Assembly: GCA_963720265.1 (NCBI GenBank) | Contig: CAVRET010000002.1 | Coordinates: 520,704 to 584,703, forward strand | Origin: an uncultured bacterium | GTDB taxonomy: Bacteria > Patescibacteriota > Saccharimonadia > UBA4664 | Length of the DNA stretch: 64,000 nucleotides | Reading direction: 5' to 3' | Shown: in pieces, positions 1 to 64,000 of the stretch | Layout: the number at the start of each line of letters is the position of its first letter | Numbering within the stretch: the first letter of the stretch is position 1 | The notes under the pieces: model-generated | What the model was told of the DNA's origin: nothing | Seen by the model: only the letters and a program-made list of their open reading frames with translations | Databases searched by the model: none | Translations under genes and position numbers: made by a program

Positions 1-151
1 ACCAAGCGTTCTCACTAAATTGGGGGTCTTGCAAGTCTTCCGGTACAGCCGGAATCTTCTTGCCCACTATGTACAATTCCTCTAACCGCTCGCGGTCTTC
101 CGGACTCTCGGCCTCAATATTATTTGCTAACAATGCTTGCGGCGTATCCAT
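1..151 (-). CDS. hypothetical protein, partial (runs off the window's 5' edge)
   Basis: Minus-strand open frame from ATG at 151-149 (MDTPQALLANNIEAESPEDRERLEEL...). A GAGGGGA Shine-Dalgarno-like stretch lies ~8 nt upstream. Sits downstream of nrdR on the same strand. Confidence 0.35.
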   Translation of the reverse strand, partial: MDTPQALLANNIEAESPEDRERLEELYIVGKKIPAVPEDLQDPQFSENAW

Positions 152-195
152 GCGGTTTCCCCTCATGTATTAGTTTGTTGTTTGTGGAGTGGTTT

Positions 196-651
196 TTACG
201 GCTCATCGTGGAGCAACTCCCGGACTTCGCGCTGGAACGACTCGGCATCCTCAAAGTCGCGGCAGACGCTGGCAAAGCGCAAATAGGCGACATGATCGAT
301 GCCCTTCAGCTCTTCCATGACCAGTGCGCCAATCAGCGCTGCCGGCACTTCGCGGCTCTTTTTGGCCCTTAGGCCGGCCTCGATGGCGTCAACCATGGCG
401 TCAACCTGAGCGTCAGCCACCGGCCGCTTGGCTACCGCCAGGCGGATGCCGGCCCTGAGTTTCTCGGGCTGAAAGCTTTCCTTGCGGCCGTCATGCTTTA
501 CCACCGCCATATCAAGCGGTTCAACCCGCTCGTAGGTTGTAAAGCGCTGATGGCAGCCCAAGCATTCCCGGCGCCGTCTGGTGCTGGTTGCGTCACTCTC
601 ACGCTTATCCACCACCTTTGTATCACCGTTTTCGCAAAATGGGCAAACCAT
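196..651 (-). CDS. nrdR: transcriptional repressor NrdR
   Basis: 151 aa. N-terminal zinc ribbon (CPFC...CLGC) followed by an ATP-cone. The MVCPFCENGDTKVVDKRE motif is characteristic of NrdR. Confidence 0.9.
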   Translation of the reverse strand: MVCPFCENGDTKVVDKRESDATSTRRRRECLGCHQRFTTYERVEPLDMAVVKHDGRKESFQPEKLRAGIRLAVAKRPVADAQVDAMVDAIEAGLRAKKSREVPAALIGALVMEELKGIDHVAYLRFASVCRDFEDAESFQREVRELLHDEP

Positions 652-867
652 TTGCTTTGCCTCCAGCTCACATTATCGTTAGTTGTTTTTTAGTTGCTGC
701 ACCACAACGAGTTGTGCTACATTAGCAGTATGCACCCCACATATTGTGGGCGTCAACAAGAAAAGTTACATCAAAATAGTGCTATAATTAGTACAGCAAT
801 GTGAGGTGCCAAACCTCTATTTATTTCGGCCTCAGTCGAAATTAAGCAAAGGATGAAAAGGAGAAAC

Positions 868-1188
868 ATGATCAAGACTGTTAACAAATCAACCTTCCAA
901 AATGATGTCTTAGGCGCCGACAAGCCGGTGCTCGTCGACCTCTGGGCCGAATGGTGCGCACCGTGCCGCGCTATGGAGCCGGCGATTGAAGCCGTGGCCA
1001 AGGAATTTGAAGGCCGGATTGAGGTTGCCAAACTCAACGTCGATGAAAACCCGGAAATTGCGCAGTCGCTTGGAGTCATGAGCATTCCCACCATGCTGCT
1101 ATTCAAGAATGGACAGCCGGTGAGCCGCATGGTGGGGCTCGCCACCAAAGACCGCCTTGCAGGCGCTGTAAATGCGGCTCTAGCGTGA
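868..1188 (+). CDS. trxA: thioredoxin
   Basis: Thioredoxin fold with [13 protein letters not shown] active site; note CAPC rather than CGPC. AAAAGGAG Shine-Dalgarno 5 nt upstream of ATG 868. The track ORF starts at 853. Confidence 0.85.
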
Positions 1189-2147
1189 CGGTCCGGGACG
1201 TTATCATTGTCGGCTCTGGGCCGGCCGGCTACACGGCTGCCCTGTATTCGGCGCGCGCCAGCCTAAAGCCACTCCTTATCGAGGGTGAACCAGTCGGCGC
1301 CGGCGACCAGCCCGGCGGCCAGCTCATGAATACCACCACGGTTGAAAACTATTCCGGCCGCCCCAACGTGCAGGGGCCGGAGCTCATGACGTCGATGCGC
1401 GAGCAAGCGCTCGAATTCGGTACCGAGGTTATCCCCAAGCGCGCCACCAAGGTCGACCTCAGCCAACGACCATTCAAAGTCTGGGCCGGCGATGACGAAT
1501 ATCGCGCCCACACACTCATTGTGGCAACCGGTGCATATTCCGTTATGCTTGGCCTAGATGACGAACAACGCCTGCTCGGCCGCGGTGTTTCCACCTGTGC
1601 CACCTGCGACGGCTTCTTTTTCCGTGGCCGGGATATCGCAGTAGTCGGCGGTGGTGACTCCGCCATGGAAGACGCCCTCTTCCTGACCCGGTTTGCCAAT
1701 TCTGTTACCATGATTGTCCGCCGCGACGCTTTGCGCGCCAGCCGGATCATGCAGGACCGCGCGGCAGTCGATCCCAAAATCAAGTTCCTCTGGAATACTG
1801 AAGTGGTTGGTCTAACCGGCGATGACAAACTAGAAAGCATTACTGTCCGCGATAAAGCCGCCGGTGATACCGCGGAGCTAGCTGTTAGTGGCATGTTTGT
1901 GGCGATCGGTCACAAACCCAACTCCGAGCTCTTCACCGGCCAACTTGAGCTTGATCAGCACGGCTACATTAAAACCATCGGTGTTAAAACTAGCGTCCCC
2001 GGCGTGTTTGCGGCCGGTGATGTCCAGGATCCGCGCTATCGCCAGGCCATCACCTCGGCCGGCACCGGCTGCATGGCTTCGCTCGAGGCTCAAGACTTTT
2101 TAGTCAGCCACGTCGAGCCCAAGCCTGCTAAAGCTGCAGTCAGATGA
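1185..2147 (+). CDS. trxB: thioredoxin-disulfide reductase
   Basis: FAD motif [12 protein letters not shown], redox [24 protein letters not shown] start overlaps the trxA stop (GTGA). Confidence 0.9.
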
Positions 2148-2734
2148 AAAATGCCGTCATCGTCCATGGTTGGGCGAGTAAGTCGGAATACTACAGCTCG
2201 GATTACCCGTCATTAAGCAACTCTCATTGGGAACCTTGGCTACAAAAGCAGCTGCTTCTGAATGAGATTGCTGCTCAGACTCCAGAAATCCCGCGAACCT
2301 TCGACTTCGATTACGCCACTTGGCGGCACGAGTTTGAGCGCTATGATATTACTCCGCAAACGGTTCTTGTCGGGCACAGTTGTGGTGGTGGGTTCCTGGT
2401 ACGTTGGCTAAGTGAGAACCGGACAGTGCAGGTTGGGCCGGTTGTACTCGTTGCGCCATGGTTCGGCACACCGTTTGAGGGCATTGTCAATGACCAGGAC
2501 AAGGCGGACAAATTTTTTGATGTCACAATCGATCAAGCCCTGGTTAAACGCACGGCTAAACTCGTCATTTTTAACTCGGATAATGATTCCGACTCCGTCC
2601 ACGAAAGTGTGACTATGCTAAGGTCGGCTTTGGCTGGCGCAAAATACCGTGAATTCCATAACTTCGGCCACTTCTGCTTCGAAGACATGAAAACCGACCA
2701 ATTCCCTGAACTGTTACACGAGATCTTGAGCTAG
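2144..2734 (+). CDS. alpha/beta-fold serine hydrolase (RBBP9/YdeN-like)
   Basis: GHSCGG nucleophile-elbow motif, ~196 aa. ATGA overlap with trxB. Confidence 0.55.
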   Translation: MKNAVIVHGWASKSEYYSSDYPSLSNSHWEPWLQKQLLLNEIAAQTPEIPRTFDFDYATWRHEFERYDITPQTVLVGHSCGGGFLVRWLSENRTVQVGPVVLVAPWFGTPFEGIVNDQDKADKFFDVTIDQALVKRTAKLVIFNSDNDSDSVHESVTMLRSALAGAKYREFHNFGHFCFEDMKTDQFPELLHEILS

Positions 2735-2736
2735 CC

Positions 2737-3765
2737 TTAGCGCACAAACTCCGGCTCCGGCTCCAGCGTAATCCCAAACGTCCGCTGCACCGTGCGTACT
2801 ATCAGTTCCACGAGTTTCATAAGCTGTGCAAAATCGGCTCTGTTCGAGTTGGTAATCACGAGCCAATGCTTCGGCCATAGGCTCAGGCCAAAATGTTCCT
2901 GGCCGTCGAGTCCGCAGTGCTCCACCAGCCAGCCGGCAGCAATCTTGTAGTTGCCCTCGTAGGCATACGACGGTACTCGTTCAAACTGCGCTTCCAGCTC
3001 TGCCAACTTCGCTTCATCAACAATCGGGTTCTTAAAAAACGAGCCCACATTCGGTACCACCATCGGATCCGGCAAAATCCGCGCCCGCACTGCCATCACG
3101 CCGTCTCGAATTTGCGCGAGGCTCGGGTTGCGAATGCCCTGTTCGTCTAAATAGCGCTTGAGTGACTCGTAGGTCGGCGCTTTGGGCGGTCGCTTATTAA
3201 GTTTCAGGGTAACACTGGTTATCACAAACCGTCCGGCCCACTCGCCGCGAAACTTGCTCGAACGGTAAACAAACCCACAATCCGCAGCCGGTATGGTCAC
3301 AAACTCGCGTTCATCCATGTCATAAGCCTCGAGCTCAACTAGTGTATCCGCAATTTCCTGACCATACGCCCCGGCATTTTGCACCGGCGTAGCGCCCGTT
3401 GTGCCGGGGATCATACTCATGGCTTCAACGCCGGCCAGCCCCAGCTCAACCGTCCGTGCCACCACGTCGTCCCAGTGTTCGCCGGCGCCTACGGTCAGGC
3501 GCACCGACTCGCCTTGGGTCACCGGTTCGAATCCGGTAAGCTCCACCTTCAGCACGAGCCGGTGCAACGGCCCATCGCTCACCACAATGTTCGACCCCTC
3601 GCCCAGTACAAACACCCGCACACTGTGTCCTGCCGCCCAATCACAGGCCGCTTGCACTTCCGCCCTCGTTGTCGCCACCACAAAATAATCTGCCGGCCCG
3701 CCAATCTTAAGCGTGGTGTAGCCTGCCAGTGACACCTGCTGCCGGACCTCTGTAGCCGGTCTCAC
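2737..3765 (-). CDS. murB: UDP-N-acetylenolpyruvoylglucosamine reductase
   Basis: FAD-binding MurB-type N-terminus (YTTLKIGGPADYFVV...FVLGEGSNIV) and a MurB C-terminal domain. Confidence 0.85.
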   Translation of the reverse strand: MRPATEVRQQVSLAGYTTLKIGGPADYFVVATTRAEVQAACDWAAGHSVRVFVLGEGSNIVVSDGPLHRLVLKVELTGFEPVTQGESVRLTVGAGEHWDDVVARTVELGLAGVEAMSMIPGTTGATPVQNAGAYGQEIADTLVELEAYDMDEREFVTIPAADCGFVYRSSKFRGEWAGRFVITSVTLKLNKRPPKAPTYESLKRYLDEQGIRNPSLAQIRDGVMAVRARILPDPMVVPNVGSFFKNPIVDEAKLAELEAQFERVPSYAYEGNYKIAAGWLVEHCGLDGQEHFGLSLWPKHWLVITNSNRADFAQLMKLVELIVRTVQRTFGITLEPEPEFVR

Positions 3766-4166
3766 AATGTCTGCCTGGCATTACCCAAGCCGTTGATCAG
3801 TGCAAGGACCTGCTTTGCCTCAGTCTCGGTTACGTTGTGCGTTTCATCGCCGGCCGCGGTCCCGGCCTGAGTGCCAAAAATCATCTCGTTAACATATTGC
3901 GTCAGCCGGCGGTCGCCAAACAGCTGGTACCCTATCTCGCGCACGCCGCCGTCCACCCGGTTAAATATCTGCACCTTGTAGCGTGGCACATTCGTCTCCG
4001 CCACGGTGCATTGGGTAAGGTACACGAGCACATTATCGTTGGTTAAAAACTTCTTGGTCACAATCGGCGTATGCGCGTCCTGCACTTTGTCAGCTAGAAA
4101 CCAGCTCACACTATTTTCGATCGTTGTTTTAGTAGCCTCAGTGGCGAGAGATTGCGCATCCATGCT
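3762..4166 (-). CDS. hypothetical protein
   Basis: Open frame overlapping the murB start by 4 nt. No recognisable motif. Alternative start at 4178. Confidence 0.35.
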
Positions 4167-4188
4167 CCAATGATACAATAAACTGCGC

Positions 4189-4265
4189 GCGCCCGTAGCT
4201 CAGTTGGATAGAGCGTTGGTTTCCGGTACCAAAGGTCGGGGGTTCGAATCCCTTCGGGCGTACCA
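4189..4265 (+). tRNA. tRNA-Arg (anticodon CCG)
   Basis: Cloverleaf drawn by hand. Acceptor GCGCCCG/CGGGCGT with a G1-U72 pair. D-arm GCTC-AGTTGGATA-GAGC. Anticodon stem TTGGT/ACCAA with loop TTCCGGT. T-loop TTCGAAT. Encoded CCA. Confidence 0.75.
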
Positions 4266-4357
4266 AGGAATTATTTATCAGTTAAAATTAAGCTCATAGC
4301 TTGACAGGCGCCGATATAATACTTATGCTTAACTCAACATAAGCAAGAAACAAAAAA

Positions 4358-4810
4358 ATGCCGAGAAAAACCAAGCGTAAACAAAGCTTTGGCGACCGCA
4401 TACTCCGTATCGGACATATGAACCTGGCGATAGCGGCGGTGTTTGTATTAGCGTTCGCTGGGGTCGGCACGTGGTTCGTAGCCAGATCCGAAGCCGCCGG
4501 CAGCTGCGTCCTTTACAAATTATATGAATACCGCCCCGGTTTTTATGGCAGCCAGTGCGTGAAGGATGTTCAATATGAACTTAGTCACCTTAGCTATCTG
4601 GGTTATGGAAATCTAGCCATTGATGGAATTTATGGTCCCCAAACTGAAGCCGCGGTCTCAAGATTCGGGTATGACAATGGCATTAATAACAGCGGTCAAG
4701 TTGGAAGTCGGACATGGGCAATCCTCTGCGCCGCCGGTTGGGAATTTCCTTCGGTCAGTAGCAATGAAGGCTGCGGCTATTGGCCGGCATATTCGTACGG
4801 AAACTTATAA
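4358..4810 (+). CDS. membrane-anchored protein with peptidoglycan-binding (PG_binding_1-like) domain
   Basis: N-terminal TM helix. LGYGNLAIDGIYGPQTEAAVSRFGYDNG matches the PGBD helix-pair motif. Confidence 0.55.
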   Translation: MPRKTKRKQSFGDRILRIGHMNLAIAAVFVLAFAGVGTWFVARSEAAGSCVLYKLYEYRPGFYGSQCVKDVQYELSHLSYLGYGNLAIDGIYGPQTEAAVSRFGYDNGINNSGQVGSRTWAILCAAGWEFPSVSSNEGCGYWPAYSYGNL

Positions 4811-5058
4811 TGCTAAATACTCTCATCCAACCCCTCTTGTTCCCGCCGCATCTGGGATTTCCAGCCCTTACTGGTCTAATTGCCGGCCTGCTACTCATTC
4901 TCGTGTTCGAAGTTTGGATGCTCGTGGACGTACTCACCAATAAAAAAATACCGACACAGCACAAAGTCTGGTGGGTCATCTGCATGTTCCTTATTCACCC
5001 GGTTACGGCCATTGTTTACTTCTTTGTTCGCTCGGCTTACAAGAAATCCAAGCGGTGA
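4780..5058 (+). CDS. small membrane protein, PLDc_N (phospholipase-D-nuclease N-terminal)-like
   Basis: Two TM helices. The HKVWWVICMFLIHPVTAIVYFFV motif is typical of the PLDc_N small-protein family. Confidence 0.5.
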   Translation: MAGIFVRKLIMLNTLIQPLLFPPHLGFPALTGLIAGLLLILVFEVWMLVDVLTNKKIPTQHKVWWVICMFLIHPVTAIVYFFVRSAYKKSKR

Positions 5059-5789
5059 GCGCGGGCGAGCCCGCGGTTGAAATAAAGCGGCTGGCCGTCG
5101 TGTTAAGCGGCGGCTTTGTCGCGCTCCAAGATATTTCAATGGAGCTCCCGACCGGAAGGATAATTGGTTTTATTGGGCCGTCCGGCGCCGGCAAAACCAC
5201 GCTCATCCGGGCCATCGTTGGGCGGCAGCATATTGCCAAGGGTACGCTCAAAGTGCTAGGTCTGCCGGCTGGGAGCCGAGCATTGCGTTCCAAATTGAGC
5301 TACATGACCCAGAATCTCTCAGTGTACCCCGACCTCACGGCGGCGCAGAACCTTGAATATTTTGCCATCATGATCGGCCTCTCGCGCCATGAACTGGGAG
5401 AAGTCGTAGGCGAGGCACTGCATACGGTTGACCTCATGCCACAAGCCCACCAACTGGCCGCCAGCCTGTCCGGCGGCCAAAAACAACGGCTGTCGCTCGC
5501 CATTGCCCTGCTCGGCCAACCCGAACTGCTCGTGCTCGATGAGCCCACTGTGGGCCTCGACCCAGTGTTGCGCGACTCAATTTGGGCGCTCTTCCGGCGC
5601 CTGCGAGACGCCGGCGCCACGCTCATCGTCTCAAGTCACGTCATGGACGAAGCTGCCCGGTGCGACGACCTCGTACTCATCCGCGACGGACGGCTGCTGG
5701 CTCACGACACTCCGGCCACACTCAAGCACTCGACCCACGCCACCACCGTCGAGCAAGCCTTTCTCAGACTGGTCGAGGAGGCCGCATGA
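5055..5789 (+). CDS. ABC transporter ATP-binding protein
   Basis: Walker A GPSGAGKTT, signature LSGGQKQR, Walker B LLVLDEPT. A GTG start at 5055 overlapping the upstream stop is more plausible than the track's 4971 start. Confidence 0.85.
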   Translation: MSAGEPAVEIKRLAVVLSGGFVALQDISMELPTGRIIGFIGPSGAGKTTLIRAIVGRQHIAKGTLKVLGLPAGSRALRSKLSYMTQNLSVYPDLTAAQNLEYFAIMIGLSRHELGEVVGEALHTVDLMPQAHQLAASLSGGQKQRLSLAIALLGQPELLVLDEPTVGLDPVLRDSIWALFRRLRDAGATLIVSSHVMDEAARCDDLVLIRDGRLLAHDTPATLKHSTHATTVEQAFLRLVEEAA

Positions 5790-6520
5790 GCCCGCGCAAC
5801 ACCCTCTTTACTGCCCGACGCGTACTGCAGCAGCTCTCGCACGACCATCGCACGCTGGCCCTTATATTGCTCGTGCCAAGCGTGCTGCTCATTATTTTCA
5901 AATACACCTTTGACCACGAGTCCGCCGTCTTCGATCAATTCGCCCCCATGATTTTAGGCATCTTCCCGCTTGTGATAATGTTTATTGTCACTTCCATCGC
6001 CACCCTGCGCGAACGCACTATCGGCACGCTCGACCGCTTGCTCACCATGCCCATTGCCAAGCTCGACTTCTTGCTCGGCTATGCGCTGGCCTTTGCCGTC
6101 CTGGCCTTGGCGCAAGCCGGTCTGGCTAGCGCTGTGCTGCTCGGCCTGCTAGGCGTCACGGTAGCCGGCGGCACGGCTCCGGTGCTCATCTGCGCCATGC
6201 TGGCCGGGCTTCTTGGCATGTCGCTAGGATTGTTTATGAGCGCCTTTGCCAAAAGCGAATTCCAGGCTGTGCAATTTATGCCGGCCGTTATCCTTCCGCA
6301 GCTACTTACCTGCGGCCTGTTTGTAGCCCGCGATCAAATGGCGAAACCCTTGCAGTGGTTCGCCAATGTTATGCCGCTCACCTACAGCGTCGATGCTCTC
6401 AAGCAAGTTACAATGAGTACCACCTGGACGCACACACTCACCCGCGACCTCACGGTTGTGGCAGCCTACACCGTGGCTGCACTCGTGCTTGGTGCGCTCA
6501 CGATTCGCCGCCGGGATTAA
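5786..6520 (+). CDS. ABC-2 type transporter permease
   Basis: Six predicted TM segments. ATGA overlap with the ATPase gene. The track's 5582 start (Arg-rich) lies inside the ATPase gene and is rejected. Confidence 0.8.
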   Translation: MSPRNTLFTARRVLQQLSHDHRTLALILLVPSVLLIIFKYTFDHESAVFDQFAPMILGIFPLVIMFIVTSIATLRERTIGTLDRLLTMPIAKLDFLLGYALAFAVLALAQAGLASAVLLGLLGVTVAGGTAPVLICAMLAGLLGMSLGLFMSAFAKSEFQAVQFMPAVILPQLLTCGLFVARDQMAKPLQWFANVMPLTYSVDALKQVTMSTTWTHTLTRDLTVVAAYTVAALVLGALTIRRRD

Positions 6521-6565
6521 CAAAATTGACAGCATAAGCGCTTTTGGCCGATCATAATACATGTC

Positions 6566-9094
6566 ATGACACGCCACTACCTTGAACCCTCGTCCGATCA
6601 TGTCGACCACCAGAGCACGGACCGGCTGATGCCTGCTGGCCCGCCACCGCTGCATCCCTCGCCCGAACCCGAGCTACTGCAACGCAGGGCCCGTTTTCGC
6701 GAACCCGCAGCCCTGTTTGGGGTGCTGGTCGTAGCCGTTTGTCTCAGCCTGTTCCTCCGCCACACGCATGCCGCTACTGCCACCAACATTGCCATTAGCG
6801 GCACCAGCACTGGTCAGACCTTCTATGGTGTGGGCGCCATTAGCGGCGGAGGTGGCAACTCACGTTATCTCAATGATTACCCGGCCGCTGAGCAGAACCA
6901 GATCATGAATTATCTATTCAAGCCTGATTACGGCGCCAACCTCCAAATCCTCAAAGTCGAAATTGGTGGCGACACCAACTCCACCGACGGCGCTGAATCC
7001 AGCATTGAGCACACTGATGGCACCATTAATTGCAACGCCGGCTACGAATGGCCGATCATGCAGCAGGCCAAGGCCCTCAACCCCAACCTCAAGCTCTACG
7101 GCCTGGCCTGGGGCGCGCCCGGCTGGATCAGCGGCCACACCTTTAATTCGCAAGACACCATCACCTATCTCGTGAGTTGGCTCAACTGCGCCAAGCAGCA
7201 CAATCTCACCATCAATTACCTCGGCGGCCAAAACGAAAAACCCTACTCCGACACTTGGTACGAGAACTTGCGTACGGCCCTCAATAACGCCGGTTTCACC
7301 GGCACCCAGATCGTGGCCGCCGACCAAGCCTCCGGCCCATCAACGTGGAACATAGCAAGCGATATTGCAGCTAGCCCCCAACTTAAGAGTGCTGTCGGCA
7401 TCGTCGGCACACACGACGTTTGCGATTACCCCACCGACGGCCTTCAGTGCACCAGTACCGCCACAGCCCAGAGCCTCGGCTTGCCACTGTGGATCTCAGA
7501 AGCCGGCCACATGAACGCCAACACCGGCGCCGCCGACTACGCCCGTACCATCAACCGCGGCTACCAAGATGCCAAGCTCACCGGCTATATTACCTGGCCC
7601 ATCATGGACGCCATGCCGCCGGGCTTAAGTCACGAAATGTTTGGCCTCGTTACTGCCGACGAGCCCTGGAGCGGCTACTACACTGCCAATCCGATCATCT
7701 GGGGCATTGCCCACACCACCCAGTTCACAGCGCCCGGCTGGCAATACGTTGATTCCGCCACGGGCTACTTCGGCGGCGACCGCACGAACGGCAGCTACGT
7801 CACGTACAAATCGCCCAACCAGGCCGATTGGACCATGGTGGCTGAAACCACTACTGCCACCAGCTCGCAAAGCTTCAGCGCCACGATTTCCGGCGGCCTA
7901 AGCACCGGCGCCGTCCATGTCTGGGCGAGCAATGTGAATTCCGCTAGCCCATCAAGCTGGTTCCAGCAACAAGCCGATATTATCCCTAACAACGGCCTCT
8001 TCAGCTATACCCTCCAGCCCGGCTACATCTACACCTTCACCACCACAACCGGCCAAAGCAAGGGCAGCGCCGGCACGGTGCCGACCGCCGGCACGCTCAA
8101 GCTCCCATACTCCGACACCTTTAGTACTATGGACAGCTCAAATGAGGCCACCTACTTCGCCACCATGCAAGGCGCCTTCGAAGGTCAGCCCTGCAAAGGC
8201 GGCGTTGCAGGGCTTTGTCTGCAGCAAATGACGCCGGTTGACCCAATCGAATGGGGCTCAGGCCCGGTCAATCCGTATACGCTCATCGGCGATAACAGTT
8301 GGGCCAATTACACTGTGCAATCAAGCGTGCTCTTCACCGCCGCCGGCAGTTCGGCCGGCGTCATCGGTCGCTTCGAAGACCAGGCCGGCGATGCTGCCAA
8401 CTTCAACGGCTACCTCTTCCAGGCCACCGATTCCGGCGCCTGGACCCTGTACAAAAATACCAACGCCGGCACTCACACCGCGCTCGCCTCAGGCACAGTC
8501 GCGGCCCTTGGCACAAACAAGTGGCATACGCTCTCACTGAAAATGCAGGGCTCGGCCCTGACGGCCGCAATCGATGGAAAAACCGTTGGCTCTGCCGCCG
8601 ACAGCTCATTCGCCTTCGGCCCCGCCGGCCTCGACACCGGCGCCTTCACAAATACCTGGCCAATTGTCCAATTCCGCAATTTCTCCGCCACCGGCACCAA
8701 TGCCGTAGGCTTCACCGGTCCGGTTTTCTCCGGCGTCATCGACAAATGCCTCGACGACTACCAGGGCAGCTCGGCCAACAATAACAAAATCGACCTCTAT
8801 TCCTGCAACTACTCCGGCGCCCAATACTTCAATGTTCCGGGCGACGGCACTATCCGCATTGCCGGCAAGTGCCTCGATATCTACCAACAGGGCAAATCCA
8901 ATGGCACTCCGGTCGAACTCTTCACCTGCAATGGCGGCACCAATCAGCAGTGGCAAGCCACGAACGGCACACTCGTCAATCCGGTATCCGGCAAATGTCT
9001 CGACGATCCCAGCTCCACCTCCAGCAACGGCACGCAGCTCGACATCAGCACCTGCGACGGCTCGCCCGGCCAGTATTGGACCCTCCCGCAATAA
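6566..9094 (+). CDS. secreted glycoside hydrolase family 59 (galactocerebrosidase-like) with C-terminal ricin-B lectin (CBM13) repeats
   Basis: Signal-anchor, then YGVGAISGGGGNSRYLNDYP...LKVEIGGDTNSTDG...GYEW...NPNLKLYGLAWGAPGW...ADEPWSGYYTANPIIWGIAHTTQFTAPGW, all of which parallel conserved GALC/GH59 blocks. A GALC-like beta-sandwich lectin domain follows. The tail carries three CLD/QxW repeats (KCLDDYQG...YSCNYSGAQYF; KCLDIYQQ...FTCNGGTNQQWQ; KCLDDPS...STCDGSPGQYWT). Confidence 0.8.
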   Translation: MTRHYLEPSSDHVDHQSTDRLMPAGPPPLHPSPEPELLQRRARFREPAALFGVLVVAVCLSLFLRHTHAATATNIAISGTSTGQTFYGVGAISGGGGNSRYLNDYPAAEQNQIMNYLFKPDYGANLQILKVEIGGDTNSTDGAESSIEHTDGTINCNAGYEWPIMQQAKALNPNLKLYGLAWGAPGWISGHTFNSQDTITYLVSWLNCAKQHNLTINYLGGQNEKPYSDTWYENLRTALNNAGFTGTQIVAADQASGPSTWNIASDIAASPQLKSAVGIVGTHDVCDYPTDGLQCTSTATAQSLGLPLWISEAGHMNANTGAADYARTINRGYQDAKLTGYITWPIMDAMPPGLSHEMFGLVTADEPWSGYYTANPIIWGIAHTTQFTAPGWQYVDSATGYFGGDRTNGSYVTYKSPNQADWTMVAETTTATSSQSFSATISGGLSTGAVHVWASNVNSASPSSWFQQQADIIPNNGLFSYTLQPGYIYTFTTTTGQSKGSAGTVPTAGTLKLPYSDTFSTMDSSNEATYFATMQGAFEGQPCKGGVAGLCLQQMTPVDPIEWGSGPVNPYTLIGDNSWANYTVQSSVLFTAAGSSAGVIGRFEDQAGDAANFNGYLFQATDSGAWTLYKNTNAGTHTALASGTVAALGTNKWHTLSLKMQGSALTAAIDGKTVGSAADSSFAFGPAGLDTGAFTNTWPIVQFRNFSATGTNAVGFTGPVFSGVIDKCLDDYQGSSANNNKIDLYSCNYSGAQYFNVPGDGTIRIAGKCLDIYQQGKSNGTPVELFTCNGGTNQQWQATNGTLVNPVSGKCLDDPSSTSSNGTQLDISTCDGSPGQYWTLPQ

Positions 9095-9191
9095 CCCTCG
9101 CAGTTGCCGCCCATTATGTGTTATAAAATGCTGGTCGCACGTTAACAAGGTAATCGTTGTGATATACGAACAAAAAGCGTACACTCAGTGT

Positions 9192-9530
9192 ATGCCTTAC
9201 GCAAATAGGAAAAAAGCCCGAGCAGCAATCCGGAAGCACTATCTCGAGAATATTGATTATTACGTTCAAAAATCAGCAGCTAAGCGAGAGCGCCTAAAAC
9301 ATATTGTGCAAAGTATCAAGGCAGCATCACCGTGCGCAGATTGCCGGCACAACTTTCCGTATTATGTAATGGATTTTGATCATATTGGTGCCAAACTCAT
9401 GAATGTGAGTAAAATGATTAAAAAGGGCAGCATAAAACCCGTCCTCGAGGAAATTGCCAAGTGTGAGGTCGTGTGTGCAAACTGTCATCGAGTACGCACA
9501 TTTATGCGCCTGAGAACTTCACCCAAGTAG
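9192..9530 (+). CDS. HNH endonuclease family protein
   Basis: Cys-rich with CADCRH...CANCHR HNH/zinc-finger motif, ~112 aa. The track's longer 8832 ORF overlaps the GH59 gene and is rejected. Confidence 0.6.
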   Translation: MPYANRKKARAAIRKHYLENIDYYVQKSAAKRERLKHIVQSIKAASPCADCRHNFPYYVMDFDHIGAKLMNVSKMIKKGSIKPVLEEIAKCEVVCANCHRVRTFMRLRTSPK

Positions 9531-9538
9531 CAAGGCAC

Positions 9539-9613
9539 GCCCCGGTAGCTCAGCGGATAGAGCACCTGTCTTCGGAACAGGGTGCGGGGGTTCGATTCCC
9601 TCCCGGGGCACCA
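9539..9613 (+). tRNA. tRNA-Arg (anticodon TCG)
   Basis: Acceptor GCCCCGG/CCGGGGC. D-arm GCTC-AGCGGATA-GAGC. Anticodon stem CCTGT/ACAGG with loop CTTCGGA. T-loop TTCGATT. Encoded CCA. Confidence 0.75.
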
Positions 9614-9650
9614 AATGCTATGTAATAATCTAAAACTAAAGGACTGACCG

Positions 9651-10022
9651 GTGACAGCTCTCAGCCCCGAATTCATCCAATATGCCAACAAGCTTGTAAA
9701 CGACCATCCTGACGACATCGTGGCCGTGTACAATCTCGATTCAACCTGCGCCTGGGCCTCACCCACGCATGAGACCATCCTTGGCTATTCGCAAACCGAA
9801 ATGATTGGCCTGCCTTGGACTCGCTTTGTAGCGCCCCGCGACCGTGCCCATGCCAGTCTGGCCGGCGCCGACGCCATGCTCACCGGCCGTTCGGTCGAAT
9901 TTGGTTTCAGCGCCGTCACCAAATCCGGCGATCATATTCCGGTGCGGGGCCACGCCTGGATCCGTACCGACGAGCCCACTCACAAACGTTACTTGATCTT
10001 CCAGGCCAGCCCCCGACCCTAG
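9651..10022 (+). CDS. stand-alone PAS-domain protein
   Basis: 123 aa with a PAS-fold-like layout (DDIVAVYNLDSTCAWASPTHETILGYSQTEMIGLPWTRFVAPRD...). Lies between two tRNAs. Confidence 0.5.
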   Translation: MTALSPEFIQYANKLVNDHPDDIVAVYNLDSTCAWASPTHETILGYSQTEMIGLPWTRFVAPRDRAHASLAGADAMLTGRSVEFGFSAVTKSGDHIPVRGHAWIRTDEPTHKRYLIFQASPRP

Positions 10023-10067
10023 CCAAGATCGTTCATTTGCTCTATGCTGTACAAGTTTCCGTATCAC

Positions 10068-10144
10068 GGGCCATTAGCTCAGTTGGTTAGAGCAGCTGCC
10101 TCTTAAGCAGCGTGTCCTGGGTTCGAGTCCCAGATGGCCCTCCA
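10068..10144 (+). tRNA. tRNA-Lys (anticodon CTT)
   Basis: Acceptor GGGCCAT/ATGGCCC, anticodon loop CTCTTAA, T-loop TTCGAGT, encoded CCA. Its 3' end GATGGCCCTCCA is reiterated in every array repeat. Confidence 0.85.
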
Positions 10145-10190
10145 TAGCACTTATGCTTAAACGACCGAAAGGTCGTTTTTGATATGATTA
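10133..10190 (+). repeat. array repeat R0 (native tRNA-Lys 3' end plus 3' flank: conserved box, hairpin/T-run, TGaTATGAT)
   Basis: GATGGCCCTCCA-TAGCACTTATGCTTAAA-ACGACCGAAAGGTCGTTTTT-GATATGATTA. Confidence 0.8.
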
Positions 10191-10194
10191 ACCC

Positions 10195-10716
10195 ATGCCA
10201 CTCATATACGTTACTGGCATTGCTGGTTCAGGAAAGTCTGCGGCCCAAAAAGAACTCCAGAGACGAGGGTATGAGGCCCATGATGTCGACGAGCCGGGAA
10301 TTGGCGCAGCCTATAATCTACAAACTGGTGAGATTGTTAGTATCCCTGACGCAGCAGAGCGGTCGCCGGAATGGTTTGAGGCACACACCTGGAAGATGGA
10401 CCTTGAGGCTGTTAAGGAACTCAAAGCTCGGTCGCTTCATGGCGTTATATATTTATGTGGGCGAGCGGGCAATGAAAGCGAAGCCTGGCGATTATTTGAC
10501 AAGGTTGTCTACCTCGATATAAATGACGACACACTGCGTTGGCGTCTTGCCGTGAGGGAGGACAATGACTTTGGCAAGACAGAACATGAACTCCAGCAGA
10601 TTCTTAAAAGAAATAAGCGAGCCCGCGAGGAGTTTGAGCCACTTGGCGCTGTATTTATTGATGCTTCAGAGTCACTAGATAAAGTTGTTGGTGAGATTGT
10701 GAAACAATCACAGTAG
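10195..10716 (+). CDS. P-loop NTPase / small-molecule or nucleotide kinase-like protein (cassette 1)
   Basis: Walker A GIAGSGKSAAQ at the N-terminus, 173 aa. Stop TAG 10714-10716 lies inside repeat R1 (caGTAGcaa). Confidence 0.6.
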   Translation: MPLIYVTGIAGSGKSAAQKELQRRGYEAHDVDEPGIGAAYNLQTGEIVSIPDAAERSPEWFEAHTWKMDLEAVKELKARSLHGVIYLCGRAGNESEAWRLFDKVVYLDINDDTLRWRLAVREDNDFGKTEHELQQILKRNKRAREEFEPLGAVFIDASESLDKVVGEIVKQSQ

Positions 10717-10780
10717 CAACGGTCGTCACTACGGCCATCCATAGCACTTATGCTTAAAAAGAAACCGCAAGGTTTCTTTT
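10711..10780 (+). repeat. array repeat R1
   Basis: CAGTAGCAACGGTCGTCACTACGGCCATCCATAGCACTTATGCTTAAA + hairpin GAAACCGCAAGGTTTC + TTTT. Confidence 0.8.
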
Positions 10781-10990
10781 GTGTTAGCTAGAATAGTTCA
10801 AATGAGCAAGTTACTCTCAGGTCAAACACTCGCGACGATTACTGTCATTTCAGTGCTCCTTGTTCTCTGTGCATTTACTTGGCCCGCAATCAATAAAGCC
10901 AGGGCCACTTCCCATCTCAAACGGGTATTCAGCCAAGAGGCTAGCCCGCTAATCCCGGAAGTAACCGCCCTATGGAGGGGTGCATTCTAG
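10781..10990 (+). CDS. small membrane protein, possibly the N-terminal fragment of a frameshifted cassette gene (cassette 2)
   Basis: TM helix ATITVISVLLVLCAF. Its frame matches the TAG embedded in repeat R2, but the frame closes at 10990. Confidence 0.3.
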   Translation: MLARIVQMSKLLSGQTLATITVISVLLVLCAFTWPAINKARATSHLKRVFSQEASPLIPEVTALWRGAF

Positions 10991-11440
10991 CAATAGATTG
11001 GAATGTGACGAGGTAGCGCACACCCGTACCAAATCACAACTCTACTGCAAGGATACGCAGGCGTTCAAATACAACCCGGTACCCCTTCCCGATTCATCAC
11101 GGTCTGAAATAGTTACTGAAGCTACACGCCTCGACAAGGCACTCGTTCAAAACGGTTGGGCAGTGGATAGGGCCCAAGATACAACCAAGACCATCGCGGC
11201 CAGTATACCGACGGCTCCTGTTGCAGCCTTTCACGGGGGTGGTGTGCCATTCCACAAAAACATTGGGGATATAAGCTGCAATCTTGAGGTTAGGTTCAGC
11301 GGACCTACGGACGGAGTCTCACCCGGTGTGATAACCATAAATCGATCTCGTGCCAACAAAATATTGCGTATTTTATGCTTCATGCATCGAACTATACAAA
11401 TCACGGATTTGGTGGTCAAAGCCTCGTACTTTAGTTGCTA
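10980..11440 (+). pseudogene. hypothetical ORF continuing cassette 2 in another frame (possible frameshifted gene)
   Basis: ~150-codon open frame with no stop before R2. It reads straight through the repeat into the next gene, which produces the artifactual 381-aa track ORF. Confidence 0.25.
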
Positions 11441-11508
11441 CAGCCTGTACGATGGCCCTCCAAAGAGCTTATGCTTAAAAACGACCACCAGTTCGTTTTG
11501 TTATCATG
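11431..11508 (+). repeat. array repeat R2
   Basis: TTAGTTGCTACAGCCTGTACGATGGCCCTCCAAAGAGCTTATGCTTAAAA + hairpin ACGACCACCAGTTCGTTTT + GTTATCATGG. Confidence 0.8.
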
Positions 11509-11513
11509 GGAGC

Positions 11514-12125
11514 ATGAAGCCATATATACTTGGTTTGTGCGGCGGATCGGGTTCAGGAAAATCTACACTAGCATTTGGGTTGGCCGATATGCATCCAGGT
11601 GAAGTTACAGTATTCCACTTAGATGATTACTTCCGGCCCAGAGAAGAAGTTCTCACACTACATGGTTTCGTCAATTATGATGACCCCAGAGCCCTAAACA
11701 GTGACAAGATGATAGCTGACTTAGCCACGCTTATTAGCGGCAAGCCGGTTACTATTAACACAAAAAGCCCTAGACTGAATCCCGATTATGTCAAAACCAG
11801 GCAGCGGGTACCGGTCCGATTTGAGCCAAATAAGTTAATTGTGGTTGAAGGCTTCTTGACCTTGTATTTTGAGGAACTCAGAAAGCACTTTGATTATTCG
11901 ATTTACTTGGATGCCCCTTTTGATGACAGCACAGGCAGGCGCGCAGGCGAAAAGATAAACAATTACTCCCCTGAATATTTCAAGCTCGTGCTAAAGCCAA
12001 TGAGCGAAAGATACGTATATCCAAATAAAAAATATGCTAGTCGCGTTGTGAATATTGAAGGCAAATCAAAGCAATACGTTCTGAATGAAGTTGAAGAAAT
12101 CTTAAACAGCCAGAGTGTCTTTTAA
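11514..12125 (+). CDS. uridine kinase / phosphoribulokinase-family P-loop kinase (cassette 3)
   Basis: LGLCGGSGSGKSTLA P-loop, DDYF, and a IVVEGFLTLYF...YLDAP layout typical of Udk/PRK. ATG 11514 lies just after R2. Confidence 0.7.
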   Translation: MKPYILGLCGGSGSGKSTLAFGLADMHPGEVTVFHLDDYFRPREEVLTLHGFVNYDDPRALNSDKMIADLATLISGKPVTINTKSPRLNPDYVKTRQRVPVRFEPNKLIVVEGFLTLYFEELRKHFDYSIYLDAPFDDSTGRRAGEKINNYSPEYFKLVLKPMSERYVYPNKKYASRVVNIEGKSKQYVLNEVEEILNSQSVF

Positions 12126-12147
12126 CTCCTGAACTTCGGTTCTAACA

Positions 12148-12215
12148 GAATGAACGATGGCCCTCCATAGCACTTATAATTAAATAACAGCTCTACAGAG
12201 CTGTTATTTAATTAT
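12148..12215 (+). repeat. array repeat R3 (variant downstream half)
   Basis: ACGATGGCCCTCCATAGCACTTATAATTAAATAACAGCTCTACAGAGCTGTTATTTAATTATTGG. The hairpin is AAATAACAGCTCT/AGAGCTGTTATTT. Confidence 0.7.
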
Positions 12216-12238
12216 TGGAACTCTGATAAAATACTTGC

Positions 12239-13015
12239 ATGTATATTTCGGTCGACATCGGCGGCACCAACATTCGCATCGCTGCAACCTCGAGCTTAGA
12301 AATCCCTCGATTCGAGCCTGCACCGATCCGAGCAAAAAGTACGCGCAATTACGAGCGTGACCTCAGTTTCATCATCGACGGCGCCCGCAGACTGGCCGGC
12401 AGCAAGCCGATCAGAGCAGTCGGCATCGGCATGCCCGGCAGTTTTAACGATCAAAAAACCGAGCTCGTTTCAACCAGATATACCAAGCACTGGGTTGGCC
12501 ATCCGTTTGTGGCCACGCTAAGTAATGAGCTAAACTGCCCAGTCTTTATCGAAAATGATGGCGTCGCTGCCGGCCTTGGCGAAGCCTACTACGGCAACCA
12601 CCCGAAGCAATTTTGCTATGTAGTTTGGGGCACCGGCATCGGCGGCGCGTCAATAGTGACGAATGCGGACAAAACCCAAGTTGAGGTCGCAAAGTTCGAC
12701 CACAAAACGCACTTCAAAGCCTGGGAAGACGACTGCGGCGGTCACGAACTGGAGGAGCATTATCACAAAACGCCGGCTGACCTCAGTGCCGAACAATGGC
12801 AAAAGGTGATGGGGAAGTTCGAGACTCATCTCCACATGTTCATTGAGCTTACCGGCACGAGAGCAGTGGTCTTTGGCGGCGGCATCGCCATTAGGAAGCG
12901 GCAAGAGCTTGAGGCCATGGCAACAGCTCAAACAAGTGTAACCGCCTCAAATTTTAACGAGGACAGTGGGGTATATGGCGGCCTCGGTGTAATTCGGGCT
13001 AACGTTCACTTATGA
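12239..13015 (+). CDS. ROK-family sugar kinase / transcriptional-regulator-like (BadF/BadG/BcrA/BcrD ATPase fold) (cassette 4a)
   Basis: N-terminal MYISVDIGGTNIRIA phosphate-1 motif, GIGMPG, and GTGIGG motifs of ROK/glucokinase. Confidence 0.65.
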   Translation: MYISVDIGGTNIRIAATSSLEIPRFEPAPIRAKSTRNYERDLSFIIDGARRLAGSKPIRAVGIGMPGSFNDQKTELVSTRYTKHWVGHPFVATLSNELNCPVFIENDGVAAGLGEAYYGNHPKQFCYVVWGTGIGGASIVTNADKTQVEVAKFDHKTHFKAWEDDCGGHELEEHYHKTPADLSAEQWQKVMGKFETHLHMFIELTGTRAVVFGGGIAIRKRQELEAMATAQTSVTASNFNEDSGVYGGLGVIRANVHL

Positions 13016-13620
13016 TAAACACAATGACAAAATATGTACTCAACTCAGGTGGCATCAAACACCAGCCCGAACTTAAGAAGAAGTTTCACCAGGAGCTCAT
13101 TAAAGGCTTGAGCTCCAATCCAAAATTCGTACTCTGCAATTTCGCCCAAGGCCGCGAGTATTGGGAAGTGAAATTCCAGGGCTACTCTGACACGATCACG
13201 GAAGATATGCCGGCCAACATAAAGCCCACATATGAATTAGCGCTACCAACTACGTTTACTGAGCAATGCAAAAATACTGATGTCATCTACTTCCACGGCG
13301 GTGATGACCACTTACTGCAGTTTTGGCTGAAGCAATTTGACCTAACCGAGCTATTTAAAAACAAAGTTGTCGCCACTAACTCGGCGAGCTCCGACATGCT
13401 TGCCACCCACCATTGGACATGCGATTGGCGCGCTTGCGCCGACGGACTCGCCGTACTGCCGATCAAATTCATTCCCCATTATTTATCCAATTTTGGCGAT
13501 AGCGATCCGCGCGGCCCAATAGATTGGCAAAAGGCTTATGACGAGCTAGCAGCGTACGGCGATACGTCGTTACCGATTTACGCCCTCAAAGAAGGTGAGT
13601 TTATCGTCAAGGAGCAGTAA
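13012..13620 (+). CDS. peptidase S51 (PepE)-like / class-I glutamine amidotransferase-like protein (cassette 4b)
   Basis: VIYFHGGDDHLLQFW...VVATNSASSDMLA resembles the PepE IYxxGGN...GxSAG block. ATGA overlap with the ROK gene. Confidence 0.4.
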   Translation: MINTMTKYVLNSGGIKHQPELKKKFHQELIKGLSSNPKFVLCNFAQGREYWEVKFQGYSDTITEDMPANIKPTYELALPTTFTEQCKNTDVIYFHGGDDHLLQFWLKQFDLTELFKNKVVATNSASSDMLATHHWTCDWRACADGLAVLPIKFIPHYLSNFGDSDPRGPIDWQKAYDELAAYGDTSLPIYALKEGEFIVKEQ

Positions 13621-13676
13621 TGCCTATACTTCAGCCCCGATCCGCGCAATATGTAGGTCCTGAGATCGCCTTACCT

Positions 13677-13750
13677 CAGTAGCAATAGCTTCTACGATGG
13701 CCCTCCATAGCACTTATGCTTAAAACGACTAACAAAGTCGTTTTTGTTAC
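13677..13750 (+). repeat. array repeat R4 (consensus form)
   Basis: CAGTAGCAATAGCTTCTACGATGGCCCTCCATAGCACTTATGCTTAAAACGACTAACAAAGTCGTTTTTGTTAC. Confidence 0.85.
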
Positions 13751-13783
13751 AGTAATACTTAGAACAGTATTTTATATATAACT

Positions 13784-14233
13784 TTGAGGCATATTATGGC
13801 CCACGCCGAAAGCAGCGCAGACATCAATCGAACACCCCGGGCAGTGTATGATTTTCTGGTCGATGGGCTCAATAATTCAAAATGGCGCAGTGCAGTTGTT
13901 GAAATTAGCCTAAAACACGGGTCTGTCGGTCAAGTTGGGACGGAGTATCGCCAAGTTCTCAAGGGCCCAGGCAGTCGCACCATTCATGGCGATTACCACC
14001 TGACTGCCGCCGAATCTCCATCCCGGATCGCGTTTGAAGTGACTGCGGGACCCGCCAGGCCCAGGGGCGAGTACCGGCTTGTGGCCTCTGGGGATGGTAC
14101 GAAAGTCACCTTTATTCTCGACCTTAAAACCTCTGGCTTGATGAAACTTATGGAACCAATGATTCGCCAAACCATGCAGTCAGAAGTATCAAACTTAGCT
14201 CAACTCAAGGCCATCTTAGAGCTTAGTAAATAG
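13784..14233 (+). CDS. SRPBCC (START/Bet v1/polyketide-cyclase-like) family protein (cassette 5)
   Basis: ~145 aa. A RTPRAVYDFLVDGLNNSKWRSAV N-terminus is typical of the SRPBCC ligand-binding fold. Alternative start at 13796. Confidence 0.55.
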   Translation: MRHIMAHAESSADINRTPRAVYDFLVDGLNNSKWRSAVVEISLKHGSVGQVGTEYRQVLKGPGSRTIHGDYHLTAAESPSRIAFEVTAGPARPRGEYRLVASGDGTKVTFILDLKTSGLMKLMEPMIRQTMQSEVSNLAQLKAILELSK

Positions 14234-14306
14234 CTACTGGTGGTAAAAAAGCAGTATATAAACTTTACAATGCCATGACATGAACCGTCTGCAACTGTCG
14301 TATTAT

Positions 14307-14380
14307 GGTTGCAATAGCTTCCACGATGGCCCTCCATAGCACTGATGCTTAAACGACCGACAGGTCATTTTTGTTATGAT
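14307..14380 (+). repeat. array repeat R5
   Basis: GGTTGCAATAGCTTCCACGATGGCCCTCCATAGCACTGATGCTTAAACGACCGACAGGTCATTTTTGTTATGATTGCC. Confidence 0.8.
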
Positions 14381-14386
14381 TGCCAC

Positions 14387-14794
14387 ATGCACAAAGAAGA
14401 ATTCGTCGAAGCCGTTAAAAAACTTGGCCTCAAGCCGAATGATTATATTGTTGTTGGCTCCGGTGTGTTGGTGGCTCTGGGTATCCGTACGGCCACTGAC
14501 GTTGACCTCATAGTCAGTGAGCCGATTTTTCATCAATTTGAAGAAACAGGTGAGTGGCAGCGCAAAGATTTCGATGATGGGACGCATTATCTGCTTAAAG
14601 GTAAGTATGAAATTGGCCTCGACTGGGATGGCGAGAATACTACGCCGAACCTTAAAGATTTGAAGAAGTCGGAGGTTGTAATTGATAATATTCCGTTTGT
14701 TAGTCTCGAACGCCTCCGCCACTGGAAGGCTTGGAAGAATACGCCAAAGCACCTCGCAGACATTCGTTTGATAGACGACTACCTAAGCAGGTAA
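14387..14794 (+). CDS. minimal nucleotidyltransferase (Pol-beta superfamily) domain protein (cassette 6)
   Basis: Carries the two halves of the nucleotidyltransferase signature: hG[GS] (VVGSGVLVALGIR) and DxD (TATDVDLIV). 135 aa. Confidence 0.5.
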   Translation: MHKEEFVEAVKKLGLKPNDYIVVGSGVLVALGIRTATDVDLIVSEPIFHQFEETGEWQRKDFDDGTHYLLKGKYEIGLDWDGENTTPNLKDLKKSEVVIDNIPFVSLERLRHWKAWKNTPKHLADIRLIDDYLSR

Positions 14795-14828
14795 AGCTAG
14801 CTCAACAATCAAAGGCCTTTGAGCCAAG

Positions 14829-14910
14829 ACAGTAGTTGCTACAGCCTGTACGATGGCCCTCCAGCAATAATCATTAAATAACGGCTTCACAGAGCCGTTA
14901 TTTCGTTATT
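14829..14910 (+). repeat. array repeat R6 (variant downstream half)
   Basis: CAGTAGTTGCTACAGCCTGTACGATGGCCCTCCAGCAATAATCATTAAATAACGGCTTCACAGAGCCGTTATTTCGTTATTCG. Confidence 0.75.
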
Positions 14911-15199
14911 CGTTCTTAGCCCTAACGACATGTTAGAGCTAGCTAGGTTAATGGTTATTTGAAATTACATAAGATATATGTTATAAGTGTATGTAGGCTC
15001 AACTATCCAGAGGAGTGCATGGTGCCTATTCACTCGATTGTCTTGGCTGTGAATAATCCACCCCGAGACGAGGTGGAGAGTGTCGTCAAAATGATGGCGG
15101 GCGGTGGATGGAGATCTGTGTGGTGCGCAGACCGCGCATCACTTGACCAGTTGCTGCCTCCTCCGGAGCGCCGCATTGGCTATGTGGTCGTGGGACTGT

Positions 15200-15800
15200 C
15201 TGGCTCACTCAGTGAACCACCTCGGGCTAAAGCCCGAGGCTTCCTTGGGGCGGCATGCTGGGTTTAGCTTTCCATTGATTTTCGATATACCGTTTAATCG
15301 CCTGCTCCGTGTTACGACCAACACTCTCGGCGAAGTAGCCATCCGCCCAGAAGCTATCTCCCCATAACCATTCTTCCAGTTCAGGATGCGTCTGGCGGAT
15401 AGCCCGACTTGATCCGCCCTTGAAGATTTGTACTACCTGTGACACCGAGATGCTGGGAGGTAGTTCAATAAGCATATGAATGTGGTCGGGCATCACTGCC
15501 AGCCGCTCAATCCACCAGTCGTTCATCTCTGCGCACTGAAAGAATAATCGCTTCAGGTCAGTGGCGACTTCGCCCCGCAGGATGCTTTTGCGGTACTTGG
15601 GTATCCAGACGATATGAAATTGCAGGCGATATAGCGTATGCGCACCGGAATAATATTTTTTACCTGACTTCACATACCCAGCATGCCAGACTGTCGGCGC
15701 CAGCGCCAAGGTTGACCGCCATCCGACTTAGCCTTGGTGCTACCGCCTTAAGCGGACCCATTCATCCCTGGCCTAAAGGCCCAGGGGTCTCTGGGAGGTT
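15200..15800 (-). mobile_element. IS200/IS605-family insertion sequence (tnpA only)
   Basis: Y1 HUH transposase gene flanked by two subterminal hairpins with identical loops: CCTCGGGCTAAAGCCCGAGG (15219-15239) and CCCTGGCCTAAAGGCCCAGGG (15766-15786). Boundaries are approximate. Confidence 0.7.
15227..15709 (-). CDS. tnpA: IS200/IS605 family transposase TnpA (Y1 HUH)
   Basis: HIVWIPKYRK and the HUH motif PDHIHMLIE, with the catalytic Tyr region YIENQWK. ~150 aa. Confidence 0.85.
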   Translation of the reverse strand: MALAPTVWHAGYVKSGKKYYSGAHTLYRLQFHIVWIPKYRKSILRGEVATDLKRLFFQCAEMNDWWIERLAVMPDHIHMLIELPPSISVSQVVQIFKGGSSRAIRQTHPELEEWLWGDSFWADGYFAESVGRNTEQAIKRYIENQWKAKPSMPPQGSLGL

Positions 15801-16043
15801 ACTAGAGAGGACATCGCCCCTCATATTCCAAGCGACCTACGTGACGTTGCCGCGTTTGGCCCTGGAGCGAGAAGTTTCGGAATGGTCGTCTAGCTACGAT
15901 TTTTCCGCAGATGAGAGCACTATGGTCAAAGTAATGGCTAACGACCTCGATGCCCTCTCCCGCGAGGCTCTACTCAGCCGACTCCTGAGCCCCCGAATTC
16001 ACAAATGCGCAGACCGATCGGGGTCTGCGCTCTTTCTTTCACT

Positions 16044-16130
16044 GCAGTAGCAATAGCTTCTACGATGGCCCTCCAGAGCTCTTATGCTTAAAATGACTTC
16101 CGCAAGGGAGTCATTTTGGTATCATTATCA
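16044..16130 (+). repeat. array repeat R7
   Basis: TGCAGTAGCAATAGCTTCTACGATGGCCCTCCAGAGCTCTTATGCTTAAAATGACTTCCGCAAGGGAGTCATTTTGGTATCATTATC. Confidence 0.85.
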
Positions 16131-16132
16131 AG

Positions 16133-16675
16133 ATGAATGAATTCCAAACCACCCAGCTAAATGAAATTCTGGCCCGCGACCGAGAATTGGCAAAAAAGTT
16201 CGCTGAACTTAAGGAAGTTTTTGCTCAAAAATTTGGTGAAGATAGCGACATGTACGAAAGGGCGACCGCCATCTTCCTAGCTAACGCCCTCAACGGTGCT
16301 GCAGACTATGGAATTCCGCCCCTATATTCTGTGTATTGGAAACCATATCAAACCCAGAACCTCTTGCATCACATCACTACCAAGAAAAACGTCGACTCCA
16401 TTCGCAGGCATGGTCTGGAACCACGTGACCCTTCTCCTCGTCCATGGGCCGGCATGAAGGCGGTCTATATGGCCGAACCAAATGACCCGCTTTACGATAA
16501 ATCCGAACAAGCGGTCTTGGGTCATGTGCGTAAAAAAGGCGAAAACCCTGTGTTACTACAAATCAAAACCAATAACAAACTCTACAAGTCAATTGAACCA
16601 GGCCGAACCTTCCAAGTGATTTCGGTTGACCACATCGGACCTGAGGAAATCGTTGACTACCAAGGTCCAGGCTAA
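16133..16675 (+). CDS. hypothetical protein (cassette 8)
   Basis: 180-aa ORF starting right after R7. No recognisable domain. Confidence 0.45.
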   Translation: MNEFQTTQLNEILARDRELAKKFAELKEVFAQKFGEDSDMYERATAIFLANALNGAADYGIPPLYSVYWKPYQTQNLLHHITTKKNVDSIRRHGLEPRDPSPRPWAGMKAVYMAEPNDPLYDKSEQAVLGHVRKKGENPVLLQIKTNNKLYKSIEPGRTFQVISVDHIGPEEIVDYQGPG

Positions 16676-16708
16676 TATCGTTACGTACGGCTCTTCAGCC
16701 TGACGCAG

Positions 16709-16792
16709 ACTAGTTGCGATAGCGTATACGATGGCCCTCCGTAGTACTTATGCTTTAAGACTCCATCGGGAGTCTTTTTGCTTTGCTATGAT
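16709..16792 (+). repeat. array repeat R8
   Basis: CTAGTTGCGATAGCGTATACGATGGCCCTCCGTAGTACTTATGCTTTAAGACTCCATCGGGAGTCTTTTTGCTTTGCTATGATG. Confidence 0.8.
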
Positions 16793-16794
16793 GA

Positions 16795-17448
16795 ATGCAT
16801 ATGAGCAGTCTCTCCGAATATGAGGCAAAACCCTGGCCCTATACGGTAATTGTGGGCATCATTATTTACGTTGCAATTGATATTCTCTTGGCTTTTCTAA
16901 GGCCCGATTACAGTAGCCTGCATAACGCTGAAAGCGATTATGGCAGAGGTCCCTACTCTTGGGTTATGGACATTAATTTTTTGCTACGCTGTGTGTTATC
17001 GCTAGCTTTAGTAAAAGCTATCTGGACCACCTTCCCTAAAGAAAAGCCCATTAAGAAAGCTTCTTATTGGCTCATTGCATGGGCGATTTCTTCAGGGCTG
17101 CTGGCATTCTTCGCTGACAATCCCTTCGGCTATCCCAAGCTTAAGAGTGGTTCAATACACCTACTGTTGGCTTTTGTAGTATTTATCAGTGCTTTAGTAG
17201 GAATGGTTTTGCTAACTAGACGCTTTATGATTGTCCAGGCTTGGCGCGATACCGCTGGTTTACTGGTAGGCATAACGATACTCGCAATAGTATCCCTAGT
17301 ACTAATGGGTTACGTAGGGATTAGGCCACACACATTAGGCGGCTTATATGAAAGATTTTTTCTAGGCTCGGTACTTCTATGGGAAGGGGTTGTTGCTATA
17401 AAAATTATTTCAGGTAACAATACGTCCTCTTCAGCTAGTCGCAAATAG
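16795..17448 (+). CDS. polytopic membrane protein, unknown function (cassette 9)
   Basis: ~6 predicted TM helices, 217 aa. Confidence 0.45.
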   Translation: MHMSSLSEYEAKPWPYTVIVGIIIYVAIDILLAFLRPDYSSLHNAESDYGRGPYSWVMDINFLLRCVLSLALVKAIWTTFPKEKPIKKASYWLIAWAISSGLLAFFADNPFGYPKLKSGSIHLLLAFVVFISALVGMVLLTRRFMIVQAWRDTAGLLVGITILAIVSLVLMGYVGIRPHTLGGLYERFFLGSVLLWEGVVAIKIISGNNTSSSASRK

Positions 17449-17478
17449 CAAAAAACAATCCAATTACTACCTTGTATT

Positions 17479-17512
17479 ACAGTGCGATAGCGTGCACGAT
17501 GGCACTCACACT
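17479..17512 (+). repeat. array repeat R9 (upstream half only, degenerate)
   Basis: CAGTGCGATAGCGTGCACGATGGCACTCACAC. It lacks the conserved box and hairpin. Confidence 0.5.
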
Positions 17513-17868
17513 TACCCCGCAAAAATAGTATGAAGCACCGTCATAAGTTTGGATCTTTGGCTTGGTGATATCTCGGCAATACGCTCCCTAAGCCTGGCTT
17601 TATCAACGACTCTTAGCTGGTCACAGGCGGCGCTAGACTTCCGTCCCAAAATATTCACGTCCACCCGAAAAGGCCAGCTGGTTCTGGTCGTTGTCATTGG
17701 AATGATAAGTACCGTCTTCAAGAAATCGTTCATCTCGTCCGGAGATATTACGAGGCCGGGTCTAATTTTCTGAAGCTCTGAACCTCGTGTGGGATCCGGG
17801 TCAAACCAATAAACCGAGAACCGCCTAATGTTTGTCACGTGCGAGCCATTCCTCGTAGGTCGGACCAT
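17512..17868 (-). CDS. mazF: type II toxin, MazF/PemK/Kid-family mRNA interferase
   Basis: VYWFDPDPTRGSELQKIRPGLVISPDEMN...IIPMTTT...CDQLRVVDKARL parallels MazF/Kid blocks. Start is uncertain (candidates 17835-17895). Confidence 0.65.
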   Translation of the reverse strand: MVRPTRNGSHVTNIRRFSVYWFDPDPTRGSELQKIRPGLVISPDEMNDFLKTVLIIPMTTTRTSWPFRVDVNILGRKSSAACDQLRVVDKARLRERIAEISPSQRSKLMTVLHTIFAG

Positions 17869-18142
17869 CCCAAGGCATACTGTCGAGCCCATCACTGGCT
17901 GCAGCGTCCCACGATGTCAAGTCGGTATCATCGGCCAAGGCATGGGGGTTAGACGCTAAAACTGCTTGAATTTGCTGCCTCCACCCTTGTCTTGGATTAG
18001 CCGCAGAACGAATCACTATCTCGCCTGGTCGAGCCTCCAATTCAACCGCGTCTTCCAGATTGCTCAAAGCAAGCAACGCCTTTGGCAGCCGCACTGCTTT
18101 ACTATTACCGGACGTAGTTAATCTCGTAGATATCGTTGACAT
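17825..18142 (-). CDS. mazE: type II antitoxin (AbrB/MazE-type swapped-hairpin domain)
   Basis: TTSGNSKAVRLPKALL matches the SpoVT/AbrB motif. Sits upstream of and overlaps the toxin gene. Confidence 0.6.
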   Translation of the reverse strand: MSTISTRLTTSGNSKAVRLPKALLALSNLEDAVELEARPGEIVIRSAANPRQGWRQQIQAVLASNPHALADDTDLTSWDAAASDGLDSMPWDGPTYEEWLARDKH

Positions 18143-18228
18143 ATGTACATTGTACGTACCTCACTCGATTCGTTCAATAGGGATAATGTCCGAAAGGCGC
18201 AACTTTAGGGTCGGGCTTTAGCCGGATC

Positions 18229-18312
18229 TCAGTGGCAATAGACTCCACGATGGTCCTCCATAACACTCATGCTTAAACTTCTCTACATCGAGGAGTTTTT
18301 TGTTGCTATGCT
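18229..18312 (+). repeat. array repeat R10
   Basis: CAGTGGCAATAGACTCCACGATGGTCCTCCATAACACTCATGCTTAAACTTCTCTACATCGAGGAGTTTTTTGTTGCTATGCTTTGACTATGG. Confidence 0.8.
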
Positions 18313-18897
18313 TTGACTATGGAAACCTTTAAAGACCTTCCGGTACTGCTAGCCGCTACACAATCTGACTGGAGAGCCTGGCTTGAGGAAAACCATATGC
18401 AGCTTCGGGGTATATGGCTCAAGCACGCGAAAAAGTCGTCTGGAAAGCCGTCAGTTAGCTATACGGAGGCACTGGAAGAGGCGTTGTGTTACGGCTGGAT
18501 AGATAGTCAAAAGCAAGCTTACGATGAGGACTATTTTCTGCAAAAGTTTACGCCTAGGGGCCCTAAAAGCGTGTGGTCTAAAATTAACGTTGCCAAAGCT
18601 GAAGCGCTCATTAAGTCAAGAAAAATGCAGCCAGCCGGATTGGAGACAATCAGTGCGGCCAAGCAGGATGGTAGATGGGACGCCGCCTACGACTCCTCAA
18701 GTTCGAATAAAATTCCGGAAGATTTTCAGGCGGCTTTAAATGAAAACCCTAAAGCCAAGCAGTTTTTTGAGACGCTCAATAAAGCGAACATTTACGCTTT
18801 TTCCTGGCGGATACAAACCGCTAAAAAGCCGGAAACCCGGAAAGCAAAAATCGACCAGTTTATCGAGATGCTAAATCGAGGCCAGAAACTTCATTAG
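18313..18897 (+). CDS. YdeI/OmpD-associated family (DUF1801-like) protein (cassette 11)
   Basis: 194 aa. WIDSQKQAYDEDYFLQKFTPRGPKSVWSKIN...KAKQFFETLNKANIYAFSWRIQTAKKPETR is typical of this family. Stop TAG 18895-18897 is inside repeat R11 (caTTAGcaa). Confidence 0.55.
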   Translation: MTMETFKDLPVLLAATQSDWRAWLEENHMQLRGIWLKHAKKSSGKPSVSYTEALEEALCYGWIDSQKQAYDEDYFLQKFTPRGPKSVWSKINVAKAEALIKSRKMQPAGLETISAAKQDGRWDAAYDSSSSNKIPEDFQAALNENPKAKQFFETLNKANIYAFSWRIQTAKKPETRKAKIDQFIEMLNRGQKLH

Positions 18898-18990
18898 CAA
18901 GCCCAATTTGAGTTGCGACAGCGCCTACTGTGGCCCTCCGGCAATTATCTTCAAACTAATAGCTTCCTGAAGCCATTAGTTTATTATCCA
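18893..18990 (+). repeat. array repeat R11 (variant downstream half)
   Basis: CATTAGCAAGCCCAATTTGAGTTGCGACAGCGCCTACTGTGGCCCTCCGGCAATTATCTTCAAACTAATAGCTTCCTGAAGCCATTAGTTTATTATCC. Confidence 0.7.
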
Positions 18991-19149
18991 AGCACGCCAC
19001 CCTAGTAGACGTGCAACTATCCTCGCCATATGATTATCTACATGAGCAATCGGCCTGGATTAGTAAAGCAATTCAATGAAGCTTTTTCAAAAGGCGACCG
19101 ACATCTAGCAGAGGAACTGTTGGCCCCTAACTTCACGTTCTCGGCGCCG

Positions 19150-19750
19150 CCCGATCCCTTAACCCCGCGAGGAACCCCGGAGCTTGCTCCGGGGAGGGAT
19201 AGCGCCGGCGAGCACCTGTCCGCCTCTGGTGGACACAGCAGTCTTTCATTAGCACAATGGTGGTATGGACGTTCAAATCGGTGCCCACTGTCGGTATCAG
19301 ATTCGGTACCATTTGGTATGGGGTGTCAAACTTCGACGCAAGGTACTGCTAGCCAACCGCAGCCAATACTTAAAGCGGGTGCTTGTCGAGATAGCCCAGG
19401 CTTACGACTGGGAGCTGGAAGCTGTTGGCACCGATGACGACCATGTCCATGTATTTATAGGTGCTCATCCAAAAATCGCGCCAGAGAAGTTGGTACAGAT
19501 CTTAAAAAGCAAGAGCGCACGGGCCTTGTTTGTCCAGTTTCCCGAAGTCAAACAGTTCTTGTGGGGCGGTGCGATGTGGAGTGTCGGCTATTACATTAGG
19601 ACCGTCTCTGACGGTCCGTTGGAAGGAGTTATAAAGACGTATGTTGAGCAACAAGGTAAGCACCGACCCACTCAGGCCAAATCGTACCAACTGAAGCTGG
19701 TGCCCTAAGTGACAACCACGGAGCTTGCTCCGTGGGGGTGTCTTTTTTTG
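19150..19750 (+). mobile_element. second, unrelated IS200/IS605-family insertion sequence (tnpA only)
   Basis: Subterminal hairpins CCCCGGAGCTTGCTCCGGGG (19175-19194) and CCACGGAGCTTGCTCCGTGG (19717-19736) flank a Y1 transposase gene. Boundaries are approximate. Confidence 0.7.
19265..19708 (+). CDS. tnpA: IS200/IS605 family transposase TnpA (Y1 HUH)
   Basis: YHLVWGVKLRRKVL and the HUH motif DDHVHVFIG, with a C-terminal Tyr region. Only distantly similar to the first tnpA. Confidence 0.85.
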   Translation: MDVQIGAHCRYQIRYHLVWGVKLRRKVLLANRSQYLKRVLVEIAQAYDWELEAVGTDDDHVHVFIGAHPKIAPEKLVQILKSKSARALFVQFPEVKQFLWGGAMWSVGYYIRTVSDGPLEGVIKTYVEQQGKHRPTQAKSYQLKLVP

Positions 19751-20052
19751 GACCGTGACGGGTTCTTTCAGAAATGCTGGCCTCAGGGACATAACCTTAA
19801 AAATATTGAGTATGTGCGCGTAACAGAAAATGCTGATGAAGTTATCATCACGCATGAATACGCTAAGCCAGACGGCGCCAAGGGGCGCAATACCGACGTA
19901 ATTACATTTGATGGAGATAAAATCATCCGTTTGGAAGTCTATTTTGGTTGGGACACAAAAGACTGGTAGTTGTTTTCAGAATTCCTGCCAAACAATCCTC
20001 GGAAATTTTCCCCTAAGATACGTCAGAGAACGTAAGACGCAAGGGGAACTAC

Positions 20053-20805
20053 ATGGCTAAAGAAAGCATCAACGACAAAGTAGTTATTATTACTGGGGCA
20101 ACTTCGGGTATCGGAGAGGCTACTGCTAGGCTGCTGGCGACCGAAGGTGCCATCACGGTCCTGGCGGGCAGACGAGCGGAGCGGCTGGACAGACTCCGTG
20201 GCGAAATCGAAAAAAGCGGCGGGCAGGCTATGTCCGTAGAAACGGATGTCACCAAATTCGACGACACTCGGCGGCTTATCGACACCGTGCACAAAAAATA
20301 CGGCCGCATCGACATCTTATTCAACAACGCCGGCGTTATGCTGCTCGGCCCGGTGCTAGACGCCGATGTCACCGATTGGCAGCGGATGATCGATACCAAC
20401 CTATATGGGCTCATCTGGTGCACGCACGCAGTCTTGCCGCACATGGTCAAGCAAGGGAGCGGCCACATTGTTCAAACGTCGTCGGTTGCCGGCCGCACCG
20501 CCAACTCAGGCAGCGCCGTCTACAACCTCACCAAGTGGGGGGTTAATGCCTTCACTGAGGCTCTGCGTCGGGAACTAGTGGAATCCAAAATCAGGACGAC
20601 AATCATCGAGCCCGGTCTGGTAGCCACAGAGCTGCGTGAGCACATTACGAACCGGGAGGCCAAAGACCGTGTCAACGAGTGGGCCGAATCGGTGCGTCAG
20701 CTGCAGGCGGAAGATATTGCAAATGCCGTCCTCTACGCCGTCACACAGCCCAGTCATGTAGACGTCAATGAGATCCTAATTCGCCCAACCGACCAACAGC
20801 GGTAA
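20053..20805 (+). CDS. SDR-family NAD(P)-dependent oxidoreductase
   Basis: TGATSGIGEA Rossmann motif, NNAG, and a Y..K catalytic region typical of short-chain dehydrogenases. Confidence 0.8.
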   Translation: MAKESINDKVVIITGATSGIGEATARLLATEGAITVLAGRRAERLDRLRGEIEKSGGQAMSVETDVTKFDDTRRLIDTVHKKYGRIDILFNNAGVMLLGPVLDADVTDWQRMIDTNLYGLIWCTHAVLPHMVKQGSGHIVQTSSVAGRTANSGSAVYNLTKWGVNAFTEALRRELVESKIRTTIIEPGLVATELREHITNREAKDRVNEWAESVRQLQAEDIANAVLYAVTQPSHVDVNEILIRPTDQQR

Positions 20806-20837
20806 ACCGATGAGAGAGCTCAGCCGCGCCGGTGATG

Positions 20838-21224
20838 CTATTGTCCGGCCGTCGGCTCCCACAGCTCGACCTTGTTGCCTTCCGGGTCAATCACCCAGCC
20901 AAACTTCCCATATTCTGATTCATCGACCTTGTCCAATACATTGCAGCCCTCTCCCTTAAGAGCCTCCAGCAGCGCCCGGAGGTCGGCTACCCGGTAGTTC
21001 ACCATAAAGGTAGCCGTGCTTGGCGCGAAAGAGTCATCATCGGCAGACGTGATGGACCAAGCCGTTGTGCCGCCAACAGGTTTGCCAGCTCCATCTGTCC
21101 AGTCAAAGGCGGCGCCTCCCCAGTCTTGCACGTCGATGCCAAGGTGCCGCTTGTACCAGGCCTGCATTGCCTTTGGGTCTTTGGCTTTAAAGAAGATGCC
21201 ACCAATACCAGTAACGCGGTTCAT
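20838..21224 (-). CDS. VOC-family (glyoxalase/bleomycin-resistance fold) protein
   Basis: 128 aa with the VOC beta-alpha-beta-beta-beta arrangement (GIGGIFFKAKDPKAMQAWYKRHLG...). Confidence 0.6.
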   Translation of the reverse strand: MNRVTGIGGIFFKAKDPKAMQAWYKRHLGIDVQDWGGAAFDWTDGAGKPVGGTTAWSITSADDDSFAPSTATFMVNYRVADLRALLEALKGEGCNVLDKVDESEYGKFGWVIDPEGNKVELWEPTAGQ

Positions 21225-21245
21225 ACTAAAACTATATCAAAAAGT

Positions 21246-21292
21246 ATGCGCGATCGCCCTCCAGGCATTTTGTTGTTTTCTGCTATGATGCG
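21246..21292 (+). repeat. array repeat R12 (degenerate, probable right end of array)
   Basis: GCGCGATCGCCCTCCAGGCATTTTGTTGTTTTCTGCTATGATGCG retains CCCTCCA, a T-run, and CTATGAT. Confidence 0.45.
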
Positions 21293-21295
21293 CTC

Positions 21296-21898
21296 ATGAA
21301 AAACATGGAGCGCTTCGTCAATTTCAGCGACGGGGTCATGGCTATTGCCGTAACGTTGCTGGTGCTGCCTCTGGCCGAACGCGCGTCCAACGCCCGTATC
21401 AACTCGTACCACGATTTCCAAGCCGCATTTGCGCATCAACTCGCCATTTTCTTCCTCAGCTTTGTTGTCATTTGCCGCTACTGGGAGGTCCACCACAATC
21501 TATTTAGTTCCCTCAAAACTTTTAGCGCCCTCCTATTTTGGCTCAACGCCGCCTGGCTGGCCTCCATAGTACTCGTGCCGTTTACCTCCGAAATCATCGG
21601 CAACGCGAGCGGTACAAATGCATTTACGACTGCCGTTTACATTGGCTCACTACTCATCACAAGCTACATCGGCGTGGCGATCCAATGGGTGATCGTGCAA
21701 TCGCCGCAACTGCGAAAACCCGGTGTTCTGGCGCCGTCGCGTTTGCTTTACGGAGCTACCAGCGCCGTGGCCATGACCGCGGCCTTCGTGTTGAGCGTTC
21801 TCGTGCCTAGCATCGGGCCCTGGTCGCTTTTGCTGCTCATTCCGGCCGGTTACGTGGCTAAATATTGGCCGGCACAGCTCAAGCACAACCTCTCATAA
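21296..21898 (+). CDS. DUF1211 / TMEM175-like membrane protein (putative K+ channel family)
   Basis: N-terminal signature RFVNFSDGVMAIAVTLLVLPL (compare the FSDGVFAIAITLL motif) and 6 TM helices. Confidence 0.65.
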   Translation: MKNMERFVNFSDGVMAIAVTLLVLPLAERASNARINSYHDFQAAFAHQLAIFFLSFVVICRYWEVHHNLFSSLKTFSALLFWLNAAWLASIVLVPFTSEIIGNASGTNAFTTAVYIGSLLITSYIGVAIQWVIVQSPQLRKPGVLAPSRLLYGATSAVAMTAAFVLSVLVPSIGPWSLLLLIPAGYVAKYWPAQLKHNLS

Positions 21899-22026
21899 AG
21901 CGCAGGTTAATCCCGCAGGCGCTCACCAACACACGCACCACCAATGTCCCCGCTGCCACGGCCAACAGCAGGAAGTGGAGGCAGGTCTCTTCGACAGTGT
22001 TGCTACGATTATAAGCCAAGGAAATA

Positions 22027-22659
22027 TTGTTCTGGTATGCTCATGGCATGACGACTACTCTGTCTGAGCTGATCGGCAAGATCAAGTCTCTGCGTCCCGG
22101 CCAAACCGGCCTGGTCTGCATTGGCATTTCCGGCTACGGCGGATCGGGGAAATCAACGCTAGCCGCGAGATTAGCACAGGCATTGCCCGGCTCGGTTGTG
22201 GTCTCAATTGATGATTTTATACGAAGAGCCCCTACCGACCGGTCAACCAACTGGGGTACATTCAACCGCGCACGGCTTTGCCACGACATTCTGAGCGAGG
22301 CACGGCCGGGCCAGTCAATCACCTACTTGCAGCAACAATCCGGGATTGTGGCGGATCATAAAAAAGGCACCAGGCGCACCATTACGCTGCGGAACTATCT
22401 CATCATCGAAGGCTGCAGCGTCCTTCACCCAAGGTTGATGCATTATTACGATTACTCAATCTGGATCGACTGTCCGCAACCAGTGGCCCTGGAGCGAGCT
22501 GAAGCGCGCGACCAGTCAGAAGGGCGCAGCTACAAACTTTGGGACGATGTCTGGGGTCCGGACGACCGCGACTACTTCAAACATTTCCGTCCCGATCGTT
22601 TGGCCGACGTTGAGATCAAACCAGCCGCCTTCGAGCCGTCCGGCCACGCACAACAATGA
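22027..22659 (+). CDS. uridine kinase-like P-loop kinase (second copy of this family in the window)
   Basis: GISGYGGSGKSTLA P-loop, IDDF, and LIIEG blocks. Confidence 0.6.
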   Translation: MFWYAHGMTTTLSELIGKIKSLRPGQTGLVCIGISGYGGSGKSTLAARLAQALPGSVVVSIDDFIRRAPTDRSTNWGTFNRARLCHDILSEARPGQSITYLQQQSGIVADHKKGTRRTITLRNYLIIEGCSVLHPRLMHYYDYSIWIDCPQPVALERAEARDQSEGRSYKLWDDVWGPDDRDYFKHFRPDRLADVEIKPAAFEPSGHAQQ

Positions 22660-23206
22660 TGCCCGCGATACTCGTGTTTGCAATCAGCAGATACATCGGA
22701 AACGCGTAATTGGCAAACGTCCATTGCTGGATCGTTAATATGGTCAGCAGCACACCTACCGAGCCCGCAATAAAGGCGAATGGGTGCTCGGTTTCAGGAT
22801 TTGTGAACGCTTTCGTGGCGGTTGGCAAGCAGGCCAAAAGGTCCGCGGCAATGGCAAATAAAATCGCAACATTACCCTTGCCGGTCAACCACCACAGCAC
22901 AAGAGCAAGTACCGACAGCCCGGCGCAGTACCAGTCAAACGGGCGGATTTTCCAGTATGCTTTCCGATCCACGAACGATGCGGCGAGCACCAGCATCGGC
23001 CCAAAGCCGGCCGAAAGTGTCACGAGCGACTGAAGTTTAACCCCCTGCGACAGCTCAGCCGCAAATGCCACCAGCGGCGCCAATGCCCACAGGCTCCACC
23101 CAACTCGGTTTGGCTGCGTGTTGCCCTTGAGGGTGTCCCATGCGTAAGTCACGCAACCAAAAAGACTAATGAGCGCACCGACAATCGCGAAATTGGCATT
23201 CAACAT
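22616..23206 (-). CDS. membrane protein, unknown function
   Basis: 5-6 TM helices. Convergent with, and overlapping, the 3' end of the previous gene, so the exact extent is uncertain. Confidence 0.4.
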   Translation of the reverse strand: MLNANFAIVGALISLFGCVTYAWDTLKGNTQPNRVGWSLWALAPLVAFAAELSQGVKLQSLVTLSAGFGPMLVLAASFVDRKAYWKIRPFDWYCAGLSVLALVLWWLTGKGNVAILFAIAADLLACLPTATKAFTNPETEHPFAFIAGSVGVLLTILTIQQWTFANYAFPMYLLIANTSIAGIIVVRGRTARRRLV

Positions 23207-23267
23207 AATGCTTTAGTATAGCAGGAAACACTCAGCCGACCGGCTGCCAATTTGCTATGCTCAGCAC

Positions 23268-23780
23268 ATGGCGCCAAACCCGCACGCAAGCCGCACCACA
23301 CTCCGCCAGGCCACCTCAGCGGACAAGGCTGAAATCCTGGCGCTGTCTCACAAATCGCAGGCCGCTACCGGCATGCCCGATCCTACAATTATCCCGCCCG
23401 AGCAACTCGAAAGCTGGATTTATACCCCGCGCGTGCGCGAGCGCTTTGTTGCCATCCGGTCCGGCCGCATTGTCGGCCACGCCGTCATTGAAGAACCAAA
23501 TCCCGGCGATCTTCCCATTTGGCGCCAATCTGCACCCAAAGGCGCGAAGTTACTTGAGCTGGGTGGCGCCTTCGTTGATCCCAATCTCGCGAAACAAGGA
23601 ATCTGGACCAAGCTCCTCGAGCACCGGCTGCAGCTCATTCGCGACCAGGGCGCCGTACCGGTCAGCGCCACCTGGATGCAAAACGAGCACGTCAAACGCG
23701 TGTTCAAGGCCCACGGCGGTACCGAAATAGCGGTCGCCCCGCCCGATGCACCCATCATCAGTCTCTTTATCTTTCTGTGA
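23268..23780 (+). CDS. GNAT-family N-acetyltransferase (putative)
   Basis: The GHAVIEE...LELGGAFVDPNLAKQGIWTKLLEHRL arrangement resembles GNAT motif A. Confidence 0.45.
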   Translation: MAPNPHASRTTLRQATSADKAEILALSHKSQAATGMPDPTIIPPEQLESWIYTPRVRERFVAIRSGRIVGHAVIEEPNPGDLPIWRQSAPKGAKLLELGGAFVDPNLAKQGIWTKLLEHRLQLIRDQGAVPVSATWMQNEHVKRVFKAHGGTEIAVAPPDAPIISLFIFL

Positions 23781-23883
23781 CCACAGCGCCGCTCAGTTCG
23801 GTAAACTTGCAATAGTCAGTAAAAAATGATATAAACATAAAACCTAGCCTCTGGAGCTAGGCCGACCCGACACTGGGAGCAAC

Positions 23884-24507
23884 ATGTCTGATTTCATCGC
23901 AGTAGACTTTACACAACTCGGTGGCATTGAGGCCGGCGACGACTTCCGTGTCACCGTCTTGCCGGGCGACATCGACGCGGTCAACGCCCTCATCTCCCTG
24001 AATACTCGCGGCATCATCGGGTTGTCGGGCAACGAGGTAACCTTCCTCTTGACAGTCTCTGCCACCGGCGACTGGGAAGGTGACGACAACCGCAACCTCA
24101 AGCTGGTGGCCGCGTCCAACTGGGACGCCGCCACTTTCGAACGGGAAATGGCGGGCCACCTAGAGGCACTGGCGACCGGTCGCGGCGATCGAGGCCATAC
24201 GCCGCTCAAGCTGATCAACTTCGACAACCTCAACCGGGTGCTGATGGGCGACCGGATCACCATCTGCTTCGTGCCCGTCGGCTACCAGTACCTCGGCCGG
24301 CTCTTCGAGCTGAATAACGAGGGCGTAATCCAGCTCCCTGTCGACGGCCTCACAGCCCTGAGTGTCGCCCGAGACGAGCAGCACTGGCCCAGCGACGATC
24401 CCGCCAGCCGTACGTTCACCGTCACCCTGGGCCCATGCTGGGATCCCTGGGAGCTTGAGGAGGTACTTCAAGGCTACATCGAGGTCCTCACCATAACTAT
24501 GGGCTAG
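23884..24507 (+). CDS. hypothetical protein
   Basis: 207-aa acidic ORF followed by a strong terminator. Confidence 0.45.
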   Translation: MSDFIAVDFTQLGGIEAGDDFRVTVLPGDIDAVNALISLNTRGIIGLSGNEVTFLLTVSATGDWEGDDNRNLKLVAASNWDAATFEREMAGHLEALATGRGDRGHTPLKLINFDNLNRVLMGDRITICFVPVGYQYLGRLFELNNEGVIQLPVDGLTALSVARDEQHWPSDDPASRTFTVTLGPCWDPWELEEVLQGYIEVLTITMG

Positions 24508-24555
24508 CCGGTGCGTCGCAGCTGCACCAGCCCATTCCGCCCGCTGACCACTCAC

Positions 24556-24600
24556 GCGAACGCCCCCGTCCGCCGTGTGGTCGGCGGGCGTTCGCTTTTA
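24556..24600 (+). terminator. rho-independent terminator
   Basis: GCGAACGCCCCCGTCCGCCGTGTGGTCGGCGGGCGTTCGC hairpin followed by TTTTA. Confidence 0.6.
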
Positions 24601-24674
24601 AGACCAAAAAACCGCACGGTAAGGCGAAACCAGTTCTGGTTTTAAGTCGGCGGTCGATAAACTACAATTTCCAT

Positions 24675-25283
24675 ATGGCATTGATCAACTTCGGCTTCAA
24701 ATCGCCTGAACACCGCGACGGTCACGTGCCGCCGGGGCAGTCCGTAGTCACGAGCTGGCCAGTGCTCACGTATGGTCCGACGCCGATTATCAAAACTGCC
24801 CAGTGGCAGCTTGAAATCAATGGGGAAGTCAAGAAGCCGCTCAAGCTTAACTGGAAGCAGTTTAACGCCCTGCCCAAAACTACCATGGACACCGACATCC
24901 ACTGCGTCACCCGCTGGAGCAAACTCGGCATGCACTGGGAAGGCGTATCAATCGATGAGCTCATTAGACAAGCCGGTGGTCTCACAGGTAATGCCATGCA
25001 TCTCATAGCTTCCTGCTATGGCGGCTACACCACCAACTTACCAGTTGAAGACGTTACGCGCGGCCAAGCCCTCGTCGCCACCCAGGCCGGAGGGCAGCCC
25101 CTCACTCCCGAGCACGGCGGCCCGGCCCGCTTGTTTGTGCCACATCTTTATTTCTGGAAATCGGCCAAGTATGTGAATGAACTAACATTTACCGAGCGCG
25201 ACTATCCCGGCTTTTGGGAAGTCAACGGCTACAACAATTATGGAGACCCTTGGCGTGAGCAACGTTACGACACCGACTACTAA
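24675..25283 (+). CDS. molybdopterin-dependent oxidoreductase (sulfite-oxidase-fold, YedY/MsrP-like catalytic subunit)
   Basis: Oxidored_molyb-like block ...DIHCVTRWSKLGMHWEGVSIDELI..., ~200 aa. Confidence 0.6.
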   Translation: MALINFGFKSPEHRDGHVPPGQSVVTSWPVLTYGPTPIIKTAQWQLEINGEVKKPLKLNWKQFNALPKTTMDTDIHCVTRWSKLGMHWEGVSIDELIRQAGGLTGNAMHLIASCYGGYTTNLPVEDVTRGQALVATQAGGQPLTPEHGGPARLFVPHLYFWKSAKYVNELTFTERDYPGFWEVNGYNNYGDPWREQRYDTDY

Positions 25284-26025
25284 GAAACAGCCACTGCCTA
25301 CCGACTGGCGCGTGGGCACGGTTACGCACATCCGCTCAGAAGCGCCGGGTCTGCGCAGTTACTCATTTGCGTTCGACACCCCCGTCGAGCACGAGGCCGG
25401 CCAGCATTACGAAATCCGCCTCACCGCCGAGGACGGCTATCAGGCCGCCCGCCTCTATTCCGCTGCCATGCCGGCCAACGGCAGTGGCAACACGCTCCAG
25501 CTAACCATTGCGCTCATGCCCTACGGCGAGATCTCGCCCTATCTGTTTAATCATGTGCGCTCCGGCAGCCAGCTCGAGATTCGCGGTCCCTTGGGCAAAT
25601 ATTTCACCTGGTCTGAAACCGACCCGCATCCAATCCTGCTCATCGGTGGTGGCACCGGCGTGGTGCCACTGCGTGCCATCCGCATTGCCCATCAGCAGTG
25701 CTGCTCCGACGCGCCCATCAGGCTGCTCTACAGCGTGGGCACATACCAAGACATGGCCTACAAGTATGAACTCTTCCCTGAGCACGGCGTTCCTCCGGCC
25801 GATATCACCATGACCTTCACGAGCCGCGCGCCCGCAGGCTGGCAAGGCTATACCCGGCGTATCGACAAGCGAATGATCAAAGACCTGCTCGAATCCTACA
25901 AAACACCCCCGCACGCCTACGTCTGCGGCCCAACACCCATGGTCGAAGGGGTCGCCACCATGCTTGTTGCCGCCGGGCTTGATTTCGCTACCATTAAAAC
26001 TGAACGTTTCGGTCCAACAAATTAG
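25255..26025 (+). CDS. FAD/NAD(P)-binding oxidoreductase (ferredoxin-NADP reductase-like)
   Basis: FNR-type RxYS FAD motif (AARLYSAA) and GGGTGVVP NAD motif. Start is uncertain (25240 ATG or 25255 GTG). Confidence 0.65.
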   Translation: MSNVTTPTTKKQPLPTDWRVGTVTHIRSEAPGLRSYSFAFDTPVEHEAGQHYEIRLTAEDGYQAARLYSAAMPANGSGNTLQLTIALMPYGEISPYLFNHVRSGSQLEIRGPLGKYFTWSETDPHPILLIGGGTGVVPLRAIRIAHQQCCSDAPIRLLYSVGTYQDMAYKYELFPEHGVPPADITMTFTSRAPAGWQGYTRRIDKRMIKDLLESYKTPPHAYVCGPTPMVEGVATMLVAAGLDFATIKTERFGPTN

Positions 26026-26160
26026 TTGCCGGAGTTGGCAACTGAAACAGCGGCCCAAGGGGCCGCTGTTTGCTTTAAAGGAAGGTGATTTGACCGGTCT
26101 GTAACTATCTTCACGCTTTCGTCTGATAGTTGACTTGGGTTTAACTGAGTCGAAACTGAG

Positions 26161-27093
26161 TTACTGAATTTTGATCACAACCTTCCCGCGCACCGAGCCG
26201 CTCTCACGCGCCCGCATGGCCTCTTGAATCTGCTCCAGCGGGAACACTTGGCCCACCTGGGGTGTTACCTCGCCAGACTCTACCAGCTCGCGCAAAGCGT
26301 CAAGCGCCTCCGTTGTCACCTTGGTACCCTGCGTAATAGCGGTCACGCCCAGTTCTCGCGCCCGGGCCTCGTCCGCCCTTGCAAGCATCGACACAGCCTT
26401 GCCTCCGCGCTTCAAAATACCCAGTGCTTTATTAAACTCATCACCACCAACCGTATCAAACACCGCGTCATAATCGTGGAGTACTTCGGCGAAATCCTGA
26501 GTCTGGTAATCAATCACCTCATCCGCGCCCAGCCCTCGCACATAGCCGCGGTCGAGAGCCTTGGCTGTGGTCGCCACATGGCTGCCAATGTACTTTGCGA
26601 TCTGAATCGCGATACTACCAACGCCACCGGCGCCGCCGTGAATAAACAACTTCTGGCCGGCCGCCAGCCCCAAATGCTCATTCAATCCCTGTAACGCGCT
26701 CACCCCCACCAGCGGCAGTGCTGCTGCCTGTTCGGAATCAAGCCCTTCCGGTGCCCTGGCCACCTGGCCCACGGCGGTAGCGGCAAATCCCGCCCACGCG
26801 CCGCTGTTGCCTGCCACTACGTTGGCCTGGCCATACACCCGCTCGCCGGCCGCAAGACCCCGCACGCCGGAGCCGACCTCAGTCACCACCCCGGCAATAT
26901 CGCCGCCCAGTGTCACTGGCAGCGCAGGCATCATCGCCTTCACCGTGCCGTTACGCACTGCACTGTCAAACGGGTTAACACTCGAAGCATGCACCTCAAC
27001 CAGCACCTGCCCATCCAGTACCGCTGGTTTGTCCGCCTTGTTTATGTGCACCACCCCGGCATCGCCATACTCACTAATTTGTGCCGCCTTCAT
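26161..27093 (-). CDS. zinc-binding dehydrogenase / NADPH:quinone oxidoreductase (MDR family)
   Basis: GroES-like N-terminus and Rossmann motif GGAGGVGSIAIQIAK. Confidence 0.8.
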   Translation of the reverse strand: MKAAQISEYGDAGVVHINKADKPAVLDGQVLVEVHASSVNPFDSAVRNGTVKAMMPALPVTLGGDIAGVVTEVGSGVRGLAAGERVYGQANVVAGNSGAWAGFAATAVGQVARAPEGLDSEQAAALPLVGVSALQGLNEHLGLAAGQKLFIHGGAGGVGSIAIQIAKYIGSHVATTAKALDRGYVRGLGADEVIDYQTQDFAEVLHDYDAVFDTVGGDEFNKALGILKRGGKAVSMLARADEARARELGVTAITQGTKVTTEALDALRELVESGEVTPQVGQVFPLEQIQEAMRARESGSVRGKVVIKIQ

Positions 27094-27147
27094 TGCGATC
27101 TCCGTTACTATACTTTTTACAGCATACCGCTTTGCTATAGTAACTGC

Positions 27148-27618
27148 ATGCCGGATGACCCCGACGTCTATTTATTCCAATATATCCAAAAACTTATTGT
27201 ATTAAGTCCCGATCTCACCCGTGTGTTACTCGCCAAGCGCAAGGGTGAGGTCGATTATAATGGCACCTTCACATTTATCGGCGGCAAAATGGAAACCACG
27301 GATCAAACTCTAGTTGATGGAATGAAACGAGAGAAAGACGAAGAAATAGGCGCTGATAATGTTGTGCGCGTGTTGCCGGGTCAAAGCTGCAATATTCTCT
27401 TTCGCAAAAAGGACGGCAACACCACGATTTGCCCGCACCTGGCCGCCGTTTTCAAGTCAGGGCACATTAAGCTCAGCGATGAGTACAGTGAGTACCGATG
27501 GGTGAAACTTGAAGAGTTAGCTGAGTTTGGGCCAAAAATTGACAACATCACGTGGCTCGCTCCATGGGCCGTCAAGCAAGTGACATCCGCCGACCCCACG
27601 GAATTCACCGAGATCTAG
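27148..27618 (+). CDS. NUDIX hydrolase
   Basis: NUDIX box GGKMETTDQTLVDGMKREKDEEIG. Confidence 0.75.
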   Translation: MPDDPDVYLFQYIQKLIVLSPDLTRVLLAKRKGEVDYNGTFTFIGGKMETTDQTLVDGMKREKDEEIGADNVVRVLPGQSCNILFRKKDGNTTICPHLAAVFKSGHIKLSDEYSEYRWVKLEELAEFGPKIDNITWLAPWAVKQVTSADPTEFTEI

Positions 27619-27654
27619 TCCGCCGCTAGAGAAAAACTTTGCTATGCTCCTCCT

Positions 27655-28218
27655 ATGAGACAAATGTTCGCATTTATCATGGTTAGCCTCGACGGGTATT
27701 TCGAGGGGCCAAACCACGAGATTGATTGGCACAACGTCGATGCCGAGTTTAATAACTTCGCCGCCGGCCAACTGGACGAGGCCGACACGCTCGTCTTCGG
27801 CCGCCGCACCTATGAGCTGATGGCCGGTTTCTGGCCCACCGACCACGCCCGCAGTGTCGATCCAGTGGTGGCCGAAAAAATGAATTCGCTACCCAAGGTG
27901 GTTGTTTCACGCACCCTGAAAACAGCTGACTGGACAGGCACCGCTGTTGTGGGTGGTGACTTGAGCCACGCCTTTCGCACTCGCAAAGCCGCCTCGGGCA
28001 AACAACTGGCCGTGCTTGGCAGTTCCAACCTCTGTGTAACCCTGCTCGAGCAAGGTCTCATCGACGAGGTCCGTCTCATGTACAATCCAGTCGTACTCGG
28101 AGCCGGCCACTCAGTTTTTGGCGGCTTAAAGACCCGGCTTAAATTTGAGCGTGTTGATACGCAGAGCTTTAGATCCGGTAATGTGCTGCATCGCTACCGT
28201 CCAAAGGTTACCTCATGA
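27655..28218 (+). CDS. dihydrofolate-reductase-like (RibD C-terminal domain) family protein
   Basis: MFAFIMVSLDGYFEGPNHEIDW...LVFGRRTY matches the RibD_C family signature. Confidence 0.7.
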   Translation: MRQMFAFIMVSLDGYFEGPNHEIDWHNVDAEFNNFAAGQLDEADTLVFGRRTYELMAGFWPTDHARSVDPVVAEKMNSLPKVVVSRTLKTADWTGTAVVGGDLSHAFRTRKAASGKQLAVLGSSNLCVTLLEQGLIDEVRLMYNPVVLGAGHSVFGGLKTRLKFERVDTQSFRSGNVLHRYRPKVTS

Positions 28219-28718
28219 GCGGTCCGCAGACCCCGGAAACCTACATGCGCCGCGCGATTGAAGCGGCCGAACAGGCCAAGAACGATGGCGGAGTAGCAAT
28301 TGGCGCAGTCATCGTTGATACGGCCTCGGGCCGTGTCATCGCCACGGGTGAAAGCCTAGTTGGCCCCATGCACGACCCCACCGCCCATGCCGAAGTAAAT
28401 TGCATCCGCGCCGCCGCCCAGTCCTTGGGCTCAGACGATCTATTTACCTGCACCCTCTACAGTACCCTCGAGCCCTGCCACATGTGCCTCAGCGCCGCCG
28501 CTTGGGCCAAAATTCCGCGCGTGGTCTTCGGCGCTTATCGCAAAGATGTTGATCCAACCCTTTTTGACATCAACGGCCGCTTTAGTGACGAACGCGAAGC
28601 CACGCGCATGAATCTCCGCGAACCCACCCATATGGAAGCGAAGGGCGGGATGCTTGAGCACGAGTGTGCCGCTCTCCTCGGTGCCTACCATGAGTTCGCC
28701 AAGCACCCCAGATTATGA
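28215..28718 (+). CDS. CMP/dCMP-type nucleoside/nucleotide deaminase (TadA/guanine-deaminase-like)
   Basis: Zinc motifs HAEVNCIR and LEPCHMC. Confidence 0.75.
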   Translation: MSGPQTPETYMRRAIEAAEQAKNDGGVAIGAVIVDTASGRVIATGESLVGPMHDPTAHAEVNCIRAAAQSLGSDDLFTCTLYSTLEPCHMCLSAAAWAKIPRVVFGAYRKDVDPTLFDINGRFSDEREATRMNLREPTHMEAKGGMLEHECAALLGAYHEFAKHPRL

Positions 28719-28731
28719 CAAGATCATAGCA

Positions 28732-29181
28732 ATGCCAGGCGCTAAAGCTTATTCTGAAATCCGTCTTCAACAAATCCTGTGGCCGAATACGGCCGGCGGC
28801 AAGGTGCTCGCCCTGCTCCATTATTTGTTTGTGCTGCCGGTGCTGATGTATGTGCTGATTAATGTCATCTATGCACTGCAAAGCACAAATGGCGCCGCCG
28901 CCGACGGATTACTGGCGCTCATCTGGCTGGCGCCGCCGGCCTTCATCGTACTTGCAATCGATTTTTTTAAGCTGTCATTTTCATTCCGCCGGGCGGCGCA
29001 GCACAAAATCCGCTACGCACCCTGGCAACTTGCGGTCATGGTGTTGAGCTGGTGTCTCGTGTCGTCGCTCTTAGCCTTCCCCGCCGGATCTGCCTGGTGG
29101 GGCTACGCCACCAGCTTGGCCGTGTTGCTCATGGTTCTCGTGGGCATAATGTATGCACCGGCCCGGTCTAACACTCGCTAG
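28732..29181 (+). CDS. membrane protein, unknown function
   Basis: 3-4 TM helices. Start chosen downstream of the deaminase stop. Confidence 0.4.
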   Translation: MPGAKAYSEIRLQQILWPNTAGGKVLALLHYLFVLPVLMYVLINVIYALQSTNGAAADGLLALIWLAPPAFIVLAIDFFKLSFSFRRAAQHKIRYAPWQLAVMVLSWCLVSSLLAFPAGSAWWGYATSLAVLLMVLVGIMYAPARSNTR

Positions 29182-29807
29182 TCCGCTGCCGGCAGCGGCT
29201 CGTTATGAAGGGAGCGCCACAAGTGCCAGGCCGCCACGGTGCGGTACGGCCGCCAGGCCTCGGCCACGCGTGTCAACTCATCCTTGGACGGCACTTCGCT
29301 CCAGCCATAAAGCTGCTTCATGGCTCGCTGCAGGCCGATATCATCGGGTGCAAATACATCCAACCGCACCAGGCTAAACATCAAAAACATCTGCGCCGTC
29401 CATATGCCGATGCCCTTCACGGCCGTGAGGTCGCGGATTACCTCGTCGTCGCTTAACTGCTCCAAATGCCGGTACACCTGCGGGTCGTCCCTAAACTTAG
29501 CCGCCAAATCCTGCAGATAGTGCCACTTTTGTCTTGATAGGCCCAAGGCCCGGCCCTCATCCTCGGCCAGTGCCAGCACCCGCTTTGGCTCGATCCCAGT
29601 TGCTGCGCTCAGTCGCTTAAAAATCGTATCCGACGCCTTTACCGATAGTTGCTGGCTGACAATCGATTCCGTCAGCGCCCAGAAATAATCAGTCCGCGGC
29701 TCATGAAGCACCGTACCGTTCTTTTTTATTAACTCACCCAATTTCGGATCACGCTCCGCCAAGACGTGCTCAGCCTTAGTAACGCGCCTGCGCAAATCAG
29801 CGGTCAT
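29178..29807 (-). CDS. DNA-3-methyladenine glycosylase II-like (HhH-GPD superfamily)
   Basis: HhH-GPD layout (GIGIWTAQMFLMFSL...D) with AlkA-like length and order. Confidence 0.7.
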   Translation of the reverse strand: MTADLRRRVTKAEHVLAERDPKLGELIKKNGTVLHEPRTDYFWALTESIVSQQLSVKASDTIFKRLSAATGIEPKRVLALAEDEGRALGLSRQKWHYLQDLAAKFRDDPQVYRHLEQLSDDEVIRDLTAVKGIGIWTAQMFLMFSLVRLDVFAPDDIGLQRAMKQLYGWSEVPSKDELTRVAEAWRPYRTVAAWHLWRSLHNEPLPAAD

Positions 29808-29975
29808 GCAACAATCTCCCGCTGCACACTGCTCGCCGGTCGCGTCACGGTGTAGTAGGGGAATAGGCTGTGCGGCACTGCTCCGGCGCTCAGCTCAATC
29901 CGGTTAAGCGGCTGAAACCGGTTCGGGTTCAAGCGCTTTAACGTTTGCTTTACCAGGGCACGCATCATCGTGCAA

Positions 29976-31109
29976 TTATACTCGTTTGGACTGGCGCACT
30001 GCCCGCTGGTAGAGCTTCTCCAGTTGACGACCTACGAGCTGAACATCGTATTTCTTAACGAGCCGCTGCTGGGCATCATGCAATTTGCGGCGGGCAGCCT
30101 CATCATCAATGAAATAGGCCAACTTGCGCGCGAAGGCTGCCGTATCCCTTGGGTCGAGCAGGGCAGCCGAGTGCTCGCCGAGTGCTGCCGTATAGCCCGG
30201 GTTGTCGCCGCCCAGCACGACGCCGGCCCCGGCCGCCATGGCTTCGGCCAGGATAATGCCGAAGCTCTCACCGCCGGTGGCCGGAAACACGGCAATATCA
30301 GCGCTGGCCAAAAACTTTGCCTTGCTCCGTTCCGGCACAAAGCCGGTAAATTTGATCGCCGGATTCCCGGCCGCAAGCTTTGTGGCCCGCCTTGCCAACG
30401 GCCCCCGGCCCCCGATAATAAGCCGGGCGCGCCGGGCGCTCGTGGCCGGCAGCGCCTGAAAAGCTCGGATCAGCTCAAGCGCCCCTTTGCGCCGCACCAA
30501 ACGTCCCAAAAAAACAATCCTCAACTTACCGGCCCGGGCAGCCCGGCCGGAAGCCACGTTGCCGATTCCTCCTGCGAACTCGCTCACATTTACTGGGCCC
30601 GGCACGACAACGGTCGGCCAGCCGTATACGGTTTGTGCAAACTCAGCGGCCGGTCGCGTTTCGGCCACCACCGCCTGAATGCGCCGGGCGCTCTTTCTCA
30701 ACCAGCGGGCGAGTAATCGGTTTGTAAATGCCTCCCACGGCGTCACCGGTAAAGTGTGAAACGTTCCTACCAGAGCCGTTTGCGGACCAGCCGCAGCGAT
30801 GACGCGGGCACCCAGGAACGGGCTATAGGGCAGCTGAACGTGCAGCACGTCAAAGTTAAGTTCGGTCACCAGCCTCCGGACCCGCCGCTTCCCGCCCGGC
30901 CACGGCGTTCGTACACCATTACCGTTAAAACGCAAATTCACAAACCGCCCCAAACTATGCACGTTCGGCACATCGCGCCGCGAGGTGTTGGCCACCAAAT
31001 AATGCACCTCGTGACCCTGGCCGCTCAGCCACTGGCCCAGCGTCAACACATATTGCTGCACGCCGTCGGGCCGGTCCAGCGTGTCGTCAAGCACCAGGCC
31101 GACCTTCAT
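29976..31109 (-). CDS. glycosyltransferase family 4
   Basis: GT4 C-terminal EX7E-like region (ESFGIILAEAMAAGAGVV). Confidence 0.75.
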   Translation of the reverse strand: MKVGLVLDDTLDRPDGVQQYVLTLGQWLSGQGHEVHYLVANTSRRDVPNVHSLGRFVNLRFNGNGVRTPWPGGKRRVRRLVTELNFDVLHVQLPYSPFLGARVIAAAGPQTALVGTFHTLPVTPWEAFTNRLLARWLRKSARRIQAVVAETRPAAEFAQTVYGWPTVVVPGPVNVSEFAGGIGNVASGRAARAGKLRIVFLGRLVRRKGALELIRAFQALPATSARRARLIIGGRGPLARRATKLAAGNPAIKFTGFVPERSKAKFLASADIAVFPATGGESFGIILAEAMAAGAGVVLGGDNPGYTAALGEHSAALLDPRDTAAFARKLAYFIDDEAARRKLHDAQQRLVKKYDVQLVGRQLEKLYQRAVRQSKRV

Positions 31110-32233
31110 CGGGCCGTCACCAGTTCGCGGTACAACGTTTCGTATTGGTCAACGATAGCCGCGAAATCGTATTGCGGCACCGCGTCAGCCGCCCATTCCT
31201 GCCACACTGCCCGCAATTTTTCATCTGTCATAAGCAATGCCAGCCGCCTGGCGTAGGCCGACGTGTCCTTGGGGTCTACGAGCGACAGCCGGCCGGTACT
31301 GCTGAGTACCGCCGCATACCCTGGATTGTCGCCTGCCACTGTCACTGCACCGGCGGCCATCGCCTCGAGCAGCACAACGCCAAAACTTTCGCCATACAAA
31401 GCCGGTGCGGTAAATACGCTGCAGCGCGCTAGCCAGTCCTGCTTTATGTCATCCGGTGCCTGGCCCAAAAACGTCACGTTCTGCAGTTTGAGCTGGCGCG
31501 TCCGCGTTTCGAGCATGGTCCGTTCCGGCCCGTCGCCCAGGATTACCAACTTTGCTTCCGGCAGCTCCTTCTGCAACACGGCCCATGCCTCAAGCAGATA
31601 TCGCACCCCTTTACGCTTCTCCAACCGACCCACATACAAGACTGTAGCCGGATCGCGCGCCAAGCCGACCGGCGGCCGAAATTTGGCTAACTCAATGCCG
31701 TTGGGGATAATCCTGAGACGCTCACGGTCGACATCCGTGCCGAGATAACTCGTGGCCGATGCAGCGACCGCGGTCATGGCCGACAGTCGCCGAAAAATCG
31801 AACGCTTATACGGCCCAATCGATCCCGCAATCACCTGAGCCAAAAACGTATCCGGCAGCGCAGCGTGAAAGGTGCCGACGGTTGGACATTTCATACGGCC
31901 AAGTAGCTGCATTGCGAGCATTGGGATCAGCGGCTCGTGCAGGTGCAACAGGTCAAATTGCTCACGCTCAAGTACTTGGTCAACCAGTTCAGTATTAACC
32001 ACCCCCGATACGTCGGCCGAGGTGTGCTGTGGCGTCCGGATGCGCACCGATTGCCCAATAAAAATCGTGTCCCGCGGCGGTTCTCCGGAGTAACCCTGCG
32101 GCCTCGGTGTTAATACCCTCACGTCATAACCCCGCCGCACCAGCTCGGCCGCCTGGGCCGTCACTTGGTTCTGCACCCCGCCGGACTTCATCAGACTGTA
32201 AGGACAGGTAATCCCAATCTTAAGCTTTGTCAT
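31106..32233 (-). CDS. glycosyltransferase family 4
   Basis: GT4 fold with ESFGVVLLEAMAAGAVTV. Overlaps the neighbouring GT4 gene by 4 nt. Confidence 0.75.
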   Translation of the reverse strand: MTKLKIGITCPYSLMKSGGVQNQVTAQAAELVRRGYDVRVLTPRPQGYSGEPPRDTIFIGQSVRIRTPQHTSADVSGVVNTELVDQVLEREQFDLLHLHEPLIPMLAMQLLGRMKCPTVGTFHAALPDTFLAQVIAGSIGPYKRSIFRRLSAMTAVAASATSYLGTDVDRERLRIIPNGIELAKFRPPVGLARDPATVLYVGRLEKRKGVRYLLEAWAVLQKELPEAKLVILGDGPERTMLETRTRQLKLQNVTFLGQAPDDIKQDWLARCSVFTAPALYGESFGVVLLEAMAAGAVTVAGDNPGYAAVLSSTGRLSLVDPKDTSAYARRLALLMTDEKLRAVWQEWAADAVPQYDFAAIVDQYETLYRELVTAR

Positions 32234-33192
32234 GCGCTCCCCTCCAACAACGCCTGCACACTCGGTGGAATCATGGTTTCCGGTTCGGTTTCGTCGGTGT
32301 AAGCCGTGCCACCGTGGTGCCGCAACTTCGATTGATGCACCGTCACATGCGCGTATTGCGCTTGGATGTGCCGCCTGGCCCGCTCAACATTGAGCCAGTG
32401 GTCGTTGGCTGTCTCGATATGGTCAGCGGTAAGCGGTACGCGCGGGCCGGTAGCATGCAGACGGAACAATTCTTCCAGGCAAGTACAGTATGTGCGCATA
32501 TCGTTGCATCGCCACAGATACGCTTCGAACGCAATAAATTCCGGCCGCTCTTCCGGTGTCAGCGCCAGCATTTTTGGGTGCTTGGGCCCGTACGACAAGG
32601 TCAGCAGCCAGCGCCTGGTCATGACAAATTGTACCAACCCGCTGAGCGGCCGCCGCTTTCCAAGCCAAAACATGACCACGCCCAACCGTCGCACTGCCGT
32701 AGGCATTGCCAAATCTTCGCCCAGTGCGAGCCCCACCACGCTCAAATTCAGCTTCACCCGGCTATGGAGTTCTGGATGCCGTTGCAGCATGCGGGTAATC
32801 ACTGCAAACCCATACGACAGCCCTATGAGCGTCAAGTGGCCCTCCGGCACTTCCTGGCTGATAAATTCAGCCAAATAATCTCCATACGCATCCAAACCCG
32901 GCTTCCTGCCCGCCTCATAAAACGGCTCCATACCGCCAAACCCCGGCAAATCCGGCGCAACCACCCGGCCAAACCGTGCGAAAAAGTGAATAACCCCGTA
33001 AAATCGTTCTAGGCTGGCATGAATGCCGTACACAAACACTATCGTGCGGCCTCGGCCGTCGGGCTGCCGGCTCGGGTGCACCAGCATCCGTCCGCGCAGG
33101 CCGCCGGTGGTTAAGGGCGATACCATGCCCGCGGTCAGCTGCATTAACCGATCATACATGAGCCTTATTATGCCAGAGCGCAGGTCATACAA
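32230..33192 (-). CDS. alpha/beta hydrolase fold protein
   Basis: GLSYG nucleophile-elbow-like motif in an alpha/beta-hydrolase-length protein. Overlaps the GT4 gene by 4 nt. Confidence 0.5.
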   Translation of the reverse strand: MYDLRSGIIRLMYDRLMQLTAGMVSPLTTGGLRGRMLVHPSRQPDGRGRTIVFVYGIHASLERFYGVIHFFARFGRVVAPDLPGFGGMEPFYEAGRKPGLDAYGDYLAEFISQEVPEGHLTLIGLSYGFAVITRMLQRHPELHSRVKLNLSVVGLALGEDLAMPTAVRRLGVVMFWLGKRRPLSGLVQFVMTRRWLLTLSYGPKHPKMLALTPEERPEFIAFEAYLWRCNDMRTYCTCLEELFRLHATGPRVPLTADHIETANDHWLNVERARRHIQAQYAHVTVHQSKLRHHGGTAYTDETEPETMIPPSVQALLEGSA

Positions 33193-33910
33193 TCCAATCT
33201 GGCTGCAAACCCAGCCTATTGCCCACCGCGGTTTGCACGGTCTAGACGTGCCCGAGGACAGCCTCGCGGCCTGCTTGGCGGCGGCCGATGCCGGCTATGC
33301 CATCGAGCTCGACGTCCGCCTCACGAGTGATAATCAGATCATTGTCAACCACGACACCACCACCGGCCGCTTGTCCGGCACCAACCGTAAGATAAAACAC
33401 GCCACCGCCGCCGAACTCACGGCTATGCCGTTGGCCGGGACCGGCCAGACCATTCCGCTCCTGTCCGACGTGCTGGAGGCTGTCGCCGGCCGCGTACCGA
33501 TTGACATCGAGATCAAGCATTCCATCTCGCCGCGCATCATTGGTCCAAAGTTGCTAGACCTGCTAGCAAACTATCCCGGCGAGGTTGTGGTCGACTCATT
33601 CGACCCACGTATCGTCCATTGGTTTCGGCGCCATGCGCCAAATCTTCCCTGCGGACAAATCGCAGGCAGCTTACCGGAAAAGTCTGCGCCCCGCTGGACC
33701 ACGGCCCTCTTAAGGGCCATGTTGCTCAACTTTTGGACGCGCCCGCAATTTATAAAATTCGATGTTCGCGACTACCCCAACCGCATGTTGTCATTTTGGC
33801 AACAACGCTTGCACGTGCCGGTAATACTATGGACCGTCAGGACTCCAGATCAGCTTGCACTCGCCAGACGCGATAACCATAACGTTGTTTTTGAGCATTT
33901 GCATCCATAA
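33158..33910 (+). CDS. glycerophosphodiester phosphodiesterase family protein
   Basis: IAHRGL...ENSLAA-like opening (IAHRGLHGLDVPEDSLAACLAAADAGYAIELDVRLTSDNQIIVNHD). Confidence 0.7.
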   Translation: MSLIMPERRSYNPIWLQTQPIAHRGLHGLDVPEDSLAACLAAADAGYAIELDVRLTSDNQIIVNHDTTTGRLSGTNRKIKHATAAELTAMPLAGTGQTIPLLSDVLEAVAGRVPIDIEIKHSISPRIIGPKLLDLLANYPGEVVVDSFDPRIVHWFRRHAPNLPCGQIAGSLPEKSAPRWTTALLRAMLLNFWTRPQFIKFDVRDYPNRMLSFWQQRLHVPVILWTVRTPDQLALARRDNHNVVFEHLHP

Positions 33911-33912
33911 TA

Positions 33913-34233
33913 TTGACTCAAAGCGAACTACATGTCATTGTAAGCATGCTCACACATAAGTACAACAACCGCCTACCGGAAAGGTTGGTTATGAGTCCGA
34001 TCACTGCAATGACCATCATTGTTGCCGGGAACGACGGCACGCTCGGCGACTGCGGCCCCAAGCTTGCCTTGCAGGTCAACCAGATCGTCGGAGCACTAAC
34101 GGCCGACGACTTCACTGTTGAGCAGCTTCGAGACTGGGCGCCGAGACACCTGACCGAAGAGGGAGAACTGCAAGCGTTTCTCGCTGATCTCGACGCGGCC
34201 GTAGAGGCTATGGAACCCGGCGTGGACGCCTAG
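33913..34233 (+). CDS. hypothetical protein
   Basis: ORF only; weak support. Confidence 0.25.
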   Translation: MTQSELHVIVSMLTHKYNNRLPERLVMSPITAMTIIVAGNDGTLGDCGPKLALQVNQIVGALTADDFTVEQLRDWAPRHLTEEGELQAFLADLDAAVEAMEPGVDA

Positions 34234-34354
34234 TACGTTGTCGGTCCATGCGTACGGCTCCCTGCCTGTCACCGCCTCAAGCCTCCGTACCACAAAACCA
34301 CCCCCTGGAACAGCGCTCCAGGGGTGGTTCTCTGTATACCTGTATAATGGTGGT

Positions 34355-34858
34355 ATGCCGGCCCAAGACCTCGACCGCGAACTCCACCGTATCGCCCTCA
34401 CCGCCATCATTTACAGGGACGGCAAGTTTCTCATTACCAAGCGCAGCCCGGACAAAAAGGCCTGGCCCGGGCATTGGACCGTGCCCGGCGGCGGCCTTCA
34501 CTCCGATGACTACACGAACGAGCCGCCCACCTACCCAAACCAATGGTATCAAGCGCTTGACCACTCACTCCGGCGCGAAGTCCGCGAAGAGGTTGGTCTA
34601 GAGATCGGCCGAGCCACCCTCCTGCTGGATATCGTGCTCATCCGCGCCGACGGCGTGCCCGTGCTGGTACTGAGCTACTACGCTCCCTACGTTTCTGGCG
34701 AGGTCAAGCTTGACGATGAATCGGTCGAGTTCGCCTGGGTCAGTTACGAAGAGGCGAAAACGTACGAGCTCATTCCCGGCATTTTGGGCGAGCTCGCAAT
34801 GGTTGACCAAATCTTGCGTGGCGCCGACCCGGCCACGGTCGTATACCAAGCCAAATAA
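34355..34858 (+). CDS. NUDIX hydrolase
   Basis: NUDIX box GGGLHSDDYTNEP...REVREEVGLEI. Confidence 0.7.
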   Translation: MPAQDLDRELHRIALTAIIYRDGKFLITKRSPDKKAWPGHWTVPGGGLHSDDYTNEPPTYPNQWYQALDHSLRREVREEVGLEIGRATLLLDIVLIRADGVPVLVLSYYAPYVSGEVKLDDESVEFAWVSYEEAKTYELIPGILGELAMVDQILRGADPATVVYQAK

Positions 34859-34876
34859 GCTGTTACAATAAGCGAT

Positions 34877-35731
34877 ATGACACCGGAAGCTGCCCTCGAA
34901 TACATCAATGCCGCCAAATCTTCGAGCTATGCTGTAACCGGACAATTTTCAGGCGGCGATGAACAAGGCGCCTATGGTGTAGCTACACCAGACGGCCAAG
35001 CCGCGGTGCTCAAGCTCAGCCGCAATCCCAGATGGCGCAGTCAAATCGAGCGCGCCAAGGCCGCCACCGACCACCTACGCGCCCTCGGCTACCCGGTTCC
35101 CACCTACCTCTATATCGACGCCACTGATACCGGCACATTTTGGCTCGAAAGCATGCTGCCTGGACTACCAGTAAGCCAACCCACGCCGGCGCATGTCACC
35201 GAGCTGCTACGCCTCATTGAGCTCCAAAAAGATCAAACCATCTCAGACGTCCAGGGCCAGGATTGGGGCTGGTATGTGATGAGTGTAGTCTTCCGCGGTG
35301 AATCCGGCTTGGTGCGCGCACTGATGCAATATTCGGTTGGCAGTTCGGCACTGGCGGCCGACATTGAAGGCTTGGTGCGCGGCCTCGACGCCCAAACACT
35401 CCGCAATTCCGATCTTGTTCACGGCGATTTCACCATCGGCCAAGTCCTAACGACCAGCGACCAAGTCACCGGCGTTATCGACTGGGATCAAGTGGGTTAC
35501 GGCGATCGCGCCCTCGATCTAGTAAGTTTATGGTATTCAATCGTTGGTCAGCCGGCGGCCGACGAGGTTATGGAACATGCTCTGCGGGCTACCACCCCGA
35601 GTGTGGTAAAAATTCTAGCCGCCTACAAAATGCTCGCGATTCTCGCCTGGCATATCAACAAGGTCGGCGGCGACGTCGACACCGTCTCGGCCCAAGCCAA
35701 GACGGCGCTTGAGACGCTCCGCCATCTCTAG
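34877..35731 (+). CDS. phosphotransferase enzyme family protein (APH/choline-kinase-like kinase)
   Basis: Brenner-type catalytic motif LVHGDFTIGQVL and a IDWDQVGYGD region. Confidence 0.65.
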   Translation: MTPEAALEYINAAKSSSYAVTGQFSGGDEQGAYGVATPDGQAAVLKLSRNPRWRSQIERAKAATDHLRALGYPVPTYLYIDATDTGTFWLESMLPGLPVSQPTPAHVTELLRLIELQKDQTISDVQGQDWGWYVMSVVFRGESGLVRALMQYSVGSSALAADIEGLVRGLDAQTLRNSDLVHGDFTIGQVLTTSDQVTGVIDWDQVGYGDRALDLVSLWYSIVGQPAADEVMEHALRATTPSVVKILAAYKMLAILAWHINKVGGDVDTVSAQAKTALETLRHL

Positions 35732-35850
35732 ACCGCTCGCTTGTGCTACCATAAGAGGTAAGAACAAGACTAACCTCGGGTGGAAGTGGCGGTAAAGCGC
35801 TGGCAATTTGGTCTCATGTTTGTGTCTGTGGCCGCTTCGGGGTCGCAGTC

Positions 35851-36720
35851 ATGAAAGCTGTCCGCATTTGTGCCACTGGCCTCATCATCGTTGCCATTCT
35901 GGCAGTGGCCACTGCCTACCTCCGCCTACATGTGCCGGCCGTGCTGGCTCCCCGCGGCCCAATTGCACTGCAGGAGCGCAACCTCATGCTGTTTGCCTTC
36001 GCGCTCATGATGATTGTGGTCATCCCGGTCTATGTACTCACTATTACATTCGCCGTCCGATACCGAGCCGGTAACCATAAAGCCAAATACAGCCCGCACC
36101 TGGCCGGTTCGCGCGTGGTTGAAACAATCTGGTGGCTTATTCCGACCGCCCTTATAGTAGTGCTGGGAACGCTCGCCTGGACGTCAAGTCATGAGCTCGA
36201 TCCATACCGCCCAATCGCGTCCACTACCCCGACGATGACTATTCAGGTGGTGGCACTCGACTGGAAATGGCTCTTCATTTATCCGCAGCAAGGCATTGCT
36301 ACAGTCGGTTATGTGGAATTCCCGCAAAATACCCCGATCAACTTCGAAATCACTTCCGACGCTCCCATGAACTCGTTCTGGATTCCGCAACTGGCCGGCC
36401 AAATCTACGCCATGCCCGGCATGTCGACCGAGCTCCATCTTATGGCCTCCAAGTCTGGTTCCTATTACGGTGAATCGGCCAATATCTCTGGTGTCGGTTT
36501 CGCCGGCATGCATTTTGCTGCCAACGCCACCACCACCGCTGATTTCAATCAGTGGGTAATGCAGGCTCAGCATGCACCCCGGCGCCTGACCTCCATTACA
36601 TATGCGGCCTTGGCCAAACCAAGTCAAAACAACCCATCTGCAACCTATGCACTGGCCGACCCCAGCCTCTATAACACCATCATAATGAAATATATGATGC
36701 CGGGAGTAAGCCTGCCATAA
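35851..36720 (+). CDS. cyoA: cytochrome o ubiquinol oxidase subunit II
   Basis: Two N-terminal TM helices plus a cupredoxin-like domain. First gene of the cyoABCDE-like operon. Confidence 0.8.
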   Translation: MKAVRICATGLIIVAILAVATAYLRLHVPAVLAPRGPIALQERNLMLFAFALMMIVVIPVYVLTITFAVRYRAGNHKAKYSPHLAGSRVVETIWWLIPTALIVVLGTLAWTSSHELDPYRPIASTTPTMTIQVVALDWKWLFIYPQQGIATVGYVEFPQNTPINFEITSDAPMNSFWIPQLAGQIYAMPGMSTELHLMASKSGSYYGESANISGVGFAGMHFAANATTTADFNQWVMQAQHAPRRLTSITYAALAKPSQNNPSATYALADPSLYNTIIMKYMMPGVSLP

Positions 36721-38714
36721 TGGGATCTATGACTGCATTCTGGAGTGACGTGTTCGGCCGCCTGACGCTGCATTCGTTCCCCACCAGCCCCATTACCGCC
36801 GGCGCGGCTGTGGGTATGGTGCTGGCGGTAATCGCACTGGCTGCCTTTGCCACCTATAAACACGCCTGGGGCTGGCTGTGGCGCGATTGGTTCACCACCG
36901 TCGACCCCAAGCGCATTGGCACCATGTATCTCATTGTCGCGCTCATCATGCTGCTGCGCGGCATCTCTGATGTAATCATGATCCGCGCCCAGCAGGCCGT
37001 TTCGGTCGGCTCAAACCACGGCTTTCTCAGCTCAAGCACGTTCCAGCAAATCTTTTCCGCCCACGGCACCATCATGATTTTCTTCGTCGCCATGGGGCTC
37101 ATGTTTGGTTTCTTCAACCTCATCGTACCCTTGCAAATTGGCGCCCGCGATGTTGCCTTCCCGTTCTTAAATGCCACCAGCTTCTGGCTCTATGTGGCCG
37201 GTGCAATTCTCATCAATATGTCGCTCGTGGTAGGCGAATTCTCGGCGGCCGGCTGGCTAGCCTACCCGCCGTTGTCCGAGATTCAATACTCGCCCGGCAC
37301 CGGGGTCGATTATTGGATATGGAGCCTCCAAATCGCCGGCATCGGCAGTTTGCTATCAGGTGTCAATTTCCTCGTCACGATTCTGCGCCTGCGTGCCCCG
37401 GGCATGAACATGATGCGCCTGCCGATGTTTTGCTGGAGTGCGCTCGGTTCGCTCGCTCTCATCGTGTTTGCATTCCCCATTCTGACCGTTACGCTTACGC
37501 TGTTGGCCCTCGACCGCACGCTCGGCTTCCACTTCTTTACCGCCGGCGCCGGCGGTAACGCTATGATGTACGTCAATCTCATTTGGGCCTGGGGGCATCC
37601 GGAGGTATACATTCTCATTCTGCCCGCCTTCGGCATTTTCTCTGAAGTCGTGCCGGTATTTTCGCGCAAACCACTCTTTGGTTACACCTCCATGGTGTGG
37701 GCGATTTGGGCCATCGTGTTTCTGTCGTTCACCGTCTGGCTGCACCACTTCTTCACCATGGGCGCCGGTGCCGACATTAACGCTTTTTTCGGCATCATGA
37801 CCATGATTATCGCCATTCCCACCGGCGTTAAAATCTTCAATTGGCTCGCCACCATGTACCGTGGCCGCATTACCTTCGCCACGCCCATGTTGTGGTTCCT
37901 GGGTTTTGTGGCTACCTTCACCATGGGGGGTGTGGCCGGCGTTTTGATGGCGCTTCCCCCGGTTGATTTTCAGCTCCACAACTCGCTCTTCCTGGTTGCA
38001 CACTTCCATACCATGATCGTCGGCGGAGTCGTGTTTGGCTTCTTCGCCGGCCTGACCTACTGGATGCCCAAATTCCTGGGCTTCAAGTTTAACGAGCGCC
38101 TCGGCCGCTATGCCTTTTGGGGTTGGTTCATCGGCTTCCTCGGCGCCTTCATTCCGCTCTACATTCTTGGCATCATGGGCGCCACCCGCCGTCTCGACCA
38201 CTATGAACCGAGCCAGGGCTGGCAGCCACTTTTCATCGTGGCAGCGATTGGTGTGGCCATCGTCTGCCTTGGAATTGGCTTCCAGATATTACAACTCGGC
38301 TACAGCATTTGGAAACGTAAAGAAAATCAGGCCGGTGCTGACCCTTGGGATGCGCGCACGCTCGAATGGTCAACGCCCACGCCGGTACCGTTCTACAACT
38401 TCACCAGCATCCCGCACATTACCAGTCGTGACCAACTATGGGCTGATAAAGAGGCTGGGAAACGGCCCGCCGCACCCAGATACGAAGATATTGAACTGCC
38501 AAACAATACCCCCATGGGTCTATTTATCGGCCTGACGGCCTTGGTCACCGGCTTTGCCATTATTTGGCACATCTGGTGGTTGGCAATTCTTGGCCTGCTC
38601 ACCATCATTACGCTTATGGTTATTCGTCTCAGCGCTGATGACGAAGCCGTCGTGACCAACCTCACCGCCGCTGAAGTCAAGAAGCTGGCCGCCGGAACGG
38701 AGCAGGCGTCATGA
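36720..38714 (+). CDS. cyoB: cytochrome o ubiquinol oxidase subunit I (haem-copper oxidase)
   Basis: 664 aa with conserved HCO histidines (WAWGHPEVY, ...HHFFTMG..., HFHTMIVGG). Confidence 0.9.
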   Translation: MGSMTAFWSDVFGRLTLHSFPTSPITAGAAVGMVLAVIALAAFATYKHAWGWLWRDWFTTVDPKRIGTMYLIVALIMLLRGISDVIMIRAQQAVSVGSNHGFLSSSTFQQIFSAHGTIMIFFVAMGLMFGFFNLIVPLQIGARDVAFPFLNATSFWLYVAGAILINMSLVVGEFSAAGWLAYPPLSEIQYSPGTGVDYWIWSLQIAGIGSLLSGVNFLVTILRLRAPGMNMMRLPMFCWSALGSLALIVFAFPILTVTLTLLALDRTLGFHFFTAGAGGNAMMYVNLIWAWGHPEVYILILPAFGIFSEVVPVFSRKPLFGYTSMVWAIWAIVFLSFTVWLHHFFTMGAGADINAFFGIMTMIIAIPTGVKIFNWLATMYRGRITFATPMLWFLGFVATFTMGGVAGVLMALPPVDFQLHNSLFLVAHFHTMIVGGVVFGFFAGLTYWMPKFLGFKFNERLGRYAFWGWFIGFLGAFIPLYILGIMGATRRLDHYEPSQGWQPLFIVAAIGVAIVCLGIGFQILQLGYSIWKRKENQAGADPWDARTLEWSTPTPVPFYNFTSIPHITSRDQLWADKEAGKRPAAPRYEDIELPNNTPMGLFIGLTALVTGFAIIWHIWWLAILGLLTIITLMVIRLSADDEAVVTNLTAAEVKKLAAGTEQAS

Positions 38715-39310
38715 GCCGCCCAGCCGAAAGTGTCGCGGCCGAAACTTCGGTCACCACCAAAGTCACCTTCGGTTTTTGGGTTTATCTCATGACCGACTGC
38801 GTACTGTTTGCCAGCCTCTTTGCTACGTTCGCGGTACTGCGAAACAACACCTTCGGCGGCCCTCCCGGGAGCGTGCTGTTTAGCCTGCCCTATGTACTTA
38901 CTGAAACGCTTATCCTACTCACCTCAAGCTTCACGTGTGGTCTTGGCTTGCTGGCCGGCTACCGCCAGGCTAAAAACCAGGTAATCGCCTGGTTTGGCGT
39001 GACCTTTTTGCTTGGGCTGTCATTCCTTGTGCTCGAGATCTCTGAATTCACCCGCCTCATCAAAGACGGCAACGGCCCTCAGCGCTCCGGCTTCCTCTCA
39101 TCTTTCTTTACCCTGGTGGGCACGCACGGGCTGCACATTACTGCTGGGCTCATTTGGATGCTTGTGCTCATTACGCAAATTGCCGTTCGTGGCTTCTCGC
39201 CCGCCAGATTGCGCCGCCTGACATTGTTCAGTCTGTTTTGGCACTTTCTTGACATCATCTGGATCTTCATCTTTACCATCGTGTATCTTATGGGAACGAT
39301 ACCGCAATGA
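38711..39310 (+). CDS. cyoC: cytochrome o ubiquinol oxidase subunit III
   Basis: 5-TM subunit-III pattern. ATGA overlap with cyoB. Confidence 0.8.
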   Translation: MSRPAESVAAETSVTTKVTFGFWVYLMTDCVLFASLFATFAVLRNNTFGGPPGSVLFSLPYVLTETLILLTSSFTCGLGLLAGYRQAKNQVIAWFGVTFLLGLSFLVLEISEFTRLIKDGNGPQRSGFLSSFFTLVGTHGLHITAGLIWMLVLITQIAVRGFSPARLRRLTLFSLFWHFLDIIWIFIFTIVYLMGTIPQ

Positions 39311-39660
39311 ACCAGCCGACCTCTGAGCGCAGCACCCTGGGCGCCTATCTTACCGGTTTTGCCTTCTCAATTATTCTCACACTTACGGCCTACTTTATGG
39401 TGGTAGACGTTGCCTATCACGGCAATGCACTGCGGCTGATCATTTGCGCCCTCGCTCTGGGCCAATTTGTCACCCAAATGGTCTTTTTCCTGCATCTCGG
39501 CCGCGAACGCAAGCCCCGCTGGAAATTGCTGGTGTTTGGCGGGATGGTAACCGTGGTACTCATTCTCGTTGGCGGCTCGCTGTGGATTATGCAAAATCTC
39601 AATTACCGCATGACGCCGGCCCAGGTTGACCAATACATGAACAGCCAAGATGGGTTTTAG
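39307..39660 (+). CDS. cyoD: cytochrome o ubiquinol oxidase subunit IV
   Basis: Small 3-TM protein in the expected operon position. ATGA overlap with cyoC. Confidence 0.7.
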   Translation: MNQPTSERSTLGAYLTGFAFSIILTLTAYFMVVDVAYHGNALRLIICALALGQFVTQMVFFLHLGRERKPRWKLLVFGGMVTVVLILVGGSLWIMQNLNYRMTPAQVDQYMNSQDGF

Positions 39661-39666
39661 CCGGGG

Positions 39667-40524
39667 TTGGGGGAGCGGCTTACAGCATATTACTGGCTGA
39701 CAAAGCCGGGAATTGTCTACGGCAACCTGTTGCCGGCCGCAGCTGGGTTTTTTCTGGCTTCGCGCTGGGAGGTTAACTGGCTCAGGCTTGCCGCCATGCT
39801 GGTAGGCCTGGGCCTCGTCATTGCCTCGGCCTGTGTGTTCAATAACATGCTCGACCGTAACCTCGATGCCAAGATGGCCCGCACCCGCCGCAGAGCGCTT
39901 GTTACGGGCCGGATATCACTCACCGCGGCCCTCATCTATGCCGCAGCGCTCGGGCTCATCGGCACTACCTTGCTCGCTGCCTGCACTACCGGGCTCGCTC
40001 TCGCCTGTGCCCTGGCCGGCCTCGTGGGCTATGTAGTGGTCTACGGCGTGGCCAAGCGCCGCACCACTGCCGGCACCATTGTTGGCAGCCTACCAGGCGC
40101 CGTCCCACCGGTTGTGGGCTACACCGCAGTAACCGGTCATTTCGACCTCGCCGCCGCTCTGCTCTTCGCCACGCTTGCCGTCTGGCAAATGCCGCACTTT
40201 TACGCCATCGCGCTCTTCCGCGTTCACGACTACACGACAGCAAACCTACCCGTTTTACCCGTAAAGCACGGTGCCGCAGTCACCAAGCGCCACATTCTCG
40301 CCTATATTGTTGCATTCACCGTTATCTCACCGTTGTTAACGGTGTTTGGCTACACGGCCTGGCCTTATCTCGTGGCCATGATTGCGCTCGGCCTCGCTTG
40401 GCTAGTCCTTGGCATACGTCGTTTCCGCACCGAAAACAACGCGGCTTGGGGTCGCATAATGTTTCGCTTTTCATTGATCGTGTTGCTTGCGTTCAGCCTG
40501 CTTGTTAGCCTTACGCCAACCTAA
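39667..40524 (+). CDS. cyoE: protoheme IX farnesyltransferase (haem O synthase)
   Basis: UbiA-family polyprenyltransferase with NMLDRNLDAKMARTRRRAL motif. TTG start per the track. Confidence 0.8.
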   Translation: MGERLTAYYWLTKPGIVYGNLLPAAAGFFLASRWEVNWLRLAAMLVGLGLVIASACVFNNMLDRNLDAKMARTRRRALVTGRISLTAALIYAAALGLIGTTLLAACTTGLALACALAGLVGYVVVYGVAKRRTTAGTIVGSLPGAVPPVVGYTAVTGHFDLAAALLFATLAVWQMPHFYAIALFRVHDYTTANLPVLPVKHGAAVTKRHILAYIVAFTVISPLLTVFGYTAWPYLVAMIALGLAWLVLGIRRFRTENNAAWGRIMFRFSLIVLLAFSLLVSLTPT

Positions 40525-40532
40525 ACGGCTAG

Positions 40533-40814
40533 CTACTTGTAGTACCGCTTACGTGCCAGCCGGCGGTTGAGTCTCATCGCGATCGTGCCGCCGCCATATC
40601 GGTACATAACGACAAAATATACAATCGTTAACAGTGGCGGCGCTGTCGCAGCCGCGCCATAGATCGAAACGCCATTCGATATCGACTTGCCGAATAACAT
40701 TCCCGTTAGCACTGTGAGTACAAAAAAAACGAGTATGGCTTCAAAGATCGAGTCGAGAATCAATATAAACTGAAGGATCCAGGTCGGGAACAGTACATAT
40801 TGCTTTGCTTTCAT
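40533..40814 (-). CDS. small membrane protein, unknown function
   Basis: 2-3 TM helices, 93 aa. Confidence 0.35.
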   Translation of the reverse strand: MKAKQYVLFPTWILQFILILDSIFEAILVFFVLTVLTGMLFGKSISNGVSIYGAAATAPPLLTIVYFVVMYRYGGGTIAMRLNRRLARKRYYK

Positions 40815-40921
40815 AAAGGCCCTGCTTTGTGGATATTGTGGTGCGCGGGCGTCAATTATGTCAACTGCACGAAGACCAGGCTTGCGCCCAGATACCCAAT
40901 CCGCTTATGATTGTAACTGAT

Positions 40922-42166
40922 ATGGCCACACAACAATCTCAAACCAAGGTCGTAATCGTTGGCGGCGGCTTTGCCGGCGTGCGGGCGGCGCGCAAATTAG
41001 CGCCTCACCGCGAGCTTGCCGTCACGCTGATTTCGGCCGAGCCCACGTTTTCGTATTACCCACAGCTCTACCACTCGGCCACCGGCGGCTCACGTTCCGA
41101 ATCGGCCCTACCGCTCAACGAGTTGTTGGCCGGACTACCGGTGAGCCTAGTACACGACACTGTCGCCACCATCGATCCCGCCGCCCGCATCGTTGCTTCC
41201 GCCGGCACTAGCTATACCTACGACCAGCTCGTTCTCGCCCTGGGATCTGTCACTAACTATTTCGGTATCCAGGGTCTGCCCGAATTCAGCTACGACATCA
41301 AATCTCCGAGCGGCGCTGAGCGGTTCAAGCGCCATCTCCACAAACAGCTCGTTGACGACAAAAAGCCGGACCTCAACTACGTTGTCGTCGGCGGCGGTCC
41401 CACCGGTGTTGAGCTAGCGGCCGCGCTCGGCAGTTACCTCCGCTACGTCACCAAAAAGCATGGTATGAGCGCGCCCAAGTATTCGATTGATCTGGTGGAA
41501 GCCGCTCCGCGCCTATTGCCTCGTTCAAGTGAGGCCACCAGCGCCAAAGTTACCAGCCAACTCCAGCACCTAGGCGTGAATGTCATGACGGCTCAAACCG
41601 TCCAGGCTGAAACTGCCGACGCCCTCCAGCTGGCCGGCCAATCACTTGCTACCAAAACTGTCGTCTGGACCGCCGGTGTCGCCAACAATCCGTTCTTTAA
41701 AACCAACGCCGCCCACTTCACCCTGTCCAAAAACGGCCACGTCGAGGTTGACGAACATCTTCAAGCCGGGCCGAATGTTTATGTACTCGGCGACAATGCC
41801 GTGACCCAATATGCCGGCATGGCTCAAACCGCTATTGATAACGCCGATTTTGCCGCCGCCGACCTCCTGCGGGTAGTGCACAGCCAACCCAGGTCGGCCT
41901 ACAAGCCGGCCGCGCCTGCCAGCGTTATCCCGGTGGGTGAGCACTGGGCGGTAGCCGACTGGGGCGTACTGCACCTAAACGGTTTTGCCGGCTTTATGCT
42001 CCGCCGTGCCGCTGATCTTATTGGATATGCCGATGTCGAATCCTGGTCCAAAGCGCTGGGAGTTTGGCTGGCCGACGGCCGCCGCGAAGACGACTGCCCT
42101 ATTTGCCAGCCGGGCACGCCCCAGGCTACCACTCCGCCCGAAGTTCAACCCGAAACCGAAGCCTAA
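40922..42166 (+). CDS. ndh: type II NADH:quinone oxidoreductase (NDH-2)
   Basis: Two dinucleotide-binding motifs: VVIVGGGFAGVRAARKL and VVVGGGPTGVELAAAL. Start chosen at ATG 40922. Confidence 0.8.
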   Translation: MATQQSQTKVVIVGGGFAGVRAARKLAPHRELAVTLISAEPTFSYYPQLYHSATGGSRSESALPLNELLAGLPVSLVHDTVATIDPAARIVASAGTSYTYDQLVLALGSVTNYFGIQGLPEFSYDIKSPSGAERFKRHLHKQLVDDKKPDLNYVVVGGGPTGVELAAALGSYLRYVTKKHGMSAPKYSIDLVEAAPRLLPRSSEATSAKVTSQLQHLGVNVMTAQTVQAETADALQLAGQSLATKTVVWTAGVANNPFFKTNAAHFTLSKNGHVEVDEHLQAGPNVYVLGDNAVTQYAGMAQTAIDNADFAAADLLRVVHSQPRSAYKPAAPASVIPVGEHWAVADWGVLHLNGFAGFMLRRAADLIGYADVESWSKALGVWLADGRREDDCPICQPGTPQATTPPEVQPETEA

Positions 42167-42183
42167 CGCGTTAATAAAGACCT

Positions 42184-42215
42184 GCGGACCCCACCGGTGG
42201 GTGGGGTCCGCTTGA
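42184..42215 (+). terminator. bidirectional rho-independent terminator between convergent genes
   Basis: GCGGACCCCACCGGTGGGTGGGGTCCGC perfect hairpin. Confidence 0.55.
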
Positions 42216-42230
42216 AAATCTGCACGGATT

Positions 42231-42608
42231 TCAGATTGGTGTGGGGAACAGCGACACGATCACGAACAGGGCCAGGAAGAGAACGGCCGCCACCACCACC
42301 GCCCGCCTCCTCCTCACGCCAAATCGACGGATGAAGAAGTAGATCGCGCCGAACGCGAATAGAGTTGCGATCGACAGGCCCACGTTGCCGACCACGACTT
42401 TGTGGCCCAGGCTGAGATGCCGATCCGCCCCCGAGTAGACAACCGTAGTAATGGTGGTAAGCGCGGCCAGCACCATCAGGCTCAGGGCCAACTGGCCGGC
42501 ATGGCGTGGCGCTGACGACCGCTGGGCAGGGGTCCGGCTTGACCCGGCAGGCGACACATCACTCAAGGTTCTGCTCCTTTGCCGAAACTTTGGGCCGAAT
42601 TGGCCCAA
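42231..42608 (-). CDS. membrane protein, unknown function
   Basis: Arg/Ser-rich N-terminus followed by 3 TM helices. Start is uncertain. Confidence 0.35.
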   Translation of the reverse strand: MGQFGPKFRQRSRTLSDVSPAGSSRTPAQRSSAPRHAGQLALSLMVLAALTTITTVVYSGADRHLSLGHKVVVGNVGLSIATLFAFGAIYFFIRRFGVRRRRAVVVAAVLFLALFVIVSLFPTPI

Positions 42609-42673
42609 ATGCCACCCAATTATTAAACAAGATCACGCCAAAGGCAACGTACGGGGTAGTGTACACTAACGGC

Positions 42674-43468
42674 ATGACCACTGGACCCAAACTCCTCGAC
42701 GGCAACGCTCCGGCCGACTTTTTGCAGATGCGACACGCTCAAATTGTGGCCAGTCTAAGCCAAAAACCGCGCCTGGCCATTATTCGCTCAGCCGACAATC
42801 CGGCCGCCGACCGCTACCTAAAATTAAAGCGCGCCTACGGCGAGGCTATCGGCGCACCGGTCGACCTCTATGTCGAAGATGCGCCCACCCTCATGGAACG
42901 CATCGAGGCGCTTAACGCCGACCCCGGCGTTACCGGCATTATCATTCAACTACCGGTCGCCGGCCCAGACCTTACCGGCAAGGCGCTGGCCGCAGTGGCA
43001 CCGGCCAAAGACGTCGACGGGCTTGGTCCAAACAGTCCGTTTGAACCCGGCACCGTGAAGGCTGTGCTGTGGCTGCTGGCCGCCCACAACATAGATCTTT
43101 CCGGTCGCAGCGTAATTGTAGGCCAGGGCCGGCTGGTCGGCCGCCCACTCGCCTCGCGCCTCGAGGCTGCTGGTCACGAAGTTGTTACCGCCGACATCCA
43201 TACCGCCGATCTCGGCGCCGTTACCCGCACCGCCGATTTCCTGTTTACCGGCACGGGCCGCGCCGGCCTTATTCGTGCCGACATGGTAAAGCCCGGCGCC
43301 GTTGTGGTCGATACCGGTGCGCCCTCATCCGAGCTCGACCCAGCGCTCTACCAGCGCACCGACCTGCGTGCCATCACTCCTAATCCCGGCGGCGTCGGTC
43401 CCATGACCGTCGCCTGTCTGTTCGACAACCTGTTAATTGCCGCCACCACGCCACAGACTGCCTCATGA
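42674..43468 (+). CDS. folD: bifunctional methylenetetrahydrofolate dehydrogenase / methenyltetrahydrofolate cyclohydrolase
   Basis: LNADPGVTGIIIQLP, DVDG, and PNPGGVGPMTVA blocks align with FolD. True start is ATG 42674, not the track's 42506. Confidence 0.85.
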   Translation: MTTGPKLLDGNAPADFLQMRHAQIVASLSQKPRLAIIRSADNPAADRYLKLKRAYGEAIGAPVDLYVEDAPTLMERIEALNADPGVTGIIIQLPVAGPDLTGKALAAVAPAKDVDGLGPNSPFEPGTVKAVLWLLAAHNIDLSGRSVIVGQGRLVGRPLASRLEAAGHEVVTADIHTADLGAVTRTADFLFTGTGRAGLIRADMVKPGAVVVDTGAPSSELDPALYQRTDLRAITPNPGGVGPMTVACLFDNLLIAATTPQTAS

Positions 43469-44160
43469 ATGATAATGATCTCAGTCCCATTAAATTTGCC
43501 CTGTTTGATATGGACGGCGTGCTGTACGACCCCGGCTACCTCGAGCACGGTGCTAAAGTTGGCGTGAGCACCTGGCGGGCAATGTTTGACAGCCTTGGCA
43601 TTACGGACGAACATGCTAGGCTCAGGCGAGCGTTCATTAACGGCCACTTCCCGAGCTATATGGAATGGACTGACGAGGCCTGCCGCCTGCTCCAGCAACA
43701 TGGCCTCACCGAGAGCATATTTACGGGCGTGCTGAGCGGGCTCGTGCCCATGCCCGGCGCCTCCGAAGCTTTCGCAGAGCTAAGACATCGCGGCTACCGC
43801 ACCGCCATCATTACCGGCAGCTTCAAATATCTAGCCGACCGGGCGCAGCGCGAGCTCGGCATCGATCACGTGGTAGCCCACTGCGACCTTAGTTTCGATC
43901 CCAGCGGGCACCTCGACGGCTGGTACCTCACTCCCTGCGATTACGAGGGCAAATCCGATTACTTCCATCGTTTAACCCAGGCCGAGGGGCTGACCCCACA
44001 GCAATGCGCCTACATTGGCGACGGCGTCAACGACATCACGCTCTTTGCCGAAACCGGCTTAAGCATCGCTTTCAATTCTCACCGGCCAACCGTCCAAGCC
44101 GCCGCCGGCGTGGTAGTTGATAAGCCGGACCTGCGCGCCATTCTCAAGCACTTGCCCTAA
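43465..44160 (+). CDS. HAD-superfamily hydrolase (phosphoserine-phosphatase-like, subfamily IB)
   Basis: Motif I FDMDGVL and motif IV GDGVNDI. ATGA overlap with folD. Confidence 0.7.
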   Translation: MNDNDLSPIKFALFDMDGVLYDPGYLEHGAKVGVSTWRAMFDSLGITDEHARLRRAFINGHFPSYMEWTDEACRLLQQHGLTESIFTGVLSGLVPMPGASEAFAELRHRGYRTAIITGSFKYLADRAQRELGIDHVVAHCDLSFDPSGHLDGWYLTPCDYEGKSDYFHRLTQAEGLTPQQCAYIGDGVNDITLFAETGLSIAFNSHRPTVQAAAGVVVDKPDLRAILKHLP

Positions 44161-44279
44161 ACCAAAATAAAAAGCAGCCCCGCTAAAAGGGCTGCCGGAA
44201 ATAATTGCATTTCTAACAAGTAAGAGAGCCGGATACGGCGCCGGGAGCTTCAGCAGCTCCCGGCGCCGCGATCGGTTGT

Positions 44280-44516
44280 TCAGACACAGGCCAGTGCGGA
44301 GCACCTCGCCGGAGGAGACCTCCCTGAGGGCCACGGCCACTTGAGCACGCGGCTCATGACCCCCCGTTCTAGGGGTCGGGCTCGTCGCACAGGCCTTACC
44401 ACCCAGTCGCATTCCCACAACTGCGGCGCCTGGTGGTGCCCCGTCGGAGCACCCCATGACACGCCGCAGAACGGCAGGCTGGCGACAATAAACAGAACCA
44501 ACAGAAGCAGATCCAT
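44280..44516 (-). CDS. small secreted Cys/Trp-containing protein (putative), in a high-GC island
   Basis: AGGAAAGGA Shine-Dalgarno 6 nt upstream of ATG. N-terminal signal peptide MDLLLLVLFIVASLPFCGVSWG. 78 aa. Speculative. Confidence 0.25.
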   Translation of the reverse strand: MDLLLLVLFIVASLPFCGVSWGAPTGHHQAPQLWECDWVVRPVRRARPLERGVMSRVLKWPWPSGRSPPARCSALACV

Positions 44517-44610
44517 CGGGATCCTTTCCTGATGACTGTCATAGGTGACAGCGACGACCATCTCGGGAACCATGTCCCCTAGTCAATCGCCGCAGCCGCG
44601 CCGGAGCCGG

Positions 44611-44733
44611 TCAGGAGATGGTCGCGCTGCCGCCGGTGGCGGTCAGCTCGTCGACCTCGTACGCGCCGAAGCTGCTACTGAAAGAGTTGATGGTGGTCAG
44701 CTCCGCGGGGCTGGCCCTGGTCTGTCCGTGCAT
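44611..44733 (-). CDS. 40-aa peptide ORF (possible precursor-type peptide), in a high-GC island
   Basis: GAGGAGGA Shine-Dalgarno 3-4 nt before ATG. MHGQTRASPAELTTINSFSSSFGAYEVDELTATGGSATIS carries a Ser/Thr/Gly-rich tail. Not in the track (<60 aa). Speculative. Confidence 0.2.
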   Translation of the reverse strand: MHGQTRASPAELTTINSFSSSFGAYEVDELTATGGSATIS

Positions 44734-45000
44734 TTGTCCTCCTCGGGCTTGCGCCGTTACCAGTTGGACGTGCAGTGACGTACCTGCGTACGGGGGAAAG
44801 CCAACAAACCAATCCGTGGCATGCCTAGGATTCGCCTAGTTTCAGTCCGTGTGCTTACCTGAGTCCCGCGTTCGGCCATCAAAACATTGATAACCCGACG
44901 CGAGACTCAGAAAGCTCTCTTACTTGTTAAGGCCTACTTGCAAATTCACAAGCAGAATGCAAAAAATCTTAGAACAAAATGTAAAAAATGTCAAGGACAT

Positions 45001-45028
45001 TTGAATTAATAACAATTAATTGTATAAT
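45001..45028 (+). promoter_or_regulatory. near-consensus sigma-70 promoter
   Basis: TTGAAT-16 nt-TATAAT in an AT-rich gap ~50 nt upstream of ATG 45079. Confidence 0.5.
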
Positions 45029-45078
45029 ATACAAACAGCGCAACTCACCAACCCACACGAGAGCAAGAGGGAGCCCTT

Positions 45079-45483
45079 ATGAAGAGGGTCAACGTGTACG
45101 TGCAGGGCGCGACCATCACAGCGGTGCTGGCGTTCATTTGCGGAATCCTCGCAGGGATTCTCGGCAGCGCCCGAATTGGCGCTGCGGTCGCACTCGGCAT
45201 CCTGCTTATCGGTCTCGGGTTCATCACCTACCGAGTATCGCAGGGGCTGCCGCCACACCATCTGTTCGTGCGGTACGGCCTGCTGGTGATCGTGTGCGCC
45301 GGCCCCATGGTCGGAAGTATCGCTGGTCGTGACGTCGCGGGCTCGGTGGTCGGGGCCGGCTGCATACTGGTCATCCTGGCCGTGCCGGTTTGGGCACTCG
45401 TGCCCGGGGCTTGCCGGATCAGCCCGGCCAATCCTGCAGCCGGCCAGCAGCCCACGTACACCACTACCAGCCGGCAGGCCTAA
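45079..45483 (+). CDS. membrane protein, unknown function (high-GC island)
   Basis: 4 TM helices. GAGGGAG Shine-Dalgarno upstream. Confidence 0.45.
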   Translation: MKRVNVYVQGATITAVLAFICGILAGILGSARIGAAVALGILLIGLGFITYRVSQGLPPHHLFVRYGLLVIVCAGPMVGSIAGRDVAGSVVGAGCILVILAVPVWALVPGACRISPANPAAGQQPTYTTTSRQA

Positions 45484-45556
45484 TCAACCTGGAGCTACCG
45501 CCGGACCGTCACGTCGAGCCGGCCCTGGACACACCCCGGGGCCGGCTCATCGCATG

Positions 45557-45935
45557 TTATTGTTTGGCCAGCAGTGTCTTGACCCGCTCAGCTACCTGCT
45601 TCGGGGTCATCTCGGCTTTCACAATGTAATCATCAGCCGTCAGTTTATATACGCGCGTGGCCGTCTCGGTATCGCCCATGTTGGTCAGCACAACCACCTT
45701 AGCATCCCGGCCGCCCGGCTGCGCCCGCAGTTTCGACAGCATATCAAGCCCATTCATGTTGGGCATCATCAAATCCAGCAAAATAATGTCGGGCTTAAAG
45801 CTCTCAATGAGCTCAAGCCCTGATGTGCCGTCCGGCGCCGTGGCTACCTCGTAGCCTTCGGCCTCAAACTTGGTCCGGTACATCTGCACAATCGCCATAT
45901 CATCCTCGATAATGGCAACTCTGATCTTGGCGCTC
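45557..45935 (-). CDS. stand-alone response-regulator receiver (CheY-like)
   Basis: VAIIEDD...ILLDLMMPNMNGLDM...VVVLTN... receiver-domain motifs with conserved Asp. Confidence 0.8.
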
Positions 45936-45949
45936 ATGGCCAAAGTATA

Positions 45950-46618
45950 CTACCGCACCGGCACGTCGTATATACGATCCAGGATTTCCTGAGCCGTCAG
46001 GTGAGTGCCGTCAAACGGCTTGCCAATGCCAATCCGAAACCGCCTCCCCAGCCGCGTTTTCTGCCACTCAATGTGAGCTGGCACCACCATCGCCTGGTGC
46101 GAGTGCGCCAGCACCTCCACACCGCTCCGCGTGCGCGCCTGCCCGCGAATCGTCCGCCGGCCCTCGGGGAAAATAAATACTGTCCGCCCCATTTTAAGCT
46201 GCTTCAGGCCATATTCCAGACCACTCGGCCACTTAGGCGTTGTGCGTGCCGGGAAGCACCCCAGCGCCATAATAAGCGTGCGCAGCCCTGGCACCATCAG
46301 TCCGTTTGCTGCAAAATAGCGCAGTGTGCCCATATGCTGCCACACTCCAAACGGAAACTGTGAGCAAACAATGAATGTGTCCGCAATTGACTGGTGATTA
46401 GACGCAATAATGTAACGCGAACCATGCACTACATCGGTGGTCTCAATCTGAATCCGCCGAGACCGTCGCATGGGGACTGCCAGGACCTTACAGAGCCAAT
46501 ATGCCGCTCGCACGTTAAAATGGATAAGCCGCTCGCCCGCAGGAGTCTCGAGCAGCCAAACCCTACGCCTCTCCCGCGTCTTTTCAGGAACTCGTCCAAA
46601 ATGTTCTACTGTAAGCAC
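45950..46618 (-). CDS. plsC: 1-acyl-sn-glycerol-3-phosphate acyltransferase
   Basis: NHQSIADTF (HX4D) and FPEGRRT motifs. Confidence 0.8.
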   Translation of the reverse strand: MLTVEHFGRVPEKTRERRRVWLLETPAGERLIHFNVRAAYWLCKVLAVPMRRSRRIQIETTDVVHGSRYIIASNHQSIADTFIVCSQFPFGVWQHMGTLRYFAANGLMVPGLRTLIMALGCFPARTTPKWPSGLEYGLKQLKMGRTVFIFPEGRRTIRGQARTRSGVEVLAHSHQAMVVPAHIEWQKTRLGRRFRIGIGKPFDGTHLTAQEILDRIYDVPVR

Positions 46619-46681
46619 GTGTGTCAGCCGTTACAGAAAAATCTTGCATAAATGATACCATAATGATATAAAGAAGTCAAC

Positions 46682-47419
46682 ATGAATCTGACGATAAAAG
46701 AGCTCTCCAAAGCTGTATCCTACGCAGCGATGTTACAAAAGAACCGGGCTGACGTTCGCTCCGGCATTGTTACCGAAGCACAAGCCCTGAAAAAAGCCAA
46801 GCAACTTCATGCAAAGGTTTTTCTCTCACGCGGGTATATCACTGATGCAGATTTAACGACCGAAGGGACCATTGACACAAATGAAGACCCGTATCAGGAG
46901 CACTCGGAGTATTTTGTAGTTGAACGACTGATTGATAGTGAGTGGCGTATCCAGGCTGTCGCCCGACTCATTCATTTCCATCCTGAAAAACAAGACAGCT
47001 CGTTCCAGACGCTAGTGCACCAGGATGTGAACAAAGAAAGCCGTGAGTTAATTCAGCTTGTTGGGCTTGAAAATTGTTTTGAAGTTTCCGGGCTTGTTAA
47101 GGAAACAGGAGAGAGTACGTTAGCGGTCATGTTTCTATATCGAGAAATGTGGCAATATGCCCTCATGAATGGACAAAAATTATGGCTCATGTCATGTGAC
47201 GCTGGGCTGTACAAACGGCTAAGTTTTCTATTCGGAAATGCCTTTCAGCAAATCGGCAAAAAGTCCTTCTTTAAAGGGCACGATGTCATACCTGCGCTAC
47301 TCGACATCAGAGGCTCGATCAGCGTGTTCACTGGCAAAACCAAAAGCCGAAATCCTGCAACAAAGTTGCTGCAACACCGGCTTGCAAATTTTTTCCTTAG
47401 CGGCCTGCCAACAGAATAA
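46682..47419 (+). CDS. GNAT-fold N-acyltransferase resembling LuxI autoinducer synthases / N-acyl amino acid synthases (putative)
   Basis: Conserved-block order AKVFLSRGY...D.NED.Y...EYFVVER...IQAVARLI is similar to the LuxI/FeeM layout. By-eye call only. Confidence 0.3.
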   Translation: MNLTIKELSKAVSYAAMLQKNRADVRSGIVTEAQALKKAKQLHAKVFLSRGYITDADLTTEGTIDTNEDPYQEHSEYFVVERLIDSEWRIQAVARLIHFHPEKQDSSFQTLVHQDVNKESRELIQLVGLENCFEVSGLVKETGESTLAVMFLYREMWQYALMNGQKLWLMSCDAGLYKRLSFLFGNAFQQIGKKSFFKGHDVIPALLDIRGSISVFTGKTKSRNPATKLLQHRLANFFLSGLPTE

Positions 47420-47453
47420 GCCGACCGCTGATTAATCATGCTAGCATTAGCTT

Positions 47454-49628
47454 ATGTTAAGCATAAGGTTTATAGGGCTGACCCTTGTTGCGATCGTGTC
47501 AGTCATGATCGGCGCTATTACCCTTATAAGCAATAAAAAAGCCTACTCAAGCAGAGTGTTTGCCGCTCTCAGCAGTATTAGCGGCACCTATGTACTCGTT
47601 AATTACCTGGCTGATCACGATCAAGCTCGCGGACTATTTTGGGTACGAGGCACTTTTTTCCTAGCAACGTTTATGGTGCTTTTCTTGACACTGTTCCTAA
47701 ATCGGTTCCCGAGACGCAAGCTCCCAAGGCGCTGGGATGTCTGGCTGAGCTCAGTGGCGGTAATGATGGCCGTCTTATCGATATTGCCGGTATTTGTGCC
47801 TCGGGTAGTGCTTACGCCTGGAAGAACAAACGTTGTGCACGGTCCTCTGTATTCAGTTTTCCTTGTATTCCTTGCAGTTTACCTGGGAATAGCGATTTAC
47901 TGTGGCATTCGAGGTTTTCGAGAAGCTGAGCGTCTCGATCGTTTGCGGCTTAGATATGTGATCTTTGGCATATTCATAACGGCTTTTCTACTCATTCTGA
48001 CAAACGTTGTTCTGCCACTAATTCAGGGGCATGACACATATGCAGACCTGGGGTCATACTTTATCTTGATCTACGCCAGTTTCACCGCATACGCCATCAT
48101 CCGTCACCGCCTCTTCGATATCCGCACCGTCGTTGCTCGTTCGGTAGCCTACACCCTACTGCTCGCCACACTGGCCGCCTTCTACGTCGCCGCTGGGTTT
48201 GCCTTCACGAGCATATTTTCACCTAGCGACACGGCTTCAAAGACCCAACTCGTGCTCAATACCGCGCTCGCCCTCATTTTGGCATTTACCTTCCAGCCGC
48301 TGCGGCGGTTCTTTGAGCGGGTTACCGACCGCGTGTTTTATCGCGACCGCTACGACTCCCAAGTAGTCTTAAGCAGCTTCTCCAAAATCCTTGTCTCCGA
48401 ACTGGATCTCGACCGCATCTTAAAGCGCGCGCTGCAAGAATTATGCGAATCAGTGCACATCGAATTCGGCCAGCTTATCATCTTTAACCACGACCGTGTC
48501 TATCGTGTCGAGCACTACGGCCCGCTGCCCAAACGCCTCATGGTTGCCCCCGAGCTGGCGCGCCTGGGCCATGTCATGCTGGTGGCCGACGAGCTCGAGG
48601 GCGGCGAGCGTAAGACCCTGCTCGACCGCCACGGCATCCGGGTGGCGCTCAGCCTGCGCACCCGCGAAGAATTCGTCGGTTACCTCCTCTTGGGTGACAA
48701 ACTGTCCGGCGACATTTACTCCGGCCAGGACCTCAGGCTCCTCGAGATTATCGACAAAGAGCTCGCCGTGGCCATTCAAAACGCCAAGTCCTACGCCGAA
48801 ATCCGCGAATTTAACGTCACACTGCAAGCTCGCATTGAGCATGCCACCAACCGCCTGCGCGTCGCCAACCGTCACTTAAAGGAGCTCGACCGCGCCAAAG
48901 ACGAGTTCATTTCCATGGCCTCGCACCAGCTGCGAACCCCGCTCACTACCATCAAAGGCTACCTCTCAATGATGCTCGAAGGCGACGCCGGCCGCCTCAC
49001 CAAGCAGCAAAAGGAATTCGTGGATTACGCTTTTGGCGCCTCCGAACGTATGGTCAACCTGATTTCCGACCTGCTCAATGTTTCGCGCCTCAGCGCCGGA
49101 CGCTTCCTTATCCAAACCAAGCCCACCGATATGGTGGGGATGATCGACGAGGAAGTACACCAGCTTAAGCAGCACGCTGCCGCCAAGGGCCTCAAGCTTA
49201 TCTTCGAGCGTCCATCGCACCCTTTACCCCCGGCCCAAATCGACGACAACAAGACCCGCCAGGTCGTCATGAACTTCATCGACAACGCCATTTACTACAC
49301 CCAAACCGGCGAAGTGCGCGTTATCCTCACGCAGGACAGCGACCACGTGCGGCTCGAAGTGCACGACACCGGCATCGGTGTACCCGAAGCGGCTCGCAAA
49401 AAACTGTTCACCAAGTTTTTCCGTGCCGGCAACGCCCAGGACATCCGGCCCGACGGCACGGGCCTAGGCCTCTATCTTGCGAAACGCGTCATTCAAGACC
49501 AGGGTGGTACAATTATATTCAGTAGCGTGGAGGGTAAAGGATCGACCTTTGGGTTCGAACTACCCTTCAAGCCCCAACCTGTAATCCACAAGGACGAGCA
49601 TGACAGAGTCCACGCCCACACCCGGTAA
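47454..49628 (+). CDS. sensor histidine kinase with ~7-TM N-terminal domain, GAF-like region, HisKA and HATPase_c
   Basis: About seven hydrophobic helices in the first 270 aa. H-box MASHQLRTPLTTIKGY. N, G1 (DTGIGV), and G2 (GTGLGLYLAKR) boxes. Confidence 0.85.
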   Translation: MLSIRFIGLTLVAIVSVMIGAITLISNKKAYSSRVFAALSSISGTYVLVNYLADHDQARGLFWVRGTFFLATFMVLFLTLFLNRFPRRKLPRRWDVWLSSVAVMMAVLSILPVFVPRVVLTPGRTNVVHGPLYSVFLVFLAVYLGIAIYCGIRGFREAERLDRLRLRYVIFGIFITAFLLILTNVVLPLIQGHDTYADLGSYFILIYASFTAYAIIRHRLFDIRTVVARSVAYTLLLATLAAFYVAAGFAFTSIFSPSDTASKTQLVLNTALALILAFTFQPLRRFFERVTDRVFYRDRYDSQVVLSSFSKILVSELDLDRILKRALQELCESVHIEFGQLIIFNHDRVYRVEHYGPLPKRLMVAPELARLGHVMLVADELEGGERKTLLDRHGIRVALSLRTREEFVGYLLLGDKLSGDIYSGQDLRLLEIIDKELAVAIQNAKSYAEIREFNVTLQARIEHATNRLRVANRHLKELDRAKDEFISMASHQLRTPLTTIKGYLSMMLEGDAGRLTKQQKEFVDYAFGASERMVNLISDLLNVSRLSAGRFLIQTKPTDMVGMIDEEVHQLKQHAAAKGLKLIFERPSHPLPPAQIDDNKTRQVVMNFIDNAIYYTQTGEVRVILTQDSDHVRLEVHDTGIGVPEAARKKLFTKFFRAGNAQDIRPDGTGLGLYLAKRVIQDQGGTIIFSSVEGKGSTFGFELPFKPQPVIHKDEHDRVHAHTR

Positions 49629-50001
49629 AACCATCCTGATCGCCGAAGATGATCCGTTCATTTCGCGTATGTATCAAATCAAGCTGGAAGGCGCCGGCCT
49701 GCGCGTGATCGTGAAAAACAACGGTCGCGACGCTTATGAGGCCATCAAGGCTGAGCACCCGAACCTGGTCATGCTTGATATTAATATGCCCGAACTTTCC
49801 GGCCTCGAGGTACTGTCGGCTTTGCAAAGCGACGGCTACGACCTCGGTGCCATGCCCGTGATTGTACTCACCAATTCATCTGATATGGCCGACCGTAAAC
49901 GAGCCCAAGAGCTCGGCGCGGAATACGTGGTAAAGGCCGACCTTACGCCCCGCCAAGTGCTTGATATGATTAGCTCCAAACTCGGCGATGCTCCGGCTTG
50001 A
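49600..50001 (+). CDS. stand-alone response-regulator receiver (CheY-like)
   Basis: ILIAEDD...VMLDINMPELSGLEV...VIVLTN. Overlaps the kinase 3' end by 29 nt. Confidence 0.8.
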   Translation: MTESTPTPGKTILIAEDDPFISRMYQIKLEGAGLRVIVKNNGRDAYEAIKAEHPNLVMLDINMPELSGLEVLSALQSDGYDLGAMPVIVLTNSSDMADRKRAQELGAEYVVKADLTPRQVLDMISSKLGDAPA

Positions 50002-50169
50002 GCCCCTGATTGCTGCCGTCCTCGCGTTTGTAGCTGTATTCGTGGTTTTGCGTGCGGCCGAGTGGCTCTACCACCGCCTCCGTCACACCAAAGACTGGTC
50101 TCCGCACTGGGGATCGTGGTTGTTTGCGCTGCTGGCTGCGGCCTTTATGCTCATTAATGAGCTCGGCCG

Positions 50170-50670
50170 CTAGGACGACAAGTCGGCCTGCGCCTTAACT
50201 TCGCGCCGGTGCCGCTGCCATTCCATATACGTCAGCGTGGTTACAAGCAGGTCGAACAGCGTCAGCCCCACCAACAGCATCGAATGGTTAGCGGCGATCA
50301 AATAGCTCTGGTACACGATGAATACCACCAAAAATGCCATCGCATAGGGATAGGCGCGATAGTATCGCTTCAGCAGTGCGACGGCGAGCGCGATCTTGAT
50401 ACAGCCGTGTGCCAGTAAGTATATGGCCGCAAATAGTGCCACATGTACGTCCACTTTCTGGTCAAGCGTTAGCACAAAATGAGCAATAAAGGCGTGCTTG
50501 TCCTCCTGGATCTCATTCGTGGCCAAGGTCGCGATCACGCCCTTGATTTGCGTGGCTGGCACTACGAGCAAAATCAGGCCGGAAAGCGTCTCCACGATCC
50601 CATCAAGCCCCTTAATGGCCGCAGCCACCCGAAACCAACGGTCGAGGCGTGTGGGCGAAGGAGAACTCAT
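50170..50670 (-). CDS. DUF2127-family membrane protein
   Basis: 4 TM helices. The RWFRVAAAIKGLDGIVETLSGLILL N-terminal motif is characteristic of DUF2127. Confidence 0.5.
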   Translation of the reverse strand: MSSPSPTRLDRWFRVAAAIKGLDGIVETLSGLILLVVPATQIKGVIATLATNEIQEDKHAFIAHFVLTLDQKVDVHVALFAAIYLLAHGCIKIALAVALLKRYYRAYPYAMAFLVVFIVYQSYLIAANHSMLLVGLTLFDLLVTTLTYMEWQRHRREVKAQADLSS

Positions 50671-50803
50671 ACTATTATTATGCCGGAATTTACAGTCGCT
50701 CGCGACCGCGCCAGGCATCGCCGCCGAGTATCCCCACTGACTAGGGAAAAGAGGGGATAAACCTCAGGGAAAAATCACCAAAATGTGCTAATGTCTGGAT
50801 ATC

Positions 50804-52132
50804 ATGCCCTTGCCCCAACGTCGCCAGGCCGTTCCACCTGATCCTCTGGCACAGTATCAATCAAGCATCAATCGCGCCGCCGTGGCTGCAGGCCCGTCTC
50901 GGGCCAGGTGGTCGCGTAACGGTGGTACCGTCCATCACCAGCCGGCCAAGCCCATGCGCCCGCCACGCAATCGCGGCCGCATCATCCGCCGCAGCCTGCT
51001 TGGCCTATTTGGACTTATTATCATAAGCGGCGTCATTTTTATCTTTACCGCCGGCCACGGCAAATTCAGCCTGGCCAGCCTGCTCGGATCAGCCGCCGAG
51101 ACCTTTTTGGGGCATGGTCCGGCCATTGCCGGCCAAACCACCGGCCGTACCAATTTCCTCATCTATGGCATGACCGAGGACGGCCTGCGCACCGATTCCA
51201 TCATGCTGGTCTCGTATTACTGGCAACAGAAAAAAATCGTTACCCTCAACATTCCCCGCGACCTCTACGTTTACGACGGCTATGAGAACGACAAAATGGG
51301 CGAAGTTTACGCCTATGCCAAGGCCCGCGAACCCAAAAATCCAAGTTACCCGGACCAATACGTAGCCCAGGTTATTTCGAAGGAGTACAACATCCCCATC
51401 AATTACTGGGTTCAATTCAACATGCAAGGCGAAGTGGATTTCGTAAACGCCCTCGGTGGCATTAACATCGACGTGCCTGATTCATTCACCGACTGCGAGT
51501 ATCCCACCTGGGATTACTCCGGCTATGTGCGGCCGTGCCCCAGCTTTACCGCCGGTGAGCAACACATGAACGGCGCAACCACCCTCATTTACTCCCGTAG
51601 CCGGCACGCTACGCAAAATGGCGAAGGCTCGGATTTTGCCCGCTCCAAGCGCCAACAGCTCGTCATCGAAGCGGTTATGGTAAAGCTCAAGAGCATGGGG
51701 GTGGTCGGCAACCTAACCGAAGTTTCGCACTATCTCAATATTTTGGGCGACAATCTCACTACCAATATGTCCACGTCCGAGATGGTGAGTTTTGCGACCG
51801 AGCTTAAAAATATTAGCCCGCAAACCGACTACGTCCGGGCGGCCTGGGAGACGGGCAACGGCTTCTTGTGCGACAGCTCAACCACCAGCGGCGAATACAT
51901 TACCCTCTACGGTCTCAGCGACACGTGTACACTCGGCACGAGCGGTATCGGCGCCGGTGGCTACCATGATTCCGAAGCCCGCGAGCTGGCGATCTACTTC
52001 GTCCAGCACCTGCTCTCAAGCGGACCCATGACGCCGGTCAATTTTGTCACCACGGCCGAAACCGCGCTTGGCTACACGCAGAACGCATCATCTTCGTCAT
52101 CCGCAACATCCACCTCCTCGGGCACGCAATAA
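50804..52132 (+). CDS. LCP family (LytR-CpsA-Psr) cell-envelope phosphotransferase
   Basis: TM anchor followed by NFLIYGMTEDGLRTDSIMLVSYY...LNIPRDLYV, which matches the LCP core. Confidence 0.8.
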   Translation: MPLPQRRQAVPPDPLAQYQSSINRAAVAAGPSRARWSRNGGTVHHQPAKPMRPPRNRGRIIRRSLLGLFGLIIISGVIFIFTAGHGKFSLASLLGSAAETFLGHGPAIAGQTTGRTNFLIYGMTEDGLRTDSIMLVSYYWQQKKIVTLNIPRDLYVYDGYENDKMGEVYAYAKAREPKNPSYPDQYVAQVISKEYNIPINYWVQFNMQGEVDFVNALGGINIDVPDSFTDCEYPTWDYSGYVRPCPSFTAGEQHMNGATTLIYSRSRHATQNGEGSDFARSKRQQLVIEAVMVKLKSMGVVGNLTEVSHYLNILGDNLTTNMSTSEMVSFATELKNISPQTDYVRAAWETGNGFLCDSSTTSGEYITLYGLSDTCTLGTSGIGAGGYHDSEARELAIYFVQHLLSSGPMTPVNFVTTAETALGYTQNASSSSSATSTSSGTQ

Positions 52133-52169
52133 ACCCGTATACTGAGAATCAAACGAGGAGGGCTCAAGT

Positions 52170-52592
52170 ATGCACAAGATAATTGCAGTTGCCGTTATCA
52201 TTTTGGCTTTTTGTGTGGCCGCGGCTGGTGGCCTATACATCTTTACGCACAAGGCCGCCGGGCCCGTCGCTACGCCCAGGCCAAGCATGAATATGCCGAC
52301 ACCATCGGGCCAAAGCAGCTCAAGTACGCCGGTTGCCACATCGAGCGTAAGTATTCAAAATTATGCCTTCAGCCCGGCCGCTGTTACGGTCAAGAAGGGC
52401 GCCACCGTAACCTGGACCAACAAAGACACGGTCGGCCACACAGTGACCGAATCCGACGGTCAGTCGGGCCCGTCCAGCAGCACGCTTAACCAAGGCCAAA
52501 GCTATAGCTATACCTTTGGCACCGCCGGCACATTTCATTACAAATGCACCATCCACCCCTACATGACCGGCACGGTCACTGTTACGGACTAG
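52170..52592 (+). CDS. cupredoxin (blue copper protein, plastocyanin/amicyanin-like), membrane-anchored
   Basis: N-terminal TM. Type-1 Cu ligands in ...GHTVTE... and YKCTIHPYMTGTV (Cys-x2-His-x2-Met). Confidence 0.7.
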   Translation: MHKIIAVAVIILAFCVAAAGGLYIFTHKAAGPVATPRPSMNMPTPSGQSSSSTPVATSSVSIQNYAFSPAAVTVKKGATVTWTNKDTVGHTVTESDGQSGPSSSTLNQGQSYSYTFGTAGTFHYKCTIHPYMTGTVTVTD

Positions 52593-52978
52593 GACAGAAC
52601 GGCCAGCGCAGCCGCCGCGAACAAAATTGCCACATCCCGAAAAACAATGTCCAGCGCTGACAGATTTGTGAGCATAATGCCAAGCACAGTCACGCCCATC
52701 AGCGCTGCCGCGTACCGTCCGAGTCGCCCGGTCAGAATCCACAGCGCCAACACGAGCTGGTAAAAGGCAAAAAACTTAAGCGCAAGCGTCGCCGGCACTA
52801 CGCGCGTCACGGCGGCCGGCACGTAGCCGGCCCAATGGTCTGGTTGCAAGGTCGAACCAATCGTTGCATACAGCAACACCAAAGCCAAGCCAATTCTCAG
52901 CAACCACACAGCCCAGACTATTCTCTTCGTGCTTACGCTTGCCATTACTCGCAAGTATAGCGCAACCGGTGATACCAT
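52589..52978 (-). CDS. DoxX-family membrane protein
   Basis: 4 TM helices with a DoxX-like length and pattern. Start chosen to avoid overlapping the divergent gene. Confidence 0.45.
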   Translation of the reverse strand: MVSPVALYLRVMASVSTKRIVWAVWLLRIGLALVLLYATIGSTLQPDHWAGYVPAAVTRVVPATLALKFFAFYQLVLALWILTGRLGRYAAALMGVTVLGIMLTNLSALDIVFRDVAILFAAAALAVLS

Positions 52979-52985
52979 AAATGAT

Positions 52986-54830
52986 ATGTCCAAATCAAAA
53001 TCAGCTGTCACGATAAGGCCTCTGCGCCTAGCCGACGTTGGTGCGCTGCACCGGTTATTCAATACCGCACTCGACACCGACTTCCAATACTTTCCAGCCT
53101 CGCACATTGGCAAGATCAGACGCCAAAATAGTCCATTGCACCTTGCCATAGCCAGGCTGCGCCACCACCGCCAGATCCTGGTCGCAGTGAAACGCCACGA
53201 CATTGTGGGATTCGCCTTTGCCAGTACTCAGGCGGAAGGCGTCGGCCACCTCTATTGGCTCTACGTTTCGCCTGACCTGCGCGGCCAAAAGCTCGGCGAC
53301 CGCCTAATGCAGGCCACGCTCGACGCGCTGAAACGCCGTGGGATGCACGCTGTTGAGCTTGTGACCTATAATTTTGATGGGTACTACCGCCGGCTTGGCT
53401 TTTGGGATCGTGGCACCACCAGTCAAGAGGGGATTGAACTGCACGTGATGCAGCATGACTTTCCGCCGCGAACCAAAGGAGCCGTCATTAAACGTAAAAC
53501 TCGCCGCACCCATGCCCATACTCGCCGCCGGAGTCTGATCCGCTTGCCGTTCTGGATTGGCCTGCTCGTGGCAGTAACCACGGCTGGGGTAGTGCAGAGT
53601 TACTATCCGGCCGACACGCCGTTTCAGGTCATCCCAGTGCCCGCGAGCAAAAAGCCAAAAGTTGTAGCCACGGTGCCAACTCAGGCACCCGGCGGCATCG
53701 TGCAAGTGGTGAGTGACCAAACCTACACGCCGGAACAAGTCACAGACTTTGCCAGGCAAAATTACGGCCCCACCTTTGCTGCCAGCAAGTATGCCGTTAC
53801 CTACGAACTTATTCGCTACCTCTCGACTGACCAAAACGGAAATCTCATCACTGATTACGCCGGCGTCTATGTTCCGCAAGGGGTCACCAACGCTTCAGTG
53901 TTCGCTATGGCGCCCGGCACCACCGGCGACTCGCCGACCTGTGCCGTGAGTCTCGAACAGCCGCAGGTGCGCAACTGGGCCAACTACCGCAGTTACATGA
54001 TGAGTTACGCCGCCAAGGGCTACGTCGGCGTCATCACAGATTACGACAACATGCGCGGCACCGACGGGCCGCAGCCCTATATGGTGGCCGAGGCCGAGGG
54101 CCGGGCTGTGCTCGACAGTATTCGGGCACTCAGGCACTTGCCGCTGGCAGTTCAGGCCAGTAACATGCACCGCGTATTTGTGGCCGGCTATTCACAGGGC
54201 GGACACGCCGCGTTAGCCGCCGACAGCATAGCGGCCACCTATGCGCCCGATGTCAGTATCGCCGGTGTCGTCGGCTGGGGGCCAGTTATTAATGTTGAGA
54301 CTACCTGGGCCGGCATAGGCCGCGGGTCCACGCTGGAATGGTTTGGCCCCTCTATCCTCGTCGGCTATGAGAATTATTATGGTCATCACTACCCAATTGA
54401 AAACATTTTGCAGCCGCAGTACGTTGGATCACTGACCACCGATGTTATGTCGCATTGTGTCGATAGTGTTATCCCGTTTTGGGGCACGCACCCGGAAAAA
54501 GTCTACACTGCCCAATTTCTGACTGATCTCAAGGCCGGTAACCTGCCCGAAGCACTTTACGGTGACCTCCAGGCTGACCTTGATGCCAACGATGTCGTCG
54601 ACACCTCGGATACGCCCAAGCTCTTGAACCAGGGTGCGCTCGATAACGTCGTGCTAGCCGACCAGCAACCCGCCGCGGTCAAGGCCATGTGCCATGACAC
54701 CACGCCGGTTGATCTCGCCATCTATCCCAAAGATACGCACTACGACCTCATGGTCGCCAGTTTCAACAATGTCCTCACCTGGATGCAAAACGTGCTCGCT
54801 CATAAGCCGCTGCCTACTACCTGTCCCTGA
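52986..54830 (+). CDS. fusion protein: N-terminal GNAT acetyltransferase, TM helix, C-terminal secretory-lipase-like (LIP family) alpha/beta hydrolase
   Basis: GNAT motif A (LYVSPDLRGQKLGDRLMQA), a TM segment (LPFWIGLLVAVTTAGVV), then a lipase nucleophile elbow GYSQGG and a C-terminal Cys pair. Confidence 0.6.
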   Translation: MSKSKSAVTIRPLRLADVGALHRLFNTALDTDFQYFPASHIGKIRRQNSPLHLAIARLRHHRQILVAVKRHDIVGFAFASTQAEGVGHLYWLYVSPDLRGQKLGDRLMQATLDALKRRGMHAVELVTYNFDGYYRRLGFWDRGTTSQEGIELHVMQHDFPPRTKGAVIKRKTRRTHAHTRRRSLIRLPFWIGLLVAVTTAGVVQSYYPADTPFQVIPVPASKKPKVVATVPTQAPGGIVQVVSDQTYTPEQVTDFARQNYGPTFAASKYAVTYELIRYLSTDQNGNLITDYAGVYVPQGVTNASVFAMAPGTTGDSPTCAVSLEQPQVRNWANYRSYMMSYAAKGYVGVITDYDNMRGTDGPQPYMVAEAEGRAVLDSIRALRHLPLAVQASNMHRVFVAGYSQGGHAALAADSIAATYAPDVSIAGVVGWGPVINVETTWAGIGRGSTLEWFGPSILVGYENYYGHHYPIENILQPQYVGSLTTDVMSHCVDSVIPFWGTHPEKVYTAQFLTDLKAGNLPEALYGDLQADLDANDVVDTSDTPKLLNQGALDNVVLADQQPAAVKAMCHDTTPVDLAIYPKDTHYDLMVASFNNVLTWMQNVLAHKPLPTTCP

Positions 54831-54847
54831 GGCCGAGGCATGCTAGT

Positions 54848-56044
54848 ATGGGTCGTATGGCAAGACGGCGCTTATCCGAATATCGCGCCAAGCAGCTTCT
54901 CGCAAGCGCCCTGGGGCAGCTCTATGCCGGGCTCGAACTCGACGCCGAAACCGATTGGCGAGCAGTACTCGCGGACTTACGTAGCCCACAGCATTACGTG
55001 ATAAAGGTTGACCAGGCTGTAAAGGGCCGCTTCAAGCAAGGACTGGTCCTACTCAATGTACCGGCCGCACAGACGCCCGCGGCCGCCCAGACATTATTTG
55101 ACCGGGGGTTTCGATACCTGCTGGTGGAAACCTACACGCCTCACGACCGTGTAGCTGAGTGCTATCTGGCGATCAGGCGCGGACGCGGAGCCGACGCTGT
55201 ACTGTTCTCGGCCAGCGGCGGGGTCGATGTGAACGAACATGCCGATGCGGTTACCGGCGCCGAATTCTCACCAGCCTCGGCCGGCGACGCCGAATCTGCG
55301 CTTGGCCTGACCACGGGCACATTGGAGCGCTTGCATGAGCTGTTTAATGCTGTCCATATGACCCTTCTCGAACTCAACCCACTCCTGGTTGTGGAGCATG
55401 AGCTCGTAGCACTCGATGTGGCGGCCGAGGTTGATGCCGCGGCCGAGCACCTCGTGGCCGGCCGGTGGACCGCCGGTGATCTGCGCCGGGCTGCCTTGTT
55501 GCCCGAGGAGGCCGCGGTTGAACAGCTTGGCGCCCACAGTCCGGCTTCATTTAGCCTCAAGCCGCTCAATCCGGACGGTGCCGTCTTCGTACTTTTGTCC
55601 GGCGGCGGCGCCAGCCTTGTGGTGACCGATGAATTTTGCCACCAAGGTTTTGGCCCACAGTTGGCCAATTACGGCGAATATTCCGGCGACCCCAGCGAAT
55701 CCGAAGTAGCCGATTATGTAAGGCAGGTGCTCTCGTTGCTCAAAAAATCCCAAGCTAAGGCCAAAGTGCTTGTCATCGGCGGCGGCGTGGCCAACTTCAC
55801 GGACGTGCGCACCACGTTCAAAGGCATTATTCGGGCACTGAACGAAGCGCAACCATGGCTACGTGAACACGACGTAAAAGTGTACGTTAGGCGCGGCGGC
55901 CCGCACGCGGCCGAAGGCCTCGCGCTCATGCGCGAGTTTCTGGATCAGGCGGGACTACTTGGCCTTGTGGCCGGCCCGGAACTCGGCTTGCCCGAGCTCG
56001 TTACGGCCGCTACCGCACGCCTTGGAACCAAGGCCGCAGCATGA
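54848..56044 (+). CDS. aclB: ATP-citrate lyase beta-like subunit (ATP-grasp, succinyl-CoA-synthetase-beta fold)
   Basis: 398 aa. Blocks NYGEYSGDPS, VIGGGVANFTDVRTTFKGII, and VYVRRGGPHAAEGLALM parallel bacterial AclB. Confidence 0.7.
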   Translation: MGRMARRRLSEYRAKQLLASALGQLYAGLELDAETDWRAVLADLRSPQHYVIKVDQAVKGRFKQGLVLLNVPAAQTPAAAQTLFDRGFRYLLVETYTPHDRVAECYLAIRRGRGADAVLFSASGGVDVNEHADAVTGAEFSPASAGDAESALGLTTGTLERLHELFNAVHMTLLELNPLLVVEHELVALDVAAEVDAAAEHLVAGRWTAGDLRRAALLPEEAAVEQLGAHSPASFSLKPLNPDGAVFVLLSGGGASLVVTDEFCHQGFGPQLANYGEYSGDPSESEVADYVRQVLSLLKKSQAKAKVLVIGGGVANFTDVRTTFKGIIRALNEAQPWLREHDVKVYVRRGGPHAAEGLALMREFLDQAGLLGLVAGPELGLPELVTAATARLGTKAAA

Positions 56045-57855
56045 GCATTATTCCCGACATTGAGCGCTTGCGCAGGCAGGATCCACGCATAATTGTTCTA
56101 GGCTCCCACCCGGCCGCTGTGCAAAGCATCCTCGACTTCGACGCCCTGGCAGGCCGGACCGCAGCCTCGGTTATGGCCATAATCGCCGCCGGCCGAAGAT
56201 CTGAGCGCTACTACTTTGGCCGCCGTGAGCTTATCCTGCCGGTCTATCCAGATATCACTGCCGTGCCGAAAAGGCTTCGTGTCGAGGCCGGCCTGTTTTT
56301 AAACGTGCTCTCCGGCCGCCGCGTCGCTCCTGCCACGCTCGCGGCGCTCGAACAGCTACCAAATCTCGTGGGTGGCGTAATTTTTGCCGAACGGCTGCCT
56401 GAGCTATCCTCGCTTGAGCTCGCTCGCGCCGCCACCAGCCGCAGCATATGGATCATCGGCGGCGCTAGCACCGGCCTACTCATTCCCGGCGCGCTCAAGC
56501 TTGGTCCCATTGGCGGCGTAACGCCTGAGCAGCTTATTGCAGCGCCCATTCACGCACCGGGCAACGTCGCGGTTGTGGCTGTTTCCGGCGGTATTACAAA
56601 CGAACTCATTCATCTCGTTACCTCAAGCGGCCATCTGGTGTCATTTGGCGCCAGCGTCGGTGGCGAACGTTACCCTTCGGCTGAGCCGGCCGACCTCCTG
56701 CTGGCAGCCGAATCCGATCCAGCTACCACGCACATCGTCTATTTTGGTGAACTCGGCGGCACGGACGAATACAAAATTGCCGAACTCATGCAAACCGGCC
56801 GGCTCACCAAGCCGCTGTACGCCTACATTGCCGGCCGCAGTGCCGAGCTGTTTCCCGAACCGCCCCAGTTTGGCCATGCCGGGGCACTCGCAAACAGTCC
56901 GGCCGAGTCGGCTGCTGCTAAATCTGCCGCCCTTACCGCCGCCGGCGCTCACGTTGCGCCCACTTTTGCTAACCTAACCGAGGACATTATGAATTTACCC
57001 AAATCAACCACTCAAACGTCCGCGCCCGCGGCCGCTGAAGCCATCACGGGTCGTCCGCCGGCCCGCTTGTTCGCCAGCACTATCTCCCGCGACCGCGACG
57101 ACGGCACAGTTGAAGTACTTGGCCAAACCTTGCTCGATTTCTCAAAATCCCATTCCTTTGCCGGGCTTGTAGCGGCACTCTGGCTCGGCCAGAACAAAAT
57201 TTCACCAGAACTCGAGGCTGCTGTCGATTTCATTCTGCGTGTCTCAGTCGAGCATGGTCCTTACCAAGCCGCTGCCATCAATACCGTCACATCTGCCCGG
57301 GCCGGTGTTGGCCTCACCCAGGCACTCACCGCAGGCCTGCTGACCATTGGCCCGCGCTTCGGCGGCGCCGTCAATCAATCGGCCGCCATTTGGCTGTCAG
57401 GCGTCAAAAATCATACGTCGGCCGCCGAGCTTGTCGAAAACTTGGCAGCCCACGGCGACACTATTGCCGGCATCGGCCACCGCAAGTATTCCCGTCACCA
57501 GCCCGATCCGCGCGTCGCCGAAATCCTCGCTTTTACCAAAACCCTAAAATCCCACCCATTCACCGACCTGGCGCTTGAAGTTGAGGCCATTACCACTATC
57601 AAAAAATCCATCCTCATCTTAAACGTCGACGGCGCCATCGCCGCCGTCCTGCTCGACCTCCTCCACGGCCCGCAGGGCTACGACTTTGTTGAGCTCCAAC
57701 GCCTGGTTGACGTTGAATTCTTCAACGCTTTCTTCATCCTCAGCCGCTCAGTCGGCCTCATGGCCCACTATTTCGACCAACTCCGCCTAGGCGAAGGCCT
57801 CTTGCGCCTCAGCCCCGACGACGTCGCCTTTGTCGAACAGCCAAATTCCAAATAA
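56041..57855 (+). CDS. aclA: ATP-citrate lyase alpha-like subunit (CoA-ligase domain with phospho-His loop plus citrate-synthase-like domain)
   Basis: Phosphohistidine loop FGHAGALAN. C-terminal LLTIGPRFGGAVNQSA resembles the ACL/citrate-synthase GxRFGGA block. ATGA overlap with aclB. Confidence 0.65.
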   Translation: MSIIPDIERLRRQDPRIIVLGSHPAAVQSILDFDALAGRTAASVMAIIAAGRRSERYYFGRRELILPVYPDITAVPKRLRVEAGLFLNVLSGRRVAPATLAALEQLPNLVGGVIFAERLPELSSLELARAATSRSIWIIGGASTGLLIPGALKLGPIGGVTPEQLIAAPIHAPGNVAVVAVSGGITNELIHLVTSSGHLVSFGASVGGERYPSAEPADLLLAAESDPATTHIVYFGELGGTDEYKIAELMQTGRLTKPLYAYIAGRSAELFPEPPQFGHAGALANSPAESAAAKSAALTAAGAHVAPTFANLTEDIMNLPKSTTQTSAPAAAEAITGRPPARLFASTISRDRDDGTVEVLGQTLLDFSKSHSFAGLVAALWLGQNKISPELEAAVDFILRVSVEHGPYQAAAINTVTSARAGVGLTQALTAGLLTIGPRFGGAVNQSAAIWLSGVKNHTSAAELVENLAAHGDTIAGIGHRKYSRHQPDPRVAEILAFTKTLKSHPFTDLALEVEAITTIKKSILILNVDGAIAAVLLDLLHGPQGYDFVELQRLVDVEFFNAFFILSRSVGLMAHYFDQLRLGEGLLRLSPDDVAFVEQPNSK

Positions 57856-57940
57856 ATCCTCTAAAAACAGGAGGACCCCACGAGCACGACGGCCCTCGTG
57901 GGGTTCCTGTCGCGCCCGCAGGGCATGATTGTGGTGGACG

Positions 57941-58561
57941 CTACCACCGGTTCGCCTGGCGCGTAACTACCAGGTCGCCGTGGCGTCGGTTGTGATCAGC
58001 GTGCATCTGGCCGCGTCGCACTACTGGCACACCGCGGTCCTGGGCGTCGTTAATGCGGCCCGAGATGAACTGGGCGATCGATGAGGCGGCTGCGACGTTT
58101 CCGGCGTCACCCAACCCACAGACCGCGACCAAGACCAGGGTATTGCCACGGCCGGCCATTTCACAGCTGGGCTCCGCAGGGAATCCCCAGCGGGTGTCGC
58201 TTGCCGGCACTTCGCGGCTCGGCCTCCTCATCATGACGCTGATGTACATCATCTGCAACGCCCAGGCCGTAGCCCTGACATCGCCGAATCGACAGCCAGC
58301 CAGTTCAAGCGGGTCGCCGATTGCGTGCTCGTAGCAACCGAGGTGGTTTGTGAGGTTGGCGATAACTCCGCCTGACTCGCCATCTGCAAGCAGAGACAGT
58401 CCGTCGACCGGCTGTCCGCGAAGGCCCAGCATGTTCGCATGGACCAAGTTGGCAATCGCGGCGCAGTCAACGGTCTCCTCCCACATCAAACTCGTCGGAA
58501 TCCGCTGGACTATATCACCCGTGACAATGAACTTATCCACGCACGAACCCTTCCATGTCAA
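57941..58561 (-). CDS. hypothetical protein (high-GC island)
   Basis: 206-aa ORF in a markedly GC-rich segment. Confidence 0.3.
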   Translation of the reverse strand: MTWKGSCVDKFIVTGDIVQRIPTSLMWEETVDCAAIANLVHANMLGLRGQPVDGLSLLADGESGGVIANLTNHLGCYEHAIGDPLELAGCRFGDVRATAWALQMMYISVMMRRPSREVPASDTRWGFPAEPSCEMAGRGNTLVLVAVCGLGDAGNVAAASSIAQFISGRINDAQDRGVPVVRRGQMHADHNRRHGDLVVTRQANRW

Positions 58562-58756
58562 ATCCGCGACTCGGCTACCGCGGATTGCGTTACCTTATAA
58601 TGGCACAAAATTGAAATAATTCAATACTATAAACCAGAAGCACTCCACGGAGTGGGCCGTGCCGTGAGGCACCTCTGGCCCACTCCGTGGAGTGTGGATG
58701 CGGGCGAATGGTCGCGTCGCCCGCGGCGGATGTGTTATGCGAAGTGCGGCCGGTCG

Positions 58757-59464
58757 TCAGCCCGTGGTGACCGCATCGTCCGCGGTCGCGTACTCGACCT
58801 GCAGGTTGACCAGGTGCGCGTACGGGCTCTCACCCGGCGGCGTGTTGCGGTAGATCAGACTGCCAACGAACATGGCGGCGGCGACCCCCAGAGTCGGATC
58901 CTCTATCTGGCTCGCGGCGCTGAATCCGCCGAGTCCCCACAGGTGCCCGATCTGGAACAGCTCCACACCACCGAACGGGAAGACGCCCATAGTAAAACGG
59001 CCCTGGTCGTCGACCGACGGGACCACGCACGGGAACCCGTACTCGTCGAGCACGAGCTCGAATGTGCCCTTGTAGTCGTTCTGCTCGAGGGCCGCCTGGA
59101 GCCAGCCCAGGGCCTTGCGGAAGACATTTGCCTGGTAGCGCGGCATCTCCACCGTCCCCGAGCCCCAGGCGACCGCCGCCAGCACACCGTACGGGTTCTC
59201 GGCCGCCGCCCGGACGAGGTCGTACGGGTCGCGGTACAGCCTTGAGACCAGGCCGCCGAAGTGCTGCGGCGCCTTCATGGTGAGCAGGGTGGCGCTGGTC
59301 GCGCCGTCCACGCGGACGATCCGATTCCTGGCGCCAGCCGCGATCAGGGGCTCCATGAAGGCCGAGGTCGAGGCGCCGAGGTCGACGCCGCGGTACACGG
59401 TCCTGATCGGGAAACGCAGCGTGTCGACGAAGCCGCCGTCCTGGAGGATCTGGAGCAGTTCCAC
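58757..59464 (-). CDS. hypothetical protein (high-GC island)
   Basis: 235-aa ORF, same orientation as its neighbour. No recognised motif. Confidence 0.35.
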   Translation of the reverse strand: MELLQILQDGGFVDTLRFPIRTVYRGVDLGASTSAFMEPLIAAGARNRIVRVDGATSATLLTMKAPQHFGGLVSRLYRDPYDLVRAAAENPYGVLAAVAWGSGTVEMPRYQANVFRKALGWLQAALEQNDYKGTFELVLDEYGFPCVVPSVDDQGRFTMGVFPFGGVELFQIGHLWGLGGFSAASQIEDPTLGVAAAMFVGSLIYRNTPPGESPYAHLVNLQVEYATADDAVTTG

Positions 59465-59609
59465 CTTCGATTCACATCCTTGTTGTCACTGCCGCGCCCC
59501 TCATGGACGCGATCATACACAGCTACCAATAATAGCATAAAAATAAAATTAGTCAATAATTCATGGCTAGGCCAAGCCGTAAGAACCGTCTATAATAACC
59601 ACGATCACC

Positions 59610-60473
59610 ATGACCTACCTCCAAGCCATCATCATGGGCCTGCTCCAGGGCGTGAGCGAGCTTTTCCCCATCTCAAGCCTTGGCCACAGCGTGCTCTTGC
59701 CCGCGCTTTTGGGCTGGCACAACCTCGTGGCCGCCCAAGACGCCAGCGAGTCATTCTTCCTGGCTTTTCTCGTCGGCCTGCACGTCGCCACCGCCCTTGC
59801 ATTACTCGTGTTCTACTGGCAAACCTGGCTCAAAATCATCAAAGGCTTCTTTCACACCGTCAGTACCCGCAAAATCAAAACCCCCAATGAGCGCCTCGCC
59901 TGGCTGCTCATTGTAGCCACCATTCCGGCCGCCCTCACCGGCGTCTTATTCGAACACGTCTTTCGGGTTATTTTTGCCAGACCCCTCTATGCCGCCATCT
60001 TCCTCACTATCAACGGCCTCATTCTGTTTACCGGCGAATACTTTCGCCGCCGCTCGGTCGAGCGCGCCAAAGCCGGTCGCACCCCCGCGCGCCGGCTCGA
60101 GAACCTAAGCTTTGGCGAGGCCGGCATCATTGGCGTGGCCCAAATCTTCGCCCTGCTCGCCGGCATCAGCCGCTCCGGTATTACCATGGTGGCAGGTCTT
60201 GCGCGCGGGCTCGACCACGAAGATGCCGCCAATTTCTCATTCTTACTCGCCACGCCCGTCATTCTGGCCGCCGGCGTCTACAAGCTGCCCGACCTACTCG
60301 GCTCCAACGGTAACGGTGTGCGCCCACAAATTCTCGTCGGCTCCATCGCCGCTTTCATTGCGGCCTACCTCTCGGTCCGCTTCCTCACCAAATACTTCCG
60401 GACCAAAACACTCACTCCCTTTGCCTGGTACTCACTAATCGTCGGTTTGCTGATGATCTTGCGCTTCGCCTAA
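59610..60473 (+). CDS. uppP: undecaprenyl-diphosphate phosphatase
   Basis: LLQGVSELFPISSLGHSV, SRSGITM, and ~8 TM helices: the BacA/UppP signature. Confidence 0.85.
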   Translation: MTYLQAIIMGLLQGVSELFPISSLGHSVLLPALLGWHNLVAAQDASESFFLAFLVGLHVATALALLVFYWQTWLKIIKGFFHTVSTRKIKTPNERLAWLLIVATIPAALTGVLFEHVFRVIFARPLYAAIFLTINGLILFTGEYFRRRSVERAKAGRTPARRLENLSFGEAGIIGVAQIFALLAGISRSGITMVAGLARGLDHEDAANFSFLLATPVILAAGVYKLPDLLGSNGNGVRPQILVGSIAAFIAAYLSVRFLTKYFRTKTLTPFAWYSLIVGLLMILRFA

Positions 60474-60479
60474 GCTATC

Positions 60480-60902
60480 ATGCCTACCAGTAATAAGGAG
60501 CCCGCCATGTTTGAACACACCCCCGCTATGAGCGGTTTTTCGGTCAAAAACATTGATGAAGCCAAGAAATTCTATGGCAATACGCTTGGCCTCAAAACAT
60601 CCGACGGTGAAATGGGCACACTCGCGCTCCATTTTGAAAACATCGGCCTGGTCATGATATATCCCAAAGACGACCACGAACCAGCCACCTATACAGTGCT
60701 CAACTTCCTGGTCGATGACATTGATAAGGCCGTTGACGAGCTAGCGGGCAAGGGCGTTGAAATGGAGCGCTACGGCTCGGACTTTCACCAGGACGAAAAG
60801 GGGATCGCTCGCGGCAAAAAGCACAACATGGGCCCGGACATCGCGTGGTTTAAAGATCCTTCCGGCAATGTCCTGGCCGTGATCGAAAACGATAAAAAAT
60901 AA
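60480..60902 (+). CDS. VOC-family (glyoxalase-like) protein
   Basis: VOC-fold length and pattern (FSVKNIDEAKKFYGNTLGL...). Confidence 0.55.
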   Translation: MPTSNKEPAMFEHTPAMSGFSVKNIDEAKKFYGNTLGLKTSDGEMGTLALHFENIGLVMIYPKDDHEPATYTVLNFLVDDIDKAVDELAGKGVEMERYGSDFHQDEKGIARGKKHNMGPDIAWFKDPSGNVLAVIENDKK

Positions 60903-60903
60903 G

Positions 60904-60956
60904 TCCAAAACGCAATCGAGCCGCGGGCCGGGAAAACTTTCCCGAGCCCGCAGCTC
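60904..60956. terminator. GC hairpin repeat copy A (degenerate stem)
   Basis: TCCAAAACGCAATCGAGCCGCGGGCCGGGAAAACTTTCCCGAGCCCGCAGCTC shares 30 nt with copy B. Confidence 0.4.
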
Positions 60957-61062
60957 GCGTCTACCACTCGAGAAGCACCGTCTCGCCGTGCCGCCCAGTA
61001 CATAGCTGTGTCACCAGCCAAAAAACTTCTTGGCGGCTGCGCCCTCCGCCCCTTTTCTGCAA

Positions 61063-61455
61063 TCACCGTCGCCTCCGCCAAGGCCGCGGCATCCGGCTCA
61101 CCCAATCCCTGACCGCGTCAACAGCCTCAGCGGCGATATCAAGCCCAGACCTAACCAAATCGGCAAGATCGCCCTCGATCTCGATCTTGAAATAGGCGGT
61201 TCCCGACTGGACGACGAGGGCCTGGGAGGCTAGCGCCCTCGCCTCGTCGTACTCCTTACGCCGCTTCTCGTCACTCAGCACCGAGTAGGCCTCGGAAATT
61301 TCCTTGAACCGTTCCTCAGCGGTCGCATCGCCCTCGTTCGCGTCAGGATGGTACTTCCGCGCGAGCTTTCGGTACGCAGTCTTAATCTCTGCCAGCTTGG
61401 CGGTCTTGCCCACGCCTAGTGCCTTATAATAGTCTTTATCCGCAAGTGAGCTCAC
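61063..61455 (-). CDS. J-domain (DnaJ-like) protein
   Basis: DYYKALGV...[13 protein letters not shown] with the HPD motif. Confidence 0.75.
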
Positions 61456-61529
61456 AAGCTCCTCCTAGGGGAATCGACTCCAACAAATTACGTCAGCCTT
61501 ATCCAGCTGGAGGCCGCTATTATAGCACC

Positions 61530-61582
61530 TCCAAAACGCAATCGAGCCGCGGGCCGGGAGAATTTCCCCGGGCCCGCGGCTC
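61530..61582. terminator. GC hairpin repeat copy B (near-perfect 16-bp stem)
   Basis: TCCAAAACGCAATCGAGCCGCGGGCCGGGAGAATTTCCCCGGGCCCGCGGCTC. Confidence 0.5.
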
Positions 61583-61616
61583 ATGAGCCCGCACGTCGGT
61601 CGTTTCGAGCACGACG

Positions 61617-61985
61617 CTACTGATACAACTTGCGCAGGACCGCGCTCACGAGCTTGCCACGCGCGAACGCGAGCAGAGTCTGGATTCGGCCGTATGAAAG
61701 CGTCATCTCCGACTCCATTTCTCCGCGAATTTGCCGCGCAGCTCGCTGCTCGCCCAGCGCGAAGCGCAGGCGAACCGCCTCAAGCTGGCGCGGTGAGAGT
61801 TTGGCAAGCCTGAGCAGATCGTTGAGCTGTTCGAGGTCTGGCGCGAGCCGGTCGACCAGAGCGTCCCGGTGAACCGGGTTGTCCCAGTTGGTTAGCATCC
61901 AGTTAAACAGTTCGCGGACGTTGTCCTGCCGGTAGATCGAACCCGGTATGGGCGTGTCCGTGGGAGGGACACCAGGGTCGGGCAT
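61617..61985 (-). CDS. sigma-70 region-4-like HTH protein (putative regulator)
   Basis: LSPRQLEAVRLRFALGEQ...TLSYGRIQTLLAFARGKL resembles sigma-70 region 4. Confidence 0.4.
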   Translation of the reverse strand: MPDPGVPPTDTPIPGSIYRQDNVRELFNWMLTNWDNPVHRDALVDRLAPDLEQLNDLLRLAKLSPRQLEAVRLRFALGEQRAARQIRGEMESEMTLSYGRIQTLLAFARGKLVSAVLRKLYQ

Positions 61986-62068
61986 GACTCTCCTTTACAC
62001 AGACGAATCAAACATTGAACAAGGTAGAATAATAACACAAAAACATACAAAAATCAATCGCAGCTAGT

Positions 62069-63424
62069 CTAGCTCTTGGCGTCCACTAGTTTGCCCCGAA
62101 TCCCCACGGCCGAAATCAGCCCTCCGAGCACGAGTAGCACTACCATTACCACCACTCCGCGCCGAAAACCAGCCAAATCAAGCGAGCCCACTACCACGCC
62201 AATCGCCGCCACAGCCACCAGCCCGGCAATGCGCGCGATGGCATTGTTCACGGCCGAGCCGATCCCGGCGTGCTCCGGCTTAATGCTGCCCAGCACCGCC
62301 GAGGTCAACGGCGCCACGGTCATCGAGAGCCCCAGGCCGAATAACAACACGCCCGGCAGCAGCTGGGTCCAATAAATGACCTTTGCGTTCACATTCAGCA
62401 TAAGTAAAAATCCCATCGCCGCCACGATTGGTCCAAACGTCATAAACCACCTCGGCCCAAACCGCCCGGCAAGCGCCCCAAACCTAGGCGACAGCACAAA
62501 CATAATGAGCGTCACCGGCAGCAGGCTCAAGCCGGCCTCAAACGCCGAGTAGTGCCCAAATTGCTGTACAAACACCACCACCACAAACGTCGCCACAGAC
62601 AGTGCTCCATAAATTGCCGTGGTCGCCAAATTGCCAAACGTAAAATTCCGCACCTTAAAGAGTTCCAGTGGCAGCATCGGATCACGCGCCTTGTCCTCGT
62701 ACCAAATAAACCCTGCCAGCAGTCCGACCCCGAGCACTAGCGGCACCCAAATGAGTGGGCTAGTCCAGCCAAACTTCGGCTGTTCAATCAGCGCAAACAC
62801 GGTGCCGCCCAGACCCAAGGCACACAGCCACGCGCCCAGCCAGTCGATGCGCGTGTTTTTGCGCTCGTCACCCGCCAGCTTTACCCGTTGTAGCAGCCAC
62901 AGCGTAATCGCAATAATTGGCACATTGATCGCAAACACCCATCGCCACGAACCCGCATCCACGAGTGCACCGCCCACCAGCGGGCCGATAATAAACGAAA
63001 TCCCGGTCCAGGCCGTCCATGTGCCAATGGCTTTGCTCTGCGCCTCGCCACTAAAGCTCGCGATGATAATCGCCAGCGAGCTCGGCACCAACAGCGCGCC
63101 GGCCGCCCCCTGCACTGCCCGTGCGCCAATCAAAAACCCGGCGCTAGGTGCTAATGCGCATGCTACCGATGCGATCCCAAAACCGGCCAGCCCCAAAGCC
63201 AAAATCCGTTTGCGCCCCACAATATCCGACAAACTCCCGGCAATCAAAATCAGCGAACCAAGCGTCAGCAGATAGGCATCAACCACCCATTGTTGTAGCG
63301 TGAGGCCGCCGCCCAGGTTTTTCGCCATGGCCGGCAACGCCACGTTCACCACCGAGCCGTCCAAAAACGCCACCAAAGACGCCAAGATACTCACGACCAG
63401 CACTAACCGCTGCTTGCTGTTCAT
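62069..63424 (-). CDS. MFS transporter, DHA2 (14-TMS drug:H+ antiporter)-like
   Basis: 14 predicted TM helices, GxLaDrxGrR-like motif (DIVGRKRIL). Start chosen at MNSKQRL; the track ORF extends to 63562. Confidence 0.75.
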   Translation of the reverse strand: MNSKQRLVLVVSILASLVAFLDGSVVNVALPAMAKNLGGGLTLQQWVVDAYLLTLGSLILIAGSLSDIVGRKRILALGLAGFGIASVACALAPSAGFLIGARAVQGAAGALLVPSSLAIIIASFSGEAQSKAIGTWTAWTGISFIIGPLVGGALVDAGSWRWVFAINVPIIAITLWLLQRVKLAGDERKNTRIDWLGAWLCALGLGGTVFALIEQPKFGWTSPLIWVPLVLGVGLLAGFIWYEDKARDPMLPLELFKVRNFTFGNLATTAIYGALSVATFVVVVFVQQFGHYSAFEAGLSLLPVTLIMFVLSPRFGALAGRFGPRWFMTFGPIVAAMGFLLMLNVNAKVIYWTQLLPGVLLFGLGLSMTVAPLTSAVLGSIKPEHAGIGSAVNNAIARIAGLVAVAAIGVVVGSLDLAGFRRGVVVMVVLLVLGGLISAVGIRGKLVDAKS

Positions 63425-63559
63425 ATTGCAACCGCTTTCATGGCTAAAGCATAACCTCTTCATCCACTGGGCGCCATTGTTATATCTGAACGCATGCGTT
63501 ATGAATGGTATAGCCAAAATCAGCCCCCGCTTGTAAAGCGGCCGCCCGAAGGAGCACAA

Positions 63560-64000
63560 CATGACAGATGCGCGACTGCCACGGTTTATCAGCGAACTAA
63601 CGCTGGACCGGTGGGGCGCCTTCGTCCGCGGCGCAGCCCCGGACGGAGCCCGCGGTAGCAGTATCGATGGGAGGCCGGCCGTCGCCGCGCTAGCGGGCGC
63701 CAGGCTCCTGCGCCTCGGCGATCCCGTGGCTAACGCCTACCTTACGGCTTTGTATCGAGTCTGGTTCGAAGCGTGGACCCAGGACAATCGCTGGTTCATT
63801 CTGGCGCTCCTCATGCGCGAGCCGGGCCGGGAGCCAAAGCGGCTGTACATGCCCGGCAGGGGCGACTACGATAATCAGTTCGTGAGCCTGCTTGATACAA
63901 TCGCGCTCAACGACTCGCTCCGGCCGGTGTTCGAAAGCGCAGTCGAGCGCGATCGCGCCGCCCGGGAGCGCGTGGCGGGAAGTCAACCGCATTCGCTCGA
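63560..64000 (+). CDS. hypothetical protein, partial (runs off the window's 3' edge)
   Basis: AAGGAG Shine-Dalgarno 6 nt before ATG 63560, with an open frame to the window end. Absent from the track because it has no stop in the window. Confidence 0.4.

Follow-up and report, generated by a model that had tools for sequence, protein, structure and literature searches.

Gene content and surroundings of the locus

Positions 35851-42166 of the window, by which we mean the whole 64-kb stretch of DNA analysed, hold six intact genes on the plus strand: cyoA, cyoB, cyoC, cyoD, cyoE and ndh (Table 1). [quoted passage not shown] Family assignments from Pfam and NCBIfam bear out the preliminary description, which had called a complete cyoABCDE operon with NDH-2, and the Pfam matches lie far beyond chance (COX1, 3e-150; UbiA, 1e-55; Pyr_redox_2, 2e-43). 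The ATGA overlaps that it placed between subunits I and III and between III and IV are seen at the B/C (GTCATGAGC) and C/D (GCAATGAAC) junctions; cyoA and cyoB overlap by 1 nt (TAATG), and 6 nt separate cyoD from cyoE. The host is a Saccharibacteria (candidate phyla radiation, CPR) genome of roughly 1.1 Mb (1.108 Mb contig), and the best matches of CyoB, NDH-2 and MurB are all from Saccharimonadia. Because dN/dS against a soil relative, L081, ranges over the six genes from 0.06 (cyoB) to 0.18 (cyoE), with ndh at 0.115 and dS saturated at about 1-1.9, we conclude that they are under purifying selection and are not pseudogenes. In GC content (0.555-0.60) cyo and ndh match the genome, so they are not a recent import.

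Counted from the ATG at 40922, a start supported by homologue lengths of 396-416 aa and by nucleotide alignment to the relative, ndh begins 397 nt after cyoE, in line with the 0.4 kb first given; public annotation starts it at GTG 40829, for a product of 445 aa and a gap of 304 nt. This gap is not empty. It contains a lower-GC insert (48% GC vs about 60% in the flanking genes) in which lies a minus-strand ORF of 93 aa with 2-3 TM segments, no Pfam or NCBIfam family and no tblastn match in 80 loci, together with a minus-strand promoter-like match (40864-40835). By blastn the insert is absent from L081, the closest relative, where window positions 40514-40902 correspond to only 67 bp; the insert and its ORF, in this genome only, appear to be a new detail. 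Since an insert with an oppositely oriented ORF splits ndh from cyoE, co-transcription of the two is unlikely here, a point that we count against the bo3 chain. Linkage of ndh to cyo recurs across Saccharibacteria: in L081-L083 cyoE and ndh share a strand, with ndh 74 bp behind, and in L006, L007, L008, L011, L016 and L018 ndh is no more than 1-4 kb from cyo.

Pairwise alignment with L081 reveals two conserved blocks in the leader 5′ of cyoA, TGTGCTACCATAA.AGG and GAAGCGCTGGCA..TTGG. No sigma-70 consensus match was found in this leader, for which we can only infer a regulatory role. At the other end, a terminator scan located a GC-rich hairpin between ndh and a convergent membrane ORF that is likely to act as a bidirectional terminator.

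The window had been thought to hold little else respiratory; a blue-copper protein, an MsrP-like molybdoenzyme with its reductase and a Qor-like reductase amend that view. Oxidative-stress and repair functions in the window include thioredoxin reductase-like, MsrP-like, Nudix, HhH-GPD glycosylase, glyoxalase and Qor-like proteins. Genes for quinone biosynthesis, haem biosynthesis and ATP synthase were not seen within the 64 kb, and we count these missing partners against reading the locus as a bo3 chain.

Table 1. Features of the cyo-ndh locus and other redox genes, in window positions
Feature	Position	Strand	Description
MsrP-like molybdoenzyme	24675-26025		with FNR-like reductase
Qor-like reductase	26161-27093		NAD(P)H:quinone reductase
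Intergenic leader	35732-35850	+	two blocks conserved with soil relative
cyoA	35851-36720	+	289 aa; quinol oxidase subunit II
cyoB	36720-38714	+	664 aa; subunit I: haem b, haem o3-CuB, D and K channels, TM0
cyoC	38711-39310	+	199 aa; subunit III
cyoD	39307-39660	+	117 aa; subunit IV
cyoE	39667-40524	+	285 aa; haem O synthase (protohaem IX farnesyltransferase), TTG start
Lower-GC insert	40515-40901		about 0.3 kb
Insert ORF	40533-40814	-	93 aa
ndh	40922-42166	+	414 aa; type-II NADH:quinone oxidoreductase
Hairpin	42184-42211		12 bp, GC-rich
Membrane ORF	42231-42608	-	125 aa; convergent with ndh
Blue-copper protein	52170-52592		membrane-anchored

Oxidase subunits and NADH dehydrogenase

CyoA consists of two TM helices at the N terminus, a CuA-less cupredoxin domain and a COX_ARM tail (Pfam COX2, COX2_TM and COX_ARM); it scores 281 bits against NCBIfam TIGR01433 (cut-off 266) and matches E. 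coli CyoA (1fft_B) at 8.8e-77 over 261 residues. Presence of a CuA site had been set beforehand as a refuting test. The site is absent: N,S,N,S,F,M stand in the ligand columns, with five of six replaced and both cysteines changed to Ser, and the sole cysteine, C7, leaves none beyond the N-terminal anchor. Nor does the operon have a plausible cytochrome c partner nearby, a scan of the window for CxxCH having returned matches that lie in non-coding frames or, at least 21 kb off, in zinc-ribbon/HNH-type contexts. CyoC scores 261.7 bits against TIGR02842 (cut-off 223.75), and CyoD, with three hydrophobic segments and a Pfam COX4_pro domain, reaches 81.1 bits, just below the TIGR02847 cut-off of 81.45. 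CyoE exceeds the cut-offs of both the haem O synthase model NF003348 (333 bits; 285) and TIGR01473 (266 bits; 210) and carries the UbiA-family Asp-rich motifs NNMLDRNLD and HDYTTAN.

The score of CyoB against TIGR02843 (1005.5 bits) is just below the cut-off of 1020, and its match to E. coli CyoB reaches 6e-247 over residues 11-656. The haem and CuB ligands, whose loss would have marked a pseudogene in the preliminary description, are all there (H106, H284, H333, H334, H419 and H421), as are Y288 and the proton-channel residues D135 and E286 (D channel) and K362 and T359 (K channel), the last four strictly conserved in CyoB and all 119 close homologues. At the quinol site R71, D75 and Q101 are kept, and invariant in the residue comparison, and TM0 aligns too; H98 is replaced by Thr and E14 by Ser. 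Solved structures show His98 hydrogen-bonded to the headgroup of ubiquinone, and it is a proposed proton relay (PMC13022660), with Glu14 as its proposed relay partner. His98 is found in 57/57 non-CPR loci and in three solved enzymes, bo3 of E. coli, bo3 of A. baumannii and aa3-600 of B. subtilis, and the 119 Saccharibacteria-type homologues have His (61), Thr (29), Gln (14), Met (10) or Leu (4) at this position, loss of His98 tending to accompany loss of the acidic residue at position 14. The H98T and E14S changes appear to be a new detail, and they too are counted against the bo3 chain.

CyoB is at most 72% identical to species representatives and 91% identical to soil-metagenome contigs. The phylogeny proposed for identifying a donor, drawn here as a rough neighbour-joining tree, agrees with the published Proteobacteria- or Chlamydiae-like donors, and the two analyses (this work and PMC8407418) suggest that cyo was acquired laterally from other bacteria. 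The operon is kept across a deep Saccharibacteria clade.

Sequence matches and a structural model support the identity of NDH-2. The protein matches Pfam Pyr_redox_2 at 1.9e-43, and its best match among solved structures is B. subtilis YjlD NDH-2 (1.7e-37), with C. thermarum and S. aureus NDH-2 among the other top matches. For the AlphaFold (AF2) model (pLDDT 88.4, pTM 0.87), the top 14 Foldseek hits are all bacterial NDH-2, at TM 0.82-0.88 and rmsd 2.1-2.7 Å (4.5 Å for two mycobacterial entries) over about 397 aligned columns (435-438 for those two), C-terminal helices included. No NCBIfam NDH-2 model reached its cut-off, the best NCBIfam model being TIGR03169 (116 bits vs 310), and the quinone motif AQxAxQ is half kept, as AQTAID; both observations weigh against the bo3 chain in our account. 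A C-terminal CxxC (residues 392-395; C392, C395) occurs in 117/117 full-length homologues, in 80 of which it supplies the only two cysteines, and this invariant mark of the NDH-2 clade appears to be a further new detail.

A probable short aerobic chain and competing explanations

Sequence and modelled structure make it probable that the locus provides this Saccharimonadia (CPR) bacterium with a short aerobic electron-transport chain. The route from NADH through quinone to O2, put forward at the outset, is supported by the CuA-less CyoA, the intact CyoB ligands and the lack of a cytochrome c nearby. NDH-2, as a monotopic flavoprotein, would oxidise cytoplasmic NADH and reduce membrane quinone, and CyoABCD, as a four-subunit A-family haem-copper bo3-type oxidase, would oxidise quinol from what may be a common quinone pool at the TM0/TM1/TM3 site of subunit I. 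Electrons would then pass from the low-spin haem b to the haem o3-CuB centre, where O2 would be converted to water, and the intact D and K channels would pump protons. CyoE would farnesylate imported protohaem to the haem O needed by the oxidase. Published genome analyses of relatives suggest that quinone and haem are scavenged, probably from a host cell. The outcome would be that NAD+ is regenerated, O2 is removed and a certain proton-motive force is supplied to an F-type ATPase presumably encoded elsewhere in the genome.

It is possible, if rather unlikely, that the enzymes mainly scavenge oxygen and regenerate NAD+, shielding a fermentative episymbiont, and that energy conservation is a negligible by-product. 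Starr et al. (PMC6031116) relate an earlier study's account of NADH dehydrogenase and ubiquinol oxidase in these terms, and the window encodes many oxidative-stress and repair functions and shows no ATP synthase gene. A pure scavenger, however, would have no obvious need of the strictly conserved D- and K-channel pumping residues, and F-type ATPase is reported to be enriched in Saccharimonadia (PMC12577380). Oxygen scavenging and a respiratory chain are in any case compatible, and differ in emphasis only.

We regard as improbable a remodelling of the quinol site through H98T and E14S, by which a lipophilic donor other than ubiquinol, for instance menaquinol or another quinol from the host membrane, would be used with a different route of proton release; the NDH-2 CxxC could belong to the same adaptation, or be a redox switch. 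The hosts of cultured Saccharibacteria are Actinobacteria, which make menaquinones, and this counts in favour of such a donor. So do the variability of position 98 in Saccharibacteria-type homologues against its constancy in non-CPR loci, the tendency to paired loss at position 14, the invariant CxxC and the reported lack of quinone biosynthesis genes in such genomes (PMC8407418). Yet CyoB lacks any known menaquinol signature, because it has Thr and Gln where the menaquinol oxidase aa3-600 of B. subtilis has His98 and, at Gln101, Glu. R71, D75 and Q101 are moreover invariant, and the diverse replacements at position 98 look more like relaxed constraint than directed adaptation.

That the module is a decaying, non-functional relic of lateral transfer in a cell unable to make quinone or haem is very hard to credit and strongly disfavoured: the suggested foreign origin, the lost His98 and the insertion between cyoE and ndh must be set against six intact ORFs with low dN/dS (at saturated dS), fully conserved metal ligands, host-like GC and retention across a deep clade.

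Relation to known systems

The locus shares with E. coli cyo its gene order, the CyoB haem/CuB ligands, Tyr288, D and K channels, TM0, R71, D75 and Q101, and the CuA-less columns (S, S, F, M) and COX_ARM tail of CyoA; enterobacterial CyoB is about 57-59% identical to the window protein. It departs from E. coli in the replacement of His98 and Glu14, and where E. coli CyoA has its lipoprotein Cys25, the aligned residue here is His27. Unlike E. coli, the host of the window presumably cannot make ubiquinone or haem.

Solved bacterial NDH-2 enzymes (B. subtilis YjlD/Ndh 9PXK, Caldalkalibacillus thermarum 4NWZ, S. aureus 5NA1 and mycobacterial 9MQY) are only 24-28% identical to the window NDH-2, and their whole fold superposes on its predicted model. 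Common features are two Rossmann GxGxxG motifs (VVIVGGGFAG and VVVGGGPTG here), the conserved Glu (LVEAAP) that follows beta-strand 2 of the NADH domain, the GD motif, the AQ.A part of the quinone motif and the C-terminal helices. In contrast, the second Gln of AQxAxQ is replaced, in a column that is variable in the clade, and an extra C-terminal tail with the CxxC lies beyond the span of the solved NDH-2 alignments.

Within Saccharibacteria, Starr et al. (2018, PMC6031116) proposed for T. rhizospherense a linear chain from Ndh to bo3 that draws on scavenged quinone and haem. Nicolas et al. (2021, PMC8407418) described, in soil CPR bacteria lacking quinone biosynthesis genes, cyo operons accompanied by an oxidoreductase, and one survey found cyo in >50% of environmental Saccharibacteria (PMC11659515). 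When these genes were first found in a Saccharibacteria genome, they were read as a means of oxygen scavenging. The module had been called unusual in the preliminary description; it is common and already published (PMC6031116, PMC8407418, PMC11659515, PMC12577380), and ordinary because the pairing has been described for environmental Saccharibacteria. The question of where the quinone comes from is raised in those papers too. 'Candidatus Teamsevenus rhizospherense' and the other soil or groundwater Saccharibacteria treated there belong to the same phylum as our genome and match it in cyoABCDE order, in having haem O synthase as sole haem-pathway gene and a single-subunit NADH dehydrogenase, and in encoding NAD(P)H:quinone reductases and a blue-copper protein at other places in the genome. 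Several CPR loci likewise have an 'associated oxidoreductase' beside cyo, and the conclusions reached are alike: quinone and haem are scavenged, and cyo came laterally from donors resembling Proteobacteria or Chlamydiae. Our genome differs in the 0.3 kb insert with a small ORF that parts ndh from cyoE; a histidine kinase/response regulator pair, found after ndh in its closest relative, is missing here. The module is real, correctly read and already known; to its published form we add H98T and E14S in this copy and document the invariant NDH-2 CxxC.

A cytochrome bo3-type quinol oxidase operon

The five genes cyoA to cyoE and an ndh-like ORF are present, all on the plus strand, where the preliminary description had placed them (see the table), and the family assignments of the six predicted products are unambiguous by profile comparison. 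The gene order, cyoA-B-C-D-E with haem O synthase included, is that of bo3-type operons. CyoA, CyoC and the haem O synthase exceed the curated NCBIfam cut-offs, with CyoB and CyoD short of theirs by less than 1.5%, and for every subunit the cytochrome o ubiquinol oxidase models outrank those for aa3 quinol oxidases (Qox) and cytochrome c oxidases. Adjacent genes overlap by a single base at the A/B junction (TAATG), the ATGA overlaps claimed for the I/III and III/IV junctions are seen at B/C and C/D, and cyoE starts with TTG six bases past the cyoD stop.

Features of the window: coordinates, strand and assignment
Feature	Position	Strand	Remarks
GH59 glycoside hydrolase	6566-9094	+	842 aa; secreted-type; galactocerebrosidase family (3e-100); ricin-B lectin tail
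Lower-GC stretch	~9500-20000		GC 0.47-0.50 vs 0.56-0.61; begins right after tRNA-Arg(tcg) 9539 and tRNA-Lys(ctt) 10068
MsrP/YedY-like molybdopterin oxidoreductase domain	24675-25283	+	202 aa; 62.6 bits, far under MsrP cut-off
FNR-like FAD/NAD(P) reductase	25240-26025	+	overlaps MsrP/YedY-like ORF
PIG3/Qor-type Zn-ADH superfamily protein	26161-27093	-	putative NAD(P)H:quinone oxidoreductase; 169 bits vs cut-off 297
cyoA upstream region	35732-35850	+	two blocks conserved with L081 (soil relative): TGTGCTACCATAA.AGG and GAAGCGCTGGCA..TTGG
cyoA	35851-36720	+	COX2/COX2_TM/COX_ARM (Pfam); NCBIfam CyoA model 281 bits, cut-off 266
cyoB	36720-38714	+	COX1 3e-150 (Pfam); NCBIfam CyoB model 1005.5 vs cut-off 1020.35
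cyoC	38711-39310	+	COX3 (Pfam); NCBIfam CyoC model 262 bits, cut-off 224
cyoD	39307-39660	+	COX4_pro (Pfam); NCBIfam CyoD model 81.1 vs cut-off 81.45
cyoE, haem O synthase	39667-40524	+	UbiA 1e-55 (Pfam); NF003348 333 bits, cut-off 285
Insert	40515-40901		~0.3 kb, lower GC (48%); absent from closest relatives
93-aa ORF	40533-40814	-	2-3 TM; inside insert; sigma-70-like match just upstream
ndh, NDH-2-like ORF	ends 42166	+	Pyr_redox_2 2e-43 (Pfam)
CxxC of NDH-2 (C392, C395)	~42095-42106	+	(E/Q)D-x-C-P-I-C
12-bp GC hairpin	42184-42211		between ndh and convergent 125-aa ORF
125-aa membrane ORF	42231-42608	-	convergent with ndh; in place of kinase/regulator pair
7TM histidine kinase and two receiver proteins	45557-50001
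Blue-copper protein	52170-52592	+	140 aa; membrane-anchored; amicyanin/plastocyanin family
ATP-citrate lyase-like pair	54848-56044 and 56041-57855	+	two subunits

An equal-length phmmer match between CyoA residues 155-235 and residues 142-222 of bovine COX2 (1occ_B) aligns the bovine CuA ligands, H161, C196, E198, C200, H204 and M207, with N, S, N, S, F and M, respectively. Five of the six ligand columns are replaced, the sole cysteine of CyoA (C7) lies in the N-terminal hydrophobic segment, and E. coli CyoA shows the same S/S/F/M pattern in its own alignment. The window protein is a quinol oxidase subunit II that lacks the binuclear CuA centre, the outcome that the preliminary description had named as the sign of a quinol oxidase. 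Nor was a cytochrome c partner found near the operon: every CxxCH match from a six-frame scan of the window fell in a non-coding frame or had a zinc-ribbon/HNH-like context, and the closest was >21 kb from the operon.

Two other oxidase types were considered. An aa3-600-type menaquinol oxidase (Qox) is rejected: the QoxA-QoxD models score well under the Cyo models and under their own cut-offs, the Q101 position (E. coli numbering, as for all CyoB residues unless marked) lacks the Glu found in B. subtilis, and haem A synthase (COX15/CtaA) was not seen among the ORFs scanned within the window. An aa3-type cytochrome c oxidase is rejected on the lack of CuA and of a nearby CxxCH protein, and on CoxB and CtaD models far below the Cyo models.

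The bo3-type assignment is matched by the catalytic subunit. In an alignment that combined window CyoB with its E. coli counterpart, 119 close homologues and the CyoB proteins from 80 fetched loci, every metal ligand is kept, namely H106 and H421 for haem b, H419 for haem o3, and H284, H333 and H334 for CuB, as is the cross-linked tyrosine Y288; the six histidines and Y288 are conserved in 119/119 close homologues. The same holds in the window protein for D135 and E286 of the D-channel, K362 and T359 of the K-channel, and, where the alignment runs without gaps, the quinol-headgroup residues R71, D75 and Q101. Residues 11-60 of window CyoB align to E. coli residues 1-50, which include TM0, the additional N-terminal helix that contributes to the quinol site, and a hydrophobic segment lies at residues 20-49.

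The downstream dehydrogenase and its linkage to the operon

[quoted passage not shown] Its true start is almost certainly ATG 40922 (414 aa) rather than the annotated GTG 40829 (445 aa), because homologues are 396-416 aa long and nucleotide similarity to L081, the soil relative that served as our reference, sets in 20 nt upstream of that ATG. The public annotation, which extends into the cyoE-ndh insert, is probably 31 codons too long.

Among proteins of solved structure, the best sequence match was B. subtilis YjlD (1.7e-37), followed by the C. thermarum, S. aureus and mycobacterial NDH-2 enzymes, with FSP1, Ndi1 and sulfide:quinone reductase scoring much lower. An AlphaFold2 model built with 47 homologues (mean pLDDT 88.4, pTM 0.87) was compared with the PDB using Foldseek, and the best 14 matches were all bacterial NDH-2, at TM 0.82-0.88 with the C-terminal membrane-anchoring helices included and at rmsd 2.1-2.7 Å over ~397 columns (4.5 Å over 435-438 columns for two mycobacterial entries). 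The other identities considered, FSP1/AIF, CoA-disulfide reductase and sulfide:quinone reductase, were rejected, since in both the sequence and the fold search they fall below every NDH-2 entry. No NDH-2 equivalog was among the 25 NCBIfam matches listed; the best of these, TIGR03169 (Nterm_to_SelD), scored 116 bits where its cut-off is 310, and membership of that family was rejected on this score. In some sources the homologues carry the name 'NADH dehydrogenase', or else 'NADH:quinone reductase (non-electrogenic)'.

Invariant in 47 sequences are the glycines of two GxGxxG motifs (G14, G16 and G19; G157, G159 and G162), assigned to FAD and NADH and aligned with those of YjlD and C. thermarum, together with E193, an acidic residue associated with NADH preference. 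Both GxGxxG motifs, the LVEAAP Glu and a GD motif show no variation in the alignment. The quinone motif AQxAxQ reads AQTA-I-D, with A301, T303 and A304 in 47/47 sequences and Q302 in 42/47; the final Gln is replaced by Asp in the window protein, at a variable column with Y, H, N or R elsewhere in the clade. A second sequence feature, (E/Q)D-x-C-x-x-C near the C-terminus, is present in 117/117 full-length Saccharimonadia NDH-2 homologues, in 80 of which the CxxC holds the sole cysteines, whereas alignments with solved NDH-2 stop before the tail that bears it. That it acts as a redox switch, or as a metal site between subunits, would be a guess.

Linkage of ndh to cyo recurs across loci without being universal. 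On each of the three closest contigs, cyoE is followed after 74 bp by ndh on the same strand and then by genes for a CHASE3 histidine kinase and for a response regulator; ndh lies directly 3′ of cyoE in comparison loci L016 and L018 and 1-4 kb from cyo in L006, L007, L008, L011 and L084, and it was not found in the examined flanks of L001-L005, L009 and L010. In the window, 388 bp of 48% GC stand where the relative has a 67-bp cyoE-ndh spacer. The 93-aa ORF within the insert, for which no homologue or family was found in Pfam, NCBIfam or the fetched loci, is best called a hypothetical small membrane protein. Beyond ndh, comparison of window positions 42115-42659 with L081 positions 15046-16944 showed the 125-aa membrane ORF and the GC hairpin in place of the kinase/regulator pair; a 7TM histidine kinase and two receiver proteins are encoded elsewhere in the window. 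Because the insert carries an opposite-strand ORF and the downstream neighbours have changed, ndh is probably transcribed on its own here.

Upstream of cyoA, two sequence blocks are kept between the window and L081 although the genes are only ~76% identical at the DNA level, and these blocks may be promoter or operator elements. An FNR/CRP-type palindrome was looked for in the same region and was not found.

Lineage, ancestry and neighbouring genes

Among one-genome-per-species contigs, the best CyoB matches were Saccharibacteria/Saccharimonadia MAGs (61-72% identity), followed at ~58-61% by Chlamydiae-type and gammaproteobacterial proteins and a few Parcubacteria copies. In a large protein collection, a CyoB identical to that of the window is encoded on a contig of 1,108,292 bp (NCBI/ENA); named matches among the next 119 CyoB sequences were almost all from Saccharimonadia, with one labelled Candidatus Binatia. 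NDH-2 and the housekeeping protein MurB, the latter encoded at the other end of the window, have Saccharimonadia matches too, and several contigs recur across the three match lists. Since the CyoB, NDH-2 and MurB matches agree, we place the window within a Saccharimonadia genome of ~1.1 Mb. In a rough neighbour-joining tree without support values, window CyoB nests in a Saccharibacteria clade, with Chlamydiae-type sequences as the adjoining clade; Parcubacteria copies from Kaiserbacteria and C7867-007 stand apart, and one Paceibacterota copy (locus L030) falls within the Saccharibacteria clade.

The closest relatives are three contigs from soil or other metagenomes with 91% identical CyoB. Synteny with them extends upstream through two GT4 glycosyltransferases, an alpha/beta hydrolase, GDPD, Nudix and APH genes, and downstream through FolD and HAD genes. 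Recent arrival of cyo and ndh as a horizontal island is rejected on these syntenic flanks and on a GC content of 0.555-0.60, equal to that of the surrounding genome. The six genes are plainly under purifying selection: dN/dS values against L081, approximate because dS is near saturation, are 0.17 for cyoA, 0.06 for cyoB, 0.07 for cyoC and cyoD, 0.18 for cyoE and 0.115 for ndh, similar to the 0.11 of the neighbouring APH gene.

Several other features of the window were noted. The blue-copper protein, encoded ~10 kb downstream of cyo, has visible type-1 Cu ligands (H..C-x2-H-x2-M) and is without an evident redox partner because the oxidase lacks CuA; a blue-copper protein is also drawn in the chain of T. 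rhizospherense (PMC6031116). One subunit of the ATP-citrate lyase-like pair, an unexpected find in a candidate phyla radiation (CPR) genome, has ATP-grasp and citrate-binding domains, and the other joins a CoA-ligase domain to a C-terminal citrate synthase/citryl-CoA lyase domain. In a reduced genome a molybdoenzyme would be a surprise; L081 keeps the reductase gene that overlaps the MsrP/YedY-like ORF. The Qor-type protein would be a further quinone-related enzyme, in a genome probably without its own quinone synthesis. The lower-GC stretch, full of short ORFs (PRK-like kinase, ROK family protein, DUF998, OmdA), may be an integrated island, and the GH59 enzyme is unusual for a CPR bacterium.

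A proposed respiratory chain and its quinol site

The absence of CuA and of a nearby cytochrome c partner, together with the retained CyoB ligands, supports the interpretation in the preliminary description of a short aerobic chain from NADH to O2. From what is established for bo3 oxidases and NDH-2 enzymes, electrons would pass from NADH to the FAD of NDH-2, to quinone, to the quinol site of CyoB, and then through haem b and the haem o3/CuB centre to O2; the oxidase would pump protons, and CyoE would supply haem O from protohaem. No men/ubi, haem-pathway or atp genes were present among the ~55 ORFs scanned in the window. In related genomes the quinone and haem pathways are reported to be incomplete or absent, and scavenging has been proposed (PMC6031116; PMC8407418); F-type ATPase, aclAB and ndh2 are reportedly enriched in Saccharimonadia (PMC12577380).

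The quinol site of window CyoB departs from the canonical form at two positions, with Thr in place of His98 and Ser in place of Glu14 (T107 and S23 in window numbering, in an ungapped stretch). Recent structures show a hydrogen bond between His98 and the ubiquinone headgroup, and His98 has been proposed to relay protons to Glu14 (PMC13022660). The histidine occurs in 57/57 non-CPR loci, as it does in the enzymes of solved structure from E. coli, A. baumannii and B. subtilis. In E. coli, substitutions of His98 cripple quinol oxidase activity. Among the 119 Saccharibacteria-type homologues the position is occupied by His in 61, Thr in 29, Gln in 14, Met in 10 and Leu in 4; an acidic residue at position 14 is rarer in sequences that lack His98, and the two losses tend to coincide. 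Because the B. subtilis menaquinol oxidase has His at 98 and Glu at 101, where window CyoB has Thr and Gln, the Thr/Gln pattern does not correspond to a known menaquinol signature.

We see only a slim chance that the replaced His98/Glu14, found in roughly half of Saccharibacterial bo3-type oxidases, the window's included, and the NDH-2 CxxC together mark a chain rebuilt to use quinone and haem borrowed from the host, the quinone possibly being menaquinone where that host is actinobacterial; the quinol site of the oxidase would then be non-canonical, and the dehydrogenase would carry a thiol-based switch or a metal site. Both features offer concrete targets for mutational and biochemical work, given expressed enzymes or a cultured cyo-positive strain.

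CPR bacteria have long been seen as strictly fermentative, and the cyo and ndh module is the main genomic evidence for oxygen use by environmental Saccharibacteria, a case already argued in several papers. The module, thought unusual in the preliminary description, is not so for this lineage: it is already known for Saccharibacteria, and the window locus is one more well-preserved example. Starr et al. depicted electron flow as running linearly from Ndh to bo3, with quinone and haem both scavenged, remarked on discrepancies in subunit I 'functional residues', and related an earlier Saccharibacteria case that had been read as oxygen scavenging (PMC6031116). Nicolas et al. reported that soil Saccharibacteria, Parcubacteria and Doudnabacteria carry cyoABCDE, often next to an oxidoreductase ORF, and inferred that the genes had been acquired laterally from donors resembling Proteobacteria or Chlamydiae (PMC8407418). 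The H98T/E14S replacements in CyoB and the CxxC of NDH-2 each go slightly beyond these published descriptions of the module.

Follow-up and report, generated by a model that had tools for sequence, protein, structure and literature searches.

Gene organization of the locus

The locus lies between positions 45,557 and 50,001 of a 64,000-nucleotide stretch of DNA (hereafter the window) from an ultrasmall Saccharibacteria (TM7) genome. The original prediction had listed four genes in this region, and the coordinates of all of them held when the open reading frames were read again: a stand-alone CheY-like receiver of 128 aa on the minus strand (RR1, 45,557-45,943) and, on the plus strand, a putative FeeM/NAS-like N-acyltransferase of 245 aa (X, 46,682-47,419), a sensor kinase of 724 aa (HK, 47,454-49,628) and a second stand-alone CheY-like receiver of 133 aa (RR2, 49,600-50,001). 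That list had overlooked a fifth gene, located between RR1 and X on the minus strand (45,950-46,618), which encodes a 222-aa PlsC/LPLAT-type O-acyltransferase (PF01553, E = 1.6e-12). Its catalytic motifs, HX4D (H75-x4-D) and FPEGRR (at position 150), are intact.

The best explanation of this layout, as judged from the sequence, is that the genes form two divergent operons, i.e. PlsC-RR1 on the minus strand, with RR1 as the second gene, and X-HK-RR2 on the plus strand. The gap between X and HK is 34 nt, the 3′ end of HK overlaps the start of RR2 by 29 nt (such an overlap with a receiver gene had been predicted), and a terminator search of the X-HK-RR2 sequence found none between these genes. 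A terminator-like hairpin located 3′ of RR2 (50,096-50,116, plus strand) may mark the end of this operon, a weak call since the pattern count was not above the shuffled expectation. Both promoters presumably sit in the AT-rich, 63-bp divergent intergenic region (46,619-46,681), where a promoter-like site (TTGACT-17-TATCAT with TG, a consensus match only) was identified on the minus strand at 46,680-46,652.

Family and predicted fold of X

The family of X comprises 357 clusters when grouped at 50% identity, and the family-wide profile scans covered 93 of its members. [quoted passage not shown] Its LuxI/NAS-like nature is invisible to Pfam in the single sequence and was confirmed by the family profile together with the fold. 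TIGR03694 was matched by 76 of the 93 members (best E = 2.9e-13, far short of what the 111.95-bit cut-off implies) and FeeM (PF21926) by 35 (best E = 1e-8), with one member, P0091, reaching 27.8 bits on the FeeM model for a cut-off of 27. Among curated sequence families, only these two matched a substantial fraction of the members. Acetyltransf_5 (PF13444), the Pfam family of OlsB, was found in 15 members (best E = 3.8e-4), X itself not being one of them, whereas OlsB NCBIfam models matched four (E ~3e-3), the TraI NCBIfam model one (E = 0.074), and Autoind_synth (PF00765) none at E ≤ 0.1.

The AlphaFold (AF2) model of X (pLDDT 94.9) retrieved LasI, MesI, BjaI, FeeM, TofI and RpaI as its top Foldseek matches, with generic GNAT acetyltransferases ranking lower, consistent with a GNAT fold of the LuxI/FeeM kind; the original idea, which would have fallen without a GNAT/LuxI fold, survives this check. 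The lowest E-values were obtained for LasI (1.3e-8), MesI and BjaI, whereas the best superposition was with the FeeM chains of 2g0b (target-normalised TM 0.72-0.77, E = 4.4e-7), the rmsd being 3.1-3.7 Å compared with 5-10 Å for the LuxI-type synthases. Compared with FeeM/NAS, X has an additional helix at its N-terminus and, at the C-terminus, a helical extension or, in some members, a membrane domain; about 30 members of the family carry a C-terminal hydrophobic extension resembling a membrane anchor.

An hhalign comparison of the X family with the validated LasI, at an alignment probability of only 40%, indicated that five of the nine LasI signature residues are kept in X. D69, R95 and E134, which are invariant in the X family, align to LasI D44, R70 and E101, and F47 and S136 align to F27 and S103. 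The remaining residues are not kept: R23, D47 and R104 are replaced by H43, Q72 and G137, and W33 aligns to I53, with Y52 one position off. Membership of the LuxI family was rejected on account of the absence of PF00765 from all 93 members and the presence of only five signature residues, even though the LuxI fold is shared. Of the two likenesses first suggested for X, to LuxI or to N-acyl amino acid synthases, the second is, on profile and model evidence, the nearer.

The sensor kinase and the receivers

The N-terminal part of HK (residues 1-290, 47,454-48,323) is a predicted membrane sensor with nine hydrophobic segments in the first ~282 aa and, by the positive-inside rule, an N-out/C-in topology. 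A multi-TM N-terminus had been recognized from the start, with a count of about seven helices that has to be raised to about nine, and its assignment as 7TMR-DISM-like named the wrong family: 7TMR-DISM_7TM (PF07695) was absent from the Pfam matches of HK at E ≤ 1, and residues 11-223 matched HisKA_7TM (PF16927) instead (E = 6.9e-9, 36.3 bits for a cut-off of 28.6). The transmitter (48,894-49,571) was as expected, consisting of HisKA (residues 481-549, E = 8e-19), whose H-box HQLRTPL holds the phospho-acceptor His491, and HATPase_c (597-706, E = 8.5e-26). The GAF-like cytoplasmic domain also expected between sensor and transmitter (residues 318-441, 48,405-48,776) is a weak match, under the cut-offs for both GAF (E = 0.0099, 16.8 bits against 22.4) and GAF_2 (13.2 bits against 28.6); the sensor profile also picked up a structure with a GAF domain, 3o5y (E = 0.0027), as well as the DevS GAF domain (E ~0.04).

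Two known kinases, PrsK and LuxN, are remotely similar to HK or to the sensors of its orthologs. PrsK, of the PrsK/PrsR pair of XrtA/PEP-CTERM systems, has a like order of multi-TM sensor, GAF (weakly matched in HK), HisKA and HATPase_c, and the alignment of HK to the PrsK model (TIGR02916) is collinear (residues 9-352 against profile positions 3-354), with E = 1.3e-4 and 20.6 bits for a cut-off of 300; the best PrsK match among the ortholog sensors was E = 7.8e-8. Of 12 orthologs, two matched the LuxN model (NF041945), which the HK of the window did not; the best of these matches was collinear over residues 4-447 (E = 9.9e-13, 47.1 bits for a cut-off of 1550). No transporter family figured among the matches. 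These likenesses are remote and fall short of family membership, and E-values for such TM-rich sequence can be optimistic. The nine predicted TM helices and N-out topology of HK are as in LuxN, and the arrangement, with the gene for a multi-TM receptor kinase directly following that for a synthase, recalls LuxM/LuxN of Vibrio harveyi, where a synthase gene neighbours that of a nine-TM, AHL-sensing kinase. LuxM, however, is not known to be a GNAT/LuxI-fold enzyme, and LuxN is a hybrid kinase feeding LuxU and LuxO, whereas HK lacks a receiver of its own, its partners being stand-alone ones.

Both receivers are, as predicted, receiver-only. Response_reg alone spans RR1 (residues 9-118, E = 5.8e-26) and RR2 (12-124, E = 6.6e-21), other domains being absent, and the canonical residues of the acidic pocket, phosphorylated position, Thr and Lys could be read in the translations of RR1 (D14/D15, D57, T87, K109) and RR2 (D17/D18, D60, T91, K112). 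The second receiver gene predicted upstream of X on the opposite strand corresponds to RR1, which at 54-92% identity across loci is more conserved than any other protein encoded here. PrsR, in contrast, is a sigma-54 activator, while RR1 and RR2 have no output domain.

Conservation and co-divergence

The trio of genes recurs in other genomes, as the original idea required: all related loci that were examined, including those in which the identity of X drops to 25-33%, have X next to the 7TM kinase and to stand-alone receivers, the latter placed divergently upstream of X. In all 16 distinct lineages with readable sequence downstream of X, the next kinase gene was this HisKA_7TM kinase, following X directly or with one methyltransferase or ThiF gene in between. 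What varied were the flanking genes, the presence of PlsC and of RR2, and the receiver count; the rearranged parts include Mur ligase, racemase, HAD, PlsC, ThiF and methyltransferase genes and receiver duplications. RR2, for example, follows HK in L001, L003, L006, L007, L008 and L014 and is absent in L009-L011. Gene order in Saccharibacteria is kept over long distances, FolD lying nearby in most of the loci whose sequence extends far enough, so that part of the proximity may reflect inheritance rather than selection.

The TM sensor of HK (residues 1-290) is fast-evolving, and its divergence follows that of X (r = 0.79), more closely than that of its own catalytic domain (r = 0.52). The correlation persisted in partial Mantel tests controlling for FolD, RR1, the kinase catalytic domain or PlsC (r = 0.65-0.73, p ≤ 0.0013); these values come from 8-11 loci and may be too high if fast-evolving proteins have become saturated together. 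The partial correlation was 0.09 between X and RR1, 0.61 between PlsC and the 7TM sensor, and 0.32 (p = 0.053) between X and PlsC. The receivers and the cytoplasmic half of the kinase form a tightly evolving block, independent of X.

A candidate lipid-amide signalling module

Taken together, sequence and model give the locus the appearance of a lipid-amide signalling module not described before, in which X would make an N-acyl amide lipid that is perceived by the presumably co-transcribed nine-TM kinase and signalled through receiver-only regulators, a proposal to which we give a little under an even chance. X, as an N-acyltransferase of the FeeM/NAS type, would join a fatty acyl group from acyl-ACP or acyl-CoA to the amino group of an amino acid or of some other small amine like it. 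Since Saccharibacteria cannot make fatty acids, the acyl chain would ultimately have to be host-derived. The amphiphilic amide would then partition into the membrane and be perceived there by the nine-TM, remotely LuxN/PrsK-related domain of HK, which would in turn signal via RR1 and RR2. As these regulators are receiver-only, the output would consist of protein-protein contacts or a phosphorelay rather than direct DNA binding. The best reading is that the product of X is coupled to the kinase, by which it is probably sensed; substrate, product and ligand role are all inferred. The original idea of a synthase coupled to a 7TM sensor gains support from the remote matches of ortholog sensors to PrsK and LuxN and from the co-divergence of X with the TM sensor.

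In Proteobacteria, the NAS and PrsK, a multi-TM kinase with a GAF domain, are components of one system, and NAS genes and PrsK are both parts of PEP-CTERM systems (PMC1569441; PMC7293339 and PMC11072679, both citing Craig 2011). The stimulus of PrsK is unknown (PMC1569441). In contrast to that system, no exosortase or PEP-CTERM genes were found within 10 kb of X or in related loci, and X is encoded by a monoderm-like CPR bacterium without fatty acid synthesis.

Alternative explanations

The PlsC-type gene adjoining X opens a membrane-lipid alternative, and a membrane aminolipid pathway similar to OlsB/OlsA or GlsB/GlsA is the main rival, one that we regard as unlikely though deserving of real weight. 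Here X would N-acylate an amino acid to a lyso-aminolipid, the divergent PlsC would add the second acyl chain, and a methyltransferase, where present, would methylate the head group like OlsG; the nine-TM kinase and the receivers would monitor or adjust the state of the membrane, no diffusible signal being read. Two-step synthesis by adjacent olsB and olsA genes is established (PMC11631085), and the juxtaposition of a GNAT-type N-acyltransferase with a PF01553 O-acyltransferase with intact motifs, seen in 15 lineages, fits this pathway equally well. The matches of the X family to Acetyltransf_5 and OlsB, the apparent membrane anchor of many X homologs and the co-variation of PlsC with the TM sensor are further points in its favour. 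However, similarity to OlsB and PF13444 is weak and the family is much closer to NAS. In addition, X and PlsC lie on opposite strands, unlike a co-oriented pair, their partial correlation is weak, and genes of a two-component system surround the pair. PlsC also appears dispensable, as none was found within 7 kb of X in four lineages (L020-L023) where X, HK and receivers are still together, and the PlsC-type enzyme is best explained as a lineage-specific accessory. It could instead be the housekeeping enzyme that re-acylates lysolipids in an organism that probably lives on those of its host (PMC11665869).

It is improbable, in our view, that the arrangement reflects inherited synteny without direct coupling, with X an N-acyltransferase that serves some unrelated end (to make surfactants or antibiotic-like N-acyl amino acids, or to detoxify or store fatty acids of the host) and happens to neighbour a conserved two-component system. 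In line with this, many lineages have FolD and further housekeeping genes close by, and the receiver-kinase block evolves independently of X. Against it, the flanks have been repeatedly rearranged, yet the order and strand of X and HK were never broken, only putative tailoring genes having been inserted, and X follows the sensor more closely than the sensor follows its own catalytic domain.

There is only a slim chance that X is a true, very divergent LuxI-type AHL synthase, using SAM and an acyl donor, with the kinase as a LuxN-like AHL receptor: the lowest Foldseek E-values, the five LasI residues kept and the LuxN match of one ortholog sensor point that way, but PF00765 is missing throughout the family, TraI was matched by a single member, LasI R23, W33, D47 and R104 are not kept, and FeeM superposes better. 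Least probable of all is that X is a GNAT protein acyltransferase that modifies the kinase or the receivers, by analogy with CheY acetylation, and makes no small molecule, since its GNAT fold and constant proximity to CheY-like proteins are outweighed by best fold and profile matches in the acyl-chain-using LuxI/FeeM/NAS group, by the apparent membrane anchor of many homologs and by the lack of co-variation with RR1.

Possible lineage-wide occurrence and putative tailoring genes

Returning to the signalling module, a broader and more doubtful possibility is that Saccharibacteria possess, lineage-wide, a pair of their own, comprising a NAS-like N-acyl amide signal made from host acyl chains, capped in some lineages by a methyltransferase or ThiF enzyme, and a dedicated nine-TM kinase with CheY-like receivers. 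If true, the epibiont could sense its own density or the host lipid supply and, by homology, N-acyl amino acids would be what PrsK and the other HisKA_7TM kinases of PEP-CTERM systems respond to. Neither a methyltransferase nor a ThiF gene is present in this window. In relatives, the methyltransferase is encoded after X, before X (L015) or as a fusion to X (P0009, P0039, P0079, P0086), and a gene for a ThiF-type adenylating enzyme accompanies X in some of them. These enzymes probably tailor the product of X, possibly by masking its carboxylate.

Organization of the locus

The window derives from a Candidatus Saccharibacteria (TM7) genome. Inspection of the sequence had predicted four genes at the signalling locus, and the ORFs of all four are present: RR1 (45557-45943, minus strand), a stand-alone receiver; X (46682-47419, plus strand), encoding a putative N-acyltransferase of 245 aa; HK (47454-49628, plus strand), encoding a sensor histidine kinase of 724 aa; and RR2 (49600-50001, plus strand), a second stand-alone receiver. 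That prediction had not mentioned a fifth gene, PlsC, located between RR1 and X (45950-46618, minus strand), the product of which is a PlsC/LPLAT-type acyltransferase (PF01553, E=1.6e-12) with intact H-x4-D and FPEGRR motifs. The domain extents of RR1 and RR2 confirmed that both regulators are receiver-only, and both carry the canonical phospho-acceptor residues. X and HK are separated by a 34-nt gap, RR2 overlaps the stop of HK by 29 nt, PlsC and RR1 are 6 nt apart, and a 63-bp AT-rich region is common to the two divergent gene sets. This spacing indicates two putative divergent operons, X-HK-RR2 and PlsC-RR1. The window has neither a methyltransferase nor a ThiF gene at the module. The DNA of PlsC is also found in a Logan assembly of the same organism (L019:8212-8595), where gene calling gave a truncated product of 127 aa and, on the other strand, a spurious gene of 75 aa; support for the complete 222-aa ORF, with a GTG start, comes from homology over its whole length to the counterparts in the related loci L003 and L013 (57-80% identity).

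X is predicted to adopt a LuxI/FeeM-type fold

When X was searched alone, no match was found in Pfam and no relative among PDB sequences, the sole match being a weak and partial one to TIGR03694 (PEP-CTERM/exosortase-associated acyltransferase; E=0.0043). A direct sequence link to solved structures was dropped, as phmmer/hmmsearch searches with X, a 93-sequence profile and the family member P0078 did not reach any entry for FeeM or LuxI. A 3-sequence profile, searched exhaustively with HMMER, defined an X family of 357 clusters (50% identity) at E<=1e-3, of which 78 remain at E<=1e-30. The 93 full-length members were then scanned individually: 76 matched TIGR03694 (best E=2.9e-13), 35 matched FeeM (PF21926; best E=1e-8), 15 Acetyltransf_5 (best E=3.8e-4), four the OlsB NCBIfam models (best E about 3e-3) and one the LuxI-type TraI model (E=0.074), while Autoind_synth matched none.

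An AlphaFold2 model of X built from the 93-sequence alignment (pLDDT 94.9, pTM 0.91) was compared with the PDB using Foldseek, and LasI, MesI, BjaI, FeeM, TofI and RpaI ranked at the top, above generic GNATs. FeeM gave the best superposition (TM 0.73-0.77, rmsd 3.1-3.7 A); the lowest E-values belonged to LuxI-type enzymes, but with an rmsd of 5-10 A. Alignment of the X family with the validated LasI by hhalign was collinear but weak (probability 40%); in it, the family-invariant residues D69, R95 and E134 fall on LasI D44, R70 and E101, and LasI F27 and S103 are also retained, whereas R23, W33, D47 and R104 are not. X is therefore assigned to the LuxI/FeeM class of enzymes by structure. The likeness to N-acyl amino acid synthases (NAS) originally proposed for X is thus borne out by the fold and by the NAS models (TIGR03694 and FeeM), but membership of the LuxI family was rejected, given the lack of Autoind_synth matches and the loss of LasI signature residues.

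The kinase sensor

The transmitter of HK consists of HisKA and HATPase_c domains (Pfam), as originally predicted, whereas the GAF domain predicted with them is sub-threshold (E=0.0099), and a profile search backs it weakly through matches to GAF structures. By hydropathy, the sensor has nine TM segments, instead of about seven, in an N-out/C-in topology, and the suggested 7TMR-DISM sensor had to be rejected, as there was no such Pfam match; HK has instead a HisKA_7TM domain scoring above the Pfam cut-off (E=6.9e-9). The best model for the sensor half (residues 1-460) was the multi-TM sensor kinase PrsK (E=1.3e-4), with HK residues 9-352 aligning collinearly with PrsK profile positions 3-354. 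Among 12 orthologous sensors, four matched PrsK (best 7.8e-8), five the LIC10906 membrane-protein family, and two LuxN, the multi-TM AHL receptor kinase of Vibrio; the sensor of the related locus L007 aligns over residues 4-447 with positions 19-452 of LuxN (E=9.9e-13). All these matches lie far below the family cut-offs, and hence the likeness to PrsK, LuxN and LIC10906 is remote only. Transporters and other unrelated membrane families were absent from the matches, which speaks against an artefact of composition alone.

Conservation of the neighbourhood

In total, 23 loci from about 19 distinct lineages were collected and tabulated by tblastn, six of them obtained by a metagenome scan with seven sequences. 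All four relatives from reference genomes are Saccharibacteria or Saccharimonadia MAGs. In all 16 lineages with downstream sequence, the next same-strand kinase gene downstream of X encodes a HisKA_7TM kinase. It follows X directly in the window, L010, L011, L012, L015, L020, L021 and L023, after one SAM methyltransferase gene in L001, L003, L006, L008, L009 and L013, and after a single ThiF-family gene in L007 and L022. Every locus has between one and three stand-alone receivers divergently upstream, and the X-kinase-receiver arrangement is kept at X identities as low as 25-33%. X, the 7TM kinase and stand-alone receivers form the universal core, PlsC, the methyltransferase and ThiF being accessories. 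Both the conservation of this trio and the fold of X had been named as points on which the original prediction would stand or fall; it holds on both, and its interpretation is supported, with the corrections described here. L010 has tandem HisKA_7TM kinases (7691-9865 and 9862-12054), and in L020-L023 two or three stand-alone receivers are arranged in tandem upstream of X.

The methyltransferase tracks X: it is placed after X in most loci carrying it and before X in L015, and in P0009, P0039, P0079 and P0086 the two are fused. The ThiF-family (E1-like adenylating) genes (L007:8762-9643 and L022:4745-5626, both plus strand; PF00899, E=7.6e-40) encode proteins that are 37% identical and occupy, in two independent lineages, the slot otherwise held by the SAM methyltransferase, which suggests alternative tailoring chemistry for one scaffold.

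Evolutionary rates and base composition

The locus is split in two by evolutionary rate, the identity to the window being 27-50% for X, 25-60% for the 7TM sensor, 24-80% for PlsC, 34-88% for GAF, 57-83% for the catalytic domain, 54-92% for RR1 and 60-74% for RR2. X and the sensor co-diverge: the best distance-matrix correlate of X is the 7TM sensor (r=0.79), which correlates less with its own GAF and catalytic domains (r=0.63 and r=0.52). Correlations among GAF, the catalytic domain, RR1 and RR2 are 0.80-0.94. The partial Mantel correlation of X with the 7TM sensor was 0.65-0.73 (p<=0.0013) with FolD, RR1, the catalytic domain or PlsC as the control, that of X with RR1 fell to 0.09, and those of X with PlsC and of PlsC with the 7TM sensor were 0.32 (p=0.053) and 0.61, respectively, values to be read in light of the 8-11 loci, the non-independent distances and the shared saturation of fast-evolving proteins.

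X (0.48) and the 7TM segment (0.54-0.55) also have a low GC3 compared with their neighbours (0.62-0.76). Across the window (46682-48323) and L001, L003, L007, L013 and L015, GC3 is 0.42-0.62 for X, the methyltransferase and the 7TM segment, versus 0.63-0.82 for flanking genes and the remainder of the same kinase gene. A recent horizontal acquisition of X and the sensor was rejected, since every high-GC relative shows the dip as well, which marks it as characteristic of the module; it could stem from weak codon selection or from fast evolution.

Proposed function and alternatives

In the best-supported reading, we infer that X would N-acylate an amino acid or some comparable amine, that the amphiphilic product would insert into the membrane, and that the putatively co-transcribed nine-TM sensor would perceive it as the ligand of the kinase, which would signal through CheY-like receivers and thus act by protein-protein contact or phosphorelay. 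As Saccharibacteria lack fatty-acid synthesis (PMC6031116, PMC11665869), the host would be the ultimate source of the acyl chain. In lineages that have one, the methyltransferase or ThiF-type enzyme may tailor the product, and both could conceivably modify an N-acyl amino acid at its free carboxylate, which would leave a neutral, AHL-like molecule.

The main rival is an aminolipid pathway following the OlsB/OlsA paradigm (PMC11631085), with PlsC adding a second chain. This would fit the 15 lineages in which PlsC adjoins X, but not the four (L020-L023) in which it is absent within 7 kb and which weaken OlsB/OlsA as a universal function; moreover, the similarity of the X family to OlsB is weak. 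Exactly these four lineages have a glycine-rich, hydrophobic C-terminal extension of ~200 aa on X, so that extension and adjacent PlsC are mutually exclusive in the sampled loci (four lineages versus 15). The extension, in two sequence sub-types and with no Pfam match, also occurs in P0087, P0100 and some 30 further members of the X family, which form one branch of it. Inherited synteny with no functional coupling is disfavoured, as the X-HK unit is unbroken amid repeated rearrangement: the flanks vary by Mur ligase, racemase and HAD insertions, the number of receivers varies and RR2 is missing in L009-L011. Two further readings, X as a true AHL synthase and X as a protein acyltransferase that modifies the receivers, are both unlikely.

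A synthase encoded beside its receptor kinase is the known logic of LuxM/LuxN, and X-HK would share it. A link of NAS genes to PEP-CTERM systems is cited in PMC7293339, PMC11072679 and PMC4897644. NAS and PrsK are both components of those systems, and the locus pairs remote homologs of the two side by side, which suggests NAS-like products as a class of candidate ligands for sensors of the PrsK and HisKA_7TM types; the PrsK stimulus was termed obscure in 2006 (PMC1569441). NAS/LuxI-fold enzymes, HisKA_7TM kinases and CheY-like receivers are known kinds of protein. What is new is the NAS-like/kinase pairing, its lineage-wide conservation within a phylum of the CPR, the set of accessory tailoring genes and the NAS-PrsK parallel, and full-text literature searches yielded no description of the locus or of a NAS-kinase pairing in Saccharibacteria or Patescibacteria. 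The Patescibacteria (CPR) make up a large share of bacterial diversity that is poorly understood, and to our knowledge how CPR epibionts perceive their hosts or one another is essentially unknown. A conserved synthase and receptor-kinase module would offer a concrete, testable entry into CPR signalling, and an acyl-amide made by Saccharibacteria would have to bear host-derived acyl chains, tying the signal to symbiosis.

Other features of the window

A block of about 10 kb (10100-20000) has a lower GC content (0.47-0.50 versus about 0.56-0.60) and starts directly after a tRNA gene (10068-10141). No integrase was found there among ORFs >=180 aa; the block encodes a uridine-kinase-like protein, a ROK kinase, a DUF998 protein and an OmdA-domain protein, with an SDR at its edge. 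The ~1.4 kb between a HAD hydrolase gene and RR1 (44160-45557) are of uneven GC content (0.48-0.68), and the only notable ORF (45079-45483, plus strand) encodes a hydrophobic 134-aa protein with no Pfam match. The content of the matching interval differs between relatives.

Follow-up and report, generated by a model that had tools for sequence, protein, structure and literature searches.

A predicted two-subunit ATP-citrate lyase in a Saccharimonadia genome and its proposed role in acetyl-CoA supply

Organization of the Locus

The window analyzed here is a 64-kb stretch (64,000 nucleotides) of a contig of about 1.1 Mb, and its host is a member of the Saccharimonadia, in the CPR. On its plus strand lie two genes assigned to a predicted ATP-citrate lyase (ACL). 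The first, aclB (54848..56044), encodes a 398-aa small (β) subunit with ATP-grasp and citrate-binding domains; a start at the alternative Met4 (54857) is possible. The second, aclA (56041..57855), encodes a 604-aa large (α) subunit that carries CoA-binding/ligase domains, a GHAGA phosphohistidine loop (H279), and a C-terminal citrate-synthase-homology (CSH), or citryl-CoA lyase, domain. The two reading frames share 4 bp (ATGA). The coordinates and lengths that an initial annotation had given for this pair are exact, and the motifs it had named are all present in the translations: NYGEYSG, GGGVANFTDVRTTFKGII, and VRRGGP in the small subunit, and QFGHAGALA and LLTIGPRFGGA in the large one.

A strong hairpin (57867..57910), recognized by reading the sequence and by RNA folding, directly follows the stop codon of aclA in the interval between two convergent genes. 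The interval from 57856 to 57925 folds with −33.7 kcal/mol (z = −3.2 relative to shuffled sequences), and the next open reading frame, 57941-58561, is on the minus strand. The hairpin likely marks the end of the aclBA transcription unit and, as it lacks a T-run, does not qualify as a canonical intrinsic terminator. Scans for promoter and terminator consensus sequences within the operon gave nothing meaningful, and no terminator-like site was seen between aclB and the gene that precedes it.

That preceding gene (52929..54830, plus strand) encodes a fusion protein, GNAT-TM-lipase, defined by Pfam matches to Acetyltransf_1/7/10 and LIP and by hydropathy. A GNAT domain (residues ~25–180) is followed by a single transmembrane helix, which is the hydropathy peak at residues 203–223 with KRKTRRTHAHTRRRS just before it, and then by a LIP-family lipase domain (~290–630). 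The predicted topology would place the GNAT domain in the cytoplasm and the lipase domain outside it. The stop codon of this gene is separated from the aclB start by 17 nt, and the gene is probably co-transcribed with aclBA. Its dN/dS is 0.12–0.19.

The initial annotation considered the pair to be unexpected next to an LCP gene (50804-52132) and a lipase fusion. Both neighbors are real, but the position of the lipase fusion is not odd: the same fusion lies directly upstream of aclBA in two related loci, L009 (81% AclA identity) and L010 (61%), so that the order GNAT-lipase-aclB-aclA is kept down to 61% AclA identity. This order is one instance of a widespread linkage between aclBA and acetyltransferase genes, described below. 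Neither glmS nor glmM adjoins aclBA in the window, and murB is 50 kb away. A cyo-type oxidase and NDH-2, which aerobic Saccharimonadia have as well, are also encoded in the window.

Identity of the Enzyme

It is nearly certain, from the domain matches and residues considered here, that the gene pair encodes a genuine, intact two-subunit ACL. The ACL-specific Pfam domains score above their cut-offs. In AclB, Citrate_bind gives 179.2 bits (cut-off 26.8; model positions 3–174 of 177) and Citrate_synth_N gives 94.8 bits (cut-off 83; model positions 2–232 of 232); AclA is matched by Ligase_CoA and, at residues 362–582, by Citrate_synt (66 bits). The lyase-like domain, residues ~345–604, shares a single polypeptide with the ligase domain.

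Closeness to ACL rather than to its paralogues was judged by ranking PDB matches by bit score. The best-scoring solved relative is human ACLY, matched by AclB over its full length (E 1.9e-62, 215 bits; human residues 22–415; phmmer) and by AclA over residues 15–598 of 604 (E 9.7e-99, 334 bits), with ~38% identity across 494 aligned positions. The ACL of Methanothrix (Methanosaeta) concilii (PDB 6hxi/6znw), also matched at full length, follows (AclB, E 9.8e-55, 189 bits; AclA, E 4e-91, 309 bits), and that of Chlorobium limicola (PDB 6hxj) is clearly more distant (AclB, E 6.9e-30, 108 bits; AclA, E 8.4e-64, 219 bits). Thus, by bit score, the eukaryote/Methanothrix type is ahead of the Chlorobium type among the nearest solved relatives. 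The paralogues score far lower: for AclB, CcsA gives E 7e-7 (32 bits) and SucC gives E 6e-5 (26 bits); for AclA, SucD gives 2e-20 (76 bits), CcsB 2e-15 (60 bits), Ccl 3e-14 (55 bits), and citrate synthase 31 bits.

Residue by residue, all 19 functional positions checked are conserved with respect to human ACLY, the catalytic, citrate-binding, and CSH residues being identical. In AclB, K53, K59, R61, E104, N177, and D190 correspond to human K58, K64, R66, E118, N203, and D216, and G280, N316, F317, T318, and R349 correspond to G309, N346, F347, T348, and R379; of these human residues, we take G309, N346, T348, and R379 to be the citrate-binding positions of the ACLY crystal structures. In AclA, the phosphohistidine H279 (within QFGHAGA) corresponds to human H760 and E117 to the catalytic E599. 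In the CSH domain, H405, H480, R481, D530, R569, and R589 are equivalent to H900, H975, R976, D1026, R1065, and R1085. Roles for H760, E599, F347 (a gate), D1026, H900, R976, and R1065 have been described for ACLY (PMC10115795). The domain architecture and the AclB-then-AclA gene order proposed by the initial annotation are therefore correct by Pfam, PDB matches, and residues alike.

Could the pair be a variant of succinyl-CoA synthetase or of citryl-CoA synthetase/lyase, or else the remnant of a decayed locus? Relatives appear in public annotations as “succinyl-CoA synthetase alpha subunit” and also as “citrate/2-methylcitrate synthase”, and the initial annotation had itself left room for a citryl-CoA variant. 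Nevertheless, the NCBIfam models for SucC, with cut-offs of 375.55 and 370 bits, reach only 50.1 and 48.3, and those for SucD, with cut-offs of 336 and 353.2, reach 107.7 and 102. Moreover, SucD would be expected to have ~290 aa and no citrate-synthase-like domain, whereas AclA has 604 aa and such an extension, with its CSH residues conserved. Regarding CcsAB and Ccl, a separate ~260-aa lyase would be expected, but here the lyase is fused to the SucD-like part, as in ACL; the NCBIfam citryl-CoA lyase models score 35–71 bits against cut-offs of 193–409, and the CCS/CCL matches (32, 60, and 55 bits) compare with at least 108 and at least 219 bits for the ACL subunits. Decay is contradicted by the intact reading frames, the conserved residues, and a dN/dS of about 0.13, alike for aclB and aclA (aclB compared with L009); both genes are under purifying selection. 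We regard all these readings as extremely improbable.

Gene Neighborhoods in Related CPR Genomes

The best 120 database relatives have 49–81% identity, and those with a taxonomic label are all Saccharimonadia, Saccharimonadales, or Patescibacteria; to judge from these sequences, the window proteins fall within a distinct CPR clade of ACL. ACL has been reported in CPR before, in Gracilibacterium (Sieber et al. 2019, PMC6851277), and aclAB is enriched in Saccharimonadia MAGs (PMC12577380). Since such pairs have already been reported, the enzyme itself is ordinary, and its genomic company is the informative part. No characterized CPR ACL was found in the literature searched.

We collected 92 related aclBA loci with their flanks (~750 kb), of which 85 were usable for counting gene chains. 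The aclB-aclA order with its 4-bp overlap is kept across the CPR loci. Tight same-strand chains join aclBA to an acetyltransferase gene in 27 loci, to hexosamine genes in 15, and to peptidoglycan genes in 5; at least one such chain is present in 37 of the 85 usable loci, and, once the loci are de-replicated at 70% identity, in 22 of 52. The linked hexosamine and peptidoglycan-precursor genes are glmS, glmM, murB, and ddl, and the neighboring glmM scores above its NCBIfam equivalog cut-off; further partners are Acyl_transf_3 O-acetyltransferases and sugar-1-P nucleotidyltransferases. The flanks of the 92 loci contain 27 GNAT reading frames: 22 abut aclBA, 3 are arranged as aclBA-glmM-GNAT, and 2 are elsewhere. 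Three GNAT subfamilies hold the position beside aclBA, each in different AclA lineages. Shared ancestry explains part of this synteny. Within the literature searched, which includes the accessible parts of PMC6851277 and PMC12577380, we found neither an operon linkage of CPR ACL to acetyltransferases or to glmS, glmM, or murB, nor a tie between CPR ACL and the missing acetyl-CoA source of Saccharibacteria.

Proposed Role in Acetyl-CoA Supply

What, then, would an ACL do in such an organism? UDP-GlcNAc synthesis needs acetyl-CoA, through GlmU. Saccharibacteria are reported to lack both PDH and PFOR (PMC6031116); therefore, the best reading is that ACL supplies acetyl-CoA from citrate for cell-envelope acetylation. 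We consider it probable that the window pair is a functional heteromeric ACL that turns citrate into acetyl-CoA for acetyltransferases and amino-sugar and envelope synthesis, and that CO2 fixation is not its task. The initial annotation had favored a non-autotrophic supply of acetyl-CoA or oxaloacetate in a small heterotroph; this is the best-supported reading, and it agrees with the citrate-to-acetyl-CoA/oxaloacetate interpretation in the Gracilibacterium report (PMC6851277).

By family membership and conserved residues, the reaction would proceed as follows, its physiological role being our inference. AclB would bind ATP and citrate, AclA His279 would be transiently phosphorylated, and citryl-phosphate would give rise to citryl-CoA, which would be split into acetyl-CoA and oxaloacetate. 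The citrate would probably come from the host or the environment. ACL would thus act as an acetyl-CoA generator, like the cytosolic ACLY of eukaryotes, the product being used by the co-encoded acetyltransferases and in the biosynthesis of amino sugars and the cell envelope. The enzyme's immediate partner in this genome would be the GNAT domain of the GNAT-TM-lipase protein, a candidate user of acetyl-CoA that would be coupled to ACL; the corresponding partners in related CPR genomes would be free-standing GNATs, Acyl_transf_3 proteins, GlmS, GlmM, sugar-1-P nucleotidyltransferases, and MurB. Oxaloacetate would be a by-product, probably transaminated or reduced.

It is tempting to go further. 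In CPR lacking PDH and PFOR, ACL may be dedicated to generating acetyl-CoA for a compact envelope-acetylation/UDP-GlcNAc module, in which aclBA is co-transcribed with a GNAT or Acyl_transf_3 gene, glmS, glmM, a sugar-1-P nucleotidyltransferase gene, and murB, so that host-derived citrate is the acetyl donor for the wall. We put this forward tentatively, as somewhat short of an even chance. Other acetyl-CoA sources may be encoded in the ~1.1 Mb genome beyond the 64-kb window, such as Pta acting on phosphoketolase-derived acetyl-phosphate, or acetyl-CoA synthetase. Regarding citrate uptake, neither the surroundings of aclBA in the window nor the recurrent neighbors in related loci yielded a citrate transporter. 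An MFS gene (62069-63562, minus strand) was considered as a citrate importer and rejected, as its product is a DHA2/EmrB-type efflux pump (231 bits; cut-off 230.2).

The solved enzymes offer precedents. The closest prokaryotic match, M. concilii ACL, has the same split into a ~400-aa ATP-grasp/citrate-binding subunit and a ~600-aa CoA-ligase/CSH subunit, and its host is likewise non-autotrophic in the rTCA sense; that host, however, is an archaeon, whereas the window pair is from CPR, the clade in which the GNAT/hexosamine association was examined here. Eukaryotic ACLY has the same proposed role, turning citrate into acetyl-CoA in a compartment that has no pyruvate dehydrogenase, but it is one fused chain of 1101 aa with a regulatory linker, in contrast to two polypeptides from overlapping genes, and its acetyl-CoA goes mainly to lipid synthesis and histone acetylation rather than, as we infer here, to GNAT/O-acetyltransferases and amino-sugar acetylation. 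C. limicola AclBA shares gene order, subunit architecture, and chemistry with the window pair; it works in a complete reverse TCA cycle, of which there is no sign here. Hydrogenobacter thermophilus CcsAB and Ccl (PDB 6hxq, 6hxp) resemble the window pair in their homologous domains and in following, overall, the same chemistry in two steps, but they are three separate polypeptides with a free-standing lyase, not one fused to the SucD-like part. The CPR ACLs reported in PMC6851277 and PMC12577380 come from the same kind of organism and share the two-subunit enzyme, the external-citrate reading, and a noted archaeal-like affinity.

The classical role of bacterial AclBA is autotrophy by the reverse TCA cycle, and the family and two-subunit architecture shared with Chlorobium, together with the use of aclAB as an rTCA marker in many metagenome pipelines, would suggest it here as well. 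Against this, the contig of ~1.1 Mb comes from a CPR host, TCA genes are essentially absent from Saccharibacteria genomes (PMC6031116), and the sequences are nearer to the eukaryote/Methanothrix type. OGOR, fumarate reductase, PFOR, aconitase, and IDH were found neither in the 64-kb window nor among the recurrent neighbors in the ~750 kb of flanks of the 92 loci. Host type and missing partner genes argue against such a role as far as 64 kb of the genome shows, and we give it a very small probability. Alternatively, ACL might run in reverse, forming citrate and ATP from acetyl-CoA and oxaloacetate, as an ATP-yielding citrate synthase; Moeller et al. reportedly described such a role in Desulfobacter postgatei in 1987. 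The reaction is reversible, as ACLY makes citryl-CoA out of acetyl-CoA and oxaloacetate (PMC10115795), and no separate citrate synthase was seen within the 64-kb window. On the other hand, reverse operation needs an acetyl-CoA source, which is reportedly absent from Saccharibacteria (PMC6031116), as well as either a citrate exporter or TCA enzymes downstream; near aclBA, none of these is recurrent. Since aclBA is linked to acetyl-CoA-consuming enzymes, net production of acetyl-CoA is favored, and we think the reverse direction improbable.

A catabolic or anaplerotic function has somewhat more to recommend it, though we still hold it to be unlikely. Oxaloacetate would be the goal, as a source of aspartate, malate, PEP, or pyruvate; alternatively, citrate would be a carbon and energy source whose acetyl-CoA is converted to acetate and ATP. 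Oxaloacetate and acetyl-CoA were suggested by Sieber et al. to serve as central carbon currencies in a Gracilibacterium (PMC6851277), and a class I/II aminotransferase gene recurs a few kb from aclBA in five loci. However, this gene is never in a tight chain but 2.6–6.2 kb away, often on the opposite strand, and the tightly linked genes consume acetyl-CoA, not oxaloacetate. By stoichiometry, the ATP spent on citrate and the one regained from acetyl-CoA would leave no net gain.

Implications

Metagenome surveys routinely score ACL genes as a marker of autotrophic CO2 fixation. This locus and its ~90 CPR relatives form a large clade in which that inference is almost certainly wrong; and as the name “citrate/2-methylcitrate synthase” is often given to the large subunit by NCBI, too much is read into the enzyme and too few cases of it are counted. 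The acetyl-CoA supply proposed here is a testable answer to a gap in Saccharibacteria, which reportedly lack PDH and PFOR yet need acetyl-CoA for peptidoglycan precursors. If true, it would parallel, in bacteria, the cytosolic route from citrate to acetyl-CoA of eukaryotes and would explain N-acetylated sugars in Saccharibacteria with “no acetyl-CoA metabolism”. It also predicts a metabolic dependency on citrate, which could aid the cultivation of episymbionts.

The linkage to three independent GNAT subfamilies singles out uncharacterized acetyltransferases of interest. The adjacent GNATs could instead regulate ACL through lysine acetylation. An identity as GNA1-type glucosamine-6-P N-acetyltransferases was considered for them. 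Their NCBIfam matches, to RimI and MshD, are sub-threshold only, and the ~200-aa subfamily has no significant match in the PDB. For the ~150-aa subfamily, the top PDB match is a diamine acetyltransferase (1.8e-16), with GNA1 weaker (5e-7 to 7e-4).

Identity and integrity of the aclB-aclA pair

The genes aclB (54848-56044, + strand, 398 aa) and aclA (56041-57855, + strand, 604 aa), which overlap by 4 bp (ATGA), almost certainly encode, judging from their sequences, an ATP-citrate lyase (ACL). When both products were searched against all PDB chains, AclB aligned over its whole length with human ACLY (1.9e-62, 215 bits), followed by Methanothrix concilii ACLY-A (9.8e-55) and Chlorobium AclB (6.9e-30); the scores were 32 bits for citryl-CoA synthetase and 26 bits for SucC. 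Likewise, residues 15-598 of AclA aligned with human ACLY (9.7e-99, 334 bits), with values of 4e-91 for M. concilii and 8.4e-64 for Chlorobium AclA, against 76 bits for SucD, 60 for CcsB, 55 for Ccl, and 31 for citrate synthase. In profile comparisons, all scores to the NCBIfam SucC/SucD, citryl-CoA lyase, and citrate synthase models fell far under the curated cut-offs. Since the scores to these paralogues are low and the ACL matches extend from end to end, the pair is assigned to ACL. A succinyl-CoA synthetase is excluded by the PDB scores and the SucC/SucD models; the low scores to citryl-CoA synthetase, CcsB, Ccl, and the citryl-CoA lyase model exclude a three-gene citryl-CoA synthetase/lyase system and, with it, the variant of that system which the initial annotation had offered as an alternative. 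Judged from the ranking of scores, with no tree, the predicted enzyme lies on the eukaryote/Methanothrix-like branch and not on the Chlorobium-like one.

The domain content agrees with this assignment. In Pfam searches, the ATP-grasp domain of AclB is the one specific to ACL (Citrate_synth_N: 94.8 bits, cut-off 83), its citrate-binding domain is likewise that of ACL (179 bits against a cut-off of 26.8), and AclA has Ligase_CoA followed by a C-terminal Citrate_synt domain. The architecture, coordinates, and lengths proposed in the initial annotation were all recovered, and every motif quoted there is present in the translations.

Residues mapped from human ACLY are identical at all positions checked in both subunits. 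In AclB, these are K53, K59, R61, E104, N177, and D190 of the ATP-grasp fold and G280, N316, F317, T318, and R349 of the citrate site. In AclA, they are E117 (human E599), the phosphohistidine H279 (H760), H405 (H900), H480/R481 (H975/R976), D530 (D1026), R569 (R1065), and R589 (R1085), so that the catalytic histidine and the Asp/His residues of the citrate-synthase-like domain are all kept. Roles have been given for human H760, E599, F347, D1026, H900, R976, and R1065, and the site of citryl-CoA cleavage, in the synthetase-like domain or in the citrate-synthase-like one, is debated (PMC10115795). Because both residue sets are intact here, the ACL call is unaffected by that debate. Both genes are under purifying selection, with a dN/dS of 0.13 for each against a relative of ~80% identity, at a dS near saturation.

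Some relatives differ at these sites. In our AclA alignment, the phosphohistidine loop of most CPR proteins reads GHAKA instead of the canonical GHAGA, which is kept in the window AclA and in the database relative P0005. Asn occupies the human H900 position in 2 of 11 sequences (P0012 and the Woesebacteria protein at L001:10001-11800). These relatives may use the citrate-synthase-like site differently.

Precedents and annotation

A two-subunit ACL, “rarely detected in CPR” and nearest to archaeal proteins, has been described in a Gracilibacterium, where it was read as an enzyme that turns citrate from outside the cell into acetyl-CoA and oxaloacetate (PMC6851277); a 2025 study lists aclAB among functions enriched in Saccharimonadia MAGs (PMC12577380). 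Given these precedents, the presence of ACL in this lineage is not new; as a representative of a known family the enzyme is ordinary, and its novelty is modest. Our literature searches found neither a biochemical study of any CPR ACL nor a discussion of its operon context.

Public annotation of the clade is inconsistent. The large subunit is named “citrate/2-methylcitrate synthase” at NCBI and either “ATP citrate (pro-S)-lyase” or “succinyl-CoA synthetase alpha subunit” at JGI. A survey that relies on names will overlook or misinterpret these genes, and one that relies on KEGG aclAB will count them as markers of the reverse TCA (rTCA) cycle.

Gene neighbourhoods of aclBA

We compared 92 loci (7 from genomes, 4 from exact-protein look-ups, 80 from metagenomes, and the window); their ORFs of 80 aa or more were clustered, and the recurrent clusters annotated. 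In all 75 loci with the upstream region present, aclB precedes aclA, usually with the 4-bp overlap. The proteins most often encoded near aclBA are GlmS (in 15 loci), two families of free-standing GNATs (12 and 10, at a median gap of 3-4 bp), MurB (11), and a GDP-mannose-dehydratase-type epimerase (11). Also recurrent are GT1 glycosyltransferases (10), sugar-1-P nucleotidyltransferases (NT; 8 and 7), GlmM (6; 458 bits against an equivalog cut-off of 447.55), Acyl_transf_3 (6), CofD/YvcK (6), VanW (6), and Ddl (5). Neither TCA or rTCA genes nor citrate carriers recur around aclBA in the 92 loci.

Of the 27 GNAT ORFs that a profile search detected in the flanking regions, 22 abut aclBA, 3 stand in the order aclB-aclA-glmM-GNAT, and only 2 lie elsewhere. 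The arrangements include glmS-cofD-GNAT-aclBA, glmM-GNAT-aclBA, aclBA-glmM-GNAT, ileS-recO-GNAT-aclBA, and GNAT-aclBA, and also aclBA-NT-glmS, AcylT3-aclBA-glmS, and aclBA-murB. In 85 loci, at least one flank reaches 700 bp. Among these, aclBA forms a tight chain (same strand, gaps of at most 150 bp) with an acetyltransferase, hexosamine, or peptidoglycan gene in 37 (44%), and such a gene lies within 1.5 kb in 48 (56%). Once the set is de-replicated at 70% AclA identity, the counts become 22/52 and 31/52. We estimate chance adjacency at a few per cent, assuming ~1,000 genes and perhaps a dozen of these kinds. Three unrelated GNAT subfamilies are used in three AclA lineages, and this, together with the varied arrangements, argues for repeated selection of the linkage beyond inherited synteny. 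None of the papers found in our searches mentions operon-level coupling of CPR ACL with acetyltransferases and UDP-GlcNAc/peptidoglycan-precursor genes; this coupling yields a specific, testable hypothesis.

A separate conserved order, ileS-recO-GNAT(~150 aa)-aclB-aclA, occurs in loci L060, L064, L066, L071, L080, L091, and L092. The GNAT, RimI-like or diamine-acetyltransferase-like, is the sole metabolic partner of ACL there, its stop codon touching or overlapping the start of aclB. Downstream of aclA, L060, L064, L066, and L080 continue with DUF11 and a class II aaRS; L071, L091, and L092 stop at aclA. Two MAG loci labelled “uncultured Gammaproteobacteria” (L003 and L007) have a CPR-style neighbourhood (glmS-cofD-GNAT-aclBA; CofD, RmlA-like, HAD) and are probably either mislabelled or from contaminated bins.

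In the window, the gene at 52929-54830 (+) stops 17 nt before aclB, and a terminator scan found no terminator-like element between them. Its product comprises an N-terminal GNAT acetyltransferase, a positively charged stretch, a single TM helix (203-223), and a C-terminal secretory lipase of the LIP family; the predicted layout is a domain in the cytoplasm that uses acetyl-CoA, anchored to a lipase outside the cell. This unusual fusion occupies the corresponding place in L009 and L010 (AclA identities of 81% and 61%), and its dN/dS of 0.12-0.19 indicates purifying selection. An extracellular lipase would suit an organism unable to make fatty acids. The order shared with both relatives is HK-RR-DUF2127-LCP-cupredoxin-GNAT/lipase-aclB-aclA, then unknowns, BacA or PAP2, and MFS. 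A strong hairpin at 57867-57910 follows the aclA stop, facing the convergent gene (-33.7 kcal/mol over a 70-nt stretch, z = -3.2). Two ORFs converging on aclA, 57941-58561 (-) and 58757-59464 (-), have no Pfam or NCBIfam matches. Genes of comparable size lie at this place in L009 (184 and 218 aa) and in L010 (one of 216 aa), and the two products may be conserved proteins specific to the lineage.

Physiological role

What, then, does a complete and conserved ACL pair, predicted from sequence and under selection, do in this host? We propose that it would run in the cleavage direction, from citrate to acetyl-CoA, and that the acetyl-CoA would feed the co-encoded putative consumers together with amino-sugar and cell-envelope synthesis, mirroring the role of eukaryotic cytosolic ACLY. 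We regard acetyl-CoA supply as a reasonably likely role, and the initial preference for non-autotrophic supply of acetyl-CoA or oxaloacetate is upheld, as are its observations overall. Acetyl-CoA supply by ACL fits with the reported lack of pyruvate dehydrogenase and PFOR in complete Saccharibacteria genomes, where “acetyl-CoA metabolism appears to be lacking” (PMC6031116). Even so, UDP-GlcNAc formation requires acetyl-CoA, through GlmU. Against this role, no citrate importer was identified near aclBA, either in the window, which covers 6% of this genome, or among recurrent neighbours, the neighbouring MFS protein being an EmrB-type efflux pump, and hexosamine genes are not adjacent to aclBA in this window.

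Alternatively, the adjacent GNATs could act as regulators of ACL, or acetyl-CoA might come from phosphoketolase-derived acetyl-phosphate and Pta. The enzyme might also serve to supply oxaloacetate or to break down citrate, since an aminotransferase lies within a few kb of aclBA in 5 loci, but the tight linkage points elsewhere. Reverse, ATP-yielding citrate synthesis is chemically feasible (PMC10115795), although the acetyl-CoA source and downstream enzymes that it requires were not seen. The host type makes rTCA autotrophy very unlikely.

Host and other features of the window

The source contig spans 1,108,292 bp. The best-named relatives of the pair are from Candidatus Saccharimonadia, Saccharimonadales, and Patescibacteria, and matches in genome collections are MAGs of Woesebacteria, Roizmanbacteria, Saccharibacteria, and Patescibacteria. 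The window encodes a cyo-type quinol oxidase, NDH-2, MurB, LCP, and UppP, with no TCA genes in its 64 kb (6% of the genome), in agreement with the aerobic soil/groundwater Saccharimonadia of the literature. The operon of this haem-copper oxidase (subunit order II, I, III, with a protohaem farnesyltransferase at 39667-40524) and the type II NADH dehydrogenase that follows it (40829-42166) give this CPR genome an aerobic respiratory module at 35851-42166 (+), as in the Saccharimonadia adapted to oxic conditions (PMC12577380).

The GC content drops to 0.47-0.50 over 10 kb (~10000-20000), against 0.55-0.61 elsewhere, directly past tRNA-Arg (9539-9613) and tRNA-Lys (10068-10144). This stretch, a possible island gained by horizontal transfer, contains genes for a PRK/uridine-kinase-like and a ROK-family protein, along with several ORFs that match no family; a further low-GC patch lies at 46001-48000. 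In the secreted-looking, 842-aa product of the gene at 6566-9094 (+), a complete catalytic domain of family GH59, the galactocerebrosidase type (336 bits), is combined with two lectin domains, the C-terminal one of GH59 and one of ricin-B type. This family is known chiefly from animals, and its occurrence in a CPR bacterium is notable.
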